Of a stretch of 64,000 nucleotides of DNA, positions 1-64,000 are shown piece after piece (position 1 is the stretch's first letter; every line of letters starts with the position of its first letter). Location of the stretch: positions 1,002,851 to 1,066,850 of the forward strand of contig CAWHAZ010000005.1 in the NCBI GenBank assembly GCA_963827475.1, given 5' to 3'. Both the position numbers and the translations under genes were made by a program. This DNA comes from an uncultured Chloroflexia bacterium. Its GTDB lineage: Bacteria > Chloroflexota > Limnocylindria > QHBO01. Below the pieces are notes generated by a model. It was not told where the DNA came from. It was given only the letters and a program-made list of their open reading frames with translations, and did not search any database.

Positions 1-66
1 GCGATCACGGTCATCTGCTTCGCCTACGCCTACATCCGCTTCATGCGGGAGGAGGTTCGGGCCTAG
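1..66 (+). CDS. 3' end of a membrane protein, possibly an ABC permease (partial)
   Basis: Frame 1 reads AITVICFAYAYIRFMREEVRA* from the window edge; hydrophobic C-terminal helix. Confidence 0.45.
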   Translation, partial: AITVICFAYAYIRFMREEVRA

Positions 67-93
67 CCGAGCACCGTGCTAGGCTCCCCGCCG

Positions 94-813
94 ATGGCCG
101 AGGGCTCGGTGGAGTGCGCGAACTGCGGCCGCGCCAACCCGGCGTGGGCCACGGTCTGCCGTTCCTGCGGCGCGCCCATGCACCCGGCGGCCGCGGACCC
201 GGCCACCGCCCCCGCCGTGGACCGATCCGTGGCCGGGGTCGACCAGGGATCGCTGATCGCGATCGGAGCGGCGCTCGGGACGATCGTGGCGGCCATCGTC
301 ATCGGCATGCTGGTCGGCGGCATCCTGCCGCCCGCGCCGCCGATCGCCGCCGCTACCCCGTCGCCGTCCGCCAGTGCCGAGCCGACCCCGGCCCCGACAC
401 CGAACCCGAGCGCCAGCGCCGGGTCGCCAGGGCCGTCGTTGACCCCGGGCCCGGTTCTGCCGGGCACGCTGACCTTCGGCCTGGGCCTGAACACTGAGAC
501 CCAGAGAGTGACGAACCCGACGGACACGTTCACCGCCGGCACCACGTTCGCCCACTCGGTCGAGCTCACCACGCCCTTCGGGGTGACTCAGATCGGTGAG
601 GGCGTGTCGCGGGTCAACGAGGACCGGACCGAGACGCTGGTGATCAACGAGGCAGACAACGTGATCACCGGCATCAACCCCAACGCCCTGGTCGACGGGT
701 TCACGGTGGAGACGAACGCGCTCCTCGATGCGCTCGGCCCCGGGACCTACGTCATGCGGGTCTACCGAGGGTCCGAGCTGCTCGCCGAAGGCACCTTCAT
801 CCTCGTCGAGTAG
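94..813 (+). CDS. Zinc-ribbon, single-TM, Pro-rich exported protein
   Basis: N-terminal CANC...CRSC, one TM helix, Pro/Ser/Thr linker; TAGGCT -10-like hexamer just upstream of ATG 94. Confidence 0.75.
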   Translation: MAEGSVECANCGRANPAWATVCRSCGAPMHPAAADPATAPAVDRSVAGVDQGSLIAIGAALGTIVAAIVIGMLVGGILPPAPPIAAATPSPSASAEPTPAPTPNPSASAGSPGPSLTPGPVLPGTLTFGLGLNTETQRVTNPTDTFTAGTTFAHSVELTTPFGVTQIGEGVSRVNEDRTETLVINEADNVITGINPNALVDGFTVETNALLDALGPGTYVMRVYRGSELLAEGTFILVE

Positions 814-1645
814 CCGCCACCTCGTCCCACGCCTCGGCGTACAGGTCGGCCCGGACCGGCAGGTAGCCGGGGTACGCCACTCGCGCCCGGACGACCTCCT
901 CGCGCTCGAGGGTGACGAGCGCCATCCGGTCGGTCGTCTCGACCAGCGGCGTGCCCGACGGGTCGATCGCCACCGACGGACCACCGATGAGCACGCCGGC
1001 CTCCGGATCGGGTCGATTCACCGACAGGACGTACGTGGCGGAGGTCAGCGCGCTGGCCCGGAACACGATCTTCCAGCGCTGATAGGTCTTCTCCTCGGTG
1101 GCGCGGGGAATGAGGATCGCCTCGGCGCCGAGGGCGCCGAGCAGGTGCGCTCCCTCCGGCCGGTTGGTGTCAGAGCAGATCTGGATCCCGATCGGCATGC
1201 CGAAGGCGTCGATGGGCCGCGCGACCGCCGTCCCAGGGTCGTAGTGGCTCGTCTCCCAGAATCCGGGCTCCTCGGGGAGATGCAGCTTCTCGAAGGTCGA
1301 GACCAGCTCGCCCGCCGCGTCGAACACGAGTGCGCGGCTCGTCCGCCGCCCCGCCTCGTCGCGATGGATGATCCCGCCCACCAGGCCGATCCCCGCCCGT
1401 CGGGCTGCCTCCGCCTGGGCCGTCATCCGTGGCCCGTCCATCGGCTCCGCGTCGTCGTCGACCGCCTCCTTGGTGGCGGGTCGCCACGGGTGGAGCGGCA
1501 GCTCGGGCAGGAGGGCGATGTCCGCTCCCCGGCGAGCGGCCTCGTCCAACCGCTGGTCGAGACGGCCCAGGCCGTCCGGCTGCCAGAACACCTCGCTGAC
1601 GAGGGCGACGGTCAGCCGCCCGTCGGCCCGTTGCACCGCGCTCAT
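797..1645 (-). CDS. Carbon-nitrogen hydrolase (nitrilase superfamily amidase)
   Basis: LLPEL, KLHLP and QICSD motifs give the E-K-C triad. Confidence 0.9.
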   Translation of the reverse strand: MSAVQRADGRLTVALVSEVFWQPDGLGRLDQRLDEAARRGADIALLPELPLHPWRPATKEAVDDDAEPMDGPRMTAQAEAARRAGIGLVGGIIHRDEAGRRTSRALVFDAAGELVSTFEKLHLPEEPGFWETSHYDPGTAVARPIDAFGMPIGIQICSDTNRPEGAHLLGALGAEAILIPRATEEKTYQRWKIVFRASALTSATYVLSVNRPDPEAGVLIGGPSVAIDPSGTPLVETTDRMALVTLEREEVVRARVAYPGYLPVRADLYAEAWDEVAATRRG

Positions 1646-1950
1646 TCCTCTCCCTCCTGCGCCGCGATCACCAGACCAATGAGGTACGAGGCGTTGCGGC
1701 TCACGTCGGAGTACTCCTTTGGGCGCAGGCTGCCGAGCTCGTTGTAGCGCTCGACAAACCGCTCGTGGCCCTTGCGGCCCTCGGTCTGGCCCCAGCTACT
1801 CGAGGCCGGCGTGAAGAAGATCTCGCCCGTGCGCGAGATCCCGACCGTGAACGACTTCCCGGTGACCGTGGTCAGCGGCCGGCCCTCGAACCGTCGAGCG
1901 AGGGCGACCAGGTCGTCGTAGGTCAGTGGCGCCGCCTGAGCAGCGCTCAT
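1642..1950 (-). CDS. Hypothetical protein
   Basis: 102-aa ORF overlapping both neighbours by 4 nt (coupled operon). Confidence 0.7.
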   Translation of the reverse strand: MSAAQAAPLTYDDLVALARRFEGRPLTTVTGKSFTVGISRTGEIFFTPASSSWGQTEGRKGHERFVERYNELGSLRPKEYSDVSRNASYLIGLVIAAQEGEE

Positions 1951-3079
1951 CGGTCAGCCCCCTCGCCCAGGAACTCGCGGACCAGGTTCTGGAAGTGGTA
2001 CACGCCGTTCTCGCGCAGGGCGCTGAACCGGCCCCGGTCGTAGGCCCGCGACCGCAGGCCGCGCTGGACCTGCTCGCACAGGACGATGTCCTCCTGCTGG
2101 ATCTGGTCCGAGAACGCGATCCCCTGCTGCATCGACTCCCACCCGGCTCCGGTCCCCGGCTCGGCGAAGAACCACTCGAAGATCGTCAGCGTCCGCTCGT
2201 GGCCGAGCGGCAGGACGAGGTTCGACGACAGGTTGTCGGGGTAGATGTTGAACATCGTGTTCGGGAAGACCCAGTAGTACAGGGCGCTGTCCTCGCCGTC
2301 GCCGGTCCGCATGAACCGCCGGTCGCGCCCGACCTCCTCGCCCGGCTTCAGCTCGCGGATGGGGGCGTAGCTGACTTCGAGTAGTAGCGGAACTCCTCGA
2401 CCCGGTAGGCGTCGTAGTCGACCTCGCGGAACAGGTCCGGGTGGGCAATCGGCAGGTGGTAGCCCTCGAGGTAGTTGTCGACGTAGACCTTCCAGTTGCA
2501 GTCGATGACGTACTCGCGCCGCTCGACGAGCCGCATGTGGTCGATGTCGAAGCCGGCCGCGGCAACCTCGGCCGGGATCGCGCCGAGGACGTCACCCAGC
2601 GGCGGCGCGTCCGGATCCAGGTTCGCGAAGACGAACGGTCCCCAGCGCTCGACCCGGATCGGGACCAGGCCGTAGTCCTCCTTGCGGAAGTCCTCGGTGG
2701 CCTCCATCTCCGGGCAGGCGCGCAGCGTGCCATCCAGCCCGTAGGTCCAGCCGTGGTATCGGCACTGGAGGCTCTTCCGGTTGCCCTTGGCCAGGGCCAC
2801 CTGCCCCGCCCGGTGGCGGCAGACGTTGTAGAAGCCGCGCAGCTCCCCGTCGATGCCGTGGGTGACGACGATCGGCTCGTCGACGATGCTCCCCGGCACG
2901 AAGTCCCCGACCCGGCTCAGGTCCTCGGTGCGCGCCACGAGCTGCCAGGTGCGGGAGAAGATTCGGTCCTTCTCGGCGTCCAGGACGACGGGATCGAGGT
3001 AGTAGCGCGACGGGATCGTCGCGGCCCGGGCCAGCGGGACCGATGTTCCTTCGACCGATGCGGGCGGCATGCCCGTCAC
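1947..3079 (-). CDS. Rieske non-heme iron oxygenase alpha subunit (choline monooxygenase-like); apparent frameshift near 2370
   Basis: CRHR...CRYHGW Rieske motif, NYLEGYH...H iron ligands; C-terminal part (QQEDIVLCE) in ORF 1947..2312. Confidence 0.9.
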
Positions 3080-4977
3080 GGCAGGTCACCGCTCGCGGTC
3101 CGCTCTCCCGCGGCGTCGCGACCGTAGGTCAGCTCGCCGCCGGCGTCGGTCTGTGCCGTCAGGCTGAACGTGCCCTCGTCGTCGTTGATGATCGCGTCGC
3201 CGGTCAGTGCCAGGCCCTCCGAGAAGGCGCAGTGGTCGAGCGCGACGGCATAGCCGACGTCGTTCGATTCATACGTGATCGTACCGCCGTAGTGACAGCC
3301 GTAGGTCAGCGGCGACTGCCCATCCCAGTACCACCAGTCCGGCGAGGTGTGGATCTCGTCGTCGACCGCGCCCAGGGCGTCCAGGGTCGAGGGGTAGTCG
3401 TCGACCGACGCCGCCGGGATCGGAACGTAGGGATCGACCCCGATGAACTCGCACTCCACCTCGCGACTGTCGGGCAGCGTCCCGCTCAGCAGGTAGGCGT
3501 CGAGGAGCTCGTCGGGGCAGGCCTCGCCTCGATACGAGATGACGTGCGGTCCGCCGGGCTGGGTGATGAGGTACGAGTTGTCGAGGTGAGCGGCCAGCCG
3601 TTGCGCGTTGGCGTATGGGGTGTAGGGATCCCACGTGGCGCCCAGGATGAAGACCGGGTACGGCGTGTCGCCGAGGTACGCGGGTCGCGTCTCCGGCCCG
3701 TGCGACGGCCAGTAGGCGCACGGGAGATCGAGGAAGTAACCGCTGCCCAGCCGCATCCCGTCAACCCCGGCGGCCGCACCGGCCGCGAAGTAGGCGTCGG
3801 CCCGCTGGTCGGCCGTGCCGGAACCGAAGGCGTAGTCCCCGCAGTCGACCGCGAAGTACAGGGCGTCGGACCAGGTCGGGTCGATGAGCGCCTTGAGGGT
3901 CTCCGGGTCCTGGCCGAGGGCGCCGTAGAGCAGCCGAGCCATGGGCAGGAGCTGGCCCCGGGAAGCCTGGGCCATCGCCCGCTGGAGGAACATGCGGTCG
4001 GTCGACGGACTCAGGTAGCTGCTCGCCGCAATCTCCAGGTCGTTGAGCCCAAACTCGCGGCGCTCCACGTCCCCGGATGCGGTCACGAAGTCGAAGCTCA
4101 TCGGTCCGTCGCGCAGGGCCTCGGCCAGCCGGTCGTAGGCATCCAGGGCGTCCCCGCCCTCGACGTCGGAGCTGCAGACCGGGCCCGCGGTGCACGTGTC
4201 GAGCACGTCCGCCAGCACCGCGCCGGCCGCCTCGGTGGACTCGACGTAGTAGTCGGGGCCATCCACGGTGAGGTCGACTGGTCCGTCGATGAACAGCGCC
4301 GCGACCCGCTCGGGGTGGGCGGCCGCAAAGGCCTGGACGTACTGGGTCCCGTAGCTCTCGCCAAACAGGACGACCTCCTCCGCGCCGTGCCACCCGAGGA
4401 AGGCCTCCAGGTCCTCGACCGCCTGGGCCGTGCTGTACAGGTCCAGGTCGTCGGGATCGACCCCGGCCTCGGCCACGCAGTCGGCCACGTAGGCCTCGGT
4501 GGCGCCGCGGAACGCCTCCGCCTCCGCGGCCGTGCCGGTCGGGATCTCCGGGGTCGTGTACCAGGCCAGGGACGCCGCGGGGCACTGGAGCGGCTGCGAC
4601 AGGCCGATCCCCCGCTGGTCGAAGAAGATGATGTCGTAGCGCTCGGGAACCTCCGGGTCGAAGTAGGTCGTGTAGTCGTCGGCGACCGCGATGCCGGACG
4701 TGCCCGGGCCGCCGGTCGCGTACACGAGGACCCCATCGCGTGTGCCGCTCAGGGCTCGCTGGATGGCGAACGTCACCTCCCACGTCTCGCCGCCCGCGTC
4801 GGCGTGATCGCGCGGGACGTTCAGCGTGACGCAGCTGAAGCCGCTGTCCGGGCAGCCTCGTTCGCGGACGAAGGTGGGGTCGCGCTCGATGAGCAGCGTC
4901 GCCAGCGCCCAGACCCCGATCCCGAGCGCCACGAGCAGGCCGAACACGAGCAGCGGGCGGCTGGACAGGGCCGACAT
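3076..4977 (-). CDS. Exported alpha/beta hydrolase (TAP-like peptidase)
   Basis: N-terminal TM/signal, GGPG, DQRGIG and GESYG nucleophile elbow. Confidence 0.85.
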   Translation of the reverse strand: MSALSSRPLLVFGLLVALGIGVWALATLLIERDPTFVRERGCPDSGFSCVTLNVPRDHADAGGETWEVTFAIQRALSGTRDGVLVYATGGPGTSGIAVADDYTTYFDPEVPERYDIIFFDQRGIGLSQPLQCPAASLAWYTTPEIPTGTAAEAEAFRGATEAYVADCVAEAGVDPDDLDLYSTAQAVEDLEAFLGWHGAEEVVLFGESYGTQYVQAFAAAHPERVAALFIDGPVDLTVDGPDYYVESTEAAGAVLADVLDTCTAGPVCSSDVEGGDALDAYDRLAEALRDGPMSFDFVTASGDVERREFGLNDLEIAASSYLSPSTDRMFLQRAMAQASRGQLLPMARLLYGALGQDPETLKALIDPTWSDALYFAVDCGDYAFGSGTADQRADAYFAAGAAAGVDGMRLGSGYFLDLPCAYWPSHGPETRPAYLGDTPYPVFILGATWDPYTPYANAQRLAAHLDNSYLITQPGGPHVISYRGEACPDELLDAYLLSGTLPDSREVECEFIGVDPYVPIPAASVDDYPSTLDALGAVDDEIHTSPDWWYWDGQSPLTYGCHYGGTITYESNDVGYAVALDHCAFSEGLALTGDAIINDDEGTFSLTAQTDAGGELTYGRDAAGERTASGDLP

Positions 4978-5105
4978 CCGCGGCATGCTAGCAGCCGGAC
5001 ACCGTGCGGGAATCCTTGCCGCGGAGGCGAGCCTCCGTGGTACACCACGGCCTACATATCGGCGCGCCGTCCTGCCCGACGGCCTGCGCTCCCGAAGGAG
5101 GGTTC

Positions 5106-5975
5106 ATGAGCACATTGCGACGTGGTTTGGCCCTGCTGGCCGGCCTCCTTGTCGTCGCGGCCTGCCAGGGCGGAACGGCGGAGATTCCGGCCACCGTCTG
5201 TGTCGGCGAGGCGACGACCTACCTCGACTGGTTGAACGGTGACCTGCTGCCGGACGTACCCGACGAGATCGTCGAGCCGGCGGATCCGACCGGCGACCTG
5301 CTCGAGGATATCCAGGAAGCTGGTGTCCTCCGGATCGCAACCGAGGCGAACTACGAGCCGCAGTCCTTCCGTGACCCGGACGGCAACTGGGTCGGCTTCG
5401 ACATCGACGTCGGGACGGCGATCGCCGAGGGCCTGGGCGTCGAGCCCGAGTTCCAGCACCAGGACTGGGACATCATCACCGCCGGTAGCTGGGCGGAGCG
5501 CTGGGACGTCAGCGTCGGTTCGATGACGATCACGACTGACCGAAAGGAGCTCTTCGGCTTCGCCACGCCGTACTACTTCACGCCGGCGTACATGGCGGCG
5601 AGTGAGCGGTCGGGTGTCACCAGCGTGGACGACCTGCCGTTCGACGTACCGGATGGCGTCGAGGCGATCACGCGCCCGGTCGATGGGAACTGCATCGAGG
5701 ACATCGAGGCCGGTCGAACCGAGTTCGACCTTCTCATGACCTCGGGCACCGTCATCGATTCGGCCGTCGACGACGGCCTGCCGATCGTGAAGATCGGCGA
5801 GCCGGTCTACACCGAGAACCTGTCCATCGCCCTCGACAAGGCCGGCCCTGAGCAGGCGGCGCTCCTCTACGAGATCGACCAGATCATCCAAGGGATGCAC
5901 GAGGATGGAACCCTCACCGCCCTCAGCGAGGAGTGGTTCGGCGCCGACCTCACCCAGGATCCAAGCGGCGAGTGA
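5106..5975 (+). CDS. Polar amino-acid ABC transporter substrate-binding lipoprotein (SBP family 3)
   Basis: Lipobox VAAC, GFDIDV, SMTITTDR; RBS GGAGG upstream. Confidence 0.9.
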   Translation: MSTLRRGLALLAGLLVVAACQGGTAEIPATVCVGEATTYLDWLNGDLLPDVPDEIVEPADPTGDLLEDIQEAGVLRIATEANYEPQSFRDPDGNWVGFDIDVGTAIAEGLGVEPEFQHQDWDIITAGSWAERWDVSVGSMTITTDRKELFGFATPYYFTPAYMAASERSGVTSVDDLPFDVPDGVEAITRPVDGNCIEDIEAGRTEFDLLMTSGTVIDSAVDDGLPIVKIGEPVYTENLSIALDKAGPEQAALLYEIDQIIQGMHEDGTLTALSEEWFGADLTQDPSGE

Positions 5976-6002
5976 GCCGGGAAGGCTGACACCGGCGACC
6001 CA

Positions 6003-6036
6003 CAAGGGCGGGGATCGCAAGGGTCCCCGCCCTTTG
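6003..6036 (+). terminator. Intergenic GC-rich hairpin (terminator or mRNA-stabilising stem after the SBP gene)
   Basis: AAGGGCGGGGATC-GCAA-GGGTCCCCGCCCTTT inverted repeat. Confidence 0.6.
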
Positions 6037-6056
6037 CCTTTGCATGAGGAGCCGCC

Positions 6057-6866
6057 ATGACCGTCGCCGTCGGAACCCCGGAGCCCGGTTCACTCCTCGC
6101 CCAGATCGAGGCCAGCCAGGCGCGATATCGGTCGATCTTCCGCCTGAAGTTCTTCCTCACCTGGGCAGCCCTGATCGGTCTGCTCCTCGTCGGCCTGTAT
6201 GCGACCGGCAACATCGACACCGCGTTCATCGCCGAGTGGGGTCCGTTCATCATCGGCGGAGCCGGGCTCACCGTCTTCGTCTCGGCGGTGTCGATCGTGT
6301 TCGCCACGATCCTGGCCCTGATCGGCGCCATCGGACGGATGTCCCGCAACCCGTACATCAACGGCATCGCCTCGCTCTACGTGTCGCTCGTGCGGGGCAC
6401 GCCGCTGATCGTCCAGATCTACTTCATCTACCTCGCCCTGCCGCAGCTCGGCATCGTGCTCGCGGCCATCCCGTCGGGGATCATCGCCCTGAGCTTCAAC
6501 TACGGCGCGTACATGACCGAGGTGTTCCGGGCCGGTATCCAGGCCGTGCCGCGCGGCCAGCGCGAGGCGGCCCAGTCGTTGGGTCTCACCGAGCGGCTGG
6601 TGATGTGGCGGATCGTCATGCCGCAGGCGTTCCGGATCGTGATCCCGGCCATCGGCAACGACTTCGTGGCCATGCTGAAGGACTCCTCGCTGGTCTCGAT
6701 CCTGGCCGTCGAGGAGCTGCTGTTCCGCTCCCAGCTGGTGGGTCGGCAGAACTTCCGAAGCCTCGAGGCACTCGTCATCGCCGCCGCCATGTACTGGATC
6801 CTGACCATCGTGTTCAGCTACTTCCAGCAGCGGCTCGAGCAGCGCATGGCCCGGGGTGACCGATGA
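6057..6866 (+). CDS. Amino-acid ABC transporter permease
   Basis: RGTPLIVQ and EAAQSLG (EAA loop) motifs. Confidence 0.93.
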   Translation: MTVAVGTPEPGSLLAQIEASQARYRSIFRLKFFLTWAALIGLLLVGLYATGNIDTAFIAEWGPFIIGGAGLTVFVSAVSIVFATILALIGAIGRMSRNPYINGIASLYVSLVRGTPLIVQIYFIYLALPQLGIVLAAIPSGIIALSFNYGAYMTEVFRAGIQAVPRGQREAAQSLGLTERLVMWRIVMPQAFRIVIPAIGNDFVAMLKDSSLVSILAVEELLFRSQLVGRQNFRSLEALVIAAAMYWILTIVFSYFQQRLEQRMARGDR

Positions 6867-7697
6867 CCGAATCGACTCCGCCGGCGCCAAGCCACGGACA
6901 CCGGCATCACGAGGTCATTGCCCCGCATCTCGGCGAGCCCATCGTCCGGGCCGAGGCCATCGAGAAGTATTACGGGCGGAACCACGTCCTGAAGGGAATG
7001 GACCTCACCGTCCGCAAAGGCGAGGCGGTCATGCTCATCGGTCGCTCGGGAAGCGGCAAGACCACGTTCCTGCGCTGCGTGAACTTCCTCGAGGAGCCCT
7101 CGGCCGGCTCGGTCGAGATCGATGGCCTGCGGGTGGCGGCCGATCCGCTGCACGCGCGAAGCAAGGCCCACCTTGAGCAGATCCGCCAGATCCGGATCCG
7201 CGCCGGGATGGTGTTCCAGGACTTCAACCTGTTCCCGCACATGAGCGTCCTCGCACAACCTCATCGAGGCGCCGACGCGGGTCCTGAAGGTTCCCCGGGC
7301 AGAGGCCGTGGAGCGGGCGGAGGCATACCTCGACAAGGTGGGCCTTGCCGAGAAGCGGGACGAATACCCCGCTCGGCTGTCCGGTGGCCAGAAGCAGCGG
7401 GTGGCCATCGCTCGCGCCCTGTGCATGGAGCCCAAGGTCCTCCTCTTCGACGAGCCGACCAGCGCCCTGGATCCGGACCTCATCGGTGAGGTGCTGAAGG
7501 TGATGGAGCAGCTCGCCCACGAAGGCGCGACGATGATCGTGGTCACCCACGAGCTGCATTTCGCGCGGGAGGCGGCCGACCGGGTCGTGTTCCTCGAGGA
7601 AGGCGGCGTGGCGGAGGAAGGGCCGCCCGAGAAAATGCTCCACGACCCGGACGACGAGCGGACCCGCCAGTTCCTCAGGCGATTCCTGGCCGGCTAG
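6863..7697 (+). CDS. Amino-acid ABC transporter ATP-binding protein; apparent frameshift near 7255
   Basis: Walker A GRSGSGKT in 6863..7489; LSGGQ and LLFDEPT in 7308..7697. Confidence 0.92.
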
Positions 7698-7725
7698 CCG
7701 GGCGCGCCTGGGAGGTCCTAGGCGG

Positions 7726-8097
7726 TCACCGCCGCACGCCGTAGACCTGGGCTCGCGGCAGTCGTGCCGCCTCGTCCTCCGCCCGCACCCGGTCCGTCGC
7801 CGGCTTGAACGCCACCGGCGTGTCGCGAGGCTTTCCGCCCTCGTGGGCAATCAACCACTGCAGGCCGACCTGGGTGAGCTTGGCCCCGCCGGCCTGACCA
7901 GGCTCGATGAACGGAGCGATCAGGAATCGGCGCTGGTGGAGGCGCTCGACCGAGACCTGGAGCTCCACCGGGTCGATCCCAAGCTCCGCCGCCAGCGCGT
8001 CGAGGTCCAGCTCCCGGTTCGGATACCGGCGCAGGTGGCGCAGGATGGCGGCTGTCAGCTCGTCCCCGCGCTTGGCGGACGCCTTGGTCGGACTCAC
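7726..8097 (-). CDS. Hypothetical protein, winged-helix-like
   Basis: LDALAAELGIDP...VERL helix-turn-helix pattern; TATCAT 7 nt before GTG. Confidence 0.6.
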   Translation of the reverse strand: MSPTKASAKRGDELTAAILRHLRRYPNRELDLDALAAELGIDPVELQVSVERLHQRRFLIAPFIEPGQAGGAKLTQVGLQWLIAHEGGKPRDTPVAFKPATDRVRAEDEAARLPRAQVYGVRR

Positions 8098-8155
8098 GGA
8101 ACGGATGATACCGATGCGCTCGACGCGACGGCCGCCGGGCGGGAGCGGAAGTCGA

Positions 8156-9369
8156 CTACGCCGGATCGGGGGCCGGCGCCTCGGCTTCTGCCTGGCGAGC
8201 GGCCAGGTAGGCGGCCCGGCGAGCCTGTTCGCGCGCCTCGGCCCGCCGCCGCATGGGGATGACCACGCCGCGCAGCCCGACGCCGATGAGCGCGGCGATG
8301 GGGATGGCGATGATGCCGCCGACCAGCCCGCCGAGCGTGATCCCGGCCGTCACGCCGAGCATGACGACCAGCGGCGAGATGTTGATCGCCTTGCCCTGGA
8401 CGGTGGGCGTGATGACCGACCCCTCGATCTGCTGGATGATGATCTGCCAGCCGATCATCAGCAGCACCGCCCCGGGGCCGACCTCGATGCCGGCGATGAT
8501 CAGGATGGGCACGAGGGCGAACAGTCCGCCGATGTACGGGATGGCCGCCGTGAAGAAGGCGATGATCCCCATCGGGATGGCGTACGGGATCCCGATCAGC
8601 CACATCCCCACTGCGGTGGCGACGCCGATGAAGGCCATCGAGATGAACAGGCCCGCGCAGGTACTTGCCGAGGCTGTCGATGCCGGTGGTGAGGATGTAG
8701 CGCGTCGCCGGGCGGTCCTCGGTGTCCATGAACTCGAGCACGCCGTTCAGCAGGTGGCGGCGCTCGATGAGCAGGAAGATCTCGATGATCACGATGATCA
8801 CGACGTTGGCAATGACCGCGATCGTGGACAACGGTGAGGTCGAGGAGGCCGCCGAGCAGGAACGAGAGGTCCACGCCGTCCGGGAACAGCTGGTCGTAGG
8901 CCTCGCTCCCGATCAGCCCTCGAGCCAGGTCGCGAAACGACTCGACGATGCCGGGGATCGCCTCCACGAACGCTCCGATCGCGGCCAGGGCCGGGCGAGC
9001 CGCCAGCAGGATGACGCCGATCACCACGGCGATGACGACGACATTGACCGTGATGGCGGCGGCCGGCCGTGACATCCGCTGCTCGAACCGGCGGGCGGTC
9101 CCGAGCAGACCTGCGGCGAAGAGGAGCGCCAGGAACACGTTCAGGACGAGCCCGCGCAGGAGCCACAGCAAGCCGAGCACGAGCACGACGGTGACGACCA
9201 CGGCCACCACCCGGATCGTGATCGCGATCGGCCCCATGGGCTCCGGTGGGACTTCGATCTCGTCCGGTGGCAGGGCCTGCGACATGTCCGCGCCGATGTC
9301 GGCCGATGAGCCCTCGACCGTGAACCGGTCGCGCAGGCCGGTCATCGCACGGCGGATCTGCTGGGTCAT
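8156..9369 (-). CDS. AI-2E (PerM/UPF0118) family transporter; apparent frameshifts
   Basis: IPYIG and QQIEGSVITP motifs; hydrophobic segments spread over three frames. Confidence 0.8.
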
Positions 9370-9385
9370 GACGAACGGGTCGCCG

Positions 9386-12300
9386 TCACGCTCCGGATGA
9401 TACCGACGGACCTGTCGGCTCGGGCCTCCGCTCCACGCTGAGCGCGCCGGTCACCTCCCGACGCAGCACCGCCTCGATCGCCTCATCCCAGCCGGTCGCC
9501 TGCGGCAGGCGAACCTGGCGGGTCGCGCCGGCCACGGGCACGGCCAGGACCACGGGCAGGGCTCCGGGGCGCTGCTTGACGATGGACGTCACCGACTCGA
9601 TCGCGTCGAGCAGGCTGTCGGCCGTCAGGTCCGCCCCGAACGAGATCCACAGCGAGCCCGCCGCGCCCTCGGCGACGGCGGGGATGGGGCGGGCGTCCGC
9701 CGGCGGCGGCGCCTCGTCCGCGTCCACTTCGGACAGGGCGGCATCGCCCGGCGCGGCCGGCGCAGCCGACGGCTCGACCCCGCGGGGACGCACGAGCGGG
9801 ACCACGGCGCTCGCCCGACGCCGCGGCAGTAGGCTGGGGCGGCGGCGGGCCGCCCTGAGCGGCACCGAACGGGCGTGGGCCGCCGCGGCCGCGGGTCAGG
9901 CGGTCTCGTTCGGCCGCGTACGCGGCCGGCCCGAGCCGCGCCGCGTCGTCCCAGGCGTGCACGACGTCGCACAGGAGCTTGGCCTCCTCGTCGCGGTGAT
10001 CGACGCGGCCGCTGACCAGGACCACGGCATCCTCGGCCCACGCGTTGGCGGTGTCGGCGAAGACCTTGGGGAAGACGACCACCTCCACGCTGCCCTGGAG
10101 GTCCTCCAGCTGAACGACGAGCATCGTCGACCCGGCGCGGGTGACCACGCGGCGGGCGCTCTGGATGATCCCGCCCAGGGTGACCCGCGACTGGTCCGAC
10201 TCCTCCGCCAGCTCCCCGGTGTAGGCGGTCACGTACTCGGGCAGCTGGTCGGCGATGTCGCCCAGGGGGTGCTCGGTCAGGTACAGGCCCAGCAGCTCCT
10301 TCTCCCAGCGCAGCCGCTCGCGACGGGAGATCTCGCCACGGGCGCCATCGGTCTGCAGCGTGCCGGCCGGGGCCGTTCCGGCCCCGTCGGCCGCCATCGG
10401 TACCGCGAACAGGTCGAACAGGGTGGACTGGCCGGCAGCGACGTCGCGGTGATGCCGGGCCGCGGCGTCGAGCGCGGAGTCCAGCCGGTCGAGCAGCGAG
10501 GTCATCGGTCCGAGCGACGTCAGGGCGTTCACCTTGATCAGCGACTCGAACACGCGCTTGTTGACCCGCTGCGGGTCCACGCGTCGGCACAGGTCGTCGA
10601 GCGAGGTGAAGGGGCCGCCGTCCTCCGCCGCCTCCCGCGCGGCGACGATGCTCTCCACCGCGCCCTCGCCGACGTTCTTCACCGCCGCCAGGCCGAAGCG
10701 GATGGCGCGCGTGTCGTCGGCATCGGTCTCCACCGCGAACAGGGCGTGGGAGGACTGGACGTCCGGCGGGCGGACCTCGATCCCCAGCCGCCGGCACTCG
10801 GCGACGACGGCGGCCACCTTCTCCGCGCGCTCCCGGAAGCCGTTGAGGACCGCGGTCATGAACTCCACCGGGTAGTTCGCCTTGAGGTACGCCGTCTGGT
10901 AGGCGATCAGCCCGTAGCAGGTGGCGTGGGCCTTGTTGAAGCCGTAGCGGGCGAACGGCTCGAAGGCGGCAAAGACCTGGTCCACGACGCCGGGCGGGAT
11001 GCCCTTCTTCTTCGCCCCGGCCTTGAACTTCGCCTCGTGCTCGCGGAGGACCTGGGCGTTCTTCTTCCGGATCGCGTAGCACAGGTTGTCGGCCTCGGGG
11101 CCGGTGTAGTCGGCCATCGCGATGGCCGCGGTCATGATGTCCTCCTGGTACACGAAGATCCCGTACGTCTCGCGCAGGGCGGGCTCCAGGGCGGGGTGCA
11201 GGTAGGTGACCGGCTCCTCGCCGTGCTTGCGGCGGATGTAGGCCGGGATGTTGGCCATCGGTCCGGGGCGGAAGAGGGCGACCATGGCCGCCAGGTCGCG
11301 GAGCTCGGTCGGGCGCAGGTCCTTCACGTAGCGGCGCATCCCCGACCCCTCGAGCTGGAAGATGCCGGTCGTCTCCCCGGTCGACAGCAGCTCGAAGGTC
11401 TTCGCGTCGTCCAGCGGCAGGTGGTCGACGTCGATCTCCACGCCCCGGTGGCGGCGGATGAGGTCGACCGCGTCGGCGAGGATGGTGAGGTTGATGAGCC
11501 CGAGGAAGTCGAACTTCAGCAGGCCGAGCTGCTCGCAGGCGTGCATCTCGAACTGGGTCATCGTCGTCTCGCCATCGGTCGCGCGCTGGAGGGGCATGAT
11601 CTCGGTCAGCGGCTCGCGGCTGATGACGATCCCCGCGGCGTGGGTCGACGCGTGGCGGGCGATCCCTTCCAGCTGGCGCGCGGTCCCGATCAGCTTTTCC
11701 ACGCGCTCGTCGGCGGCCATCTGCTCACGGAGCTGCGGTGACGTCTCGATCGCCCGCTCGAGGCTGATGTTCAGCTCGTTGGGCACGGCCTTGGCCACCC
11801 GGTCCGCCTCGGCATAGGTCAGGCCCATCGCCCGGCCCGTGTCCCGGATGGCGGCCTTCGCGCCCAGCGTCCCGAAGGTGATGATCTGCGCCACCCGGTC
11901 CGCGCCGTATTTGCGGGTGACGTAGTCGATGACCTCGTTCCGCCGGCTGTCCTGGAAGTCGATGTCGATGTCCGGCAGCGTCACCCGGTCCGGGTTGAGG
12001 AACCGCTCGAACGGCAGCCCGTAGGCCAGCGGGTCGACGGGCGTGATCCCGAGGGAGTAGGTCACGATGCTCCCCGGCGCCGATCCCCGGCAGGTGGTCA
12101 TGATCCCCTGCTCGCGGGCGAAGCGGGTGAAGTCGGCCACGATCAGGAAGTAGGCCGAGTACCCCATCCGGTCGATGATTCCCAGCTCGTACTCGAGCCG
12201 GTCGCGGATCGCCGGAGTGACGTCGCCGTACCGATCCGCCAGCCCGCGCTCACACTCGCGGCGGAGCCAGCTGGCGGCCGTGTCGCCCTCCGGTACCGGG

Positions 12301-13188
12301 AAGTCCGGCAGGCGAAGGCGGTCGAACTCGAGCTTGAGGTCGACCATCTCGGCCACCCGCAGGGTGTTGTCGAACGCCTCCGGCAGCTCCCCGTTGAACA
12401 GGCGCCGCATCTCGTCCGCCGGCTTGATCGCGAACTCGGTGGTGTCGAAGCGGAGGCGGTTCGGCGTCTGCAGGTTGGAGCCGGTCTGGATGCAGAGGAG
12501 CAGGTCGTGGGCCTCGGCCTGCTCTGGCCGGGTGTAGTGCGTGTCGTTGGTCGCCAGCAGCGGCAGGTCCAGGTCGCGGGCCAGGTCCACGAGCTTGGGG
12601 TGGAGCATCCGCTGCTCGGTCAGTCCGTGATCCTGGACCTCCACGAAGAAGTTCCCCGCGCCGAGGATGGACCGATAGTCGTCCGCCGCCTGGCGGGCGC
12701 CCTTTTCATCCCCCTCGCGCCAGCTTCTTCAGCACCTCTCCGCCGAGGCAGGCGGAGGTCCCGATCAGCCCCTCGGCGTGCTGGGCCAGCAGCTCCTTGT
12801 CGATCCGCGGCTTGTAGTAGTAACCGTCGAGATGCGCCTTCGTCACCAGGGCCAGCAGGTTGCGGTAGCCGGTCGCGTTGCGGGCCAGCAGGATGAGGTG
12901 ACTCGGGTTGGCGTCCAGCCGCGGGTCGCGCTCGGTGTGGCCCCGCGGGGCGACATAGGTCTCGACCCCGATGATGGGCTTGACCCCGGCATTCATGGCC
13001 GCCCGGTAGAAGGCGACCGCCCCGTACAGCGCCCCGTGGTCGGTGAGCCCGACCGCCGGCATGCCCAGCTCCGCGACCCGGGCCGTGAGCTCCGACAGCC
13101 GGGACATCCCGTCCAGCAGGCTGAACTCCGAGTGGACGTGGAGGTGGACGAACGAGTCGGAGGCCGGATTTTCGGGTCGCAGGGTCAC
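9386..13188 (-). CDS. dnaE: DNA polymerase III subunit alpha; apparent frameshifts near 12710 and 9830
   Basis: PHP motif HLHVHSEFSLLDG, RGSAPGS, PDIDIDF, YGFNKAH, OB fold. Confidence 0.96.
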
Positions 13189-13253
13189 CAGCCGATGGTA
13201 GTCGCCGGGTCAGGTCACCGCCGGGTCTGCTGACCAACACCGTGGAGCCCGAC

Positions 13254-13289
13254 TTGACAGGATGTCCATACAACCGTATGGTTGTATCA
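13254..13289 (+). promoter_or_regulatory. Sigma70 promoter with overlapping palindromic ArsR-type operator
   Basis: TTGACA (13254)-N17-TATGGT (13277); palindrome ATACAACC-GTAT-GGTTGTAT at 13268..13287; ATG at 13290 implies a leaderless mRNA. Confidence 0.85.
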
Positions 13290-13631
13290 ATGCAGATCGT
13301 TCCTCCCGACTTCGACCGCATGTTCGGCGCCCTGGGCGATGCCACGCGCCGGGACATCGTCCGTCGCGCGATCGACGGTGAGGAGGGCGTCGCCGAGCTG
13401 GCGGTCCACTACCCCATGAGCTTCGCCGCCGTGCAGAAGCACGTCGCGATCCTCGAGCGGGCCGGGCTCGTCACCAAGGAACGCATCGGACGACGCAAGG
13501 TCGTCCGCACCAACCTCGAGGGGCTGCTCCAGGCCCGTCGCCTGCTGGACCGATACGAGGAGCTGTGGCTCGGGCGGATCGACCGCATGACCGAGCTCGT
13601 CACCGAGAACCCGAAGGAGACCGACCGATGA
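13290..13631 (+). CDS. ArsR/SmtB family transcriptional regulator
   Basis: FGALGDATRRDI...AVQKHVAILERAGLV. Confidence 0.92.
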   Translation: MQIVPPDFDRMFGALGDATRRDIVRRAIDGEEGVAELAVHYPMSFAAVQKHVAILERAGLVTKERIGRRKVVRTNLEGLLQARRLLDRYEELWLGRIDRMTELVTENPKETDR

Positions 13632-14135
13632 CCGTCACCGCCGTCCGCAAGGACCTCGACGCCCTGACCATGACCCTCGATGCCGAGTTCGACGCCAGCC
13701 CGGAGCGGGTCTGGCAGCTGTGGGCCGATCCACGCCAGCTCGAGCGCTGGTGGGGCCCGCCCAACTACCCCGCCACCTTCACGACCCACGACCTGGCCCC
13801 CGGAAGCCACGTCGCGTACCACATGACCACGCCCGAGTGGCGACCAGCCCAGGGGCTACTGGGACATCGTCGAGGCAGATCCGCCGCATCGGCTCGTCTT
13901 GCGCGATGGCTTCGCCAACGACGACGGCATCGCCGAACACGGAGATGCCGGCGGGCGAGATGCAAGTGACGATCGAGGAGATCGGTGCCGGACGCACCCG
14001 GATGTCGATCGAGAGCCGCTTCCCGAGCACCGCGGTGATGGAGCAGCTGCTTGCCATGGGCAGGAGGAGGGCATGATCGATGCGGTTGGCCAGATCGACG
14101 CCATCCTGGCCGAGACCGCGATTCCCCAGGCCTGA
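13628..14135 (+). CDS. SRPBCC/AHSA1 domain protein; apparent frameshifts
   Basis: ASPERVWQLWADP...WWGP motif; typical partner of ArsR regulators. Confidence 0.85.
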
Positions 14136-14161
14136 CCCGGGGACCGAGAAGGAGTGCACGG

Positions 14162-15048
14162 ATGACCGCGACGACGACCGAACCGACGACCCACAGCCTG
14201 GACGTGTCCCGGGCGCCACCCTGACCTACGACATCCGGCGCAACGACACCAGCGCGGAGCCGATCCTGTTCCTGATCGGTTCACCGATGGGCGCCGCCGG
14301 CTTCGGCAGCCTGTTGAAGCATTTCCCCGACCGCACGATCGTGACCTACGACCCGCGCGGATCGGAGCGCAGCCCGAAGGACGACCCGACCACCGCGTCG
14401 ACGCCCGACCAGCATGCCGAGGACCTGCATCGGATCATCCAGGAACTGGGCGGCGGGCCGGTGGACCTCTTCGCCAGCAGCGGGGGCGCCACGAACGCCC
14501 TCGCGCTGGTCGCCGCCCATCCGGGCGACGTCGGAACCCTGGTCGCACACGAGCCGCCTGTGGCGACGGTCCTTCCCGACCGCGAAAACGCCCTCGCCGC
14601 GGCCCGCGCGATCCACGAGACGTACATGGCGAAGGGATGGGGTGCCGCGATGGCGCATTTCATCGCGGTCGTCAGCCACGAGGGTCCGTTCCCCGACGAC
14701 TACGCCGCGCAGCCTGCTCCGGATCCGGCGATGTTCGGGATGCCGACCGAGGATGACGGCACCCGGACCGACGTCCTGTTCGCCCAGAACATGATCTCCG
14801 GCAGCCACTACGAGCTCGATTTCGATGCCCTGCGCGCGGCTTCGACCCGAGTCGTCCTGGCCGCCGGCGTCGAGTCGGAGCGGGTGATGACCGGCCGCGA
14901 GGCGAAGGCCGTGGCGGAGCGGCTCGGGACCGAGCTCGTCGTCTTCCCCAGCGACCACGCCGGGTTCATGGGTGGCGAGTACGGCCAGACCGGCGACCCG
15001 GATGCCTTCGCGGCGAAGCTGCGCGAGGTGTTAGCCACCGCAACCTGA
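14162..15048 (+). CDS. Alpha/beta hydrolase; apparent frameshift near 14207
   Basis: YDPRG, ASSGGA, HEPP motifs; GGAG RBS before ATG 14162. Confidence 0.88.
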
Positions 15049-15068
15049 CCGCGCGGTAGGCTCCCGCC

Positions 15069-16145
15069 GTGCATCGGCTGACGAGGGAGCAGGCGCGGCG
15101 GGTGGCGTCCGGGCGCAGCTGCTCGACGCCGCGCGCCCGACGGACCTGGTCTCCATGGTGGACCGCCTGACGCTCCTCCAGCTGGATCCGACCGCGGCGA
15201 TCGCCCCGAGCGCGGACCTCGTTGCCTGGAGCCGCCTCGGCCCTTCGTACCGGCCCGAGTACCTCAAGCAGGCCCACGAGCAGGACCGGACGCTGTTCGA
15301 GCTCGACGCGGTCGTGCGCCCGATCCGCGACCTCGGCCTCCACCTGGCGGGCGCGTCCGAGCGGCCGCACTACGAGCATTCGCGCAACTGGCTGCGCGCC
15401 AACGACCGGTTTCGGCGCGACATCCTCAAGCGCCTGGCGTCAGGTCCGTTGCGGTCGCGCGACATCCCGGACACCTCGGTCGTGCCGTGGCCGTCGACCG
15501 GGTGGACGAACGACCGCAACGTCACCCAGATGCTGGAGTTCCTGATGGTGCGCGGCGAGGTCGCGATCACCGCCCGTGTCGGCCGGGAACGAATCTGGGA
15601 TCTCCCCGAGCGGGTCTACCCGCCCGATGTCGAGGTGCCGTCGGTGGAGGAGGCAACGCGTCGCCTGAACGTGCGGCGGCTCGGCGCGCTCGGCATCGCC
15701 CGGGCCAGGACGCGCGCGGTCTCGATGGAACCATACGAGGTGGGCGATGCCGGCGAGCCCGCCGTGGTCGAGGGCGTCAAGGGGGAGTGGCGGGTCGACC
15801 CCGCCGCGCTCGGTGACGATTTCGAGGGCCGGACGGCGCTCCTCTCCCCCTTCGACCGGCTCGTGCACGACCGCGTCCGCGCCCTCGAGCTGTTCGAGTT
15901 CGAGTACACGATCGAGATGTACAAGCCCGCGGCCGCGCGGCGCTGGGGCTACTACGCCCTGCCCATCCTCCACGGAGACCGGCTGGTCGGGAAGCTCGAC
16001 GCGGCCGCGGATCGCAAGGCATCGGTCCTGCGCATCAACGCGATCCACGAGGACGTGCCGTTCACTCGGGGCATGCGGGCGGCCGTGGAGGCCGAGATCG
16101 ACGAGCCTGGCCGCATGGCTCGGGCTCGCCGTCGAGGTGCCCTGA
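15069..16145 (+). CDS. YcaQ/AlkZ-like DNA glycosylase (winged-helix family); apparent frameshifts near both ends
   Basis: LQLDP, LLSPFDRL, RRWGYYALPIL motifs. Confidence 0.85.
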
Positions 16146-16148
16146 GGA

Positions 16149-16664
16149 CTACTCCTCGCGCCAGAGGTCGATCTGCGGGAGGCCGTGGATGCCGAGGGTC
16201 TGCGACAGCTCCCCGCAGTGATAGGCATCGTGGCTGAACATCCGCTGGAGGACCGATGTCCGCGTGTGCGTCGACACCACGCCGCCGTACTCGCGCGTGA
16301 ACGCCTCGGCGAGCATGTCCGGGGTCCATCGGTCCAGGCAGCCCTCGACGATGCGCCACGTCGACTCCAGGGCGGTCACGAGCTCGTCCGCCGAGCGCGG
16401 GACGCTCTCGTCATCCTCCCATCCCGGGCCCGTGCGGGATCCGGAAAGGGCGTGGTCTCCGCGCCGGGCTCGCCGAACACGCCGCAGAGCCAGTAGACCC
16501 GCATGCCCGCGGTGTGGCCCACCGTCGCCCAGATCGGCGGACGGTCGGGTGCGGGGCGGATCGCGAGCTGCTCCGGCGTCATCGGGCGCACGACCTCCAC
16601 CAGGCGCCGGTTGTACTGCGGCCAGTGGTCGTAGGACGAGCCGGATCGAGCCAGGCGCGGTCAC
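16149..16664 (-). CDS. DinB family protein; apparent frameshifts
   Basis: IWATVGH and HDAYHCGE metal-binding His motifs in adjacent frames. Confidence 0.8.
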   Translation of the reverse strand: MTAPGSIRLVLRPLAAVQPAPGGGRAPDDAGAARDPPRTRPSADLGDGGPHRGHAGLLALRRVRRARRGDHALSGSRTGPGWEDDESVPRSADELVTALESTWRIVEGCLDRWTPDMLAEAFTREYGGVVSTHTRTSVLQRMFSHDAYHCGELSQTLGIHGLPQIDLWREE

Positions 16665-16811
16665 GACCCGATGGTAGCGACCTCGGTGGGGTCCTGGTAC
16701 TCGCCGGCCGTCGCGCGCACCGCGGCGTCGAGGGGCTCGCACGCGGGCATGACCCGATGGTCCCTATGGGTCATGGCCCCGGGATGGCCCCGTCCGTAGC
16801 CTCACCGCAGC

Positions 16812-19568
16812 ATGACCGCGCGACCGGGGGTGTTGCGACCCGATCGGGCGACGGCTGCCCCTGTCCAGGAGGCAGCCGGCGCCCTTGAGCTGCCGCGCCT
16901 GGACCGGCTGAACCGCCGCGCGGTGTTGGGCCTCGGCATCGTCATCCTGTTCGCCGCCGCGGGTGCGATGGGCGCAGCGAGCGCGATCTCGTGGTGGAAC
17001 CAGGCGGGCATGACCATCGCCGCCGGCCTGATGATGCTCATCGTCGTCGAGGGCCGGCGCGCCGCATCCGCCGACGACCTGCCGTTCCGCCGCGTGGTCG
17101 TCGTGGGCGGGAGCCTGTGGTTCCTGATCCAGCTCCTCGTCTTCTTCGAGCAGGTCACCGGGACCGAGTTCGGCCCGATCATCGAGTACCCGCTGGTCAT
17201 CATCTTCGCCGGGGCCTGCGCCATGCTGTGGCGCGCCGCGGTCCGGGGCCGGCTGTCCGGGATCGAGGCATCGGCGGTGTACCTCGACTCGTCCATCGTC
17301 TTCGCCGCGGTCGCCGCCGGGGGTCTGCTCGCCCTCGGCGGATCGGTGCTCGACGGCGCGCAGACCGTCTACGCCCTGCTGTTCGCGGCCCTGTTCTTCG
17401 GCATGATCGGCGCGACGGCCGTCCTCAACCTGGCCCTCGCCCCGGTGCGCAGCGCCGGTGGGTGGGTGGCCGCCGTCGTCGGCCTGTTCATCGCGGGCAT
17501 CGGCCTGTCCGCGTGGCTCAGCGACCCAGCCGCACCCGGCTGGAGCGCCGGCCTGGCCGCCGCCTCGGTCGGGGCCATCGTGACCGGCTATGGCGGGGCC
17601 ACCTGGACCCGCGCCCCGGACCCGAGCGAGTCGTACCGCCGGAGCGCCAACCAGGTTCGCGAGGCGCTGCCACTCCTGGCCGCCGCCCTGTCCCCGCTGC
17701 TGTGGGTCCTGGGCGAGATCCTTCGCGACCAGATCCAGCGCGAGGTGAGCGCCGCCGTGGCGGGGTCCGTGGCGGCGGTGCTCATCCTGTGCGTGCTGCG
17801 CCAGACGATCCTCCTCCGGGAGCGGGACCGGGTCGTCGGCCTCGCGACATCCGCCGCCAACCGCGAGCGGGTCCTCCATGGCGAGCTGGAGTCCAGCGAG
17901 CGGCGGTTCCGGACCCTGGTCACGAACTCCACCGACGTGGTCCTGATCGTCGGCCGCGACGGCCGGATCGCGTACCAGAGCCCGTCCGTCGAGCGGGTGC
18001 TCGGCCACAGTCCGACCAGTCGTCTCGGCCACCCGGTCGGCGTGCTCGCCCATCCGCACGACGCGGAGTACTTCCGCACCTCGCTCTCCGAGCTCGGCGC
18101 CCAGCCGGGGGCCGAACGGACGCTCGAGCTGCGGACGCGACATGCCGACGGGTCGTGGCGAATCCTGGAGGCCACCGCCAAGAACCTGCTCGACGACCCG
18201 GCGGTGGCGGGCATCGTGATCAACTGCCGTGACGTCACCGAGCGGCGGGCACTCGAGGAGCAGCTCAAGCACGAAGCCCTGCACGACCCCCTGACCACGC
18301 TGGCCAACCGCGCCCTGTTCGTGGACCGCGTGGGCCACGCCCTCTCGCGGCGTGACAAGCCGGATGCCACGGGCGTCCTGTTCATGGACCTCGACGACTT
18401 CAAGACGATCAACGACTCCCTGGGCCACGCGGCCGGCGATGAGCTGCTGCAGGCCGTCGCCCAGCGCCTGCGCGGCAACCTCCGGCTGGAGGACACCGTC
18501 GCGCGGCTGGGCGGCGACGAGTTCGCGGTCCTGGTCGAGGACGCGGACATCGAGATGGTCGAGCACGTCGGCAGTCGCCTGTTGGGCGCCCTGCGGGCCC
18601 CGTTCGAGATCGCCGGCAAGCAGGTCCACATCGGCGCCAGCGCGGGCGCGGCCATGAGCAGCGCCGACAACCGCGAGGCGGAGGTCCTCCTCCGCAACGC
18701 CGACGTGGCGATGTACACCGCCAAGTCCCGCGGGAAGGGCCGGCTCGAGGTGTTCGAGGCCAGCATGCACGCCGCGGCGGTCACCCGCCTCGAGCTCAAG
18801 GCGGACCTCGAGCGCGCCCTCGAGCGGGGCGAGATGCGCGTCCGCTACCAGCCCATCTTCCGCCTGTCGGACGGCGCGCTCGACGGCTTCGAGACGCTCG
18901 TCCGCTGGCGCCACCCGGATCGCGGCGAGGTGGGTCCCGGCGATTTCGTGCCCCTCGCGGAGGAGACGGGCCTGATCGTGCCCATCGGTCGCTGGGTGCT
19001 GGCCCAGGCGTGTCGCCAGGCGCAGGCATGGCGCATGGCCGGCAGCAACGGGATCAAGGTCAGCGTGAACCTCGCCGCCCGCCAGCTCCGCGACCCGGAG
19101 GTGGTGTTGATGGTCCAGGACGTGCTCGCGGAGACCGGCCTCGAGCCGGACGTCCTGACCCTGGAGCTGACCGAGTCGAGCATCATGCAGGACGACGAAG
19201 GGCGCCTCCAGGAGCTGCGCGGCCTCGGCATCCACCTCGGCCTGGACGACTTCGGCACCGGCTACTCGTCGTTGAGCTACCTCTCGAAGTTCCCGATCGA
19301 GACGCTGAAGATCGACCGGTCGTTCACCTCCCGTCTCGGCGGACCGGACGAGGAGACCGCGCTCGTGCGCTCGGTCATCCAGCTCGCCACCTCGATGGGG
19401 ATGGAGACGGTGGGCGAGGGCATCGAGCGGCCCGAGCAGCTGGAGCGCCTCCGCGAGCTGGGATGCACGTACGGGCAGGGCTTCCTGCTCGCGCGACCGA
19501 TGGACGCCATCCGGGCCACCACCCTGGCCACGACCGGGCAGCTGGACGCCACCGCCGCCGAGGCCTGA
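16812..19568 (+). CDS. Membrane PAS-GGDEF-EAL diguanylate cyclase/phosphodiesterase
   Basis: Multi-TM N-terminus, PAS, GGDEF, ETL (EAL variant), DDFGTGYSS. Confidence 0.95.
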   Translation: MTARPGVLRPDRATAAPVQEAAGALELPRLDRLNRRAVLGLGIVILFAAAGAMGAASAISWWNQAGMTIAAGLMMLIVVEGRRAASADDLPFRRVVVVGGSLWFLIQLLVFFEQVTGTEFGPIIEYPLVIIFAGACAMLWRAAVRGRLSGIEASAVYLDSSIVFAAVAAGGLLALGGSVLDGAQTVYALLFAALFFGMIGATAVLNLALAPVRSAGGWVAAVVGLFIAGIGLSAWLSDPAAPGWSAGLAAASVGAIVTGYGGATWTRAPDPSESYRRSANQVREALPLLAAALSPLLWVLGEILRDQIQREVSAAVAGSVAAVLILCVLRQTILLRERDRVVGLATSAANRERVLHGELESSERRFRTLVTNSTDVVLIVGRDGRIAYQSPSVERVLGHSPTSRLGHPVGVLAHPHDAEYFRTSLSELGAQPGAERTLELRTRHADGSWRILEATAKNLLDDPAVAGIVINCRDVTERRALEEQLKHEALHDPLTTLANRALFVDRVGHALSRRDKPDATGVLFMDLDDFKTINDSLGHAAGDELLQAVAQRLRGNLRLEDTVARLGGDEFAVLVEDADIEMVEHVGSRLLGALRAPFEIAGKQVHIGASAGAAMSSADNREAEVLLRNADVAMYTAKSRGKGRLEVFEASMHAAAVTRLELKADLERALERGEMRVRYQPIFRLSDGALDGFETLVRWRHPDRGEVGPGDFVPLAEETGLIVPIGRWVLAQACRQAQAWRMAGSNGIKVSVNLAARQLRDPEVVLMVQDVLAETGLEPDVLTLELTESSIMQDDEGRLQELRGLGIHLGLDDFGTGYSSLSYLSKFPIETLKIDRSFTSRLGGPDEETALVRSVIQLATSMGMETVGEGIERPEQLERLRELGCTYGQGFLLARPMDAIRATTLATTGQLDATAAEA

Positions 19569-19599
19569 TCGGCCCCAGGTCGCCGGGTACCATCCCGGC

Positions 19600-21562
19600 G
19601 TGCGCTACGACTACACCACCGCCAGCGTCGAATCGGTCCGCCAGGAGACCGATGCCGGCCTGGCCGATGCCGACGCGCTCGTCGACCAGGCACTGGGCGC
19701 GGACGAGGTCTCGTTCGCGGCACGGGTCGCACCGCTGGAGCTGGCCAATGCCCGCCTGACGGCGGCGTACGGTCGGGGCGCGATCCTGGGGCAGGCGCAC
19801 CCGGACTCCGCCGTCCGGGACGCCGGGTCGGAGGCCGAGGAGCGGATCACGAAGTGGCGGGCGGCGCTTCCCTTCCGCGAGGACCTCTACCACGCCGTCC
19901 GAGCCGTGGCCGATGCGCCGGAGGCGGAGTCGCTGACGCCGGAGCAGAAGCGCGTCCTGTTCCTGTGGATGCGTGACTTCCGCCGGGCCGGCCACGCCCT
20001 GGAGCCCGCGGCCCGCGCCGAGCTCGAGCAGCTCCGCGCTCGCCTGGTCGAGCTCGAGATCGCGTTCAACCGCAACGTCAACGAGTACGAGGACGCGATC
20101 GAGCTGACCCGGGACGAGCTGGAGGGGATGCCGGACGAGTTCGTGGAGCGGCTGTCACCGGGGAGCCGGGACGGGACGCTGCGGGTCAGCCTCGACTACC
20201 CCGAGGTGTACCCGTTCCTCGCCCAGTCCCCGAACCGCCCGGCCCGCGAGGCGCTGTTCCGCAAGCACTGGCGCCGGTGCGTGGACGCCAACCGACCGTT
20301 GATGGAGGAGGCGATCCGTCTGCGGCAGCGCGCCGCCGAGCTGCTCGGCCATCCGACCTGGGCGCACTACGCGATCGAGGTGAAGATGGCCGAGACGCCC
20401 GAGGCGGTGGCCGCGTTCTACGAGTCCCTCGTGCCCCGCCTCACGGCCGTCCGCGATCGCGAGCTCGACGTGCTGACCGAACGCTTCCGCGCCGACGGCC
20501 ACGAGGGCCTGCTCCAGGCCTGGGACTGGACCTACTACGACGAGCAGATGCGCCGGTCGGACTTCGGGGTCGACGCCAACCTCGTCGCCGAGTACCTGCC
20601 CATGGAGGCCAGCCTGGAGGGCATGTTCGCCCTGACCGGCGAGGTCCTGGGTCTTGACTTCCGGCGCGTGCCCGAGGCCCACGGGTGGCACCCATCGGTC
20701 GAGCTGTACGAGATCCTCGACCGCGCCTCCGGGGAACCGATCGCCTCGTTCTACGCGGACTGGTTCCCCCGCGAGGGCAAGTTCGGGCACGCGGCCGCGT
20801 TCCCGCTGGTCGTCGGCCATCGGCGCGCGGACGGCGACCTACGAGCAGCCGGTGAGCACCATCCTCGCCAACTTCACCCCGCCCGCCGGGGATCGGCCGT
20901 CACTCCTCCAGCACAACGAGCTGGAGACCCTGTTCCACGAGTTCGGCCACATCCTCCACATGTCCCTCACCCGGGCCGAGTACGCGCGGACGAGTGGCAG
21001 CGAGACGGAGATCGACTTCGTCGAGGCCCCGTCCCAGATCATGGAGCACTGGGCGTGGGACCCCGGCGTCCTGGGTCGCTTCGCGCGGCACTACCGGACC
21101 CGGGAGCCGATCCCCGCCGAGCTGGTCGACCAGATGATCGCGGCGCGGTACGTGAACATCGGTCTGAAGACGCTCGTCCAGGTGTTCTACGGTCAGCTCG
21201 ACCTCGGCCTCCACGATGGGCAGGCGGAGCCGGATCTCGACGAGGTCCTGCGAACGGCCCACGTTCACGTCGGCACGCCGTACCCGGAGGGCACGTTCCT
21301 CCTGTCCGGCTTCGCCCATCCGATGGGCGGCTACGACGCGGGCTACTACGGCTACCTGTGGTCGGAGGTCATCGGCGACGACCTGTTCGGGCGGTTCACG
21401 GCCGAGGGCGTGACGTCCCCGGCCGTCGGCGCCGACTACCGGCGCGAGATCCTCGAGCCGAACGGCAGCCGGCCCGCGGCGGAGCTGGTGCGCGCCTTCC
21501 TCGGTCGGGACCCGACGCCCGATACGTGGCTTCGGCTGCGCGGGATGGCCCAGGAGGGCTAG
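19600..21562 (+). CDS. M3 family metallopeptidase (thimet oligopeptidase-like); apparent frameshift near 20835
   Basis: PREGK, FHEFGH (HExxH), DFVEAPSQ, GYYGYLWS. Confidence 0.92.
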
Positions 21563-21564
21563 GC

Positions 21565-22349
21565 CTAGGCCTCGGCGAGGACCCGGACGAGCTCCTCGTG
21601 GAGATGGCCGTTGGTGGCCAGCGCGGTCGGGCCGGCATAGCCCGGGCTGCCGGCCACGTCCGTGAAGCGGCCGCCGGCCTCGGTGACGATCATGGCCGGG
21701 GCGGCCAGGTCCCAGGGCTTGACCTTCGTCTCGACCATGACGTCGGCCGAGCCCTGGGCGACGAGCATGTAGCCCAGCGCGTCGCCGAACCCGCGGTCCC
21801 GTTTCGACTGGTGCAGCGCCTGCCACAGGCCGGGACCCATGCCCCTCCCGCTGCATCGCTCCCACGCCGGCATGGACGACCTGCGCCTCGGCCAGGCGGC
21901 GGACGTCGGAGACGCGGATCGGTCGCTCGCGGCCGAAATGGACGGTCGTCGCCCCGAGGCCGCGCGCCGCGGACCAGCGCTGGGAGAGCGCCGGCGAGGA
22001 GACGACGGCGGCCACCAGGTCCCCGTCCTGCTCGACGGCGATGAGCGTGGCCCACACGGCAATCCGCCGGGTGAAGTTCACCGTCCCGTCGATCGGATCG
22101 ATGATCCAGCGCGCCTCGCCGCTCTCCGGGTTCCGCGCCCATCTCCTCGCCCAGGATGCCGTGGTCCGGGAACGCCGCCCCGATTCGTTCCCGGATCGCC
22201 TGCTCGACGGCCGTGTCGGCCACCGTGACCGGCGTCCCATCGGCCTTGGCATGCGCTTCGACGCCATCGAGGAAGGCCGGCAGGGTGATGGCATCGGCCT
22301 CGTCGGCCAGTTGGAGGGCGAACGCGAGCAGGTCTGCCGGGTCAGCCAC
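21565..22349 (-). CDS. Inositol monophosphatase family, histidinol-phosphatase (HisN-like); apparent frameshifts
   Basis: KADGTPVT, WIIDPIDGT and WDLAA motifs across three frames. Confidence 0.82.
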
Positions 22350-23823
22350 TCCCGACCTCGTCCAGCCGCCGCCGGAGCTCTTCGTTGACCAGGCGGGCAT
22401 CGGCCTTGCCATCCAGCCGGGCCATGACCCGGCCCACCAGGAAGCCGTAGACCTGCTTCTTGCCGGACCGATACTCCCCGACCGCGGTCGCTTCGGCCGC
22501 CAGCACGGCGTCCACCGCCTCGCCGATGACAACCCCGTCGCTGACCTGGGCCAGGCCCTCGGCCACGATGACGACCCGCGGCATCTCCCCGCTCTCGAAG
22601 CAGCGAGCCAGGACCTGCTTCGCGGTGCTCGCCGAGACGCGTCCCGCCTCGACCTCCTCGATGAGCTCGGCCAGGCCTTCCGGGGGCAGGGCCACGTCCC
22701 GCGCGCGGAGCCCCTCCGCGGCGTGCTGGTTCAGGAGCCGGCTGAACTCGCCGCTCACCCAGTTGGCCGCCGCCTTGGGCGGCACGCCGGTCGCCACGAC
22801 CGCGTCGAAGTAGTCCCCCAGGCTCACCTCCGCGCTCAGGACCCCGGCGTCGTACGGCGTGAGCCCCAGCTCGGCGACGTACCGCGCCCGGCGCGCGGCG
22901 GGCAGCTCCGGCAGCGATGCCCGCAGCTCCGCCACCCATTCCGGCGAGGGACGCAGCGGCGGAAGGTCCGGCTCGGGGAAGTATCGGTAGTCGTTCGCCT
23001 CCTCCTTCGAGCGCTGGGGCATCGTGCGGCCGCCGGTCTCGTCCCAGCCGCGCGTCTCCTGGGTCAGCGGCACGCCGGCGGCCAGCGACTCGGTCATCCG
23101 CTCGACCTCGAACTCCATCGCCCGCTCCAGCGAGCGGAACGAGTTCAGGTTCTTGACCTCGACCTTCGTCCCGAACAGCTCGCTCCCCACCTCGCGCAGG
23201 CTGACGTTGCCCTCGATCCGCATCGAACCGGCTTCCATGTCCGCGTCCGACGCCCCGATGAAGCGGAGGAGGTCGCGCAGGGTCTCGCCGTAGGCCCGTG
23301 CCTGGGCCGGCGAGCGGAGGTCAGGCTCGGTCACGACCTCCATCAGCGGCACGCCAGCCCGGTTGAAGTCCACCAGGGAGTGGTCCCGCCCGCCGTGGAG
23401 CAGCCGGGCGGTGTCCTCCTCCAGGTGGGCGCGGGTGATCTGGACCATGATCTCGCGCTCCTCGGCCGTGACCGGCACCGCCAGCCGGCCGTTGGCGGTC
23501 AGCGGCAGCGCGTACTGGCTGATCTGGTAGCCCTTCGGCAGGTCGGGGTAGAAGTAGTTCTTCCGCTCGAAGCGGACCGCCTCGGTCTGGACCTCCGCCT
23601 CCAGGGCGAGCCCGGTGAGCATCACCAGCTCGACCGCGCGGCGGTTGATGACCGGGAGCGTGCCGGGCATGCCCATGCAGATGGGGCAGACCCGCGTGTT
23701 CGGCTCGTCCGCCTCGCCGGGGAGTGGCGCCGTGCGGCAGCGGCAGAACATCTTCGAGGCCGTTCGCAGCTGAGCGTGGACCTCGATCCCGATCACGGTC
23801 TCGTAAGCGACGGCGGCGACCAC
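22342..23823 (-). CDS. gatB: Asp/Glu-tRNA amidotransferase subunit B
   Basis: IGIEVHAQL, RKNYFYPDLPKGYQISQ, DYRYFPEPDL. Confidence 0.97.
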   Translation of the reverse strand: MVAAVAYETVIGIEVHAQLRTASKMFCRCRTAPLPGEADEPNTRVCPICMGMPGTLPVINRRAVELVMLTGLALEAEVQTEAVRFERKNYFYPDLPKGYQISQYALPLTANGRLAVPVTAEEREIMVQITRAHLEEDTARLLHGGRDHSLVDFNRAGVPLMEVVTEPDLRSPAQARAYGETLRDLLRFIGASDADMEAGSMRIEGNVSLREVGSELFGTKVEVKNLNSFRSLERAMEFEVERMTESLAAGVPLTQETRGWDETGGRTMPQRSKEEANDYRYFPEPDLPPLRPSPEWVAELRASLPELPAARRARYVAELGLTPYDAGVLSAEVSLGDYFDAVVATGVPPKAAANWVSGEFSRLLNQHAAEGLRARDVALPPEGLAELIEEVEAGRVSASTAKQVLARCFESGEMPRVVIVAEGLAQVSDGVVIGEAVDAVLAAEATAVGEYRSGKKQVYGFLVGRVMARLDGKADARLVNEELRRRLDEVGSG

Positions 23824-23846
23824 GGCCGGATTGTATGCTCCGGCCC

Positions 23847-24266
23847 GTGCGCATCGGCGAATGGGAGCAGATCGGTCGCTCGCGCGCCCTCGTCCAGCGC
23901 CAGCTGGGCGAGCTGGGCGCGGTCGAGCTGGCGGCCCACGTCACGATCAACCCCGACAGCGAACGGCAGCGGGTGCTGATCGCGACCGATATCGGTCTGC
24001 TCGACTACAACTTCGCGCCGCAGTCCGTCGGATCGGCGACCTACGAGCTGCGCGGCGGGCTGTACCGATGGCCGTCCATCCGGAGCATGCGCCTCCAGAG
24101 CGACGCCCAATGGGATGACAACTCGAAGACCGCCCGCTCCGTGTGGCGGCTCATCGCGGAGGAGCCCAAGATCGAGCTGGCGGCCGAGTCGAACGAGCAG
24201 GACAAGAGCCAGGTCTCCGCGCTGCTCGACTTCGCCCGCGCCTGCTTCAGCTCCCTGGACAAGTAG
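23847..24266 (+). CDS. Hypothetical protein
   Basis: GC3-rich ORF divergent from gatB; TATGCT 7 nt before GTG 23847 (ATG 23835 is an alternative start). Confidence 0.65.
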   Translation: MRIGEWEQIGRSRALVQRQLGELGAVELAAHVTINPDSERQRVLIATDIGLLDYNFAPQSVGSATYELRGGLYRWPSIRSMRLQSDAQWDDNSKTARSVWRLIAEEPKIELAAESNEQDKSQVSALLDFARACFSSLDK

Positions 24267-24314
24267 CGGCGATACTGGCGCCCCTCTGTTCCGCCAAATG
24301 AGGTTGACTGACCG

Positions 24315-25067
24315 ATGACCTCGCGTGCCCTGCGTCCAGGCGCGATCCTGCTGGTCGCCATGCTGGCCGCCTGCTCGCCGTCGGCGTCGGCCTCACCATC
24401 CCATTCGGCACATCCGACCGACCACGAACCGTCACCGGTTCCCTCCGAATCCGCCGCCGCACTCTGCGACCCGGGCGTCGTCTGCAACGGCCCGCTGGCG
24501 GCGGGCGACTACGTGTCGGAGACGACCGGGACCCACATCGAGTTCAGCCTGGACGACCACGACTGGTCGGGCCTGGCGGACACGCCCGGCGTCGGCTTCG
24601 GCCTGCTCCTGGCCGACGTGGAGGATGCGGCCATCAGCGCCCTCGCGTTCGGGGGTGAGTACTTCACCGACGCCTGCGACCCGGAGGCCGGCACCAGCAC
24701 GACCGGCACCACGCCGGCCGAGTTCATGGCCATGCTGGCCGGTCGCACCGGGGTCACCGCCGGTGCGCCGGTCGAGGTCGAGGTCGGCGGCCGGCCCGCG
24801 CTCCAGGTGGACCTGACCACGGCCATCGACGCTGCATGCGCGGCGACCGGTGACGGCCAGATCTCGGTGTGGCCCCTACCGCCCGGGGGTCCGTTTGACT
24901 TCGAGGACATGGAACAGGCCCGGATCATTGCCGTCGACGGAGGGAGCGCCACCGTGATCCTCGTGGCCGAGGCACGATCGGAAATCGAGGACTACGACCA
25001 CTTCCTCGAGCACGCCACGGAAGTCTTCGACTCCATGACGATCACGCCGCTCGTCACGCCTCTCTAG
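24315..25067 (+). CDS. Hypothetical lipoprotein
   Basis: Lipobox LAAC followed by a Ser/Pro linker. Confidence 0.75.
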   Translation: MTSRALRPGAILLVAMLAACSPSASASPSHSAHPTDHEPSPVPSESAAALCDPGVVCNGPLAAGDYVSETTGTHIEFSLDDHDWSGLADTPGVGFGLLLADVEDAAISALAFGGEYFTDACDPEAGTSTTGTTPAEFMAMLAGRTGVTAGAPVEVEVGGRPALQVDLTTAIDAACAATGDGQISVWPLPPGGPFDFEDMEQARIIAVDGGSATVILVAEARSEIEDYDHFLEHATEVFDSMTITPLVTPL

Positions 25068-25073
25068 GCGCCT

Positions 25074-26286
25074 CTAGGCGGCGTTCCTCCGCCGGGCGCC
25101 CACGAACCGCTCGATGCGGTCCATCGCTTCCTCGATCTGCTCGTAGGCGGTCGCGTAGCAGGCCCGCACGTGGCCGGCGCCCGAAGGCCCGAAGGCCTCG
25201 CCCGGGACCACCGCGACGTGCTCCTCGGCGAGGAGCTGCTGGGCGAAGTCCTCGGCTGACAGGCCGGTGGCGGCGGTCACCTCGGGGAAGGCGTAGAACG
25301 CGCCCATCGGTTCGAAGCAGAGCAGACCGATCTCGTTCAGCCGCCGGACCATGAGCTGCCGGCGGCGGTCGTACTCGGCCAGCATGTCCTGGACGAACGG
25401 CTCCCCCACCTCGAGCGCGGCGATGGCCGCGTGCTGGGCGGCGGTGGGGGCGCACATGATCCCGTACTGGTGGACCTTGGCGATCCCGGCCATGAGGTCC
25501 GCCGGCGCCGCCACGTAGCCGATCCGCCAGCCGGTCATGGCGTACGCCTTCGAAAAGCCGCCGATGAGGACCGTTCGGTCCCGCATCCGCGGCAGGGCGC
25601 TGAAGGCGGTGTGGCGATGCCCGCCGTACACCAGCCGGTCGTAGATCTCGTCGCTGATGACCAGCAGGTCGTGGCGCTCGGCGACATCCCCGATCGCCGC
25701 CAGCTCGTCGGCATCCAGGACCGCCCCGGTCGGGTTGTTCGGGTAGCCGAGGAAGATCGCCTTGGTGCGGGGCGTGATGGCGGCCTCGATCTGGTCGGCG
25801 GTGACGCGGAAGTCGGTGGCGTCGGACGTGGACAGCGCGACCGGCACGCCGCCGGCGAGGGTGATGCACGGGCGCGTAGGCCACGAAGCACGGCTCGTGG
25901 TAGATCACCTCGTCCCCGGGGTTGATCACCGCCCGCAGGGTGGCGTCCAGGCCCTCGCTGGCGCCGACGGTGATGACCAGCTCCCCGCGGGGCTCGTAGC
26001 GGACCCCGTACCGATCCGCCAGGTTCGCGGCCACCAGCTCGCGCAGCTCGATCATCCCGCCGTTCGCGGTGTAGTGCGTCTCCCCCGCCTCGAGGGCGGC
26101 GATCGCCGCCCGGGTGAGGGGCTCGGGCGTCGTGAAGTCCGGCTCCCCGATGGTCAGGCTGATGACGTCCTTCATCTCCGCCAGCATGTCGAAGAAGCGG
26201 CGGATGCCCGAGGGCTGGATGTGCCGAACGGTGTCGTTCAGGAACTCGGCCGGAGCCCGGACGGTGCCGGTCGCGTCGGTGGTCAT
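25074..26286 (-). CDS. PLP-dependent aminotransferase class I/II; apparent frameshift near 25868
   Basis: IGEPDF, PNNPTG, SDEIY, SKAYAMTGWRIG. Confidence 0.92.
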
Positions 26287-26299
26287 CGGTCCATCCAGT

Positions 26300-27127
26300 C
26301 TATCTGTCCGACTGTGCCGGCATCCGCTCCCCCGCCCGTACCGCCACCGGCAGGACGTTGGCCGGCCACGGGAGGGGGCAGGTGGCATACGGACTGAACA
26401 CGCAGGGCGGGTTGTACGCCAGGTTGAAGTCGACCACGACCGATCCGTCCTCCGCCACGGGCTCGCTCACCAGGAAGCGGCCGCCGGAGTAGGTCTCCTG
26501 CCCGTTCGTCGTGTCGCCGAAGATGAGCCACAGGGCGTTCGTCGTCCTCCTGGAGCGCGTCGAGGGTGAGGTCTCTGCCGTCGATCGTGAAGTGGACGAC
26601 GCCGGGCGACTCCTCCTGGCGGACGTCGCCCAGGACGTCGGGCACGTCCACCGTCCGCAGGCCCGGCGGCCGCTCGAGGCGTCCCGTGACCCGCCATGCC
26701 GGATCCACCGGGAAGCGCGGGACGCCGGGGAAGGATTTGAGGATTGGTGCCTCCGTGTCGCGGACCCGGAGGCCGAGCGCGGTCGCCGCGCCGAATCAGG
26801 TGAAATCGCAGCGAGCCCGAGCTCGACGATCGTGGGCGCTCCCGCCAGGTCGTCGGTGAGCGGGACCTCCGCCGCCGATGCGAACTCCGGGCTCGGCCGG
26901 TAGGTCGCCTCGCCGTCGGTCACTTCCAGGCTCCCGGCGTGCGGCGGCACGCCGCGGCCGATCAGATGGATCGGGTTCGCTGGATCGGAACCTACGGCCT
27001 GCGATCCCTCGGTCAGCCAGTGGAGGCCGACCAGCGCGAGCCAGCCTTTCGGCGACCGCAGCCGCGCATCACGCTCCGCGTCCCACGCCGCGATGCTCGC
27101 CGCGTATTCGCCGGGCTCGTCCCCCAT
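26300..27127 (-). CDS. DUF1684 family protein; apparent frameshifts
   Basis: GWLALVGLHWL, FGDTTNGQETYSGGRFL, DFNLAYNPPC. Confidence 0.85.
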   Translation of the reverse strand: MGDEPGEYAASIAAWDAERDARLRSPKGWLALVGLHWLTEGSQAVGSDPANPIHLIGRGVPPHAGSLEVTDGEATYRPSPEFASAAEVPLTDDLAGAPTIVELGLAAISPDSARRPRSASGSATRRHQSSNPSPASRASRWIRHGGSRDASSGRRACGRWTCPTSWATSARRSRPASSTSRSTAETSPSTRSRRTTNALWLIFGDTTNGQETYSGGRFLVSEPVAEDGSVVVDFNLAYNPPCVFSPYATCPLPWPANVLPVAVRAGERMPAQSDR

Positions 27128-27719
27128 CAGGCGCTGGCGGGCAGGAAGATGAGGGTCGGGGCGTCGTCCTCGCCGAGGCGGACGTAGCGGGCCGGGCCGT
27201 CGCTCACCGGGTTGGCGGCCGCTTCGCGGCCGACCGATGTCGTCCCGTCCAGGGCGACCGCGACCGGTCCCTCCCCGAAGCGGGCCAGGCAGGCCGCCAC
27301 GTACCCCTCGGCCGTGGGCTCGGCGAGGACCAGCACGCTCCGGCCGAGGGTCGTCCGGCGGCAGCTCGCCTTCAGCAGCGGGTCCTCCCCCGTCTCCCAC
27401 CACTTCGCATCGGCGCCGACGACCGGCTTCAGATCCTCGACGGCGCGGGCCGCGTCGACCGTGGCCAGGATCACGCCCCGGGGCGGCTCGGTCCAGTCGT
27501 CCACCGGGCGGGGCCACAGGCCCTCGCGGGCGGGGTCATCGGGCGGCTCGACGTTCAGCAGTCAGGGCGCCTCGGATCCCGTACCACTCGATTTGGGCAC
27601 GGTCCGCGTAGTCGGTCGACAGCCACTGCGGAAAGGACTGGGCGCCGCCCTCGCGGAATGACGCGGTTGAGGGTCGTCAGGTCGGGCACGGCGAGGTGGA
27701 CGTGGCTGATCTCGGGCAT
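27127..27719 (-). CDS. Hypothetical protein; 5' part apparently frameshifted
   Basis: ORF 27127..27504 plus an upstream coding-like stretch from ATG 27719 preceded by TAGACT. Confidence 0.5.
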
Positions 27720-27750
27720 CGGTTTCGCAGTCTAGCGGTAGGATCGGCGC

Positions 27751-28580
27751 ATGGAGAAGAGCGGATTCATCCCGGTCAACGGTGGTCGGCTGTACTACGA
27801 AGAGGCGGGCGAGGGGCCACCCCTCGTGCTGCTCCATGCCGGCGTGGCGAACCTCCGGCAGTGGGATCCGCACGTCCCCGCCTTCGCCGAGCGCTACCGC
27901 GTGATCCGCTACGACTCGCGCGGCTATGGCGCGTCCGAGAGCGAGCACGTCGAGTTCTCGAACCACGGTGACCTGGAGCAGGCGCTCGACCACCTGAACG
28001 TGGAGTCGACCCATCTGCTGGGCACCTCGCGCTCGGCGTCGATCGCCCTGAACTTCACCGTCACCAACCCGAACCGGGTGACCAGCCTGATCGAGGTCGC
28101 CGGTGGCGGCGTGGGCGAGCCCGCGGATCTGTCCGAAGCAGAGGTCGCCCTGGGCGACGCCATGGAGAAGGCAAGCGAGGAGGCGCTGGAGGCGAAGGAC
28201 TGGGCGCGGCTGGCCGAGCTGGAGACCGCGTTCTGGGGCGACGGCCCGGGGCAGCCCGATAGGGCGCCTGGATGCCGCCATCCGCGACCAGCTGCACGAC
28301 TGGATCCTCACCACCTACGCCGCCGAGAAGGAGGAGGCCATCCCGCAACGGCTCGATCCGCCGGCCGACGATCGCATCGACCAGGTCACGATGCCGCTCC
28401 TCGTGGTCATCGGCTCCCTCGACGAGGCGTACACCAACGCCACCTGCCGCATCCTGGCCGAGACCGTGCCCGGCGCCCGGCTCGAGGTCTTCGAGGGCGC
28501 GGCCCACATGCTCAACCTCGAGCAGCCCGAGCGGTTCACGAAGCTGGTGCTGGAGTTCCTCGGCCTCGACTTCGGCCTAG
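27751..28580 (+). CDS. Alpha/beta hydrolase; apparent frameshift near 28260
   Basis: LVLLHAG, YDSRGYG, GTSRS, AHMLNLEQPE; TAGGAT 6 nt before ATG. Confidence 0.87.
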
Positions 28581-29295
28581 CTAGGCGCCGGGCGCCTGGG
28601 CCTTCGCCACGTCACCGATGATCGCGGCGAGCTCGCGGGGGCGCGACCACATCGGCCAGTGGCTGGTCGGCAGGTCGATCCAGGTGGTGTTGCGGAGCTC
28701 GGGGATGCCGGCGAGGAATGCCCAATCGGGGTGCTCCCTGGCGTAGGTCTGGTACTGCTCGGCGGTGAACCCGGTGCAGATCAGGGTGCTCGGGATGTCG
28801 CGGCGGGCGTCGTTCGTCAGCTCGACGTTCTCGCGCAGGACGCCGGCAGGTTCGGGGACCGCTCGCTCCCGGAACGTCGCCTTCTGCTCGTCGCTGAGCC
28901 CGTCGAGGTTCTCCTCTTCCTCGATCTCCGCCCAGACCATGGGCTTGTCCGCCCCTTCGATCTCCGGATCCAGCGCGCCCACGCCCGGGGCGGTGTCGAC
29001 GTAGACCATGGCCGCGATCCGCTCGGGGACCCGGTCGCTGGCGGCGTAGCCGGAGAAGCCGGCCGCGCTGTGGACGACGAGGACCGCCGGGTCACCCGCC
29101 GCCTGAACGGCATCGACGATCGCCTGGATGTGGTCCGACAGGGTGATCGCGGAGCGGTCGGCGTCGGCCGACTCCAGGCCGGGGAGGGTCAGGGCGGTGA
29201 CCTGGTGGCCGTCGGCGCGCAGCAGCTCGGCGACCTCGTCCCAGGCCCAGGCGCCGAGCCAGAAGCCGGGAACGAGCACGATCGGTGAGGTGCAT
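28581..29295 (-). CDS. Alpha/beta hydrolase (esterase-like)
   Basis: [25 protein letters not shown]; GGAGG RBS before ATG 29295 with a likely 1-nt indel. Confidence 0.87.
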
Positions 29296-29313
29296 TTGTC
29301 GATCCTCCTGATG

Positions 29314-30814
29314 CTAGTCGTGGGCGGTTGGTGGACGGAGGGCTGTGAAGCCGGCGCGGCGCTCGTAGGCGTCGGCCACGCGGAGCACGGTCGCTTCGTC
29401 GAAGGCACGACCGATGACCTGGAACCCGACCGGCAGCTCGCCCGGAGAGCCCGCACGGGACCGAGATGCCCGGCAGGCCGGCGATGTTCACCGGCAGGGT
29501 GCAGGCGTCGTTGAGGTACATGAGCAGCGGGTCATCGGTCTTGGCCCCGATCTTGAACGCGACCGATGGCGAGGTGGGCGCGAGCAGGGCGTCGACATCG
29601 GTCAGGACCTCGTCGAACTCGGCCTTGATCAGGGTCCGGACCTGCTGGGCCTTGAGGTAGTACGCGTCGTAGTAACCGGCCGATAACGCGTAGGTACCGA
29701 GGATGATGCGACGCTTGACCTCGGGACCGAATCCCGCTCCCCGGGTGAGGCGGTAGTTGTCGAGGAGCTCGTCCACGCCCGCCGAGGCGCCGTAGCGGAT
29801 CCCGTCGTAGCGGGCCAGGTTCGCGCTGGCCTCGGCCGGGGTGATGATGTAGTAGGTGGCCAGGCCCTTGTCGGTGGACGGCAGCGAGACGTCGACGATG
29901 TCCGCCCCGGCCGAGGCGAGGACCTCGATCGCGGCCCGAACCGCGGTCTCGACCCCCGGCTCCATGCCGGAGACGAAGAACTCGCGCGGAACACCGAGCC
30001 GCAGGCCGCGCACCTCCCCGTCGAGGGCGGCAACGTAGTCGGGAACGGGCTCCTCGACGGAGGTCGCGTCTCGCTGGTCGTGCCCCGCCAGGGCGCCCAG
30101 GACGATGGCCGCGTCCCGCACCGACCGGGTGAGCGGCCCGCCGCAGTCGAGCGAGGAGGCGAAGGCCACCATCCCGTATCGGCTCACCCGCCCGTAGGTC
30201 GGCTTCAGGCCCACCACGCCACTCAGGGCGCCGGGCTGGCGGATGCTGCCCCCGGTGTCGGTGCCGGTCGCGAAGAAGGCCTGCCCGGCGGCCACCGCGA
30301 CGGCGGACCCGCCGCTCGACCCACCCGGCACCGTGCTCTCGTCCCACGGGTTGCGCACCGGCCCGAAGGCGCTGTTCTCGTTCGAGGAGCCCATCGCGAA
30401 CTCGTCGAGGTTCGTCTTGCCCAGCAGCACCGCCCCGGCGGCGGCCATCCGATCCTCCGCGTCGCTCGCATACGGAGACCGATAGCCCTCCAGGATCCTC
30501 GACCCGGCCGTGGTCGGCAGACCTCCGTCCGGCTGCCCGTCGGCATCGAGGGCGCGGGTCACGAAGATGTCCTTCAGCGCGTACGGGATCCCGAGGAGGG
30601 GCGCCTTCACGCCGTCCCGGCGGGCCTGATCGGCAACGTCGGCATCGGTCAGTGCCCGCTCGGCGCCCACCGCCAGGAAGGTGTTCAGCCGGCTGCCGTC
30701 ACGCTCGATCCGAGCCAGGCAGGCCTCCACCAGCTCGCGGCTGGACAGCTCCCCGCGCTCCAGGAACGGGACGACCTCCGAGATGGTGCGGTCGGCGAGC
30801 GGCAGCTCAGGCAT
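29314..30814 (-). CDS. gatA: Asp/Glu-tRNA amidotransferase subunit A; apparent frameshift near 29443
   Basis: [30 protein letters not shown] amidase signature; follows gatC. Confidence 0.96.
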
Positions 30815-30824
30815 CGGTCAACGC

Positions 30825-31118
30825 CTACCTGCCCTCCTTGAGGATCAGGGGCACGCGGAGGTGGTCCCCCTCGCGCACTGGCGCGTTGGCGAGCGCCGCC
30901 TCGCGCGAGATGCCGTCCGACGGGATGTCATCGCGCATGACGTTTTCGAGCGCGAGCACGCTGGCGGTCGGCCCGACCTGGCTGGTGTCGACGTCGCGCA
31001 GGGCCTCGATCGCCACCAGGATCCGCGACAGCTGGCCCTCCATCAGGGCGAGCTCCTCATCGGTCAGGTGGAGGCGGGCGAGCGCGGCGACGTTCTCGAC
31101 GTCCGCGCGGGTGATCAT
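30825..31118 (-). CDS. gatC: Asp/Glu-tRNA amidotransferase subunit C
   Basis: VENVAALARL...ALANAP...LRVP; directly upstream of gatA. Confidence 0.95.
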   Translation of the reverse strand: MITRADVENVAALARLHLTDEELALMEGQLSRILVAIEALRDVDTSQVGPTASVLALENVMRDDIPSDGISREAALANAPVREGDHLRVPLILKEGR

Positions 31119-31148
31119 GAGCCGATGCTAGCAGGCCACAATGCGCCG

Positions 31149-32003
31149 ATGACCGAGGCCCCCCGGGTCGAGTCCCTGACCATCCCCAAGGGTCGGATCG
31201 AGCGACTGCGGATCCCCGGCGGACCGGGGAGGCCGCTGGTCGTGCTCGGCGGGGTCGAGACCGGCCTGCGGCCGCTCGCCGGCGCCGAGTCCGTGCATCT
31301 CCGACGCTGGGCGGACCGATCCCGGGCCCGGCCGGTGACGGTCGTCGGCCGACCGATTCCCGACGATCCGGCCGATGCGGACGTCCTCCTCCACCCGCGG
31401 TGGTCGGCCGCGGCGGTGGCGGTCGCGCTGGGCGACATGGCCGGCCCGTTCGCGGTCGAGGCCGAATCCGGCGGCGGCCGCATCTCGCTGTGGCTCACGG
31501 TCGACTACCCGGAGCTGATCTCGCGGCTCGTCCTCGCCGCCTCGTCTGCCGAGACACCACTGGATTCACCGATGGCGGTGCGCATGCGGGAGTGGATCGA
31601 GCTGGGCGAGCGGGACGACTGGGGCACGCTGTTCGGCCTCCAGGCCGAACAGCTCAAGGCCGGCGGTCCGGAAAGCACGGCGCCGGCGGCCGGGTCCTTC
31701 GCCGCGGTCGCGGCCCTCCAGCCTCGGCCGTCGACCCCGGAGCGGTTCCTGGCCGAGCTGCGGACGACGCTGGATCCGACGTCGTTCGTGACCGACCGGC
31801 TGGGGGAGATCACGGTGCCGGTGCTGGTGCTGATCGGCGGCGGGGATCGGGTCGTCCCGACGGCGTCGTCGGAGCTGCTCGCCTCCCGCATCCCGGGGGC
31901 GCGGATCGAGCGTGACCCGGCGTCGGGCCACACCGTCCGGGTCTCGTTCCGCGACTACGACCGGATCGTCGAAGCGTTCCTGGCCGAAGGCGACGCCGCG
32001 TGA
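31149..32003 (+). CDS. Alpha/beta hydrolase
   Basis: AESGGG elbow, GGGDRVVP, SGH. Confidence 0.75.
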   Translation: MTEAPRVESLTIPKGRIERLRIPGGPGRPLVVLGGVETGLRPLAGAESVHLRRWADRSRARPVTVVGRPIPDDPADADVLLHPRWSAAAVAVALGDMAGPFAVEAESGGGRISLWLTVDYPELISRLVLAASSAETPLDSPMAVRMREWIELGERDDWGTLFGLQAEQLKAGGPESTAPAAGSFAAVAALQPRPSTPERFLAELRTTLDPTSFVTDRLGEITVPVLVLIGGGDRVVPTASSELLASRIPGARIERDPASGHTVRVSFRDYDRIVEAFLAEGDAA

Positions 32004-33244
32004 CGGCCCCTGCTCCGGTCGCGGAGCCGGCAGGCCGCTGGAGCCAGCTCGCGATCCTGGCGGCCGCGGTGCTGCTCGCCAGCTCCCCGTGGTTCAGCGG
32101 CTCGGCCGTCGCGCCGAGCCTGACCGCGGAGTGGGGCCTGTCCGGGCTCGACACCGCCCTCCTGACCGTGGCCGTCCAGCTCGGGTTCGTGGTGGGAGCG
32201 CTCACCGTGGCGATCAGCGGCGCGGCCGACGTCCTGCCCGCGCGGTGGCTGATCGGAGTCGGCGCGGCGATCGCCGCCCTCGCCAACCTGGGATTCGCCC
32301 TCCTGGCCACCGACCTCGGCTCCGCCCTGCCGTGGCGGGCGCTCACCGGTTTCGGGGTCGCGGCCGTCTATCCGGTGGCGCTGCGGCACCTCGCGGGATG
32401 GTTCCGCGCCCAGCGAGGCCTCGCCGTCGGGGTGCTGGTGGGGGCGATCACCGGCGGCGCCTCGCTTCCCCACCTGTTCCGAGCCATCGGCGCCACGTCG
32501 GCGGTGGACTGGCAGCCGGTGGTCATCGCCGCCTCGGTCGCCACCGTGATCGGTGGGGTCATCGGTTTGGTCGGCGTGCGCGAGGGACCGCTGCACATCG
32601 GCGCCCAGCGCTTCTCGATGCAGCTCGCGGCCAGCGCGTTCCGCGAGCACTCCGTCCGGCTCGCGAACCTCGGCTACCTCGGGCACATGTGGGAGCTGTA
32701 CGCGATGTGGACCTGGGTGCCGGCGTTCCTGGCCGCCTCGTTCCTCGCGTTCGGCACGGAAGACCCGGCCCTCGCGTCCGCGGCCGCCTTCCTGATCGTC
32801 GCGGCCGGGGCGGTGGGGTGCGTCGTGGCCGGTGCCCTCGCCGACCGGGTCGGGCGAACAACGCTGACCATCGCCGCCATGGCGGGGAGCGGCGCCTGTG
32901 CCGTGCTCATCGGCCTGCTGTTCGGGGCGGCGCCCGCGTTGACCGTGGCCCTGGGCCTGGTGTGGGGGGTGACCGTGGTGGCGGACTCGGCCCAGTTCTC
33001 GACCGCGGTGAGCGAGCTCTCCCCGCCGGGCACCGCGGGGTCCGCGCTCGCGCTCCAGACGGCGAGTGGCTTCCTGCTGACCGGGATCACGATCCTGGGG
33101 ATCGGGCTCCTCGCTCCGGTCACCGGGGCGACATGGCAGGTGGCGTTCGCGTTGCTCGCGATCGGCCCGGCGCTGGGAATCGTGGCCATGTGGCGCCTGC
33201 GGCAGCGGCCGGAGGCGGTGAAGATGGCCGGGGGAAACCGCTAG
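32000..33244 (+). CDS. MFS transporter
   Basis: About 12 TM segments; GALADRVGR; GYLGHMWELYAMW. Confidence 0.92.
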   Translation: MTAPAPVAEPAGRWSQLAILAAAVLLASSPWFSGSAVAPSLTAEWGLSGLDTALLTVAVQLGFVVGALTVAISGAADVLPARWLIGVGAAIAALANLGFALLATDLGSALPWRALTGFGVAAVYPVALRHLAGWFRAQRGLAVGVLVGAITGGASLPHLFRAIGATSAVDWQPVVIAASVATVIGGVIGLVGVREGPLHIGAQRFSMQLAASAFREHSVRLANLGYLGHMWELYAMWTWVPAFLAASFLAFGTEDPALASAAAFLIVAAGAVGCVVAGALADRVGRTTLTIAAMAGSGACAVLIGLLFGAAPALTVALGLVWGVTVVADSAQFSTAVSELSPPGTAGSALALQTASGFLLTGITILGIGLLAPVTGATWQVAFALLAIGPALGIVAMWRLRQRPEAVKMAGGNR

Positions 33245-34467
33245 GCGGCGCTCGCCTCCGGCTCCTGTTCCGCGGTCGCGGCGCGGGAACGGTAGCCCAC
33301 GAGCAGCAGCACGAGACCCACCCCGGCGATGACGGCCGACACCACGAAGGTCACCGGGTAGCCCGCGCCGTTGGCCACCAACCCGAGGGTGATCGGCGCC
33401 ACGCCGAACCCGAGGTCGATGAAGGCGCTCGTGGTCCCGATCAGGGTCCCGCGCTCGAGGGCCGGGATGCCGACCTGGGCCATGGTCAGGATGGCCGGCG
33501 GGAAGAAGGCGACGCCCAGCGCCATGACGATGGTGCCCGCGTACAGCCCGACCGGGCTGCCGACCGCGCCCATGACCACGAGCCCGGCGATGATGAACAC
33601 GAGCGCGGCGCCGGCCAGCCGACGTCCGCCGAATCGGTCCGGCGCCCACGGCATCAGGGCGCGGATGACGATCACGATGCCCGCGTAGAGGAGGAAGAGC
33701 GGGGCGACGCCCGCGAGGCCGAGCTCCTGCCCATAGGGCTTGGCGAACACGAAGAAGCCGGCCATCCCCCACGTCCCGGCCAGCACGATGAAGCCCGGCA
33801 GCACGCCACGCGGGTGGATGAGCCGGTACCGGCCCGGCTGCCCGACGGCTTCGGCACTGCCCTCCACCGGCCGCGTTTCCGGCACCCGCAGACCGATGAC
33901 GATGGCGACCACCGCCAGCGCGGCTGCCGTCGCCCAGGCCAGCGCGAATCGGTCCTCGCCGAGGACGAGCTCACCGATGAACGGGCCGATCGCGATTCCG
34001 GCGTACAGCGAGAGCGAGATCAGGCTCAGGGCCTCTCCGCGACGGTCCTCCGGGGTGAGGTCACTGGCCATGGTGAACGCGGCCACGAAGAACGCGGCCT
34101 CCGAGATCCCCATCACCAGCCGCATCACGATGAGCATCTCGACGGAGGAGACGAGGATATGGCCGAGCATGGCGACCACCAGCAGGACCGCTCCCCCGAG
34201 CAGGAGCGGCCGGCGGCCGCGACGGTCGGCGAAGGTGCCGGACCACGGTCGCAGGAGGAGGGCGGTCACGCTGAAGGCGCCGAAGACGAGGCCGAGGGCG
34301 GCCGCGTCGCCACCGAGCGGACCGGCGACGAACACCGGGTAGATGGGCAGGGTCAGGCCGTCGGCCACGAAGTAGAGCAGGCTGGCCGCCGCCACCGCCA
34401 GGAAGGGCCCGGTCATGATCCGGGGCCGGGCGGCCTGGGCTTCGGCCAGCGGATCGGTCATCGACAT
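33241..34467 (-). CDS. MFS transporter
   Basis: GTFADRRGRR motif A; about 12 TM segments. Confidence 0.92.
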   Translation of the reverse strand: MSMTDPLAEAQAARPRIMTGPFLAVAAASLLYFVADGLTLPIYPVFVAGPLGGDAAALGLVFGAFSVTALLLRPWSGTFADRRGRRPLLLGGAVLLVVAMLGHILVSSVEMLIVMRLVMGISEAAFFVAAFTMASDLTPEDRRGEALSLISLSLYAGIAIGPFIGELVLGEDRFALAWATAAALAVVAIVIGLRVPETRPVEGSAEAVGQPGRYRLIHPRGVLPGFIVLAGTWGMAGFFVFAKPYGQELGLAGVAPLFLLYAGIVIVIRALMPWAPDRFGGRRLAGAALVFIIAGLVVMGAVGSPVGLYAGTIVMALGVAFFPPAILTMAQVGIPALERGTLIGTTSAFIDLGFGVAPITLGLVANGAGYPVTFVVSAVIAGVGLVLLLVGYRSRAATAEQEPEASAA

Positions 34468-34496
34468 GGGTCGGGGCAGTCTAGACTCCCGACCGA

Positions 34497-35168
34497 ATGT
34501 CCGGCCCAAACCCCGAGCCCTGCCCGTGCCCGCCCGAAGCGCCGAAGAGCGATGCGCAGCGCATCGGTGAGCATTTCGACGACCGCTTCCAGGACTGGGA
34601 GCCGATTGGGCCCGAGGCGACGGACATGATGTTCAGCTGGCTCCAGGAGGCGGGGCTCGCCGGGTCCACGCTCATGGATCTCGGCTGTGGCTCGGGGGAG
34701 TTCCTCGTCCGCGCGCTCGAAGCGGGCGCGACGCGGGCCACCGGCGCCGATCTATCGTCGGAGGCGATCGCCCTCGCGTCGGAGCTGGTCGAGGAGGCGG
34801 GCCTCACCGATCGCGCGGACCTGTGGGTCGGCGACGCGGCGGTCGAGCCGCTCGATCCGCACGACGTGGTCGTGCTCGACAAGGTGATCTGCTGCTACCC
34901 GGACGCGGATGCGCTCATCGCCCGCTCCACCGGCGCCGCGCGCCGCCTCTATGCGTTCGCGATGCCGGAGTCCCGGGGCTTCTGGGGCCTGCTCGCGCGC
35001 ACCCGGTGGTTCGTCTTCGGCCTGTGGGAGCGGCTCCAGGGAGATCCGTTGCCCCGGTTCATCCACGATCGGGCAGAGGTCGAGGCCAAGGTCCGCGCCG
35101 CGGGTTTCCAGCCGATTCGGACTGGCCGGCAGTTCGTCTGGTTCGTCGGGGTCTACGCCCGGACCTGA
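34497..35168 (+). CDS. Class I SAM-dependent methyltransferase
   Basis: MDLGCGSG; DKVICCYPD. Confidence 0.88.
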   Translation: MSGPNPEPCPCPPEAPKSDAQRIGEHFDDRFQDWEPIGPEATDMMFSWLQEAGLAGSTLMDLGCGSGEFLVRALEAGATRATGADLSSEAIALASELVEEAGLTDRADLWVGDAAVEPLDPHDVVVLDKVICCYPDADALIARSTGAARRLYAFAMPESRGFWGLLARTRWFVFGLWERLQGDPLPRFIHDRAEVEAKVRAAGFQPIRTGRQFVWFVGVYART

Positions 35169-35177
35169 CTGACGCGA

Positions 35178-35420
35178 CTAGGCCAGCGTCTCCTCGTGCG
35201 ACCAGCGGTACACGGCCGTGCCGACGGTGATCAGCATCAGGGCCAGTGCGACGAGGACGCCCTCGGCCAACGGTCGGGCGTCGGTTGCGGCGGACGCTTC
35301 CGCGCCCGTGCTCAGGGCGGGCACGATGGCGAACGCGGCGGTCAGGTACAGGGCGGCGACGAGGGCTCGCGTCACGATCCGGGCCGCCATCCGGCCGATC
35401 TGCTTGGGCGTGGTGTTCAT
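35178..35420 (-). CDS. Small membrane protein
   Basis: Two hydrophobic helices in 80 aa. Confidence 0.55.
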   Translation of the reverse strand: MNTTPKQIGRMAARIVTRALVAALYLTAAFAIVPALSTGAEASAATDARPLAEGVLVALALMLITVGTAVYRWSHEETLA

Positions 35421-35503
35421 GGCCGGGAGTGTCGGGCCCGATGCATCGCAATCCGACACCACCGCGCCGATCCTGGCGGCTACAGATGCGTATCAGCTCC
35501 GCT

Positions 35504-38116
<2,613 letters not shown>

Positions 38117-38224
38117 GGCCCGATGGTAGCGCGTGTAGTGGCGGCCGCCCCTGCGTGCGGTCACCCGCCAAGGCTGAGGTCCATCGAAGACCAGTCGCAT
38201 GGGAGGGCCCGTGCCATGAACATG

Positions 38225-38270
38225 TTTCGTGCTAAGAGACCGAGCGCCACCCTAATGCGTTAGCACGAAA
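38225..38270. repeat. 11-bp inverted repeat, possible operator
   Basis: TTTCGTGCTAA-N24-TTAGCACGAAA in an AT-richer intergenic patch. Confidence 0.55.
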
Positions 38271-38305
38271 TCCGTCCATACCGACCCCCAGCGTCGTCTC
38301 GACGC

Positions 38306-38537
38306 CTACCACTCGCTGGAACGGCGGCGCCTCGCCTCGTCATTCAGGTCGCGGGGACGGATCGGCCGGGGGAATCGCGGCCTGGGGAGGCGCCGCCGGC
38401 GGGCCGAAGGAGGCACTCCGGCGTACTCGGCGAGGTGGTCCTCGAGAACAGCGTTGATCGAAGTTCCTTCTCGGCGTGCGCCGCCAGTCGGCTCGAAGGA
38501 GAACGAGGTACTCAACCTTGATGGTCAGATTCGACAG
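38306..38537 (-). CDS. Ribbon-helix-helix (DUF6364-like antitoxin) protein, frameshifted or pseudogene
   Basis: Joining two frames gives SNLTIKVEYLVLLRA..ARREGTSINAVLEDHLAEYAG, an RHH pattern. Confidence 0.55.
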
Positions 38538-38646
38538 GGGGAGCCTTCGGTTTGGCTCTGCGAACATCCGAGCGAGTACATCATCGGCATCTGACACGCG
38601 CGGAGGCTACGGCCCAGCCGTGCGGCGAGCGCTTACCGCTCGGTGA

Positions 38647-41256
38647 TCAGAGGCGCTCGAGGCCCGCGTAGGAGCCGAGGAGGCGGCGGACGCCCTGGCC
38701 GGCGAACGCGACCGTGACCTCCTCGTCGCCGCTGACCCACTGGGAGCTCACGACGATGCCGTCGCCGAAACGGCGGTGCCGGACCTTGTCGCCCGCCCGC
38801 CAGGCGAGCTCGGTGGGATTGGCGTCGGCGTCCGCCGATCCGTTGCCGTGGTGGCCGAACGTGCCGGACCCGAGGTCGACGTCGGGAAGGGCCGGTCGGT
38901 CGGGGACGGACAGGTCGGGCAGGCGCTCGGGGCGAAGCGGCTCGAGGCCGGGGCGGACGCGGCCCCAGATAGCTCGGCGAGGAGCTCGACTCGTCGTCCA
39001 GGCCACCGCCCCGCCAGGACGGGGCGCCGGACCAGGTCGCGCCCGATCCGCGTGGCTCGCGCCGGGCACGGGAACCGGCCTCGTCGCGGACCCAACCCAG
39101 CCCGGTCGGGCCCGCGGCGGCCGGCGCCGACCTCGAGCAGGTCCTCGGGGAGGTCGGCGAGGAAGCGGGAGGGCTCGACCTCGACGCCGCCACTCCCCCA
39201 CGCCGAGCGGTGCCGGGCGTGGACGAGGTACAGCCGGTCCTTGGCCCGGGTCATGCCGACGTACGTCAGGCGGCGCTCCTCCTCGAGCTCGCGCTCGTCG
39301 TCGAGGGCCCGGGCATACGGCAGCAGCCCCTCCTCCAGCCCGACCATGAACACAACGGGAAACTCGAGGCCCTTCGCCGCGTGCAGCGTGATCAGGGTCA
39401 CGCGCTCGGGACGCTCCTCGAGGGTGTCCTGGTCCGAGACGAGCGCCACTTCCTCGAGGAAGCGGGCAAGGCCCTCGGGCGCGCGCAATCTCGTCGAACT
39501 CCGCCGCGTGGTTCCGCAGCTCGACCAGGTTCGCCCAGCGCTCCGTCCCCTCCTCGGTCCCGTCCTCCAGCACGGCCCGCAGCCCGCTTCGCTCGAGGGA
39601 CGCCTCCAGGACCGATGAGGCAGGCTCCGCGGCGGCAATCGCGGCCAGGCCGCGGACGAGCTCGGCGAAGCCGGCGAGGGACGTCCGTGCCCGCGTCGCG
39701 AGGTTGGCGTTCGACTCGGCGGCCTCGACCGCCCCCCACAGCGTCCCGCCCCGGGCATCGGCCCAGGCCCGCAGCTCGGACACGGTCTTGTCCCCAATGC
39801 CGCGGGTCGGGACGTTGATCACCCGCTCCAGCGCGACACGGTCGCCGGGGTTGCGGGCCAGCCGGGCGTAGGCCAGGGCGTCCTTCACCTCGCGCCGCTC
39901 GTAGAACCGGACCCCGCCCACCAGCTGGTACGGGATCCCGAACCGCATGAACGCCTCCTCCAGGACGCGGCTCTGGGCGTTGACCCGGTAGGCGACCGCG
40001 ATGTCGCCGAAGCGCATCGGTCCGGACGCGCCGGCCGCCGCCGTCGGGGCGTCGGCCTTGCCTCCCTCGTCATCGGTCCCGTCGTCATCGGTCCCGTCGT
40101 CCGGCCCGTCCTCCGCCCGAGTCGTCAGCAGCGAGGCCCAGCCCCGTCGCCGATCCGCCGACGAGGCCAGCCGCTCGACCTGGCGCGCGACGAACTCCGC
40201 CTCCTCGTACTCGTTGTAGGCATCGAACACCTGGACCGCGGCCCCCGCTCCGCGATCGGTCCACAGCCGCTTGTCCTTGCGACCCTCGACCCGGGAGACG
40301 ACCGCGTGGGCGGCGTCGAGGATCGTCTGGGTGGATCGGTAGTTCTGCTCGAGCTTGACGACCTTCGCGTCTGGCCAGTCCCGCTCGAAGTCGAGGATGT
40401 TCCGCAGGTCGGCCCCGCGCCAGGAGTAGATGCTCTGGTCGTCGTCTCCCACCACGGCCAGGTTGTGGTGGACCGCGGCGAGCAGGGCGCAGAGGCGGTA
40501 CTGGGCGCGGTTGGTGTCCTGGTACTCGTCGACGAGGACGTACTGCCAGCGGCGCTGGTAGCGGGCCAGCACCTCGGGGTGCTGCTCGAACAGGAACACG
40601 ACCCGCAGCAGCAGGTCGTCGAAGTCGGCCGCGTCGCTCTCGGCCAGGTCCCGCTGGTAGGCCTCATAGACCTGGGCCGCGGTCTCCTCCCAGAAGTTGT
40701 CCGCCTGCCGTTTGGCGGTGGCCGGGTCCGCCAGCTCGTCCTTGCGCTGACCGATGAACGCGAGCAGGGCCGAGGGCGCGAACCGCTTGTCGTCGAGGTC
40801 CAGCCGCCGAATCGCCTCCTTGATGACCGCCAGCTGGTCGGCCCGGTCGTAGATCGTGAAGCTCGAGGTCAGACCGATGCGATCACCCTCGCGTCGCAGG
40901 ATCCGGGCGCAGATCGAATGGAAGGTGCCGATCGTCGCCTCGCGGGTCGCCTCCGGACCGATGAGCCCCGCGATCCGGTCGCGCATCTCCCCGGCCGCCT
41001 TGTTCGTGAAGGTGACCGCCACGATCCGGTACGGGGGCACGCCGCTCGCGACCAGGTGCGCGACCCGGTGGGCGAGGACCCGGGTCTTGCCGCTCCCCGC
41101 ACCGGCCAGGATGAGCAGGGGTCCGTCGACGTGCTCCACCGCTTCCCGCTGGGGCGGGTTCAGGGCGGCGAGAATCGCCTCGGTGGTCGGTGGTATCGCG
41201 CGCTCGGGTGGATTCTTCGCCGGTGATTCCACCCGCGGAGCGGGCTTGCGGGGCAT
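38647..41256 (-). CDS. pcrA: ATP-dependent DNA helicase PcrA/UvrD; apparent frameshifts after about 39485
   Basis: [46 protein letters not shown]-terminal VRHRRFGDG. Confidence 0.93.
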
Positions 41257-41290
41257 AGCCCGATTCTAGCCGCGGCCCGCGGCGAGCCCG

Positions 41291-41707
41291 TTACTCGGTG
41301 AGCTCAGCGCAGGCGGTGTACGTCTCCCAGTCATTCGACGAGGCGTGCAGGTTGAGCGCGAACTCGCCTGTGAACAGGTCTTCCAGGCTGGCCTCGATCT
41401 CGGTTTCGGACGAGCCGTCGACCACGTTGGCCAGCGGGTACGTCGGCTGCGGCACGAGGTCGGTACAGGTGCCGGGGTGGATGTGCGCGGGCATGTCGGG
41501 ATACTCCCCGGGCTCGACCTCGACCTCGACCCGGGTCGTCCCGTCCCCGAGATCGGTCAGCACCGCGGTACCGGTCACCTCGGAGTCGTTGAGCGTCTCG
41601 AGCTCGACGGTGCGCGTCGACTCCTGGGCCCCACTGCAGGCGGTGGCGACGAAGAGGAGGATGGCGAGGCCGAGGACCGGGGCGGAGGCGGGTCGGCGCA
41701 CTCTCAC
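41291..41707 (-). CDS. Hypothetical lipoprotein (CHRD/Cu-SOD-like His motifs)
   Basis: Lipobox ATAC; PAHIHPGTC and LNLH; start overlaps the upstream stop. Confidence 0.7.
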   Translation of the reverse strand: MRVRRPASAPVLGLAILLFVATACSGAQESTRTVELETLNDSEVTGTAVLTDLGDGTTRVEVEVEPGEYPDMPAHIHPGTCTDLVPQPTYPLANVVDGSSETEIEASLEDLFTGEFALNLHASSNDWETYTACAELTE

Positions 41708-43626
41708 GGGCGCAGCGTAGCCGATGGCCCCGCGGCCGGATGGGCATGGGACCCCAGCGACGCGCGCTCCGGCGTGGGCGTCCACCCGGACGCGAGACGC
41801 CGGCGCATGGCGGTCACGAAGGCCATGGCCAGCTCCGGGTCGAGCTGGTTGCCCGCCGCCTGGGCCATGCGGGCCAGCGCGTCCTCCGGGCTGAGGGCCT
41901 TGCGGTACGGGCGGGTCGTGGTCATCGCCGAGTAGGCATCGGCCACGGCGAGGATGCGGGCCAGGCGGGGGATGGCCTCGCCCCGTAGCCCGTCGAGGTA
42001 CCCGGTGCCGTCCCAGCGTTCGTGGTGGTGGCGCACCCCGGCCCGGACCTCGGCCAACTGCGGGACGGCGCCGACGATGGCGTCGCCCAGGGCCACGTGT
42101 TGCTTGACGATGTCGAACTCCGCGTCGTTGAGTGGCGCAGGCTTGCGGAGGATCGCGTCGGGGATCCCGATCTTGCCGATGTCGTGGAGCAGGCCGGCGA
42201 GCCGCAGCAGGCGGCGTTCCTCATCGGAAAGGCGCAGCTCATCGGCCAGGAACAGGGCATGGCCGGTGACGTCCTCCGAGTGCGACCGGGTGTAGTGGTC
42301 CTTGGTGTCGACCGAGACGAGGAGACCCTCGAACACGCCGAACACCGTGTTCTGGGCTGCCAGCGAGCCGATGGTCGCCTGGTCGGCGACTTTGGTGGCC
42401 TGCCCGCCCGACGTCTTCGCTTCGCGGAGGGCGGCCTCGGCGACAGCGAGCAGGTCGAGGGCATTGCGGCCGTCCTGCGGAACACGCGCCACGCCGATCG
42501 AGACGCTCAACGGCAGGCGCTCCGAATCTCCGAAGCGCAGGTCGACCTCGGCGAGCGCGGCCCTCAGGGCCGTCAGCGTGCTGAAGAGCTGGTCTTCATC
42601 CACGAAGCAGGCGAGAAGGAACTCATCGGGGCCGAAGCGACCATACAGCTGACCCGGCTGAGCGATGCCGGCCACCACGGCTGCGGTCTTTCGGAGGGCC
42701 TCGTCGCCGGCCCGATGGCCGTGACCCGCGTTCAGCAGGCGGAAGTTGTCGATGTCGAGGAGCGCGATCGCCCCGCGCGGTTCGGACCGGTCGAGATGGC
42801 GGTTCAGCTCCTCGAGCAGGAAGCCGTGGTTCGCCAGTCCCGTCAGCCCGTCGCGCACCGCCCGCTCGCGGAGGAGCCGGTTCTGGCGGGCGAGGAGGCG
42901 TGACGCGCCGGCGAACGAGAGCCACAGGACCGCGAACAGGATGCCGGCGGCGGCCAGCGCAAGGACGAGGACATCACCGCGGGTCTGGACCACCAGCAGC
43001 TCGATTGGTCGCGCGTCCTGATAGACCTCGAACACGCCGATCGGCGTGCCGTCCACCGCCCCCCGAATCGGGACGTACAGCTCGAGGAACGGATCGGGGA
43101 GGGCGTCGGCGCCGGGGACGTCACCAGCTTCGTCGTCCGCCTCGGCCCCGTACTCGGCGATCGAGGTGTTTGCGAACGCGCGGGCCAGGTTCGGACCAAT
43201 GTCGAAGCGCCGGCCGCGCAGCGCCGGGTCGGACGAGTAGACCGCACGTCCGTCCCGCGACCAGACGATGATCCGGCTCATCTCACCGCCCTGGACCAGG
43301 CGGGCGAGCTGGTCGTCGAGCTCATCACTGAGCGCCACGTTCATGTCCAGGGCGTTGGCGTCGACCGCGGGATCGAGGTTGGTGCGGACGATCGCCTCGG
43401 CGTGCTGGAGCGCGGCCTCGACGGCGAGTTCGCGGAGCCGCTCAGCGAACAGGTTGGCGCTGACCACCGCGGTGGCGACCACGATCGCGACGCCGCCGAG
43501 CGTGACCCAGATCCGCAGACCCGGCCGCCAGATCGAGGCGGCGCCGTTCAAGCGGCGCGCGTAGGGCAGATCGATCGGGTCAGGCGGCAGCGTGCCGCCG
43601 GTGCCCGTCTCCTCCCGGATGGCCAT
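41704..43626 (-). CDS. Membrane GGDEF plus HD-GYP domain protein
   Basis: Two TM helices, DGLTGLAN, RFGPDEF, LLHDIGK, HHERWDGTGY. Confidence 0.9.
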   Translation of the reverse strand: MAIREETGTGGTLPPDPIDLPYARRLNGAASIWRPGLRIWVTLGGVAIVVATAVVSANLFAERLRELAVEAALQHAEAIVRTNLDPAVDANALDMNVALSDELDDQLARLVQGGEMSRIIVWSRDGRAVYSSDPALRGRRFDIGPNLARAFANTSIAEYGAEADDEAGDVPGADALPDPFLELYVPIRGAVDGTPIGVFEVYQDARPIELLVVQTRGDVLVLALAAAGILFAVLWLSFAGASRLLARQNRLLRERAVRDGLTGLANHGFLLEELNRHLDRSEPRGAIALLDIDNFRLLNAGHGHRAGDEALRKTAAVVAGIAQPGQLYGRFGPDEFLLACFVDEDQLFSTLTALRAALAEVDLRFGDSERLPLSVSIGVARVPQDGRNALDLLAVAEAALREAKTSGGQATKVADQATIGSLAAQNTVFGVFEGLLVSVDTKDHYTRSHSEDVTGHALFLADELRLSDEERRLLRLAGLLHDIGKIGIPDAILRKPAPLNDAEFDIVKQHVALGDAIVGAVPQLAEVRAGVRHHHERWDGTGYLDGLRGEAIPRLARILAVADAYSAMTTTRPYRKALSPEDALARMAQAAGNQLDPELAMAFVTAMRRRLASGWTPTPERASLGSHAHPAAGPSATLRP

Positions 43627-43746
43627 CGGACCGACCCTAACCAGACCAATCCGGGACCTGAATAGCCCGTAGGTACCGCGATTTGTGCCGCGGGCTCGCG
43701 ATTTCGCGACAGCAGAGGTGTCATAGGGACGTTCCACGCTGCGGGC

Positions 43747-45039
43747 ATGAACAAGAACGCCTCCCTTCTCCCAGCTCCGGATCGGCCCGTCCTGCACGTG
43801 GTCGAGGACCGGATCATCGTCAACAACCTCGAGCTGACCGATGCCGGCCTGGCCGGCTACGTCGCCGAGGTGCCAGAGCCCGAACGGCCGGGCCTCGCCG
43901 CCAACGCGCTCCGTGTGGGACTCCAGGCCCTCGCCCACGCCGGCACCGGCGCAAACGTCGACCTGGTGCGCGCCGAGTTCGGCCGGATGGTCGAGCAGAT
44001 GGCAGCCACCCAGGCCCGCGCCGCCGAGGCACTGGACGCGTCCCTGCGTGCCGCATTCGCCGACGGCGAGGGAAAGCTGCCACGCACCCTGGAGGACTTC
44101 CTCGGTGACTCGGGCAAGCTCCAGCGGCTGACGGGGGCGCTGTTCGACCCGAATCGCCGGGACAGCGCCATCGGCCAGCTCAACGACACGTTGGGCAAGT
44201 ACTTCGACGGCGACGGCTCCCGGCTGGCGCAGCTGCTGGATCCCACCCGGGAAGCGAGCCCGCTGTACCAGTTCCGGAACGAGGTCAGCGGGGAGTTCCG
44301 CTCACTCGGGGAGCGGATCACGGCACTGGAAGCCGCCAGTCGGGCCCGGGCGGACGAGCGAGCCCGCGGCACGGCCAAGGGCGTCGAGTTCGAGGACGAG
44401 GTGGAAGCCGGCCTGGCTGAGCTGGCCCGCGGCGTCGGGGACTTCCTCGAGCGCACCGGGACCGAAGCCGGAGACGCCCTGCGCTCCAAGAAGGGCGACT
44501 TCGTGCTCACCGTCGACCCCAGCCGGACCAATGGCCGAGAGCTGCGGGTCGTCATCGAGGCCAAGGACCGCTCGCTCAGTCGCCGCGTACTTGCGGAGGA
44601 GCTGACCGCGGCCCGGGCCAACCGGGGAGCGGCGATCGCGCTGGCGGTCTTCACTCCCGAACATGCGCCGGCCGGCGTATCCCCATTCGCCCTGGTCGGC
44701 TCGGACGTGTACGCGGTCTACGATCCGGAGGTGGATGGGGGCGTCGGCCTCGAAGCCGCCTTCCGGGTCGCCCGCGTCATGGCCCTCCTCACCCTGCGCG
44801 AGACCGGCGGCCAGGTGGACGTCGCCGCCATCGGTGAGGCCCTGCAAGACGTCCAGTTCGCGGTGGACAACGTCCGGAAGATGAAGGCCCGCCTCACGAC
44901 CATCGGATCGGCCGCGCAGGAAGTCTCGGGGCTGCTGGATGAGCTGCGCGAACGGGTCCTGTCATCGGTCCGCGACATCGACGATCTGGTCCGCGCCGTG
45001 GAGCCGCCCGCCGTGGAGCAGCTGCCGCTCTCGGCGTAG
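43747..45039 (+). CDS. Coiled-coil protein with a PD-(D/E)xK nuclease-like domain (RmuC-like architecture)
   Basis: Helical N-terminus, then KG.EFE...KGDFV...IEAKD, then a C-terminal coiled coil. Confidence 0.65.
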   Translation: MNKNASLLPAPDRPVLHVVEDRIIVNNLELTDAGLAGYVAEVPEPERPGLAANALRVGLQALAHAGTGANVDLVRAEFGRMVEQMAATQARAAEALDASLRAAFADGEGKLPRTLEDFLGDSGKLQRLTGALFDPNRRDSAIGQLNDTLGKYFDGDGSRLAQLLDPTREASPLYQFRNEVSGEFRSLGERITALEAASRARADERARGTAKGVEFEDEVEAGLAELARGVGDFLERTGTEAGDALRSKKGDFVLTVDPSRTNGRELRVVIEAKDRSLSRRVLAEELTAARANRGAAIALAVFTPEHAPAGVSPFALVGSDVYAVYDPEVDGGVGLEAAFRVARVMALLTLRETGGQVDVAAIGEALQDVQFAVDNVRKMKARLTTIGSAAQEVSGLLDELRERVLSSVRDIDDLVRAVEPPAVEQLPLSA

Positions 45040-45081
45040 AGCCGCCCATGACTCAGCTCGGCGTCCTCTCCCGCCGGGCAT

Positions 45082-45116
45082 GACAAGAGCCCCGGCCTTG
45101 CGGCCGGGGCTCTGTC
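45082..45116. terminator. Hairpin between convergent genes
   Basis: AGAGCCCCGGCC-TTGC-GGCCGGGGCTCT. Confidence 0.75.
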
Positions 45117-45129
45117 GGAGCTGGGGCAG

Positions 45130-45618
45130 TCAGCGCGAACGCTGAATGTCAGGATCCGTATCCGTACCCGGGAACGTCTGGCGCTCCTCCTTCGGCAGGA
45201 TGGACTCGTCGATGTCGTCCTCGACATCTTCCTCGGTCTTGTCGCCGACACCGGCTCCCGCGCCGGCGCCGACAGCGCCACCGACCACGGCACCAGGAGG
45301 TCCAGCCACGGCGCCGCCAACAGCGGCCCCAATGACTGTGCCCGCGCCGGCGCCTGCACCCGCACCGGCCTCCTCGTCACCTTCGGTGGATTCGCCGATG
45401 GCCGCGCCTGCGGCTGCCCCGGCGACGCCACCGATCACGGCTCCAGGCGGGCCCGCGACCGCGCCACCCAGGGCGGCCCCGGCAAGGGCACCCCCGGCCG
45501 CCCCGACGGCCTCCGCGCCGCTCTCGTCGTCGGTCGTCTGGTTCGTTGTCCCCTTGAGGCCGTCGTCCTCGGGGTCCAGAGGCTGCTCCCCCAACTTGGG
45601 ATCGTATGTGCGACTCAT
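45130..45618 (-). CDS. Acidic glycine-zipper protein
   Basis: Two GxxxG-rich AVGGAVAGPPGAVVGG segments; AAGGAG RBS. Confidence 0.75.
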   Translation of the reverse strand: MSRTYDPKLGEQPLDPEDDGLKGTTNQTTDDESGAEAVGAAGGALAGAALGGAVAGPPGAVIGGVAGAAAGAAIGESTEGDEEAGAGAGAGAGTVIGAAVGGAVAGPPGAVVGGAVGAGAGAGVGDKTEEDVEDDIDESILPKEERQTFPGTDTDPDIQRSR

Positions 45619-45808
45619 GTTGCCGCTCCTTCACTCTGGCCCAGCTAAGGTCGTGGGCCCGGGACACTGTCGTCGCAGTGCAATCTCGCGTCGGTGACGG
45701 CTCTCGTCTCCGGCATTCCATTCGCGTATCACCAGCGACATTCGCCGTGCGGCGGTCGGCGCGGAAACCGTTCGATCGATGGTCGACTTGTAGTCCGCAG
45801 GCCCGGCC

Positions 45809-45838
45809 ATGTCACCTTTCGGCCGGATATCGCCTCTA
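45809..45838 (+). promoter_or_regulatory. Putative ECF sigma promoter upstream of the cupin gene
   Basis: 27/30 identical to the sequence directly upstream of the ECF sigma gene (54900..54929, minus strand). Confidence 0.65.
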
Positions 45839-45993
45839 GCGGGTCATGGACAGTCGGATTGGGAATTGAATGCTGAGGCACTTCCGGGCCTCATACAGAG
45901 TGAACGCACGACCGCAGAAGGAAGGTCTCACCTGGAGTCAGCTCTTCTGGAACCCGCCACCCGGCACAGCCTGGACAGTTGAGGAGAAATCTC

Positions 45994-46482
45994 ATGACGA
46001 CCAAGACAGCGCGCCAGGCGATTCGCAGTCCGTTCCTGGCGCTGGCGCTCTTCGCGCTACTGGCAGGTACGGTGCTTGCGACGCCTTCGAACCTCTTCGT
46101 TGGGACGCCGTTGGCGCGGGGAACCACGAGCGAGTCGGTGCATTTCAACACCGGCGAGGTCAAATTTCAGACGAAGGGGCCGGTGCTGTTGGCCACGAAC
46201 TCGGTCACGATCCAGCCTGGCGGCTCATCCGGGTGGCATTTCCACCCCGGTGTCACCCTGGTTAGCGTGGCCTCGGGCACCGTGGTCCGCTATGACGCCC
46301 ACTGCATGGCCACCGTGTTTCCCGCAGGCACTGCGTTCATCGAGTCGGGCAACCACCCGCTCAACGTTCGCAACGAGGGCACCGAGCCGGCGGTCAACAT
46401 CGTCACCTTCATCGTTGCGGCTGGGACGACAAATGCTGGCTTGCGGATCGACAGTCCCAACCCCGGCTGTCCACAGAACTAG
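45994..46482 (+). CDS. Secreted cupin domain protein
   Basis: Signal peptide; GWHFHPG...E..NH cupin motif; GAGGAG RBS. Confidence 0.85.
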   Translation: MTTKTARQAIRSPFLALALFALLAGTVLATPSNLFVGTPLARGTTSESVHFNTGEVKFQTKGPVLLATNSVTIQPGGSSGWHFHPGVTLVSVASGTVVRYDAHCMATVFPAGTAFIESGNHPLNVRNEGTEPAVNIVTFIVAAGTTNAGLRIDSPNPGCPQN

Positions 46483-46534
46483 GGATCCTGAGAAGGAGGC
46501 GGGCCCACGGACTGGAAGGCCCGCCTTCCGGAAT

Positions 46535-46570
46535 GGGTAGAGCCCCGGCCTCGCGGCCGGGGCTCTACCC
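46535..46570. terminator. groEL terminator hairpin
   Basis: GGGTAGAGCCCCGGCC-TCGC-GGCCGGGGCTCTACCC, 16-bp stem just after the groEL stop. Confidence 0.8.
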
Positions 46571-46586
46571 GTTGGATCGGAGTGGA

Positions 46587-48743
<2,157 letters not shown>

Positions 48744-48747
<4 letters not shown>

Positions 48748-49560
48748 GGCGAACCGATCGCACCGATGCGCCACAGGCGCTGGTAGGCGCCGCGCGTCGC
48801 GGCGCCTACGTCCTCCGGCTCCTCGCCGCGGAGGCGGGCAATCACCGCGGCGGTCCGCAGGACGGTGGTCGGTTCGTTGCGCTCGTCCTTCGAGACGCCG
48901 AGGTACGGGGAGTCGGTCTCGACCAGAAGGTTGGTCGGCGGGATGGCGGCCGCGGCGTCTCGTGGGCCGGTGTTCTTCGGGAAGCTGACCGGCAGCGCGA
49001 AGGAGATGAGGTAGCCGGCTCCAACCAGGGCCGCCGCCATCGCCGCGTCGCCGGAGAAGGCATGGAGGATGCCGGGCACCGCGGCTCCGTGCGTGGCGTG
49101 GTCGACGAGTGCGCCCGTCACCTCGGCGTGGGCCTCGCGATCGTGGACGAGGACCGGCTTCCGGACCCGCGCGGCCAGGTCCAGCTGGCGAGCCAGGGCG
49201 TCCCGCTGGACGTCCGGCGGGGAGAGGTTGCGATAGAAGTCCAGCCCGATCTCCCCGACCGCGATGACACCGGGATCGGCGGCGAGAGCCTCCACCGCCG
49301 CCCAGTCGGCATCTGTGGCGGCTGCCACGTAATGAGGATGGATGCCGGCTGCCGCGTCGATGAGGTCGGGATGCCGTGCAGCCAGCGCAAGCGCGGCCTC
49401 GGACGACGCGCGGTCCCAACCCGGGACGAGCATTCGATCGATGCCGGCCGAACGGGCACGGTCCAGGACCGCATCGAGGTCGAGGGCGAATACCTCGTGC
49501 TGGAGGTGAGCGTGGGAATCGACGATCCCCGGCAGCCGCTCCGGGACGACGAGGCGGCTC
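48744..49560 (-). CDS. tatD: TatD family hydrolase (start uncertain)
   Basis: DSHAHL, GIHPH, GEIGLDFY, ETDSPY; downstream of metG. Confidence 0.92.
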
Positions 49561-51166
49561 AGGAGGCGGTTGCCTCGCCGGCCGGCTCCTCGGCCGCGGG
49601 TTCGTCCTCGATGCGCGGGAAGAGCGGAACGGGCGGGCCGGTCCGACGCTCCCCCGCCTCGGCGCCCCACGCCAGCAGGATGTCCAGGCCGGGGCCACCT
49701 ATCCCACGGTGGTCGTATGGGGGCGGGGTCCCGACCTGGCGGAGGAGGTCAGCGGAGGCGGTGGGGCAGAACGGTGCGAGGAGGTGTCCGAGGATGCGAC
49801 AGGCCTCACCCATCGTGGCCAGCACGACCGCCACGCGGTCCGACTCGCCCGCTTTGTGCAGCGCCCACGGGGCCTGAGACTCGGCATAGCCGTTCGCGGC
49901 CCGGGTGAGCGAGGAGAGGGCGTGCAGCGCCTCGTCGAAATGAAGACGCTCCACGGCAGCCCGGTAGTCGGCCACCGCACTCTCGGCCACCCGCTGGAGC
50001 TCCCCATCGGCATCGGTCTGGACGGAGTCCGGTCCGATCCCGGCCAGGTCCGGCAGGGTGCCGCCCAGATATCGGTCCGCCATGGAGACCGTCCGGTTCA
50101 CGAGGTTGCCGAGGTCGTTGGCGAGGTCGGCGTTGTAGCGGCGGACCATTCCGTCAACGGTGACGTCGCCGTCGCGGTCGAACGAGATCTCGCGCAGGAC
50201 GAGGTATCGCACACCGTCCACGCCAAAGGTCGCGATCGCCTGGTCCGGGTCGAGGATGTTGCCCCGCGTCTTGGACATCTTCTCGCCGCGCATGAGCATG
50301 AAGCCGTGGGCGAAGACCTTCCGCGGGAGCGGAAGGTCCGCGCTCATGAGCATCGCCGGCCAGTACAGGCAGTGGAAGCGGGTGATGTTCTTGCCGATGA
50401 CGTGGACGTCGGCCGGCCACCAATGCTCGAACGCCTCCGGGTCCCCGGGAAAGCCGGCGCCGGTGACGTAGTTGGTGAGGGCGTCGAACCAAACGTAGAT
50501 CCGATGCGCCTCGTCGCCGGGGAACGGGATCCCCCACCCCGTGCCCGACCGGCTCACCGAGAAGTCCTGGAGCCCTTCCGAGAGCCAGCCGAGGACCTCG
50601 TTGCGGAAGTGCTCCGGCTCGCAGAAGTCCGGATTCGACCGATAGAGCTCCTCGAGCGGCGCCTGGTACTTGCTCAGGGCGAAAAACCAGTTCTCCTCCT
50701 CCAGCCACTGGAGCTCGAGGGTGGGATGGTCCGGGCATCGTCCGTCGACGATCTGCTGATCGGTCTTGAACTCGTTGTCGCCGGTGCAGTACCAGCCGGC
50801 GTACGTGCCGCGGTAGATGTCGCCGGCGGCCTGGGCGCGGCGGACCATTTCGATCGAGGCCTCCCGGTGGTCGGCGTCGGTGGTCCGGATGAATCGGTCG
50901 TAGCTGATGTCGAACTTGTCGAACCCGGCCTGCCAGTTGGCGGCCCAGCCGTCGACCAGCGCCCGCGGGTCCGTGTTGCGCTCCGAGGCGAGCCGCTCGA
51001 CATTGGCCGAGTGCTCGTCCATGCCGGTCAGGAAGCGCACCTCTTTGCCTGTAAGCCGCTGGTAACGGGCCAGTACGTCGGCGCCGACCGCTTCGAACAG
51101 GGAGTGAAGGGCCGGTCCGGGGGTGGGATAGAAGATGGCGGTGGTGAGGTAGAACCGATCGGTCAC
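49559..51166 (-). CDS. metG: Methionine--tRNA ligase (short form, atypical HIGH motif)
   Basis: FLTGMDEH, FIRTT, YVWFDAL.NY, KMSKT, LANDLGNL; metG-tatD synteny. Confidence 0.9.
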   Translation of the reverse strand: MTDRFYLTTAIFYPTPGPALHSLFEAVGADVLARYQRLTGKEVRFLTGMDEHSANVERLASERNTDPRALVDGWAANWQAGFDKFDISYDRFIRTTDADHREASIEMVRRAQAAGDIYRGTYAGWYCTGDNEFKTDQQIVDGRCPDHPTLELQWLEEENWFFALSKYQAPLEELYRSNPDFCEPEHFRNEVLGWLSEGLQDFSVSRSGTGWGIPFPGDEAHRIYVWFDALTNYVTGAGFPGDPEAFEHWWPADVHVIGKNITRFHCLYWPAMLMSADLPLPRKVFAHGFMLMRGEKMSKTRGNILDPDQAIATFGVDGVRYLVLREISFDRDGDVTVDGMVRRYNADLANDLGNLVNRTVSMADRYLGGTLPDLAGIGPDSVQTDADGELQRVAESAVADYRAAVERLHFDEALHALSSLTRAANGYAESQAPWALHKAGESDRVAVVLATMGEACRILGHLLAPFCPTASADLLRQVGTPPPYDHRGIGGPGLDILLAWGAEAGERRTGPPVPLFPRIEDEPAAEEPAGEATAS

Positions 51167-51969
51167 GCCGCCGTTTCCTCGGTTGGTCCGTCCGCCGGTG
51201 CCTCAGCCTCGCTCGCCGGCCCGTGAGGGCGTGCCTTTGGCCAGTACAGCTCCTTCCGGACCTGCTCGGGCGGGAATCCACGCTCGGTCGCGATCTCGTC
51301 GATGGCGGTGATCATGTCCGGGTTCCCGCAGAGATACAGCGTGGTGTTGGCGGCGGTCAGGCCACGGCGATCCAGCTCCGCCGCCACGACCGTTTCCACC
51401 CGACCCGTCAACCCGGTCCAGTTCGGGTTCTCGTTCGGTCGCGACACGGTCCCCGCGTAGTGGAGGGGCAGCCGCTGATCGACCTCGATCTCGGTCAGCC
51501 ATTCCCGCCACGCCAGGTCGTGCTCGTGGCTCACGCCGTGGAGGAGATGGATCTCGCGGGACTCCCCGGTGGCGAGCAAGGTCTCGATCATGCTCATGAA
51601 CGGGGCGAGACCGGTCCCCGACGCGATGAACAGGCACTTCTTCCCGTCGTCCTGGAGGATGAACTTGCCCTTCGCGCCCTTCATGAACAGGGGATCACCG
51701 AGCTTGAGATCCCAGAAGAGTGGGGTGAACTCGCCCTCCGGGACGTGACGGATGAAGAACTCGTACTCGCTCAGGTCGGTGGATGGCGAGGAGATGGACA
51801 TGGGCCGGAGGATCGTCTTCCCGTCGGGGAGGTCCAGCCCCAGGGTGTTGTACTGGCCCGGAAGGAACGGGAATGGCTCCGCGTCCAGGGCCACGGCGCA
51901 GATGACGAGACCGTCGGACACGACCTCCCATCGACTCAGCCGCGCGTTGTACGGGTATCGCTCGCTCAT
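51163..51969 (-). CDS. Ferredoxin--NADP+ reductase family oxidoreductase
   Basis: RPMSISS, GTGLAPF, YLCGNPDM. Confidence 0.9.
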   Translation of the reverse strand: MSERYPYNARLSRWEVVSDGLVICAVALDAEPFPFLPGQYNTLGLDLPDGKTILRPMSISSPSTDLSEYEFFIRHVPEGEFTPLFWDLKLGDPLFMKGAKGKFILQDDGKKCLFIASGTGLAPFMSMIETLLATGESREIHLLHGVSHEHDLAWREWLTEIEVDQRLPLHYAGTVSRPNENPNWTGLTGRVETVVAAELDRRGLTAANTTLYLCGNPDMITAIDEIATERGFPPEQVRKELYWPKARPHGPASEAEAPADGPTEETAA

Positions 51970-51981
51970 CGCCGTTCCGGA

Positions 51982-52357
51982 TCATCGCGGCGCGTCGGCG
52001 AGCCGCCCTGGGGGCGGACCGATGGCCGCGGGCGGCCAGTATATCGGCGCCGGCTGCGAACTCAGGCCGGGACCTTTCGCGAGCTCCGCTTCGATGCGCT
52101 CTTGCTCTGCCGATCGGCAGGCCCGGAATCCGCGACGCTTCAGGCGCGTGTCCTCTGGGTCGTGGGGCCACGCGCCGCCGTAGACCAGTGGGGTGCCGTT
52201 CGGCCCGGCGGCGGTGGCTTCCACGGTGGACGAGAACTCCGGCGTTTCGCCCTCGTCCTCGATCGTGAACGCCGTCACCGACCTGCGGGACGGCGGACTT
52301 ATCCGCCTCCCGACAGAGAAGCTCGCCGCCGCGGTCGACGACCAGAATGACCTTCAT
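51982..52357 (-). CDS. Hypothetical protein; apparent frameshift near 52272
   Basis: MKVILVVD... from ATG 52357 appears to continue in ORF 51982..52278. Confidence 0.45.
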
Positions 52358-52364
52358 CGGCGTC

Positions 52365-52828
52365 ACCCGGACGACGAAGCCCTCGACCGATCCGCGCCAC
52401 GCCCCGGTCGGCGCGCCGCGGGACTCGATGAACTCCTTGAAGCGCTTCAGGTCGCCCTCCACCGTTTGGTCGAGGACGCCGAGGAAGTCACCGAGATTCT
52501 CGATTGGCGTCTCCGGATCGACGTCCATCTCGAGCGTGATGCGTGTCACGCCGTCGGAGACGCGGTCGAAGCGCACGACTCCGGCGTTCCGCGCGCCGCT
52601 TGTGCTCGTCCACGCCACCATCTCATCCGGACGCTGGGCCACGATCCTTGCGTCCCAATCCTTTTGCTGCCCGGCGATCTCTGCCTTCCAGTGCAGGTGC
52701 GCATCGTCCAGCTGCTGGACCGACTTCACCCCTTCCATGAAGCGCGGGAACTCCTCGAACTGCGTCCACTGGTCATATGCCACCCTGACAGGGACGTTGA
52801 CCTCAAGGGTCTTCTCGACTCGGCTCAT
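52365..52828 (-). CDS. SRPBCC (polyketide cyclase-like) protein; 3' end uncertain
   Basis: AYDQWTQFEEFPRFM...DLKRFKEFIE...GAWRG; GAGGAG RBS. Confidence 0.88.
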
Positions 52829-53123
52829 CAGATTCTCCTCGGCTTGGGCGGGGGCCTCTCGCAGCATCGGTGGCAGCTCGCGCTTCGGACGTAACGACCG
52901 CGAACGCCCACATTCCAGCTTGGTATCAACCGATAGCCGTCGCCATGTCCCGGCCGCGGCCCGACCTCGCCGAGGCGCCAAGGATTCTTGCTCGCCAGAT
53001 CGAGTTACGGCTCGATGCGAACCGAGTCCGAGACTCGCTGGAAAGGCGCCAAGGAATCGGGGTCTTAGGCGACGGCGATCAGGAACCGGGCCCCATGCCC
53101 GTTCCGGTAGCGCCGGCTGGGGC

Positions 53124-54416
53124 TCATTGGTCCCCAGGGTCGTACGTCTCGGCTGAGCGGTCATCACCGCCTGCCACCAGCACGGTCCCGTCGTCCAGGA
53201 GGGTGGCGGTGTGCCCGTGCCGCGGCGTGGTCATGTTCGCCGCAATCGTCCAGGTGCCCGTGCCCGGGTCGTACAGCTCGGCCCCGAGCCCCTCGTCTGG
53301 GCGCGTGCCACTGATGATCGAGCCGACGACGAGCACCCGGCCGTCGGGCAGCAGGGTGGCTGGCGCTCCGTAGCGCGCTTGCGTCATGTCTGGAGTTGCA
53401 GCCCATCTTCCTGTGATCGGGTCGTACAACTCCGCAGACCTCGTCGCGCTCTCGGATGCGGCGAAGAGAACCCTTCCGTCCAGCAGCAGGGTGGCGCTGG
53501 CTTCGGCGTGTCCAAAGACCATCGGCTCGGTGGCGGTCCACGTTCCGGTGCTCGGGTCGTACACCTCGGCGGTACCCGCACCCCCACCCATGAAGCCGCC
53601 TGCGACGAGCACGGTGCCATCTGGAAGCAGCACAGCGGCGTGGTATGCATGGGGAGTGATCATCGACCCGGTCGCGGTCCACGACCCGTTCCGCGGGTCG
53701 TACAGCTCGGCGGACACCTCGGGCGGGCCGCCGCTGCCGTGATCGACGCTGATGCCGCCGGCTACCAGCACGCGGCCGTCGGGCAGCAGCGTGGCGGTAT
53801 GGGCGCCGCGACCGGCGGCCAGGTTCGGGGCTGTGGTCCATGACCCGGAGTTCGGGTCGTACAGCTCGGCGGAGTCCAGCGGGGTCGTGCCGCCACTGCC
53901 CTGAGCGTCGGGCACCGGGTCAATTCCGCCGGCCACCAGCACCGTGCCATCGGGCAGCAGCGTCGCCGTGTGCCGATATCTCACGTTGGTCATCGACTGG
54001 GTGGCGGCCCACGACCGAGTGCTCGGGTCGTAGAGCTCGGCGGCGCTGGCGTTTTCCAAGTCGCTGCCCGCCACCAGCACCCGACCGTCGAGCAGCAGGG
54101 TTGCGGTGTGCAACCAGTGCGGTGTCACCAGATCTCCAGTAGGCGTCCAGGTGCCGACGGGGGCGGCCGACTCGGACGTTGGCGAGGCGTCGGGCGTCGG
54201 CGTGGCTTCGGGCGTTCCGATCGTCGGCCCCCACAGCAAGCCGAGTCCCACGATGAGCGTGATGACAATCGCAGCCGTCGCCAGACTCAGCGGCAGCATG
54301 TAGTTGGTCCTGATCTGAGACGCGGGCTCGGCGACCGCGCGAGCCATGGCCTCGCCCCACAGCTCGGGCATCTGCACTCGATCAAGGCTTCGGAATCGGT
54401 CGTTCACGTCAGTCAT
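53124..54416 (-). CDS. Single-TM Kelch-repeat protein, putative anti-sigma/sensor
   Basis: About six HTATLL.DG.VLV.GG...AELYDP repeats after a TM helix; coupled to the ECF sigma gene. Confidence 0.88.
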   Translation of the reverse strand: MTDVNDRFRSLDRVQMPELWGEAMARAVAEPASQIRTNYMLPLSLATAAIVITLIVGLGLLWGPTIGTPEATPTPDASPTSESAAPVGTWTPTGDLVTPHWLHTATLLLDGRVLVAGSDLENASAAELYDPSTRSWAATQSMTNVRYRHTATLLPDGTVLVAGGIDPVPDAQGSGGTTPLDSAELYDPNSGSWTTAPNLAAGRGAHTATLLPDGRVLVAGGISVDHGSGGPPEVSAELYDPRNGSWTATGSMITPHAYHAAVLLPDGTVLVAGGFMGGGAGTAEVYDPSTGTWTATEPMVFGHAEASATLLLDGRVLFAASESATRSAELYDPITGRWAATPDMTQARYGAPATLLPDGRVLVVGSIISGTRPDEGLGAELYDPGTGTWTIAANMTTPRHGHTATLLDDGTVLVAGGDDRSAETYDPGDQ

Positions 54417-54889
54417 CGCGATTCACCCAGGAGATGCTTGAGCCGCCTTCGTCCGCGGCTGAGGTTGGCTCGCACCGCAAGCTGCGACATGCCGGTCTTG
54501 TTGGCGATCTCGCGGATCGGTGCGTCGACGTAGTAGAAGAGGATGACGGCGGTGCGCTGCTTCTCGGGCAGTCCGGCCAGGGCGTCTAGCAGGTCCGCAT
54601 CGACCTCGGTGTCGACATAGCCGGTGTCCGGCATGTGCGAGCTCGTGCGCGACCGCTGCTTGAGCTCGCCTGCGGCGATGCGGAAGCCCGTACGCCAGAC
54701 CCAGGCTCGCGGATCGCGGATGGCGGCGCGGCCGCGAATGGCCCGCGCGAAGGCCTCCGCGACGGCGTCGCTGGCGATGTCCGGGTCGCGGCTGAATGCG
54801 AGGAGGGCGCGCCACAAGCGCTCGGCTTCCTGGCGGTAGACCGCCTCCAGCTGAGCGAGGTCGTCGGCGACTGCCGTCACTGTCACCAC
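54413..54889 (-). CDS. ECF-type RNA polymerase sigma factor
   Basis: Region 2 ASDAVAEAF..AWVWR and region 4 LAGLPEKQR...REIA...SRGRRRL. Confidence 0.92.
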   Translation of the reverse strand: MVTVTAVADDLAQLEAVYRQEAERLWRALLAFSRDPDIASDAVAEAFARAIRGRAAIRDPRAWVWRTGFRIAAGELKQRSRTSSHMPDTGYVDTEVDADLLDALAGLPEKQRTAVILFYYVDAPIREIANKTGMSQLAVRANLSRGRRRLKHLLGESR

Positions 54890-54899
54890 TATGTCCTGT

Positions 54900-54929
54900 T
54901 AGAGCCGAAATCCGGCAGAAAGGTGACAT
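54900..54929 (-). promoter_or_regulatory. Putative autoregulated ECF promoter (TGTCAC...CTCTA)
   Basis: About 10 nt before the sigma GTG; near-identical copy at 45809..45838. Confidence 0.65.
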
Positions 54930-54961
54930 TTGAGGGGAGACCGCCAGGGCCCCGGCGCCCA

Positions 54962-55016
54962 ACGACCACCGCGGCTCGCGAGGCCCCCAGAGAGGTCGAT
55001 ACTGCCCGCGAGACCC
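54962..55016 (+). repeat. Array repeat R0 (degenerate; left extension only)
   Basis: ACGACCACCGCGGCT...CCCAGAGAGGTCGAT matches the left part of R2/R5/R9. Confidence 0.6.
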
Positions 55017-55039
55017 AATTAGCTTGAGGCGGAGCCGAA

Positions 55040-55693
55040 ATGAAATCCAACCCTTTGATGGCCGTGTCCGGGTGGGAGGCGTTCATGCACGGCGTCTTCG
55101 CGATCGCGGTCACGCTCCTGGTGCTCGATATTCGCGTTCCCGACGCCGCCGAGATTGACAGCGGGGCGGCGCTCATCGACGCCCTCGTCGAGGAGATGCC
55201 GCGTTATCTCGCCTACGCATTCGGCTTCCTCTTCGTGGGCACCTACTGGCTCGCTACGCACCGATTCAATGGCTGGATGCGTGGCGTCGACCATTGGGGC
55301 CTCGTCTTGGGGCTCCTGTACCTGATGGTCATCTCGGCGGTACCGTTCGTGACTGCGCTGCTCGCTGAGTACATCGGCTTGGACGACGGTCGGGACAAGG
55401 TTGGGCTCGTCGTCTTCGCCTCCTGGCAGTTGGTCCTCTCGCTCTTGGCCATCGCCAACTTTCGTTACGGAGCGCACAGAGGGCGACTCCTCAAGCCGAC
55501 GATCGAGGAGGCGGCACTACGGACGTATTTCCGCTTCGCCATCATCGGTCCAGTGACCTGGATCGCTGCGATCCTGACCGCTCTCTTTATTGGTAGCGCC
55601 GCGACGTTGATCCTGATGGCGGTCAGCCTGGTGATCTTCCTTGTGGTCGAGCTACCCGCGCCGGTCGGTGACCAGGAGGGCGCCGCGACCTAG
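55040..55693 (+). CDS. TMEM175/DUF1211 family membrane protein
   Basis: EAFMHGVFAIAVTLLVLDI; YWLATHR; PFVTALL. Confidence 0.85.
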   Translation: MKSNPLMAVSGWEAFMHGVFAIAVTLLVLDIRVPDAAEIDSGAALIDALVEEMPRYLAYAFGFLFVGTYWLATHRFNGWMRGVDHWGLVLGLLYLMVISAVPFVTALLAEYIGLDDGRDKVGLVVFASWQLVLSLLAIANFRYGAHRGRLLKPTIEEAALRTYFRFAIIGPVTWIAAILTALFIGSAATLILMAVSLVIFLVVELPAPVGDQEGAAT

Positions 55694-55719
55694 GACGTCG
55701 GCTCGGGAGGGGGCGGACA

Positions 55720-55885
55720 TCACATCGCGACCACGGCTTCCAGCGGCTCGTCTGAGGCGCCGTTGACCGGGGTTTCGGTCTCGTCCTGCGCGGCCTGGGC
55801 CTCCTTGGCGTATTCCTTCTTGCCGCGGCCGGAGAGCATCTCAAGCTGACTGACCACGACCTCGGTCTTCCAGTGCCTCTTGCGC
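55720..55885 (-). pseudogene. 3' remnant of a single-stranded DNA-binding protein gene
   Basis: Reads KRHWKTEVVVSQLEMLSGRGKKEYA...EPLEAVVAM*, resembling the last OB strands plus acidic tail of SSB; no 5' half. Confidence 0.65.
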
Positions 55886-56001
55886 CACTGTAAGCATCTG
55901 CCACACCGATTCGTAGCGGCGCCCTTGACCGTTATCTATTGGCGCGTCCATCTTGGGCCCATCAATTCGCTGCGATCACGATGGAGGAGGGCTCGACCCC
56001 A

Positions 56002-56685
56002 ATGGAGCGTGACGACCCCGCCTACGAGGGCCAGCGTGAGTACACCCCGCTCTTCCTCAAGATCTACGACCCCTTGATTCTTGGCTTCTTCATGCCAGTC
56101 GTGTGGCGGTGCCCGACGACTCGCCTCGTGGAGGGATACCGGGAGCACCTCGGCCACCGGCACCTCGACGTGGGTCCGGGTACTGGCTACTTTCTGGCGC
56201 GAGCCGGTATGCCGGACGGCAGCCCTGTCACCCTCCTCGACCCCAACGTGCACGTCCTCGATCACGCATCCCGGCGGTTGAAACGCCTGGACCTCACGAC
56301 CATCGAGGCCGACGTGCGCAAACCACTTCCCGTCGACGGGCTGTTCGACTCCGCCGCGCTCAATGGCGTGCTCCATTGCCTGCCAGGACCGCTCCTTCGC
56401 AAGGCTGCTGCCGTTGCCAACGTGGCCGCCGTCCTCGCTCCGACTGGCGTCCTCTTCGGTGCATCGATCCTCGGGCTTTCCGGGCGACATACCTGGTTGT
56501 CTCGGAGCATTCTCGAGGCCAACAACCGGCGGGGCACCTTCGACAACCTCGGCGACACCCAGGCGGGCCTCGGCGAGATCCTCGAGGCATCGTTCGAGCG
56601 GGTGGAGCTGGAGACTGTCGGCTCAATGGCGATCTTCGCAGCCACGAATCCGCGCATGAAGCCGTCGACTGGCATGCCACGCTAG
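56002..56685 (+). CDS. Class I SAM-dependent methyltransferase
   Basis: HLDVGPGTGYFL, VLHCLPG; GGAGGAGG RBS. Confidence 0.88.
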   Translation: MERDDPAYEGQREYTPLFLKIYDPLILGFFMPVVWRCPTTRLVEGYREHLGHRHLDVGPGTGYFLARAGMPDGSPVTLLDPNVHVLDHASRRLKRLDLTTIEADVRKPLPVDGLFDSAALNGVLHCLPGPLLRKAAAVANVAAVLAPTGVLFGASILGLSGRHTWLSRSILEANNRRGTFDNLGDTQAGLGEILEASFERVELETVGSMAIFAATNPRMKPSTGMPR

Positions 56686-57050
56686 CTACCGCGACCTGGC
56701 GACCTCGGGCGCTTCCGCCACCAGGCGACGATGCCGATGATCGCCCCGACCAGGAGAATCCCGAGGCTGATCCCGACGAACCCCACGGTGCCCGAGCTGA
56801 TGTCGCAGGTCGGGTCAGACGAGCAATTCAACGCGACGCCAACCATCAACCAGAGCCACACCGCCCCGATCCCGCTGACCCAACCGGACACGAACACCAA
56901 CTGCCATCGACCCACGATTCCGAAGGCGAGCGCGAGCCCTGCGATCAGGTACGCGATCAGCCCAACCACGAAGAAGGCGTAACCAAGGGCCAGCCCGAAG
57001 GCGAACCCCGCGAGCCAGCGCACCCATCCACGACTCCAGAGCTGGATCAT
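56682..57050 (-). CDS. Small multi-TM membrane protein
   Basis: Four hydrophobic segments and a basic C-terminus. Confidence 0.7.
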   Translation of the reverse strand: MIQLWSRGWVRWLAGFAFGLALGYAFFVVGLIAYLIAGLALAFGIVGRWQLVFVSGWVSGIGAVWLWLMVGVALNCSSDPTCDISSGTVGFVGISLGILLVGAIIGIVAWWRKRPRSPGRGS

Positions 57051-57100
57051 GTTTGGAGCCGCTCCATTTCTCGAGGATACCGAGACAATCGGATCGCGAG

Positions 57101-57153
57101 CTCCCGACGCCCACCTCGGATCCTGTAGGCTCCCCGAGAGGTCGAATCGCCGG
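57101..57153 (+). repeat. Array repeat R1 (left extension, truncated before the core)
   Basis: CTCCCGACGCCCACCTCGG...GGCTCCCCGAGAGGTCGAATCGCCGG, close to R2. Confidence 0.85.
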
Positions 57154-57201
57154 CTGCGCAGCTTTCTTCGTGCCCTCCCGTCGGGGTACCGTAGCTCGAG
57201 C

Positions 57202-58137
57202 ATGGCGCAGACAGGCATCGCCCTGGCCTTCGTGGCGGTCGTCCTTGCCGCCTGCACGAGTGGTAGCGCGTCCCCGACCCCTTCGGGATCGGACGCTAGC
57301 CCGGCGGTACCCGAACCCTCCCCCAGCGCCTCGGCGAGCGCACCCGAATCCACGTCAGCAAGCCCACTCGCGGGTTCCTGCAGCGGGAACATGCTGGTGG
57401 TGGATTGCTTTGGCCGGGTGACCGCCGACGCGGTCAAGCTGCGCACGGGGCCGGGCCTCGACGCACCTCAGGTCCTTGAGCACGTGGCGGATGGGTCACC
57501 CGTCCCGGTGTTCGTCGGTCGAACCAATGGACGCGAGCAGGTCTACGTCATCGACGGGCCGCGTCAGGCCGACGGCCTCGACTGGTACCAGGTGGGGGTC
57601 ATGAACACCGGGCAGGAGCGGTCAGTTGGGCCGCTGTACGTCGGCTGGGCGGCGAGTGGCGACGGAACCGATCCGTGGCTCGTCCCCGAGGATCTGTGCC
57701 CACCAGCCGGCCCGGTCGAACTCGCCGACATGACCTATGCCCGGTGGGACTCGACGTGGGCGATCCACCTCGGTTGCTTCCGTGATCAGGTGCTCACCCT
57801 CCGCGGCTGGTTCCCGATTCTGCCGCCCGGATCAGGGTTCGAGATTCCCTATGACGTGGACGGCAGCTGTTTCGCGGAGCCCGCGTTCCTGCAGTGCGGC
57901 CCGTACAACAAGGACATTCGCACGAGTGAGATGGGCTTCTTTGATGAGAGAAACACCGACCGCCTGAACTTCACGGTGGACCCAGCCACGGGCCTTGAGC
58001 TACCTGAGCGTGGCCAATGGATCGAGATCACTGGCTCGTTCGACCATCCGGCTTCGCAGCAATGCGGCCCCGAGGCCGGGGGCATCCTGCACTGTCGTGC
58101 CGTGTTCGTCGCTACCGCTGTTTCGGTCAGTAACTAG
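57202..58137 (+). CDS. Cys-rich lipoprotein with an SH3b-like segment
   Basis: Lipobox LAAC; VKLRTGPG...DGLDWYQV...GWAA. Confidence 0.75.
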   Translation: MAQTGIALAFVAVVLAACTSGSASPTPSGSDASPAVPEPSPSASASAPESTSASPLAGSCSGNMLVVDCFGRVTADAVKLRTGPGLDAPQVLEHVADGSPVPVFVGRTNGREQVYVIDGPRQADGLDWYQVGVMNTGQERSVGPLYVGWAASGDGTDPWLVPEDLCPPAGPVELADMTYARWDSTWAIHLGCFRDQVLTLRGWFPILPPGSGFEIPYDVDGSCFAEPAFLQCGPYNKDIRTSEMGFFDERNTDRLNFTVDPATGLELPERGQWIEITGSFDHPASQQCGPEAGGILHCRAVFVATAVSVSN

Positions 58138-58158
58138 CGGCTGGCACCTCGACGCCGG

Positions 58159-58246
58159 CTCCCGACGCCCACCTCGGTTCCCTAGGCTCCCCGAGTTGTC
58201 GATTCGCCGCGAGTCCGGCCGGGGCGAACTATGCGTTATGGGAGAT
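58159..58246 (+). repeat. Array repeat R2 (full)
   Basis: Left extension plus core GCCGGGGCGAA-CTATGCG-TTATGGGAGAT. Confidence 0.9.
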
Positions 58247-58257
58247 GAGCGCAGTTC

Positions 58258-58689
58258 TCAGCGTCGTTCGGCCTCGCTTCGGGCAAGCGCCTCAAGGATC
58301 GCAGTGATGACCTCGGTCGTGGAGGCCCCAGGCAGGTCCAGACGGATCGTCGCCGACTCGGCTATGAGCGGGTTGTACCGTCCGGCCGTGGCGGCAGCAT
58401 CGCGGGAGTCGGTCCGGACCAGCACGATCGGCTTCTGGCTCCGGTACGCGTAGCCGACCTCCCAGCTCGTGCCAGAGTCCGGGTCAGGCCCGTCCATGAT
58501 CGCCACCAGCCCATCGGCCCAGTCGATCCCGCCGACGTCCCTTGCGAAGATGCCGGCGGCGTCCCGGCCGGGCTCCTGCTCCTGCGGCACGAAGATCTCG
58601 TATCCGGCCGCTCGCAGGCCCGCGACGACCTCAGCGTTCCAGGCGCGCTCGGGCGTCGTGAACAGGGGTCCCGCGAAGTAGAGCTTCAT
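58258..58689 (-). CDS. Nucleoside 2-deoxyribosyltransferase family protein
   Basis: KLYFAGPLF, DVGGIDWAD, DSGTSWEVGYA. Confidence 0.9.
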   Translation of the reverse strand: MKLYFAGPLFTTPERAWNAEVVAGLRAAGYEIFVPQEQEPGRDAAGIFARDVGGIDWADGLVAIMDGPDPDSGTSWEVGYAYRSQKPIVLVRTDSRDAAATAGRYNPLIAESATIRLDLPGASTTEVITAILEALARSEAERR

Positions 58690-58766
58690 CGGGCGAGTAT
58701 CGCGGACGGCACTCACCCGCGACAGTCGCGGTGCCGCCCAGCCACTAGCCATCGTTCGGTTGATCC

Positions 58767-58795
58767 GCCGGGGCGAACTTGCGTTTATGGGGTAC
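58767..58795 (+). repeat. Array repeat R3 (core only)
   Basis: GCCGGGGCGAA-CTTGCGT-TTATGGGGTAC. Confidence 0.85.
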
Positions 58796-58826
58796 GCGGC
58801 CGGCGGGGTGTCTATCATCGGGTGGG

Positions 58827-58906
58827 GCGGCGATAGCTCAGCTAGGAAGAGCGCGGCTCTGCTTCGGCAACCGAGGTCGCCGGATCGTTCCCGGCTCGCC
58901 GCGCCA
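58827..58906 (+). ncRNA. tRNA-like RNA with a non-canonical anticodon arm and encoded CCA
   Basis: Acceptor GCGGCGA/TCGCCGC, D arm GCTC-AGCTAGGAA-GAGC, variable loop AGGTC, T arm GCCGG-ATCGTTC-CCGGC, G-CCA end; TATCAT at 58813. Confidence 0.8.
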
Positions 58907-58921
58907 TTCACGAGTCGGGTC

Positions 58922-58950
58922 GCCGGGGCGAATATCCGCGATTGGGGTTT
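58922..58950 (+). repeat. Array repeat R4 (core only, right arm degenerate)
   Basis: GCCGGGGCGAA-TATCCGC-GATTGGGGTTT. Confidence 0.75.
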
Positions 58951-59031
58951 GAGCCGGGACCCGTGGGACTCCCAGCGGCGCTTGTGCCACCGTCAAGTTC
59001 GGCCCAGGGTGGCTTCACTGGCCGCGCGACG

Positions 59032-59844
59032 CTAGCCCGGACCCATGCGGAGGCTTACCACCTCGGTCGTGTCGTGCTTGCCCTTGAGCTCCAGGTTGCG
59101 CGGCTCGAGGTTCGGGTCCAGGCCGGCCGCGACGGCGGCATCGGTCGAGACGATGATCTCGCCGGTCGCGGCCTGGGCCGCCAGGCGGGCGGTGGTGTTG
59201 ACGACGTCACCGACCACCGTGATCTCGACGTGGCCCCCCTCGCCGATGGCCCCGAACCACACCTTCCCGGTATGGACTCCGGCGCCCACCGGCACCCACG
59301 GCCCGGCCGGATCGGTGTGGCCGGTGGCTGCCAGCAGCTCCTCCGCCGCCGCAACCGCGCGCCCGGCGTGATTCTGCCCCAGGAAAGGAGGAAAGGCCGC
59401 GACCAGCTCGTCCCCCACGAACTTGTCGACGATGCCGCCCTGCGCGAATACCGCCTTTGCCGCAACGGTGTAAAAGCGGTCGAGGGTCGCGCGGAACGCG
59501 GTCGGGGTCATGCCTTCGGCCAGCGTGGTCGATCCGCGGATATCCGCGAACAGCAGCGAGGCGTCGACTTCTGCCCCGCCGTGATGCTTCAGCAGCACGT
59601 TCTCGCACGAGGTGCACACGGTCGGGTTGACCCGCGACTGACGCTTGCCAAAGAGTCGAAGGACGCGCCCGCCGGGGCCCGCGAACGGGAATGCGCACAA
59701 CTGACAGCGGGGATTCGCCGGAATGCGGCTGATGATCGGCCGGACGGAGCGGAATGACGAGTCGGGGCTCTCGAGGTAGTCGCGCCAGAACTGCTCTTCA
59801 GATGGATCGCTGGATGCTGCCGGTGGTGCGCCTCCGCTTCTCAC
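59032..59844 (-). CDS. Class III adenylate/guanylate cyclase with an N-terminal CxxC...CxxC domain
   Basis: LLFADIRGST, VDKFVGDE, GDVVNTTARL; CQLC and CTSC. Confidence 0.92.
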   Translation of the reverse strand: MRSGGAPPAASSDPSEEQFWRDYLESPDSSFRSVRPIISRIPANPRCQLCAFPFAGPGGRVLRLFGKRQSRVNPTVCTSCENVLLKHHGGAEVDASLLFADIRGSTTLAEGMTPTAFRATLDRFYTVAAKAVFAQGGIVDKFVGDELVAAFPPFLGQNHAGRAVAAAEELLAATGHTDPAGPWVPVGAGVHTGKVWFGAIGEGGHVEITVVGDVVNTTARLAAQAATGEIIVSTDAAVAAGLDPNLEPRNLELKGKHDTTEVVSLRMGPG

Positions 59845-59880
59845 CGCCGCATTATCCGGGGTCCCGAGGAATCAGGTACT

Positions 59881-59964
59881 TCCGACGCCCACCGCGGCTA
59901 CCGCGGGTCCTATGAGGTCGATCGCCCGGGAACTACGCCGGGGCGAACCTAGCTAATGGGGGGT
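59881..59964 (+). repeat. Array repeat R5 (full)
   Basis: CCGACGCCCACC...GAGGTCGATCGCC...GCCGGGGCGAA-CCTAGC-TAATGGGGGGT. Confidence 0.88.
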
Positions 59965-60064
59965 ATGGTGCCGCGACTTCTGAGGACGGGACGCCAGCCG
60001 CTCGCCATCCGAGGATGGCGCTGCCACGGAGCACCGGCCCGACGCCTTCGGCCTCCTAGCGGCG

Positions 60065-60883
60065 CTAGCCGTTAGGCCAACCCCGGATGACCTGATCCAC
60101 GAATTCCGCGATGTCGTTGGCGAGTCTTTCGGGTTGCTCCCACAGGACCAAGTGGCCTGTCGATTCATAGGTCACCATGCGCGATCGCGGAATCGCAGCC
60201 GCGAGCTTGAGCTCCTCGCCGTGCGGTAGCCCCTTGTCACGGTCACCCCAGATGATGAGCGTCGGCGCCTGAATCGTGCCGGTCTCAGTCGGCACGGCGG
60301 CTTCAACAAGACCCGCGAGGGCAAGCTTCCACACGCGTGCCGGCATTCGCACCCCGTCATCGATGCGGTCCGCCAGGTACTCCGCCGGGACCGGCTGGTG
60401 GAACTCGAACCAGTCCAACGAGGACCGAACCCATTCGCGATCGATCGGATCGGTCAGACGGTCCACCTCGTCCGCGAACGGGGGGCGCCCCCCATGAAGA
60501 CTGCGTGGCGTGCCTACCAGGACGAGCCCCAGCGTGCGCGATGGCTCATCGACGGCAAATCGCTGGGCCACGTACCCACCGCTCGAGCTGCCCACCAAGA
60601 TGCAAGGCCCGAGTCCCAAGGTGTCCTGGAAGGCGATCAGATCCGCGACGAAGTCGGCCATTGCGTAGCCATCCGCTGGCTTGTCGGCGTCGCCGTGGCC
60701 GCGCTGATCCATCGCGAAGGCGTGAACGGTGCGCGGCAGAAGTGGTAGCAGACGGCTAAAACTGCCCCGCGACTCGCCCCACGCGTGAATGAGGAGCAGC
60801 GGCACTCCGGACTTGCCACCCTCCTCCATGTATGGGAGGGAGACGCCAGTCGAAAGGCGAGTGATCTCCACGCTGCTCACCAT
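60065..60883 (-). CDS. Alpha/beta hydrolase
   Basis: LLIHAW, DQRGHG, GSSSGG, GHLVLWEQP. Confidence 0.9.
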   Translation of the reverse strand: MVSSVEITRLSTGVSLPYMEEGGKSGVPLLLIHAWGESRGSFSRLLPLLPRTVHAFAMDQRGHGDADKPADGYAMADFVADLIAFQDTLGLGPCILVGSSSGGYVAQRFAVDEPSRTLGLVLVGTPRSLHGGRPPFADEVDRLTDPIDREWVRSSLDWFEFHQPVPAEYLADRIDDGVRMPARVWKLALAGLVEAAVPTETGTIQAPTLIIWGDRDKGLPHGEELKLAAAIPRSRMVTYESTGHLVLWEQPERLANDIAEFVDQVIRGWPNG

Positions 60884-60955
60884 GGAGTTGTACGCGGCAC
60901 CCATTGCGGGCGCAAGGCCGGCGACGCCAGGCGCTCGCCATCCAGCGGCAGATCG

Positions 60956-60984
60956 GCTGGGGCGAATATCGCGCCGTGGTGACA
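60956..60984 (+). repeat. Array repeat R6 (core only)
   Basis: GCTGGGGCGAA-TATCGCG-CCGTGGTGACA, similar to the R7 core. Confidence 0.75.
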
Positions 60985-61014
60985 GGTACGACGGGTTCCT
61001 GGGACGCTTCGCGT

Positions 61015-61401
61015 TCAGCCGGGTCCGCGAAGGAAGCCATCGAAATAATCTGGCTGAACAGTCAACTTGACCCCCGACGCCGAGGCAGCCTCGCGCATCT
61101 GCTCGAGCGCGGCATTGCTAGGCGTTCCATAGATCTCCCAGCCGAGGGGTACCAGGACCTCAAATGCCACTCGGCTTCTCTCCTCCGATCCGTGGCCATG
61201 AAGGTCCATCGACTCCGCATCGGGGAAGACGTGGACTATCGTCGCCTCGCTCCCGTTAGGGCTGAGGTAGAAGAGGTACGCGAGGGTGCGGGGCTTCTCC
61301 GCGTGCAGCTGCTGGGTAACTGTGTGTGCTAGGTCCTTGTAGGCCTTAAGCATGCGCTGCTTGACCCGGAAGTGGCTGATGAAGACGATCGGGTCAGCCA
61401 T
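61015..61401 (-). CDS. Dimeric alpha/beta barrel (ABM-like) protein
   Basis: FISHFRV...PRTLAY...IVHVFPDAESMDLH; GAGGA RBS; paralog of 62499..62900. Confidence 0.75.
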   Translation of the reverse strand: MADPIVFISHFRVKQRMLKAYKDLAHTVTQQLHAEKPRTLAYLFYLSPNGSEATIVHVFPDAESMDLHGHGSEERSRVAFEVLVPLGWEIYGTPSNAALEQMREAASASGVKLTVQPDYFDGFLRGPG

Positions 61402-61420
61402 TTGTCACCGTCGATTCCTC

Positions 61421-62239
<819 letters not shown>

Positions 62240-62313
62240 TGCCAAATAGTAATGGCCCCTACGCCGGCGCTCGACCGACCGGGGTCGCCTGCACGCTACC
62301 AATACGCAGCCCG

Positions 62314-62400
62314 CTCCCCACCGTCCATCTCGGCTTCCGCGGGTGCCTAGAGGTCAATCGCCGGGAGTCCCGCTGGGGCGAATGTCGCGTTGTGGTAACA
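62314..62400 (+). repeat. Array repeat R7 (full)
   Basis: ...AGAGGTCAATCGCCGGGAGTCCC-GCTGGGGCGAA-TGTCGCG-TTGTGGTAACA. Confidence 0.88.
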
Positions 62401-62498
62401 GAGCGCGTCGGGTTCTAGGCGGTCTGCAAGCCACGTGGCAGCGTAGCCTCAGCTGATAGCCAAGCCTGCGCGTGCGCGCCGAGCGGTGGCATCGCTCG

Positions 62499-62900
62499 CT
62501 AAACGTCCATTTCTGACGGTGCTGACGGCCGCAGAAAGCCCGACGTGAACTCCGGGTAGACCCTCAGGGGAACGCCCGCCTGCTTTGCTGCCGCTTCGAG
62601 CGCCGCCCGCGTCGCTGCGCCGGGACTTCCGTAGATCTCCCAGCCGAGAGGCTCGAACAGCGGCATCGCCCGCGGACTGTGGGCTTTGGCTCGCTCAGCA
62701 TGAATGTCCATCGCGTCGGCATCGCCGAACACGTGGATGATGGTCAGCTCGTCGCCCGGTCCGAGGAATTGGAGGTACACGAGGGTCCGCGGCCAATCCG
62801 CCTCGATCCTTGGCGTCACTTCGGCGGCCAGCTGCTGGTAGGCGTCGCGCTGGCCAGGCCTGATGCGGAAACGACTGATGAAGGCAACCGGTTCGGCCAT
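62499..62900 (-). CDS. Dimeric alpha/beta barrel (ABM-like) protein
   Basis: FISRFRI...PRTLVY...IIHVFGDADAMDIH; paralog of 61015..61401. Confidence 0.75.
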   Translation of the reverse strand: MAEPVAFISRFRIRPGQRDAYQQLAAEVTPRIEADWPRTLVYLQFLGPGDELTIIHVFGDADAMDIHAERAKAHSPRAMPLFEPLGWEIYGSPGAATRAALEAAAKQAGVPLRVYPEFTSGFLRPSAPSEMDV

Positions 62901-62982
62901 GCTTCATGATAACGGCCGGGATCGGGTGCACCGCCCGATCCCTTCCGGATTAGCCACTCATTGGCCGCTTACGGACACATTG

Positions 62983-63011
62983 GCAGGGGCGAGTATTGAG
63001 TTATGGGCGTT
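62983..63011 (+). repeat. Array repeat R8 (core only)
   Basis: GCAGGGGCGAG-TATTGAG-TTATGGGCGTT. Confidence 0.7.
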
Positions 63012-63183
63012 GTTCTGCTGTCGCACCGGCGGTATCCGGTGGCGCTTAGGCCACCGTCAGGATCTGCCCACGCACTGGCGATCTAGACGGCAGCCTCGTC
63101 TCGCAGAACGAGCACCTCGGGCGCCAGCGGTCCCCGCCCTCGGCTGGCGTCGCCAGTAGCTCGACGGCGCATGTCCGGGCCAG

Positions 63184-63750
63184 TCAGTCAGCCCGCTCCA
63201 GGACGAGCGGATCCGGGCAGTAGGAGCCCGGGTCCGGGCAGCGCGGTCCGAGCACCATCGGTTCGCGATCCTCACGCAGGAAGATCTCACCCGCGGCGCC
63301 GAACTCGATGAGCATCCGCAGAGGGGAGTAGGGTGTCGCCGGGAGGCCCCCTGGCCCCAGCATCAAGATCTCCCCGGTGATCACGAAGTCGGACCCGATC
63401 ACACCGCTGAGGCCCTGAACCTGGTCCGGCCGCTGACCGATGGGTCGGGTCTCGACGTCCTCGACCTGCCCATCGCCCCACACGCAGTCTCCCTGCGTGC
63501 GAATCCACCAGGTCATCGGCTCTCCGACGCGGTCGACTTCGATCCACTGCCCGTCGAGCACGATGCGCTCCCCGTCCGGACCGCGCAGGTCCATCGCCTC
63601 GCACCCGGGCGGCAGGCCGCTCAGTGCGGCCTCCGAGGGGCTTGCGGAGGGCTGGTCCGATGGCGACGGCGACGTCGACGGTCCGCAGCCGGACATCAAC
63701 AGCAGGAGCCCAAGCAAGGGAAGGGTTCGAAATCCGGCGAGATTCAGCAC
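63184..63750 (-). CDS. Hypothetical lipoprotein
   Basis: Lipobox MSGC, Ser/Pro linker, four further Cys; TATCTT 6 nt before GTG. Confidence 0.75.
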   Translation of the reverse strand: MLNLAGFRTLPLLGLLLLMSGCGPSTSPSPSDQPSASPSEAALSGLPPGCEAMDLRGPDGERIVLDGQWIEVDRVGEPMTWWIRTQGDCVWGDGQVEDVETRPIGQRPDQVQGLSGVIGSDFVITGEILMLGPGGLPATPYSPLRMLIEFGAAGEIFLREDREPMVLGPRCPDPGSYCPDPLVLERAD

Positions 63751-63790
63751 CGACGGAAGATAACCGCTGCGCCAGGCGGGCGAGCCCAGC

Positions 63791-63877
63791 CCCCGACGCC
63801 CACCCGGGCTACCGCGCGGGCCCCGAGAGGCCGAATCGCCGGGAGTCCGGCTGGGGCGAACCTACGTTATGGGGGTA
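63791..63877 (+). repeat. Array repeat R9 (full)
   Basis: CCCCGACGCCCACC...GAGAGGCCGAATCGCCGGGAGTCCG-GCTGGGGCGAA-CCTACG-TTATGGGGGTA. Confidence 0.9.
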
Positions 63878-64000
63878 CCGCCAGCATCAGCCCGAGGGCT
63901 GAGGCCACCCATCGTCCTCGCGTCATGGGCGGAACCCTAGTGAGTCCAACGCTTCTCGCCCATCCCCCAACCGATGGTCGACGCGACTCCCATCCGTTCA

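Follow-up and report, generated by a model that had tools for sequence, protein, structure and literature searches.

How unrelated small genes come to be gathered around copies of a repeat, with no recombinase gene at hand, is the question raised by the end of a contig from an uncultured soil bacterium of the Chloroflexota (assembly 90% complete). The window, that is, the whole 64,000-nt stretch analysed here, ends with the contig at 64.0 kb, and its last part had been described in the original prediction as a cassette array with its own site type, serviced by a recombinase encoded elsewhere.

The variable segment and its repeats

The array is part of a stretch that varies across the genus and is bounded by the fnr–metG block on one side and, on the other, by a second ssb gene (ssb2, adjoining rsmI). 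On the left, the last conserved backbone gene encodes an fnr-like oxidoreductase (51163..51969, minus strand; Pfam NAD_binding_1 and FAD_binding_6). The leader/promoter stretch upstream of it (52000..52053, minus strand), which is 89–100% identical across the genus (BLAST, 18 genus genomes) and has no Rfam match, marks where the variable segment begins on the left; homology of this flank with four relatives stops at about 52050. The distance from fnr to ssb2 is 2.7–6.2 kb in four relatives and exceeds 12 kb here, and the genes between the conserved flanks differ in every relative examined. The region is also less GC-rich than the backbone, as had been predicted (64–68% G+C at 54–64 kb against 69–74% over most of 0–46 kb).

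Ten repeat sites had been placed in this region, between ORF calls and all on the plus strand, and all ten were confirmed. The sites are real, but they are not uniform copies of one family: the repeat is a composite of L (about 62 nt, a nested inverted repeat) and an adjoining R (about 40 nt), with L and R together at 58155, 59878, 62315 and 63787, L alone at 54952 and 57097, and R alone at four sites. In total, the window holds six L copies (nhmmer E = 1e-9 to 1e-16), eight R copies (E = 1e-4 to 1e-8 against the whole genome) and three plus-strand copies of C, a palindromic third repeat that the prediction had missed. C lies beside two of the eight R copies, with a third case at the R copy of the tRNA-Pro island described below; degenerate C copies, suspected by eye after the remaining R copies, received no support from the HMM. 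Window 1-53 kb holds no copy, in agreement with the prediction. The whole genome holds 11 L copies at three loci and nine R copies at two, eight of the latter in the window; the copies are thus not scattered in the manner of REP or MITE elements. The array is nevertheless not a single private locus, since the same repeat fills tRNA-anchored islands and occurs across the genus, where a profile model of L gives 46 matches in 14 of 18 genomes; BLAST of seven genomes from other genera of the family found it in none (0/7).

The units contain one or two small genes each and measure 0.15–1.4 kb, and individual cassette genes reappear in other species, at different loci. Ahead of the first site lies a minus-strand module (53124..54889) for an ECF sigma factor (54413-54889) and a Kelch-repeat protein (53124-54416; Pfam), which is 85–87% identical at another locus in G002, where it adjoins tRNA-Val, and in G009; homology stops at 54929, just upstream of its likely own promoter. 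Sites R1 (L only, 54952-55012; nhmmer E = 1e-11) and R2 (L only, 57097-57153; E = 1e-15) are both in divergent intergenic DNA. The interval between them, omitted from the predicted gene list, holds a TMEM175-family membrane protein (55040..55693, plus strand; Pfam PF06736, E = 3e-20), an ssb 3′ fragment, a SAM-dependent methyltransferase (55939..56685, plus strand; Pfam) and a small membrane protein without a Pfam hit (56682..57050, minus strand; an ORF with high third-position G+C, 80% identical in G002).

After R2 follow a putative lipoprotein gene (57202..58137, plus strand; 83% identical in G007, where the flanks are not shared) and site R3 (L+R, 58155..58249; L 58155-58213, R 58207-58249), which has convergent genes on either side and lies 8 nt past the stop codon of a gene for a nucleoside 2-deoxyribosyltransferase-like protein (NDT; 58258..58689, minus strand; Pfam PF05014, E = 5e-23). 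Between R4 (R only, 58757..58796) and R5 (R only, 58914..58953) lies a predicted tRNA-like RNA (58827..58906, plus strand), which ARAGORN calls and for which Rfam gives no tRNA match at E up to 1; its acceptor, D and T arms are readable and CCA is encoded, a TTCG-capped hairpin takes the place of the anticodon arm, and it is dissimilar to all 47 other tRNA calls of the genome. The second C copy (58972..59006) lies about 50 nt after R5 and 26 nt past the stop codon of a class III nucleotide cyclase gene (59032..59844, minus strand; PycC-like; Pfam PF00211, PADLOC PycC E = 5e-17).

The remaining genes are all on the minus strand. An alpha/beta hydrolase (60065..60904; Pfam, NCBIfam) lies between R6 (L+R, 59878..59967; L 59878-59931, R 59926-59967) and R7 (R only, 60946..60987), and a small protein (61015..61401) and a second PycC-like class III cyclase (61421..62302) lie between R7 and R8 (L+R, 62315..62403; L 62315-62367, R 62361-62403). 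R9 (R only, 62972..63015) comes after a gene at 62499..62900 and is followed, about 53 nt on, by the third C copy (63036..63070). Another putative lipoprotein gene (63184..63750), in a cassette (63111-63804) that is 91% identical in G011 and stands there beside a partial tRNA-Cys, precedes R10 (L+R, 63787..63878; L 63787-63846, R 63839-63878) and a last gene of which the contig end leaves the 3′ end only (63939..64000). Pfam thus upheld the NDT, both cyclases and the hydrolase of the predicted gene list. Of its two ABM-like genes, the one at 62499..62900 has a single match below the cut-off (Pfam PF03992, E = 0.002), and the one at 61015..61401 has no Pfam, PADLOC or NCBIfam match; the two lipoproteins have lipobox-like N-termini but no family match.

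Scars at ssb2 and at tRNA genes

The region bears a scar of site-specific insertion: the 3′ end of ssb2 is duplicated, and the joint is palindromic. The fragment (about 55723-55882, minus strand; tblastn) covers residues 86–137 of 137 and is 96% identical to G000:C3:1-160, the end of the intact ssb2 (C3:3-413) at the start of contig C3 of this genome. It meets foreign DNA at the first C copy (55870..55904; repeat search, alignment, HMM E = 7e-10), the left arm of which consists of the ssb codons K-R-H-W. In G012, G008 and G014, intact ssb2 is followed by one or two further fragments, each beginning at residue 86, and in all five such fragments (one here, four in these relatives) ssb homology stops at C; an ssb remnant in G017 diverges earlier and lacks C. 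C, rather than L or R, is the only repeat whose joint can be placed at a recombination point.

Comparable duplications are found at tRNA genes. In this genome, a 4.9-kb island at tRNA-Pro holds five L copies in one orientation and has on both sides a 49-nt repeat of the tRNA 3′ half (100% identity), and in G015 a 44-nt tRNA-Cys repeat lies on both sides of 1.3 kb with two L copies, the empty counterpart of this site being present in the genome studied here (G000). L orientation is uniform inside an island. Among 80 species scanned, L lies downstream of and opposite to the anchor at 4/4 ssb2 loci with L, and the same polarity holds in most tRNA-linked loci examined, the two exceptions having L upstream and co-oriented. 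In G008 and G014, one and the same chromosomal position is occupied by different genes, in each case between direct L copies. The predicted coincidence of homology breakpoints with the repeat core was found in or at L in some species pairs, but in others the breakpoints lie tens of bases away.

Proposed growth of the island

We consider it about an even chance that 52.05–64.0 kb is part of a flexible island built by cassette-like accretion, through site-specific recombination with a recombinase supplied in trans. The island between the fnr–metG block and ssb2 would have grown by conservative insertion at ssb2 codon 86, each insertion supplying the final 52 ssb2 codons anew and leaving displaced ssb 3′ fragments with C as their inner edge. 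Because L-punctuated units also fill islands with 44–49-nt tRNA 3′-half duplications, one family of integrase-less small elements may have been added in tandem at several anchors, with L/R as the conserved end module of the units. L/R could include accessory or secondary sites of recombination and might double as a two-way terminator; the joints were probably made by a tyrosine-type recombinase, the units presumably arrived one by one, and the contig end probably joins contig C3. Cassettes may be gathered here by an unfamiliar route.

The prediction is supported in part: the repeats are neither attC nor dif, no recombinase is encoded nearby, and variable content and insertion scars favour accretion, but a joint can be placed only at C. 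Searches of the island, of the tRNA-Pro island and of the initial 9 kb of contig C3 gave no integrase or other candidate enzyme; the assembly has only two tyrosine recombinases, both Xer-like and both core genes present in 18/18 genus genomes. Several observations weigh against the proposed accretion: the islands contain no candidate enzyme and the Xer-like pair is core, recombination at different anchors (ssb2, tRNA-Pro, Cys, Leu and Val) would call for an enzyme that reads structure, or else for several specificities, and C accompanies only 2/8 R copies. Moreover, L copies 54952 and 57097 are in divergent promoter regions rather than at gene ends, neither L fold nor covariation is significant, breakpoints fall at L in some species pairs only, one metagenome contig carries two L copies in opposite orientations, and extra ssb fragments are rare (4/80 Limnocylindria ssb2 loci).

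A serious though clearly less probable alternative is that L/R are cis-acting punctuation (a two-way terminator, insulator or protein-binding site) travelling with genes, the islands stemming from integrase-bearing elements whose integrases were later lost, with only C and the tRNA half-sites as scars. Of 45 distinct L copies, 27 stand next to a called stop codon (35 stop-adjacent against 20 start-adjacent sides); L is a nested inverted repeat and therefore could act on either strand, and in shared units it stays with the gene whose stop codon adjoins it, on either side; joints could be placed at recombination points only for C and the tRNA halves, and some relatives have integrase-bearing islands without L at other tRNA genes. 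By contrast, T-runs are absent, a terminator scan predicted nothing at the L, R and C copies, and the fold energy of L is at the shuffled level (z = −0.9 to +1.0). A terminator would require neither a fixed polarity towards the anchor nor 60 conserved nucleotides downstream of genes that are unrelated, and both the two L copies between divergent gene starts and the direct copies around different genes in G008 and G014 argue against this reading.

It is improbable that L, or L+R, is a selfish, non-autonomous REP/MITE-type element inserting into intergenic DNA of flexible regions. The repeat is short, intergenic and rich in inverted repeats, L varies from 0 to 11 copies between genomes of one genus, and contig-end and truncated copies are common; however, the few copies cluster at three loci with one orientation per island, no terminal inverted repeats with target-site duplications were seen, a scan of viral contigs gave no L, and the assembly lacks Y1 HUH and IS110 transposases.

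In our view L is very unlikely to be a structured RNA (a leader, a small RNA or a riboswitch) with copies preceding or following island genes, even though the ends of its consensus can pair (11 pairs) around an inner helix (7 pairs), with 78% of cells paired against 31–53% with slid partners. The other 22% are unpaired, 25/500 shuffles reach the observed covariation score, RNAalifold gives three pairs only, L matches no Rfam family and its orientation to neighbouring genes varies. Contigs from an RNA library hold relatives of L, which would fit a transcript, with an origin from DNA in that library possible.

Comparison with known systems

In integron arrays, each cassette has one or two promoter-poor genes and ends in an imperfect inverted repeat (60–100 nt); polarity is shared and content varies. 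The array resembles them in unit size, trailing 60–100-nt repeat, shared polarity and content that varies between species, and the L consensus hairpin (two helices, unpaired spacer, bulged bases, variable tip) has a layout that we take to resemble attC. Yet a true integron array with merely divergent attC sites and no integrase is scarcely credible, given that the attC core motifs quoted in the prediction are missing from L (a matching heptamer occurs only at 54952), single-strand folds are no more stable than those of shuffled sequence, whichever strand is taken, there is no IntI-like gene, and insertion points lie inside ssb2 and tRNA genes, with the repeat at several chromosomal loci, rather than at an attI beside intI.

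Xer-dependent elements include IMEX at dif and the pdif modules of Acinetobacter plasmids. They share with the present case modules without their own recombinase, the Xer-like pair being the only site-specific recombinases found here, and the centre of R is short and symmetric, its right side being TTATG-like in some copies. However, the probable dif site of the genus is 120 kb distant (G000:C5:881379; the same motif in G013 is 2.3 kb from the antipode of dnaA), the best R copy matches it at 12/22 arm positions only, TTATG is not kept in 4/8 window R copies, and orientation does not alternate. L is not dif-like either, in line with the prediction. Temperate actinophages have intergenic one-orientation repeats of 13–17 nt (stoperators and start-associated sequences) that likewise place short conserved motifs of one polarity between many genes of a mobile region; here, by contrast, there are no phage genes, the repeat measures 60–100 nt and its distance to start codons varies.

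The tycheposons of Prochlorococcus, as outlined in the portion of the preprint drawn on here, form tRNA-gene islands seeded by serial integration that leaves partial tRNAs behind (bioRxiv 10.1101/2020.12.28.424599). Common to both cases are a small streamlined genome, islands at tRNA gene 3′ ends flanked by partial target copies, successive integrations that push older units inwards and leave degenerate remnants, and a cargo of small adaptive genes. By contrast, the islands here lack an integrase or replication gene in or beside them, their units are punctuated by L/R, of which that portion of the source describes no equivalent, and they have units of down to one gene and, besides tRNA genes, the protein-coding anchor ssb2.

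Composition and distribution of the repeat

The original prediction described ten copies of one repeat (54962, 57101, 58159, 58767, 58922, 59881, 60956, 62314, 62983 and 63791) punctuating a cassette array at window positions 54960–64000. Re-reading and alignment confirmed the ten sites at these places, all on the plus strand. Their alignment resolves two adjoining parts, L (~62 nt) and, directly after it, R (~40 nt), with six sites containing L, eight containing R and four containing both. L comprises a conserved left block, a short variable middle that is usually self-complementary, and a conserved right block, and the sequences at its outer ends form an inverted repeat. A whole-genome profile search (E = 1e-8 to 1e-15 for L and 1e-4 to 1e-8 for R) located 11 good L copies in the assembly under study, G000 (six in the window, four at C5:746990–750720, together with a weak fifth, and one at C5:901360), and nine R copies (eight in the window and one at C5:749174), all in direct orientation. 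No copy lies in the first 53 kb of the window (1–53 kb), as originally described, and the copies are not scattered over the genome, the 11 L copies occupying three loci. The notion of a single private locus did not survive, since L is found at other loci of G000 and in other genomes of the genus.

BLAST with one full copy matched 13 of the 17 other genus genomes; outside the genus, it matched none of seven genomes in other genera of the family and, weakly, one of 16 in the remainder of the class. Searching with a covariance model of L gave 46 matches in 14 of 18 genus genomes (0–11 per genome, G000 having the most); the unpublished genome G016 is counted in these two genus tallies and in the 18/18 tallies of the genus BLAST comparison and of the recombinases below, and no other result depends on it. 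Species other than G000 mostly carry L without R. Ten metagenome contigs containing a 24-nt L word are short (1.0–3.6 kb) and place L between small open reading frames (ORFs), and no enzyme gene was found beside L on them. One metagenome contig (L204, 1841 nt) carries the only inverted pair of L copies encountered, with 1.1 kb between them. Among at least 118 stretches of viral contigs with a 15-nt L word, none of 80 loci fitted the L model. Another search, with a two-block pattern, retrieved 13 viral stretches, none of them a full L, with one locus giving a 21-nt partial match to the model.

Islands anchored at ssb2 and at tRNA genes

The assembly comprises seven contigs (1.92 Mb, 70% G+C, rated 90% complete), and the last base of the window (C5:1002851–1066850) is the last base of contig C5. 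In a 12-kb BLAST comparison with the genus, the backbone genes tatD, metG and fnr are conserved up to window position 52050, and the sequence beyond differs in every genome. The leader or promoter stretch upstream of the fnr-like gene (52000–52053) is 89–100% identical across species, compared with ~80–85% for coding DNA; it could form a hairpin and matches no Rfam family. Within the array, the G+C content falls to 64–68%, in keeping with the lower value anticipated.

The same BLAST comparison revealed a 160-nt piece (55720–55883) that recurs in all genus genomes. It represents the 3′ part of an ssb gene, encoding residues 86–137 only, the full-length gene (ssb2, a second ssb gene) having 137 codons in the relative G017. 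The intact ssb2 of G000 lies at C3:3–413, contig C3 beginning at its stop codon, and C3:1–160 forms a 160-nt repeat with the window fragment (96% identical); the SSB-family gene at C5:945103 probably fills the housekeeping role. Past ssb2, C3 continues with rsmI, nadE and an oligopeptide transporter. Between fnr and ssb2 lie 2.7–6.2 kb in four relatives and >12 kb, unfinished, in G000, and we infer that the end of C5 leads to C3, perhaps via more units. Extra ssb2 fragments occur in 4 of 80 species scanned. Beside the intact gene, G012 has two fragments, and G008 and G014 have one each, spaced 0.5–1.5 kb apart in the same orientation and all starting from residue 86; G017 has a shorter ssb remnant that diverges earlier than these.

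Alignment showed that the five residue-86 fragments depart from ssb at one point and continue into a common motif; the ssb end and this motif jointly make up a palindrome (C) with 8–9-bp arms and a 2–4-nt centre, whose left arm consists of the ssb codons K-R-H-W. The intact ssb2 carries this left arm only. Two further C copies (58972 and 63036) have no ssb sequence, and each follows an R copy at a distance of ~50 nt; a degenerate C after every R, as read by eye, was rejected, with hidden Markov model E values >0.5 except for the three C copies named here. Conservative site-specific integration by tyrosine-integrase elements usually leaves a scar in which the end of the target is duplicated and the inner edge of the duplicate is fixed at an inverted repeat. 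By analogy, the ssb2 duplication and its joint at C would be such a scar, a feature that the original prediction missed together with palindrome C and the other loci.

Similar arrangements are found at tRNA genes. The L cluster at C5:747–751 kb in G000 starts 65 nt after tRNA-Pro(ggg); a perfect copy of this gene from the anticodon arm to the end (49 nt, 100%) lies 4.9 kb further on, and a third, degenerate copy (a second partial half) lies 1.1 kb beyond that. The 4.9-kb island has five L copies in one orientation and genes without a Pfam family, and no integrase was found in it. In G015, tRNA-Cys and a 44-nt duplicate of its 3′ half (98% identical) flank 1.3 kb of inserted DNA carrying two L copies, and the G000 counterpart is an empty site with the neighboring tRNA genes 13 nt apart. 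Counted by hand over the loci around the L copies examined, a tRNA gene, partial tRNA or ssb2 lies within ~1.5 kb at about half of some 25 L places. L lies downstream of its anchor and runs against anchor transcription at all four ssb2 loci with L (4/4, among 80 species), and this polarity against ssb2 holds in G017 and G015 as well; at tRNA loci, L is downstream and opposed at most, with two exceptions that are upstream and co-oriented.

Two further features were noted. The interval from the first partial tRNA-Pro to the second, degenerate one (L001:10925–11900, equivalent to G000:C5:751925–752900) contains three small Cys-rich ORFs, which are paralogous and in tandem. Several genus genomes contain the 10-nt word GAGCACGAAA (G000:C5:746937, L038:690 and loci L033, L024, L035, L036 and L043), in most cases with a hairpin behind it. 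The word stands a few bases past the 3′ ends of tRNA genes, ahead of tRNA-Val and behind some protein genes, and may signal processing or termination.

Exchange of units and candidate recombinases

Module content was expected to vary between relatives, and both the genus BLAST and unit comparisons among species-level relatives bear this out. The lipoprotein unit at 63111–63804 is 91% identical in G011, where its left neighbor is a partial tRNA-Cys and, on the right, homology ends ~20 nt into L, to be followed by unrelated sequence and then another L. A sigma factor–Kelch module adjoins tRNA-Val in G002, with homology ending ~25 nt before L. At a variable spot (45039–46587) with 79–87% identical flanks, the G000 version consists of a glycine-zipper gene plus a cupin gene without L, G008 has a minus-strand lipoprotein gene between two L copies, and G014 has a different plus-strand lipoprotein gene between L and a partial L. 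Among the loci examined, a 96-codon gene for a two-helix membrane protein is found together with L in four genomes, at four loci, its stop codon lying 3 nt from L, and one L-plus-gene unit, beginning at the first base of L, is common to G002 and G008 at different loci. These comparisons show that units move or are exchanged, often with L at the edge. The homology break falls outside L in two shared-unit cases, and at 79–91% identity the exact crossover cannot be placed.

Parts of the window were matched by 21 sequencing runs, labeled soil or rhizosphere, each with ≤16% of the sampled words. Three DNA runs yielded contigs of 150–390 nt at a depth of 2–5, no piece of which spans a unit boundary. 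An RNA-library run of relatives gave joints from 58187–58189 or 59908 to 63821–63827, with sides of 21–30 letters, which link one L copy to another and are read as repeat mis-joins, not excision.

The recombinase had been predicted to be encoded away from the array, and none was found there: the only two matches to PF00589 in the 90%-complete assembly, C5:698864 and C5:726955, are core Xer-like genes ~300 kb from the array. Both are present in 18 of 18 genus genomes with similar spacing, as expected for XerC and XerD. No serine recombinase was found in the assembly, no intI beside the array on the window side up to the contig end at 64000, no recombinase in the first 9 kb of contig C3, and no element-borne tyrosine recombinase in the window island, the tRNA-Pro island or the G015 tRNA-Cys island. 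At seven loci in relatives, integrase-bearing islands use other tRNA genes and have no L, and they were set aside; at one of these loci, in G010, an integrase remnant lies 6 kb from L copies. A helper-encoded enzyme is possible, because mobile helpers are easily lost from binned assemblies. The dif candidate of the genus, 28 nt long, ends in a right arm with TTATG (G000:C5:881379, G013:C1:1315904 and G010:C7:857113). In the one-contig genome G013, its core word lies 2.3 kb from the antipode of dnaA, and the word at G000:C5:881379 is likely to be the chromosomal dif.

Possible roles of the repeat and genes carried by the island

Most safely stated, the array region is an additive island anchored at ssb2 and built by site-specific insertion, and it belongs to a genus-wide family of integrase-less islands that also use tRNA genes and have a common repeat at unit boundaries. 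These islands resemble tycheposon-like islands in that repeats of the target 3′ end flank the inserts at ssb2, tRNA-Pro and, in G015, tRNA-Cys, and in that tandem units are separated by partial target copies (ssb2 and tRNA-Pro); they differ in that no element-borne tyrosine recombinase was found. As in integrons, cassette content varies between relatives; by contrast, intI was not found, attC core motifs were not seen and the sites form no stable hairpin. The original prediction is thus partly supported: accretion and the absent recombinase hold, and L and R are candidate recombination sites. A literature search found no paper joining Limnocylindria with integrons and, in the parts of the sources seen, no published description of the L/R repeat or of ssb as an integration anchor.

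In a fuller model, to which we give about an even chance, L and R belong to the site region of the incoming units. With low confidence, this model can be extended to a cassette-capture system of the genus's own, a functional analogue of the integron with other sites and targets and no platform gene. Single-gene units would carry a composite site (L, R and palindrome C), and their insertion and exchange would take place at targets prone to form hairpins: the anticodon arms in several tRNA genes and the palindrome-like point in ssb2; the recombinase would act in trans, unlinked to the array, and could be the host Xer-like pair or an unrecognized enzyme. The Limnocylindria are soil Chloroflexota, abundant and uncultured, whose genomes are small and contain few recognizable mobile elements; the locus bears on how they exchange genes. 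The locus offers a definite insertion scar in a protein-coding anchor, and one repeat marks unit boundaries in several islands across the genus with no enzyme in sight. If this repeat is a recombination site, it would represent a new cassette system and provide a tractable site pair for candidate enzymes.

That L and R are mere punctuation is possible, if rather unlikely. L tends to lie at the ends of genes: according to crude ORF calls, 27 of 45 distinct L copies adjoin a called stop codon, and the sides of L copies are stop-adjacent in 35 cases versus start-adjacent in 20. The orientation of L relative to genes is not fixed. A scan found no promoter-like or T-tailed terminator-like site at any repeat copy, and a promoter consensus scan of 54800–64000 gave one promoter-like site, away from the repeats. 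L was rejected as the promoter of the adjacent ECF sigma factor: in G002 and G009 the sigma operon keeps its own upstream motif, and its homology with these genomes stops ~25 nt before L. Punctuation would still provide a handle for finding flexible islands in Limnocylindria genomes, and the presence of one 60-nt sequence behind unrelated genes would then call for an explanation.

True-integron, RNA and selfish-repeat readings share the small probability that is left. At site ends, the attC core motifs quoted in the original prediction were not found on the L alignments. The left end of L is CTCCCGAC-like, and the quoted heptamer fits only the copy at 54952, so that the sites are, as predicted, not attC by motif. 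An attC-like hairpin was rejected, DNA fold energies being no better than those of shuffled sequences on either strand (z from −1.2 to +1.0 for ten L+R strands and from −0.9 to +1.0 for ten L strands). The prediction that pdif modules do not fit also stands: R is weakly like the dif candidate and its copies are all direct, and a dif-like R was rejected, its best copy matching 12 of 22 arm positions and a better dif candidate lying elsewhere. A two-helix RNA model of L is 78% paired, and its covariation is weak, the score being equalled by 22/500 and 25/500 shuffles; RNAalifold gave three pairs. A search of 46000–64000 against Rfam 15, up to E = 1, found no covariance-model match on any repeat, the sole match being a chance snoRNA (E = 0.46) inside a cyclase gene, and a known RNA family or conserved structure was rejected. 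A REP/RAYT element or MITE fits poorly, as L is rare and clustered and no matching transposase was found in the 90%-complete assembly (0 matches to RAYT/Y1, PF01797, or IS110, PF01548).

The gene content of the array, called from third-position G+C, is as originally described (lipoproteins, an NDT, a tRNA-like RNA, cyclases, a hydrolase and ABM-like genes). The tRNA-like gene (58827–58906, plus strand), between two R copies, has good acceptor, D and T arms, an encoded CCA and a TTCG-capped hairpin in place of the anticodon arm; ARAGORN calls it tRNA-Ser(gct) and Rfam gives no match. It was rejected as a remnant of a real tRNA, being unlike all 47 other tRNA calls of G000. The class III cyclases (59032–59844 and 61421–62302, minus strand) are a paralogous pair matching PycC profiles (E = 5e-17 and 3e-13), which could be defence genes or ordinary signaling cyclases, and a small unknown protein is encoded directly downstream of one of them. 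A Kelch-repeat gene (53124–54416, minus strand) is the source of strong internal direct repeats (families D1–D5), which are coding repeats and were rejected as relatives of L or R. The lipoprotein gene at 63184–63750 has four tandem paralogues at G000:C5:101243–103459 (69–75% DNA identity), a locus without L.

What the first reader, a model, noticed from the sequence alone, without database searches (positions are those of the whole stretch)
58827..58906. Anticodon-less tRNA mimic carried as its own cassette
Seen: the 155-bp R3-R4 interval has no credible ORF but folds into a cloverleaf. It has a perfect 7-bp acceptor stem, T8A9, a 4-bp D stem with the GG loop, an AGGTC variable loop, a perfect 5-bp T stem, a G discriminator and encoded CCA, with a TATCAT -10 hexamer just upstream. 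Two deviations look designed rather than decayed. The anticodon arm (CGGCTCTGCTTCGGCAACCG) is best drawn as a bulged stem closed by a cUUCGg tetraloop, so it has no 7-nt anticodon loop. The T loop is ATCGTTC, swapping canonical T54/A58 to A54/T58. Known: tmRNA and bacterial Y RNAs (YrlA) use tRNA-like domains without an anticodon. Inference: a non-decoding tRNA mimic (decoy, aminoacyl donor or regulatory RNA) that moves as a cassette.
Basis: partly seen in the sequence, partly recalled or inferred. Interest (0 to 1): 0.85.

Follow-up and report, generated by a model that had tools for sequence, protein, structure and literature searches.

The report
Scarred arginine tRNA gene in island
This is a foreign arginine-tRNA gene with three extra bases in its anticodon arm, most likely a damaged leftover in a variable gene island and not a purpose-built tRNA mimic.

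Summary
The 80-nt cloverleaf at 58827-58906 (+) is real. Its acceptor (7 bp), D (4 bp) and T (5 bp) stems are perfect, and it has G73 and an encoded CCA. Neither "designed" deviation needs design. The AUCGUUC T loop is a common natural variant: it occurs in 119 ordinary tRNAs on viral contigs and in tRNA-Arg/Gly/Pro genes of a sister family. Of 141 public tRNAs with the same acceptor stem, G73 and CCA, 129 are tRNA-Arg. The element also has A20 and a CUUCGG loop core. It therefore reads as a tRNA-Arg(UCG) gene with 3 extra nt at the 5' edge of the anticodon loop. That is where islands of this genome cross over in tRNA genes. It is a singleton: no copy in 60 relatives, and none matching a pattern for its anticodon arm plus T loop in the genome or metagenome collections. 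No reads or RNA cover it. It is the only content between two half-repeats of a genus-specific repeat, but mobility is not shown and no integron features were found. Best reading: an acquired, non-decoding tRNA relic (0.55). A functional mimic is not excluded.

The parts
58827..58906 (+). 80-nt tRNA-Arg(UCG)-derived cloverleaf with encoded CCA
   Evidence: ARAGORN. tRNA-Arg model R1 68.0 bits, full length 1-77. Stems checked pair by pair.
58854..58873 (+). 20-nt anticodon arm CGGCTCTGCTTCGGCAACCG, 3 nt longer than canonical. It contains the CUUCGG core of a tRNA-Arg(UCG) loop.
   Evidence: Sequence. R1 aligns stem CGGCU/AACCG with one non-standard pair and a loop 3 nt too long. Competing folds.
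58856..58863 (+). Zone that holds the 3 extra nt. Placement is ambiguous: leaving out any triplet that starts at element positions 30-35 gives a 77-nt tRNA-Arg(tcg) call.
   Evidence: In-script test with ARAGORN.
58884..58890 (+). T loop ATCGTTC (A54/U58 instead of U54/A58)
   Evidence: Sequence. Same loop in 119 ARAGORN-called tRNAs on viral contigs. Same or near-same loop in tRNA-Arg/Gly/Pro of a sister family.
58813..58818 (+). TATCAT, a possible -10 hexamer 8 nt before the 5' end. It has no -35 partner.
   Evidence: Sequence. Promoter scan found none.
58751..58795 (+).
   Evidence: the repeat finder families D4 and D10, motif at 58770. Contigs of related soil strains stop matching at 58777-58779.
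58907..58950 (+).
58258..58689 (-). Left neighbour: nucleoside 2-deoxyribosyltransferase-like gene (143 aa)
   Evidence: Pfam PF05014, 81.8 bits. Found in 1 of 17 same-genus genomes, there without the repeat or a tRNA.
59032..59844 (-). Right neighbour: class III nucleotide cyclase gene (270 aa)
   Evidence: Pfam PF00211, 41.9 bits. PADLOC PycC model, 60.1 bits.

Best explanation
The element is a laterally acquired tRNA-Arg(UCG)-type gene lying inside a repeat-punctuated, hypervariable island. Its acceptor, D and T arms are intact. Its anticodon arm has 3 extra nucleotides at the boundary between the 5' stem strand and the loop, plus one C-A mismatch. The RNA, if made, therefore cannot form the 5-bp stem and 7-nt loop needed for decoding. 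Instead it can collapse into a UUCG-capped hairpin, in which U33 and the anticodon U34-C35-G36 form the tetraloop, or into a competing hairpin. It is most likely a non-decoding relic (pseudogene). Shown: the tRNA origin, the Arg-type acceptor stem and discriminator, the natural status of the T loop, the position of the extra bases, and the uniqueness of the locus. Inferred: that it was acquired from a lineage or phage that uses A54/U58 T loops. Also inferred: that the extra bases are a scar of aberrant site-specific recombination. Islands of this genome and genus cross over at exactly that place in tRNA genes. That the element is inactive is also an inference.
For: Arg origin. Of 141 matches in 140 public genome and metagenome stretches to the same acceptor stem (pair 7-66 left free) + TAGCTCAG + G73 + CCA, ARAGORN tRNA-Arg (ACG 55, TCT 38, TCG 35, CCG 1), 7 Thr and 5 Asp. 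The D loop has A at position 20 and the arm holds CUUCGG, as in this genome's own tRNA-Arg(tcg), its nearest tRNA at 61 of 80. The nearest public sequences are tRNA-Arg(UCG), 65 of 80. Leaving out any 3 nt that start at element positions 30-35 gives a 77-nt tRNA-Arg(tcg) call. Model R1 aligns all 77 positions with the surplus in the loop. In 401 genomes of the same class, 7 of 92 genomes of sister family f2 have it in tRNA-Arg (TCG, ACG, TCT), Gly(CCC) and Pro(CGG). It was found in 0 of 153 other genomes of the window's own family. All 44 tRNAs of this genome that pass Rfam's threshold have canonical T loops. Redundant: a normal tRNA-Arg(tcg) and a normal class II tRNA-Ser(gct) exist elsewhere. 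Singleton: full-length match in 1 of 61 genomes, the window's own, and one copy in the genome. A pattern for the GCTTCGGC core of its anticodon arm followed by AGGTC and the variant T loop found 0 hits in genome contigs and 0 in metagenome contigs. Crossover position: 3'-half duplicates starting at tRNA positions 30-36 flank islands at tRNA-Pro(GGG), His, Leu(UAA) (two) and Gly(CCC) in this genome, and at tRNA-Cys in G015.
Against: All 16 pairs of the other three stems are perfect and CCA is kept, while both lesions (the insertion and the C-A mismatch) fall in the one arm that a non-decoding RNA would not need. This pattern also fits selection on the tRNA body, though with two events it is weak. 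No att-type duplicate of this element exists in the assembled genome, so the recombination-scar step has no direct support. The repeats beside it lie on the same strand as the element. In the five clear cases seen, repeats lie on the opposite strand to the anchor tRNA, so it is a passenger, not the anchor. R1 was trained mostly on sequences chosen for the same acceptor stem and is not Arg-specific: other tRNAs score 49-75 bits, so the 68 bits say 'tRNA' and not 'Arg'. Inactivity is inferred only, because no RNA data cover the locus.
Confidence: 0.55

Rival explanations
1. It is a functional, non-decoding tRNA-Arg-like RNA: transcribed, processed to a CCA end, and used as a decoy, ligand or aminoacyl carrier. 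The anticodon is locked in a stable hairpin so that it stays off the ribosome.
For: The body is intact: 16 of 16 stem pairs, G18 G19, a G15/C48 combination, G53/C61 and CCA. Both lesions are confined to the anticodon arm. TATCAT lies 8 nt upstream. The neighbours include two cyclases that match Pycsar PycC models, so a defence-type island is possible. One unrelated tRNA-like gene on a viral contig (L156:2045-2130) also has a long anticodon arm capped by GC-UUCG-GC, though it was found with a pattern that required that motif.
Against: It is a single sequence with no homolog in the 60 relatives searched by BLAST, and patterns aimed at its arm and T loop found no second copy in the genome, metagenome or viral collections. 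No covariation test is therefore possible. No promoter or terminator was found by the scan. No RNA evidence exists. The UUCG fold is not the best fold of the arm. The T loop, cited as design, is an ordinary variant.
Confidence: 0.2
2. It is an assembly or consensus error. The true gene would be a normal 77-nt accessory tRNA-Arg(UCG), and the 3 extra bases are not in the DNA.
For: The genome is a metagenome-assembled draft of 7 contigs, and the locus lies in a repeat-rich region 5 kb from a contig end. No read-level check was possible. Removing 3 nt restores a tRNA-Arg(tcg) call.
Against: The extra bases are not in a homopolymer. The flanking genes have intact frames with full-length Pfam matches. 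Even without the 3 nt the stem keeps a C-A mismatch.
Confidence: 0.1
3. It is a decoding tRNA with an expanded anticodon loop: a 10-nt loop, or ARAGORN's 7-nt loop with anticodon GCU and a 9-nt variable region.
For: ARAGORN returns a tRNA-Ser(gct) call. Frameshift-suppressor tRNAs with one extra loop base are known (listing and abstracts).
Against: ARAGORN's stem has 3 good pairs plus a G-A mismatch, and position 37 is U. There is no long variable arm, which the genome's four other, genuine tRNA-Ser genes have (87-92 nt). Rfam's tRNA model does not report it at E<=10. I know of no 10-nt decoding loop (recalled, not searched exhaustively).
Confidence: 0.03

Closest known systems
Bacterial tRNA-Arg(UCG) genes
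   Same: Same acceptor stem type, G73 and CCA (129 of 141 such public tRNAs are Arg). Same A20 in a 9-nt D loop, CUUCGG loop core and AGGUC variable loop. Identity is 65 of 80 to the nearest.
   Different: The anticodon arm is 20 nt, not 17. The T loop is AUCGUUC. It scores 68 bits on the tRNA-Arg model, against 78-89 for this genome's five real tRNA-Arg genes. Rfam RF00005 does not report it.
tRNA genes and fragments at tRNA-integrated genomic islands (crossover in the anticodon loop; the sublocation classes are recalled from Williams 2002, not read here)
   Same: This genome has islands flanked by a tRNA and a duplicate of its 3' half that starts at tRNA positions 30-36. The element's lesion sits at that same position, and it lies inside an island-like array.
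   Different: It is a full-length copy, not a 3' fragment. No duplicate partner was found. The neighbouring repeats have the wrong orientation for it to be the anchor tRNA.
tRNAs with the A54/U58 T loop (viral contigs; tRNA-Arg/Gly/Pro of sister family f2)
   Same: Identical GGAUCGUUCC T arm core.
   Different: Those have normal anticodon arms and ordinary anticodons.
YrlA (bacterial Y RNA) and tmRNA tRNA-like domains
   Same: tRNA-like acceptor, D and T elements without a decoding anticodon loop.
   Different: YrlA scores 16.7 bits against a gathering score of 69, aligned on the D arm only. No Ro/TROVE gene was found in the genome. The real tmRNA is at C4:161303-161660, 114.7 bits. There is no long Ro-binding stem and no tag-peptide frame.
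Integron gene cassettes
   Same: Single-gene units in one orientation separated by a structured repeat, in a variable region with patchily distributed genes.
   Different: The inverted pair reads TTCGCC...GGCGAA, which is GTT-like first and AAC last, the reverse of attC (attC consensus recalled). The only two PF00589 genes lie more than 330 kb away. The repeat sits at a fixed short distance before the next start codon and not after the previous stop.

Membership tests
Canonical tRNA (Rfam RF00005) | 7-bp acceptor stem, D arm with G18 G19, and a T arm closed by G53-C61 | tested here: met
   all 16 stem pairs are Watson-Crick.
Canonical tRNA (Rfam RF00005) | 5-bp anticodon stem closed by a 7-nt loop with U33 and a purine at position 37 | tested here: not met
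   The arm is 20 nt. The best model alignment gives 4 standard pairs plus 1 mismatch and a loop 3 nt too long. ARAGORN's 7-nt alternative has a weak stem and U37.
Canonical tRNA (Rfam RF00005) | Reaches the family gathering score (29 bits) | tested here: not met
   Not reported at the gathering score, at E<=10 in 501 nt, or at E<=10 genome-wide, where 44 other tRNAs score 47-73 bits. Filters may contribute to this.
Canonical tRNA (Rfam RF00005) | U54-A58 reverse-Hoogsteen pair in the T loop | tested here: not met
   It has A54/U58. The same swap occurs in 119 ordinary tRNA calls on viral contigs and in 9 tRNA genes of 7 sister-family genomes, so it does not by itself exclude function. The canonical pair is described in PMC7912444 (passages seen).
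tRNA-Arg identity set (A20, C35, G/U36, A/G73; recalled from the E. coli literature) | A20 and G73 | tested here: met
   D loop AGCUAGGAA and discriminator G. 129 of 141 tRNAs with this acceptor stem and G73 are Arg.
tRNA-Arg identity set (A20, C35, G/U36, A/G73; recalled from the E. coli literature) | C35 and G36 presented in a normal anticodon loop | tested here: inconclusive
   UCG is present, but inside a 10-nt loop or a UUCG tetraloop. Charging by ArgRS is not testable with these tools.
YrlA / bacterial Y RNA | Rfam RF02553 gathering score, and an rsr (Ro, TROVE) gene in the genome | tested here: not met
   16.7 bits against 69. PF05731 gave 0 matches in the 90%-complete genome.
tmRNA | tRNA-like domain plus a tag-peptide reading frame; Rfam RF00023 | tested here: not met
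   ARAGORN with -m found none here. The genome's tmRNA is at C4:161303-161660.
Integron cassette | attC site (R''...R' with AAC...GTT) at the cassette's 3' end, and an IntI integrase with attI | tested here: not met
   Repeat anatomy. The only PF00589 genes are at C5:698864 and C5:726955. The array runs off the contig end, so an integrase beyond it cannot be excluded.
Mobile unit of any kind | The same unit found in another place or genome | tested here: not met
   No full-length match in the 60 relatives. The viral, genome and metagenome collections were scanned only with exact patterns for parts of the element, and none returned a second copy. Related soil contigs diverge at 58777-58779, so a boundary lies there.

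The most novel reading that the evidence does not exclude
The RNA is made and kept by selection as an anticodon-less tRNA-Arg look-alike carried in a defence-type island. The intact body with A20, G73 and CCA would still engage tRNA-binding proteins, such as a tRNA-Arg-directed nuclease, ArgRS or an arginyl-transfer enzyme. The UCG anticodon locked in a UUCG hairpin would keep it out of translation. It could then act as a decoy or sensor.
Probability: 0.12. Interest if true: 0.7.

Novelty: new member of a known kind. Interest (0 to 1): 0.3.

Why it matters
If the main reading holds, this is an ordinary by-product of island traffic at tRNA genes. Its value is as a caution: two features that looked engineered are a natural T-loop variant and a 3-nt lesion. 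Two side results may matter more. First, the A54/U58 T loop recurs widely in viral-contig tRNAs and in apparently housekeeping tRNA-Arg genes of one bacterial family. My one full-text search for A54 + U58 + tRNA + T-loop returned no paper. Second, this genus carries arrays of single genes separated by a conserved, structured ~66-90-nt repeat in tRNA-anchored islands, with no integrase in sight. If the minority reading holds, it would be a new class of non-decoding tRNA mimic derived from tRNA-Arg.

Tried and rejected
tRNA-Ser(GCT), ARAGORN's label, is rejected. The stem is weak, position 37 is U, there is no long variable arm, and a real 92-nt tRNA-Ser(gct) exists at C2.

YrlA and tmRNA are rejected.

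A classical integron is rejected on repeat anatomy and the lack of a nearby integrase. The nature of the repeat stays open. RNAalifold on 31 copies gave no consensus on either strand because the flanks align poorly. Rfam had no match to it at E<=5.

An att-site duplicate of the element was sought and not found.

The ORF 58258-58911 (-) that overlaps the element is rejected as coding. The Pfam match and the G007 ortholog both start at the ATG at 58689.

Viral relatives with the same acceptor stem were not found. There were 3 chance hits and no tRNA for the 3' half, and 0 hits for the 5' half.

CUUCGG plus the variant T loop on viral contigs returned only two tRNA-Pro(CGG).

Sequencing runs gave nothing on the element. 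The best holder had 0.26 of the words. After laying four runs (contigs only), no contig lies on 58781-58854 or 58929-59002. One X2 contig touches 58855-58891 at depth 3.7, probably another tRNA's T arm. This gives neither read verification nor expression evidence, and it says nothing about absence.

Literature: searches for A54/U58 T loops and for tRNA-like integron cassettes returned 0 papers. Two broader searches gave listings and abstracts only. I saw passages of PMC7912444. PMC165963 (Zagryadskaya 2003) is not held. Williams 2002 is recalled, not read. Supplements were not consulted.

Taxon: only a weak hint of Actinomycetota, from an atlas look-up of a UvrD-like helicase.

Full report
WHAT IS THERE. 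Window 58827-58906 (+) reads GCGGCGA TA GCTC AGCTAGGAA GAGC G CGGCTCTGCTTCGGCAACCG AGGTC GCCGG ATCGTTC CCGGC TCGCCGC G CCA. ARAGORN calls exactly these coordinates. It is the only tRNA call in the 64-kb window. All 7 acceptor pairs, 4 D pairs and 5 T pairs are Watson-Crick. The label tRNA-Ser(gct) is mechanical. It rests on a stem of three good pairs plus a G-A mismatch, U at position 37 and a 9-nt variable region. The genome also has a normal 92-nt tRNA-Ser(gct) on contig C2.

Rfam reports nothing at gathering scores in the window. At E<=10 in 501 nt it gives no tRNA match, only YrlA at 16.7 bits against a gathering score of 69, aligned on the D arm. Run over the whole genome, RF00005 reports 44 tRNAs at 47-73 bits and does not list this element even at E<=10. 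The element is nevertheless not a chance cloverleaf. A tRNA-Arg covariance model built here (R1, from alignment A1 of 52 sequences) scores it 68.0 bits (E 6e-16) over all 77 positions. The next best match in 14 kb scores 13.2 bits.

THE T LOOP IS A NATURAL VARIANT. ARAGORN of the 120 as tRNAs with ordinary anticodons: Ile-GAT 78, Met 9, Thr-TGT 7, Asp 5, Lys-TTT 5, Pro-CGG 3, Asn 3, Lys-CTT 2, Ile-TAT 2, and one each of His, Ala, Thr-GGT, Pro-TGG and Gly-TCC.

A slightly looser pattern (GGATCGTKCC) was run over 401 genomes of the window's class. It matched 8 genomes: the window's own and 7 of 92 in sister family f2. It matched 0 of 153 other genomes of the window's own family and 0 of 137 in family f3. 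The nine sister-family genes are tRNA-Arg(TCG) x2, Arg(ACG) x3, Arg(TCT) x1, Gly(CCC) x2 and Pro(CGG) x1. In genome G181 the two variant-loop genes are the two best matches to the tRNA-Arg model, and nothing else reaches 75 bits. I infer that they are the working copies.

Every genuine tRNA of the window's own genome has a canonical GTTCRA-type loop. The A54/U58 swap is therefore foreign to this family but ordinary elsewhere, and it is often found on tRNA-Arg. It is not evidence of design. It is evidence of lateral origin.

THE BODY IS OF THE ARG TYPE. A scan for the same acceptor stem (pair 7-66 left free), TAGCTCAG, G73 and CCA, with any interior of 45-61 nt, found 77 genome stretches and 63 metagenome stretches. 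Among the 141 matches, 129 are called tRNA-Arg (ACG 55, TCT 38, TCG 35, CCG 1), 7 Thr(CGT) and 5 Asp. The element's D loop has A at position 20. Its arm contains CUUCGG, the loop core of this genome's own tRNA-Arg(tcg), which is its nearest tRNA in the genome at 61 of 80. The nearest public sequences are tRNA-Arg(UCG) genes at 65 of 80.

R1 aligns the arm as stem CGGCU/AACCG with one non-standard C-A pair and a loop three bases too long. In a script, leaving out any triplet that starts at element positions 30-35 turned the ARAGORN call into a 77-nt tRNA-Arg(tcg).

Two cautions apply. Most of R1's training set was chosen for the same acceptor stem. R1 is also not Arg-specific. This genome's five real tRNA-Arg genes score 78-89 bits, but other tRNAs in three sister genomes score 49-75. 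The 68 bits therefore say "good tRNA body, damaged". The Arg assignment rests on the acceptor census, A20, G73 and the loop core.

THE ARM. The constrained optimum is a different hairpin, positions 35-51, pairing GCUUCGG with CCGAGGU, at -35.2. That hairpin consumes the variable loop. The unconstrained optimum is not a cloverleaf, and the z-score against shuffles is only -1.46. In the UUCG drawing the tetraloop is made of U33 and the anticodon U34-C35-G36. No fold gives a normal anticodon loop, so non-decoding is the reasonable reading. The specific drawing is not established.

CONTEXT. The window is the last 64 kb of contig C5 of a 1.92-Mb, 70% G+C, 7-contig, 90%-complete assembly. It is probably Actinomycetota, though the hint is weak. 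From about 54.9 kb to the contig end runs a series of copies of a repeat. Its conserved core is about 66 nt (CCGGCTCCCGACGCCCACCTCGG...CCGAGAGGTCGAATCGCCGGGAGTCCGG). Some copies continue through GGGGCGAAC and GTTATGGGGG.

Between copies lie single minus-strand genes. These include a nucleoside 2-deoxyribosyltransferase-like gene, two class III cyclases that also match Pycsar PycC models at 60 and 48 bits, an alpha/beta hydrolase, and several ORFs without a family. The element lies on the opposite strand, alone between two half-copies 155 bp apart. In that descriptive sense it is "its own unit".

The repeat is specific to the genus. It was found in 13 of 17 same-genus genomes and 16 of 41 genomes searched. 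It is often clustered, at contig ends and near tRNA genes.

Mobility of the unit is not shown. The 80 nt have a full-length match only in the window's own genome among 61 genomes, with three 23-30-nt T-arm hits elsewhere. There is one copy in the genome. A pattern for the GCTTCGGC core of the arm followed by AGGTC and the variant T loop found nothing in either large collection. The left-hand gene occurs in 1 of 17 same-genus genomes at 67% identity, there without the repeat or any tRNA. Contigs of related soil strains match the left gene and stop matching at 58777-58779, inside GGGGCGAAC. A variable boundary therefore lies there.

The repeat is not an attC by inspection, because its inverted pair reads TTCGCC...GGCGAA. 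The genome's only two PF00589 genes lie at 699 and 727 kb on C5, more than 330 kb from the locus, which sits at about 1,061.7 kb.

A LINK TO ISLAND INTEGRATION. This genome holds several islands flanked by a tRNA gene and a direct copy of that tRNA's 3' part. For tRNA-Pro(GGG), at 746853-746929, the 47-nt perfect copy is at 751813-751859, enclosing four repeat copies. The other cases are tRNA-His, tRNA-Leu(UAA) with two copies, and tRNA-Gly(CCC). In G015 a 1.3-kb insert sits in tRNA-Cys, with the duplicate starting at the first loop base.

The duplicates start at tRNA positions 30-36, that is, at the anticodon loop. This is where the element has its surplus bases. I infer that an aberrant exchange at this site is a plausible source of the lesion. 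There is no direct evidence, since the element has no duplicate partner. The neighbouring repeats lie on its own strand. In the five clear cases they lie on the strand opposite the anchor tRNA. The element is therefore a passenger of the array, not its anchor.

VERDICT. The best explanation is an acquired tRNA-Arg(UCG)-type gene with a 3-nt lesion at the island crossover position, now a relic (0.55). The rivals are a functional mimic (0.2), an assembly error hiding a normal accessory tRNA-Arg (0.1) and an expanded-loop decoder (0.03). What keeps the mimic alive is that both lesions fall in the one arm such an RNA would not need, while 16 of 16 other pairs and the CCA are intact. With a single sequence and no reads or RNA over the locus, this cannot be settled here.

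Noticed in passing
window 54956-63875 (copies near 54956, 57099, 58156, 58751, 58907, 59879, 60940, 62320, 63788); also G000:C5:747012-750734 and C5:901356-901423: Genus-specific repeat with a conserved core of about 66 nt. The outer arms CCGGCTCCCG/CGGGAGTCCGG and the inner arms ACCTCGG/CCGAGAGGT are complementary. The centre is a variable 6-bp palindrome (CCGCGG, CTGCAG or CCTAGG). It separates single accessory genes and was found in 13 of 17 same-genus genomes. There is no Rfam match and no nearby integrase. Its nature (recombination site, leader or terminator) is unresolved.
   Followed up: partly
G000:C5:746853-751859; C5:580443-581154; C5:947337-958910; C6:11103-13933; L010:601-2036: Islands or islets flanked by a tRNA (Pro-GGG, His, Leu-UAA twice, Gly-CCC; Cys in G015) and a direct copy of its 3' part starting at the anticodon loop. 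The 90%-complete genome shows only two PF00589 recombinase genes (C5:698864 and C5:726955).
   Followed up: partly
viral loci L035-L154; L309-L318 (sister-family genomes G041, G069, G132, G181, G196, G261, G270): A T loop with A54/U58 (AUCGUUC or AUCGUGC) recurs in ordinary tRNAs. There are 119 calls on viral contigs, mostly Ile-GAU. It also occurs in tRNA-Arg/Gly/Pro genes of one bacterial family, where they look like the working copies. A full-text search for A54 + U58 + tRNA + T-loop found no paper.
   Followed up: partly
L156:2045-2130 (-), next to tRNA-Ile(aat) at L156:1966-2041: An 86-nt tRNA-like gene on a 90.9-kb viral contig. It folds as a cloverleaf whose anticodon arm is a long stem with an internal loop, capped by GC-UUCG-GC. 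ARAGORN gives tRNA-??? (acgg). It was found with a pattern that required GCTTCGGC, so ascertainment is biased.
   Followed up: partly
window 59032-59844 (-) and 61421-62302 (-): Two class III cyclase genes in the array match Pycsar cyclase (PycC) models at 60.1 and 47.9 bits. Each is followed by a small gene of another or no family, so these may be cyclic-nucleotide defence pairs.
   Followed up: no
G000:C5:417943-418025, C6:47050-47143, C7:145354-145446: Three further ARAGORN calls (83-94 nt) lack CCA and a T-loop consensus, and RF00005 does not report them. They are probably false positives in this 70% G+C genome.
   Followed up: partly
G000:C5:901049-901073 (-): A 25-nt match (96%) to positions 7-31 of tRNA-Ser(gct) lies about 280 nt from an isolated copy of the repeat. 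This is tRNA debris beside the repeat.
   Followed up: no
G000:C2:11255-11330 (-): ARAGORN reads the genome's CGY-type tRNA-Arg with anticodon GCG, not the usual ACG (RF00005 69 bits, R1 82.7 bits). No tRNA-Arg(ACG) was called in the assembly.
   Followed up: no
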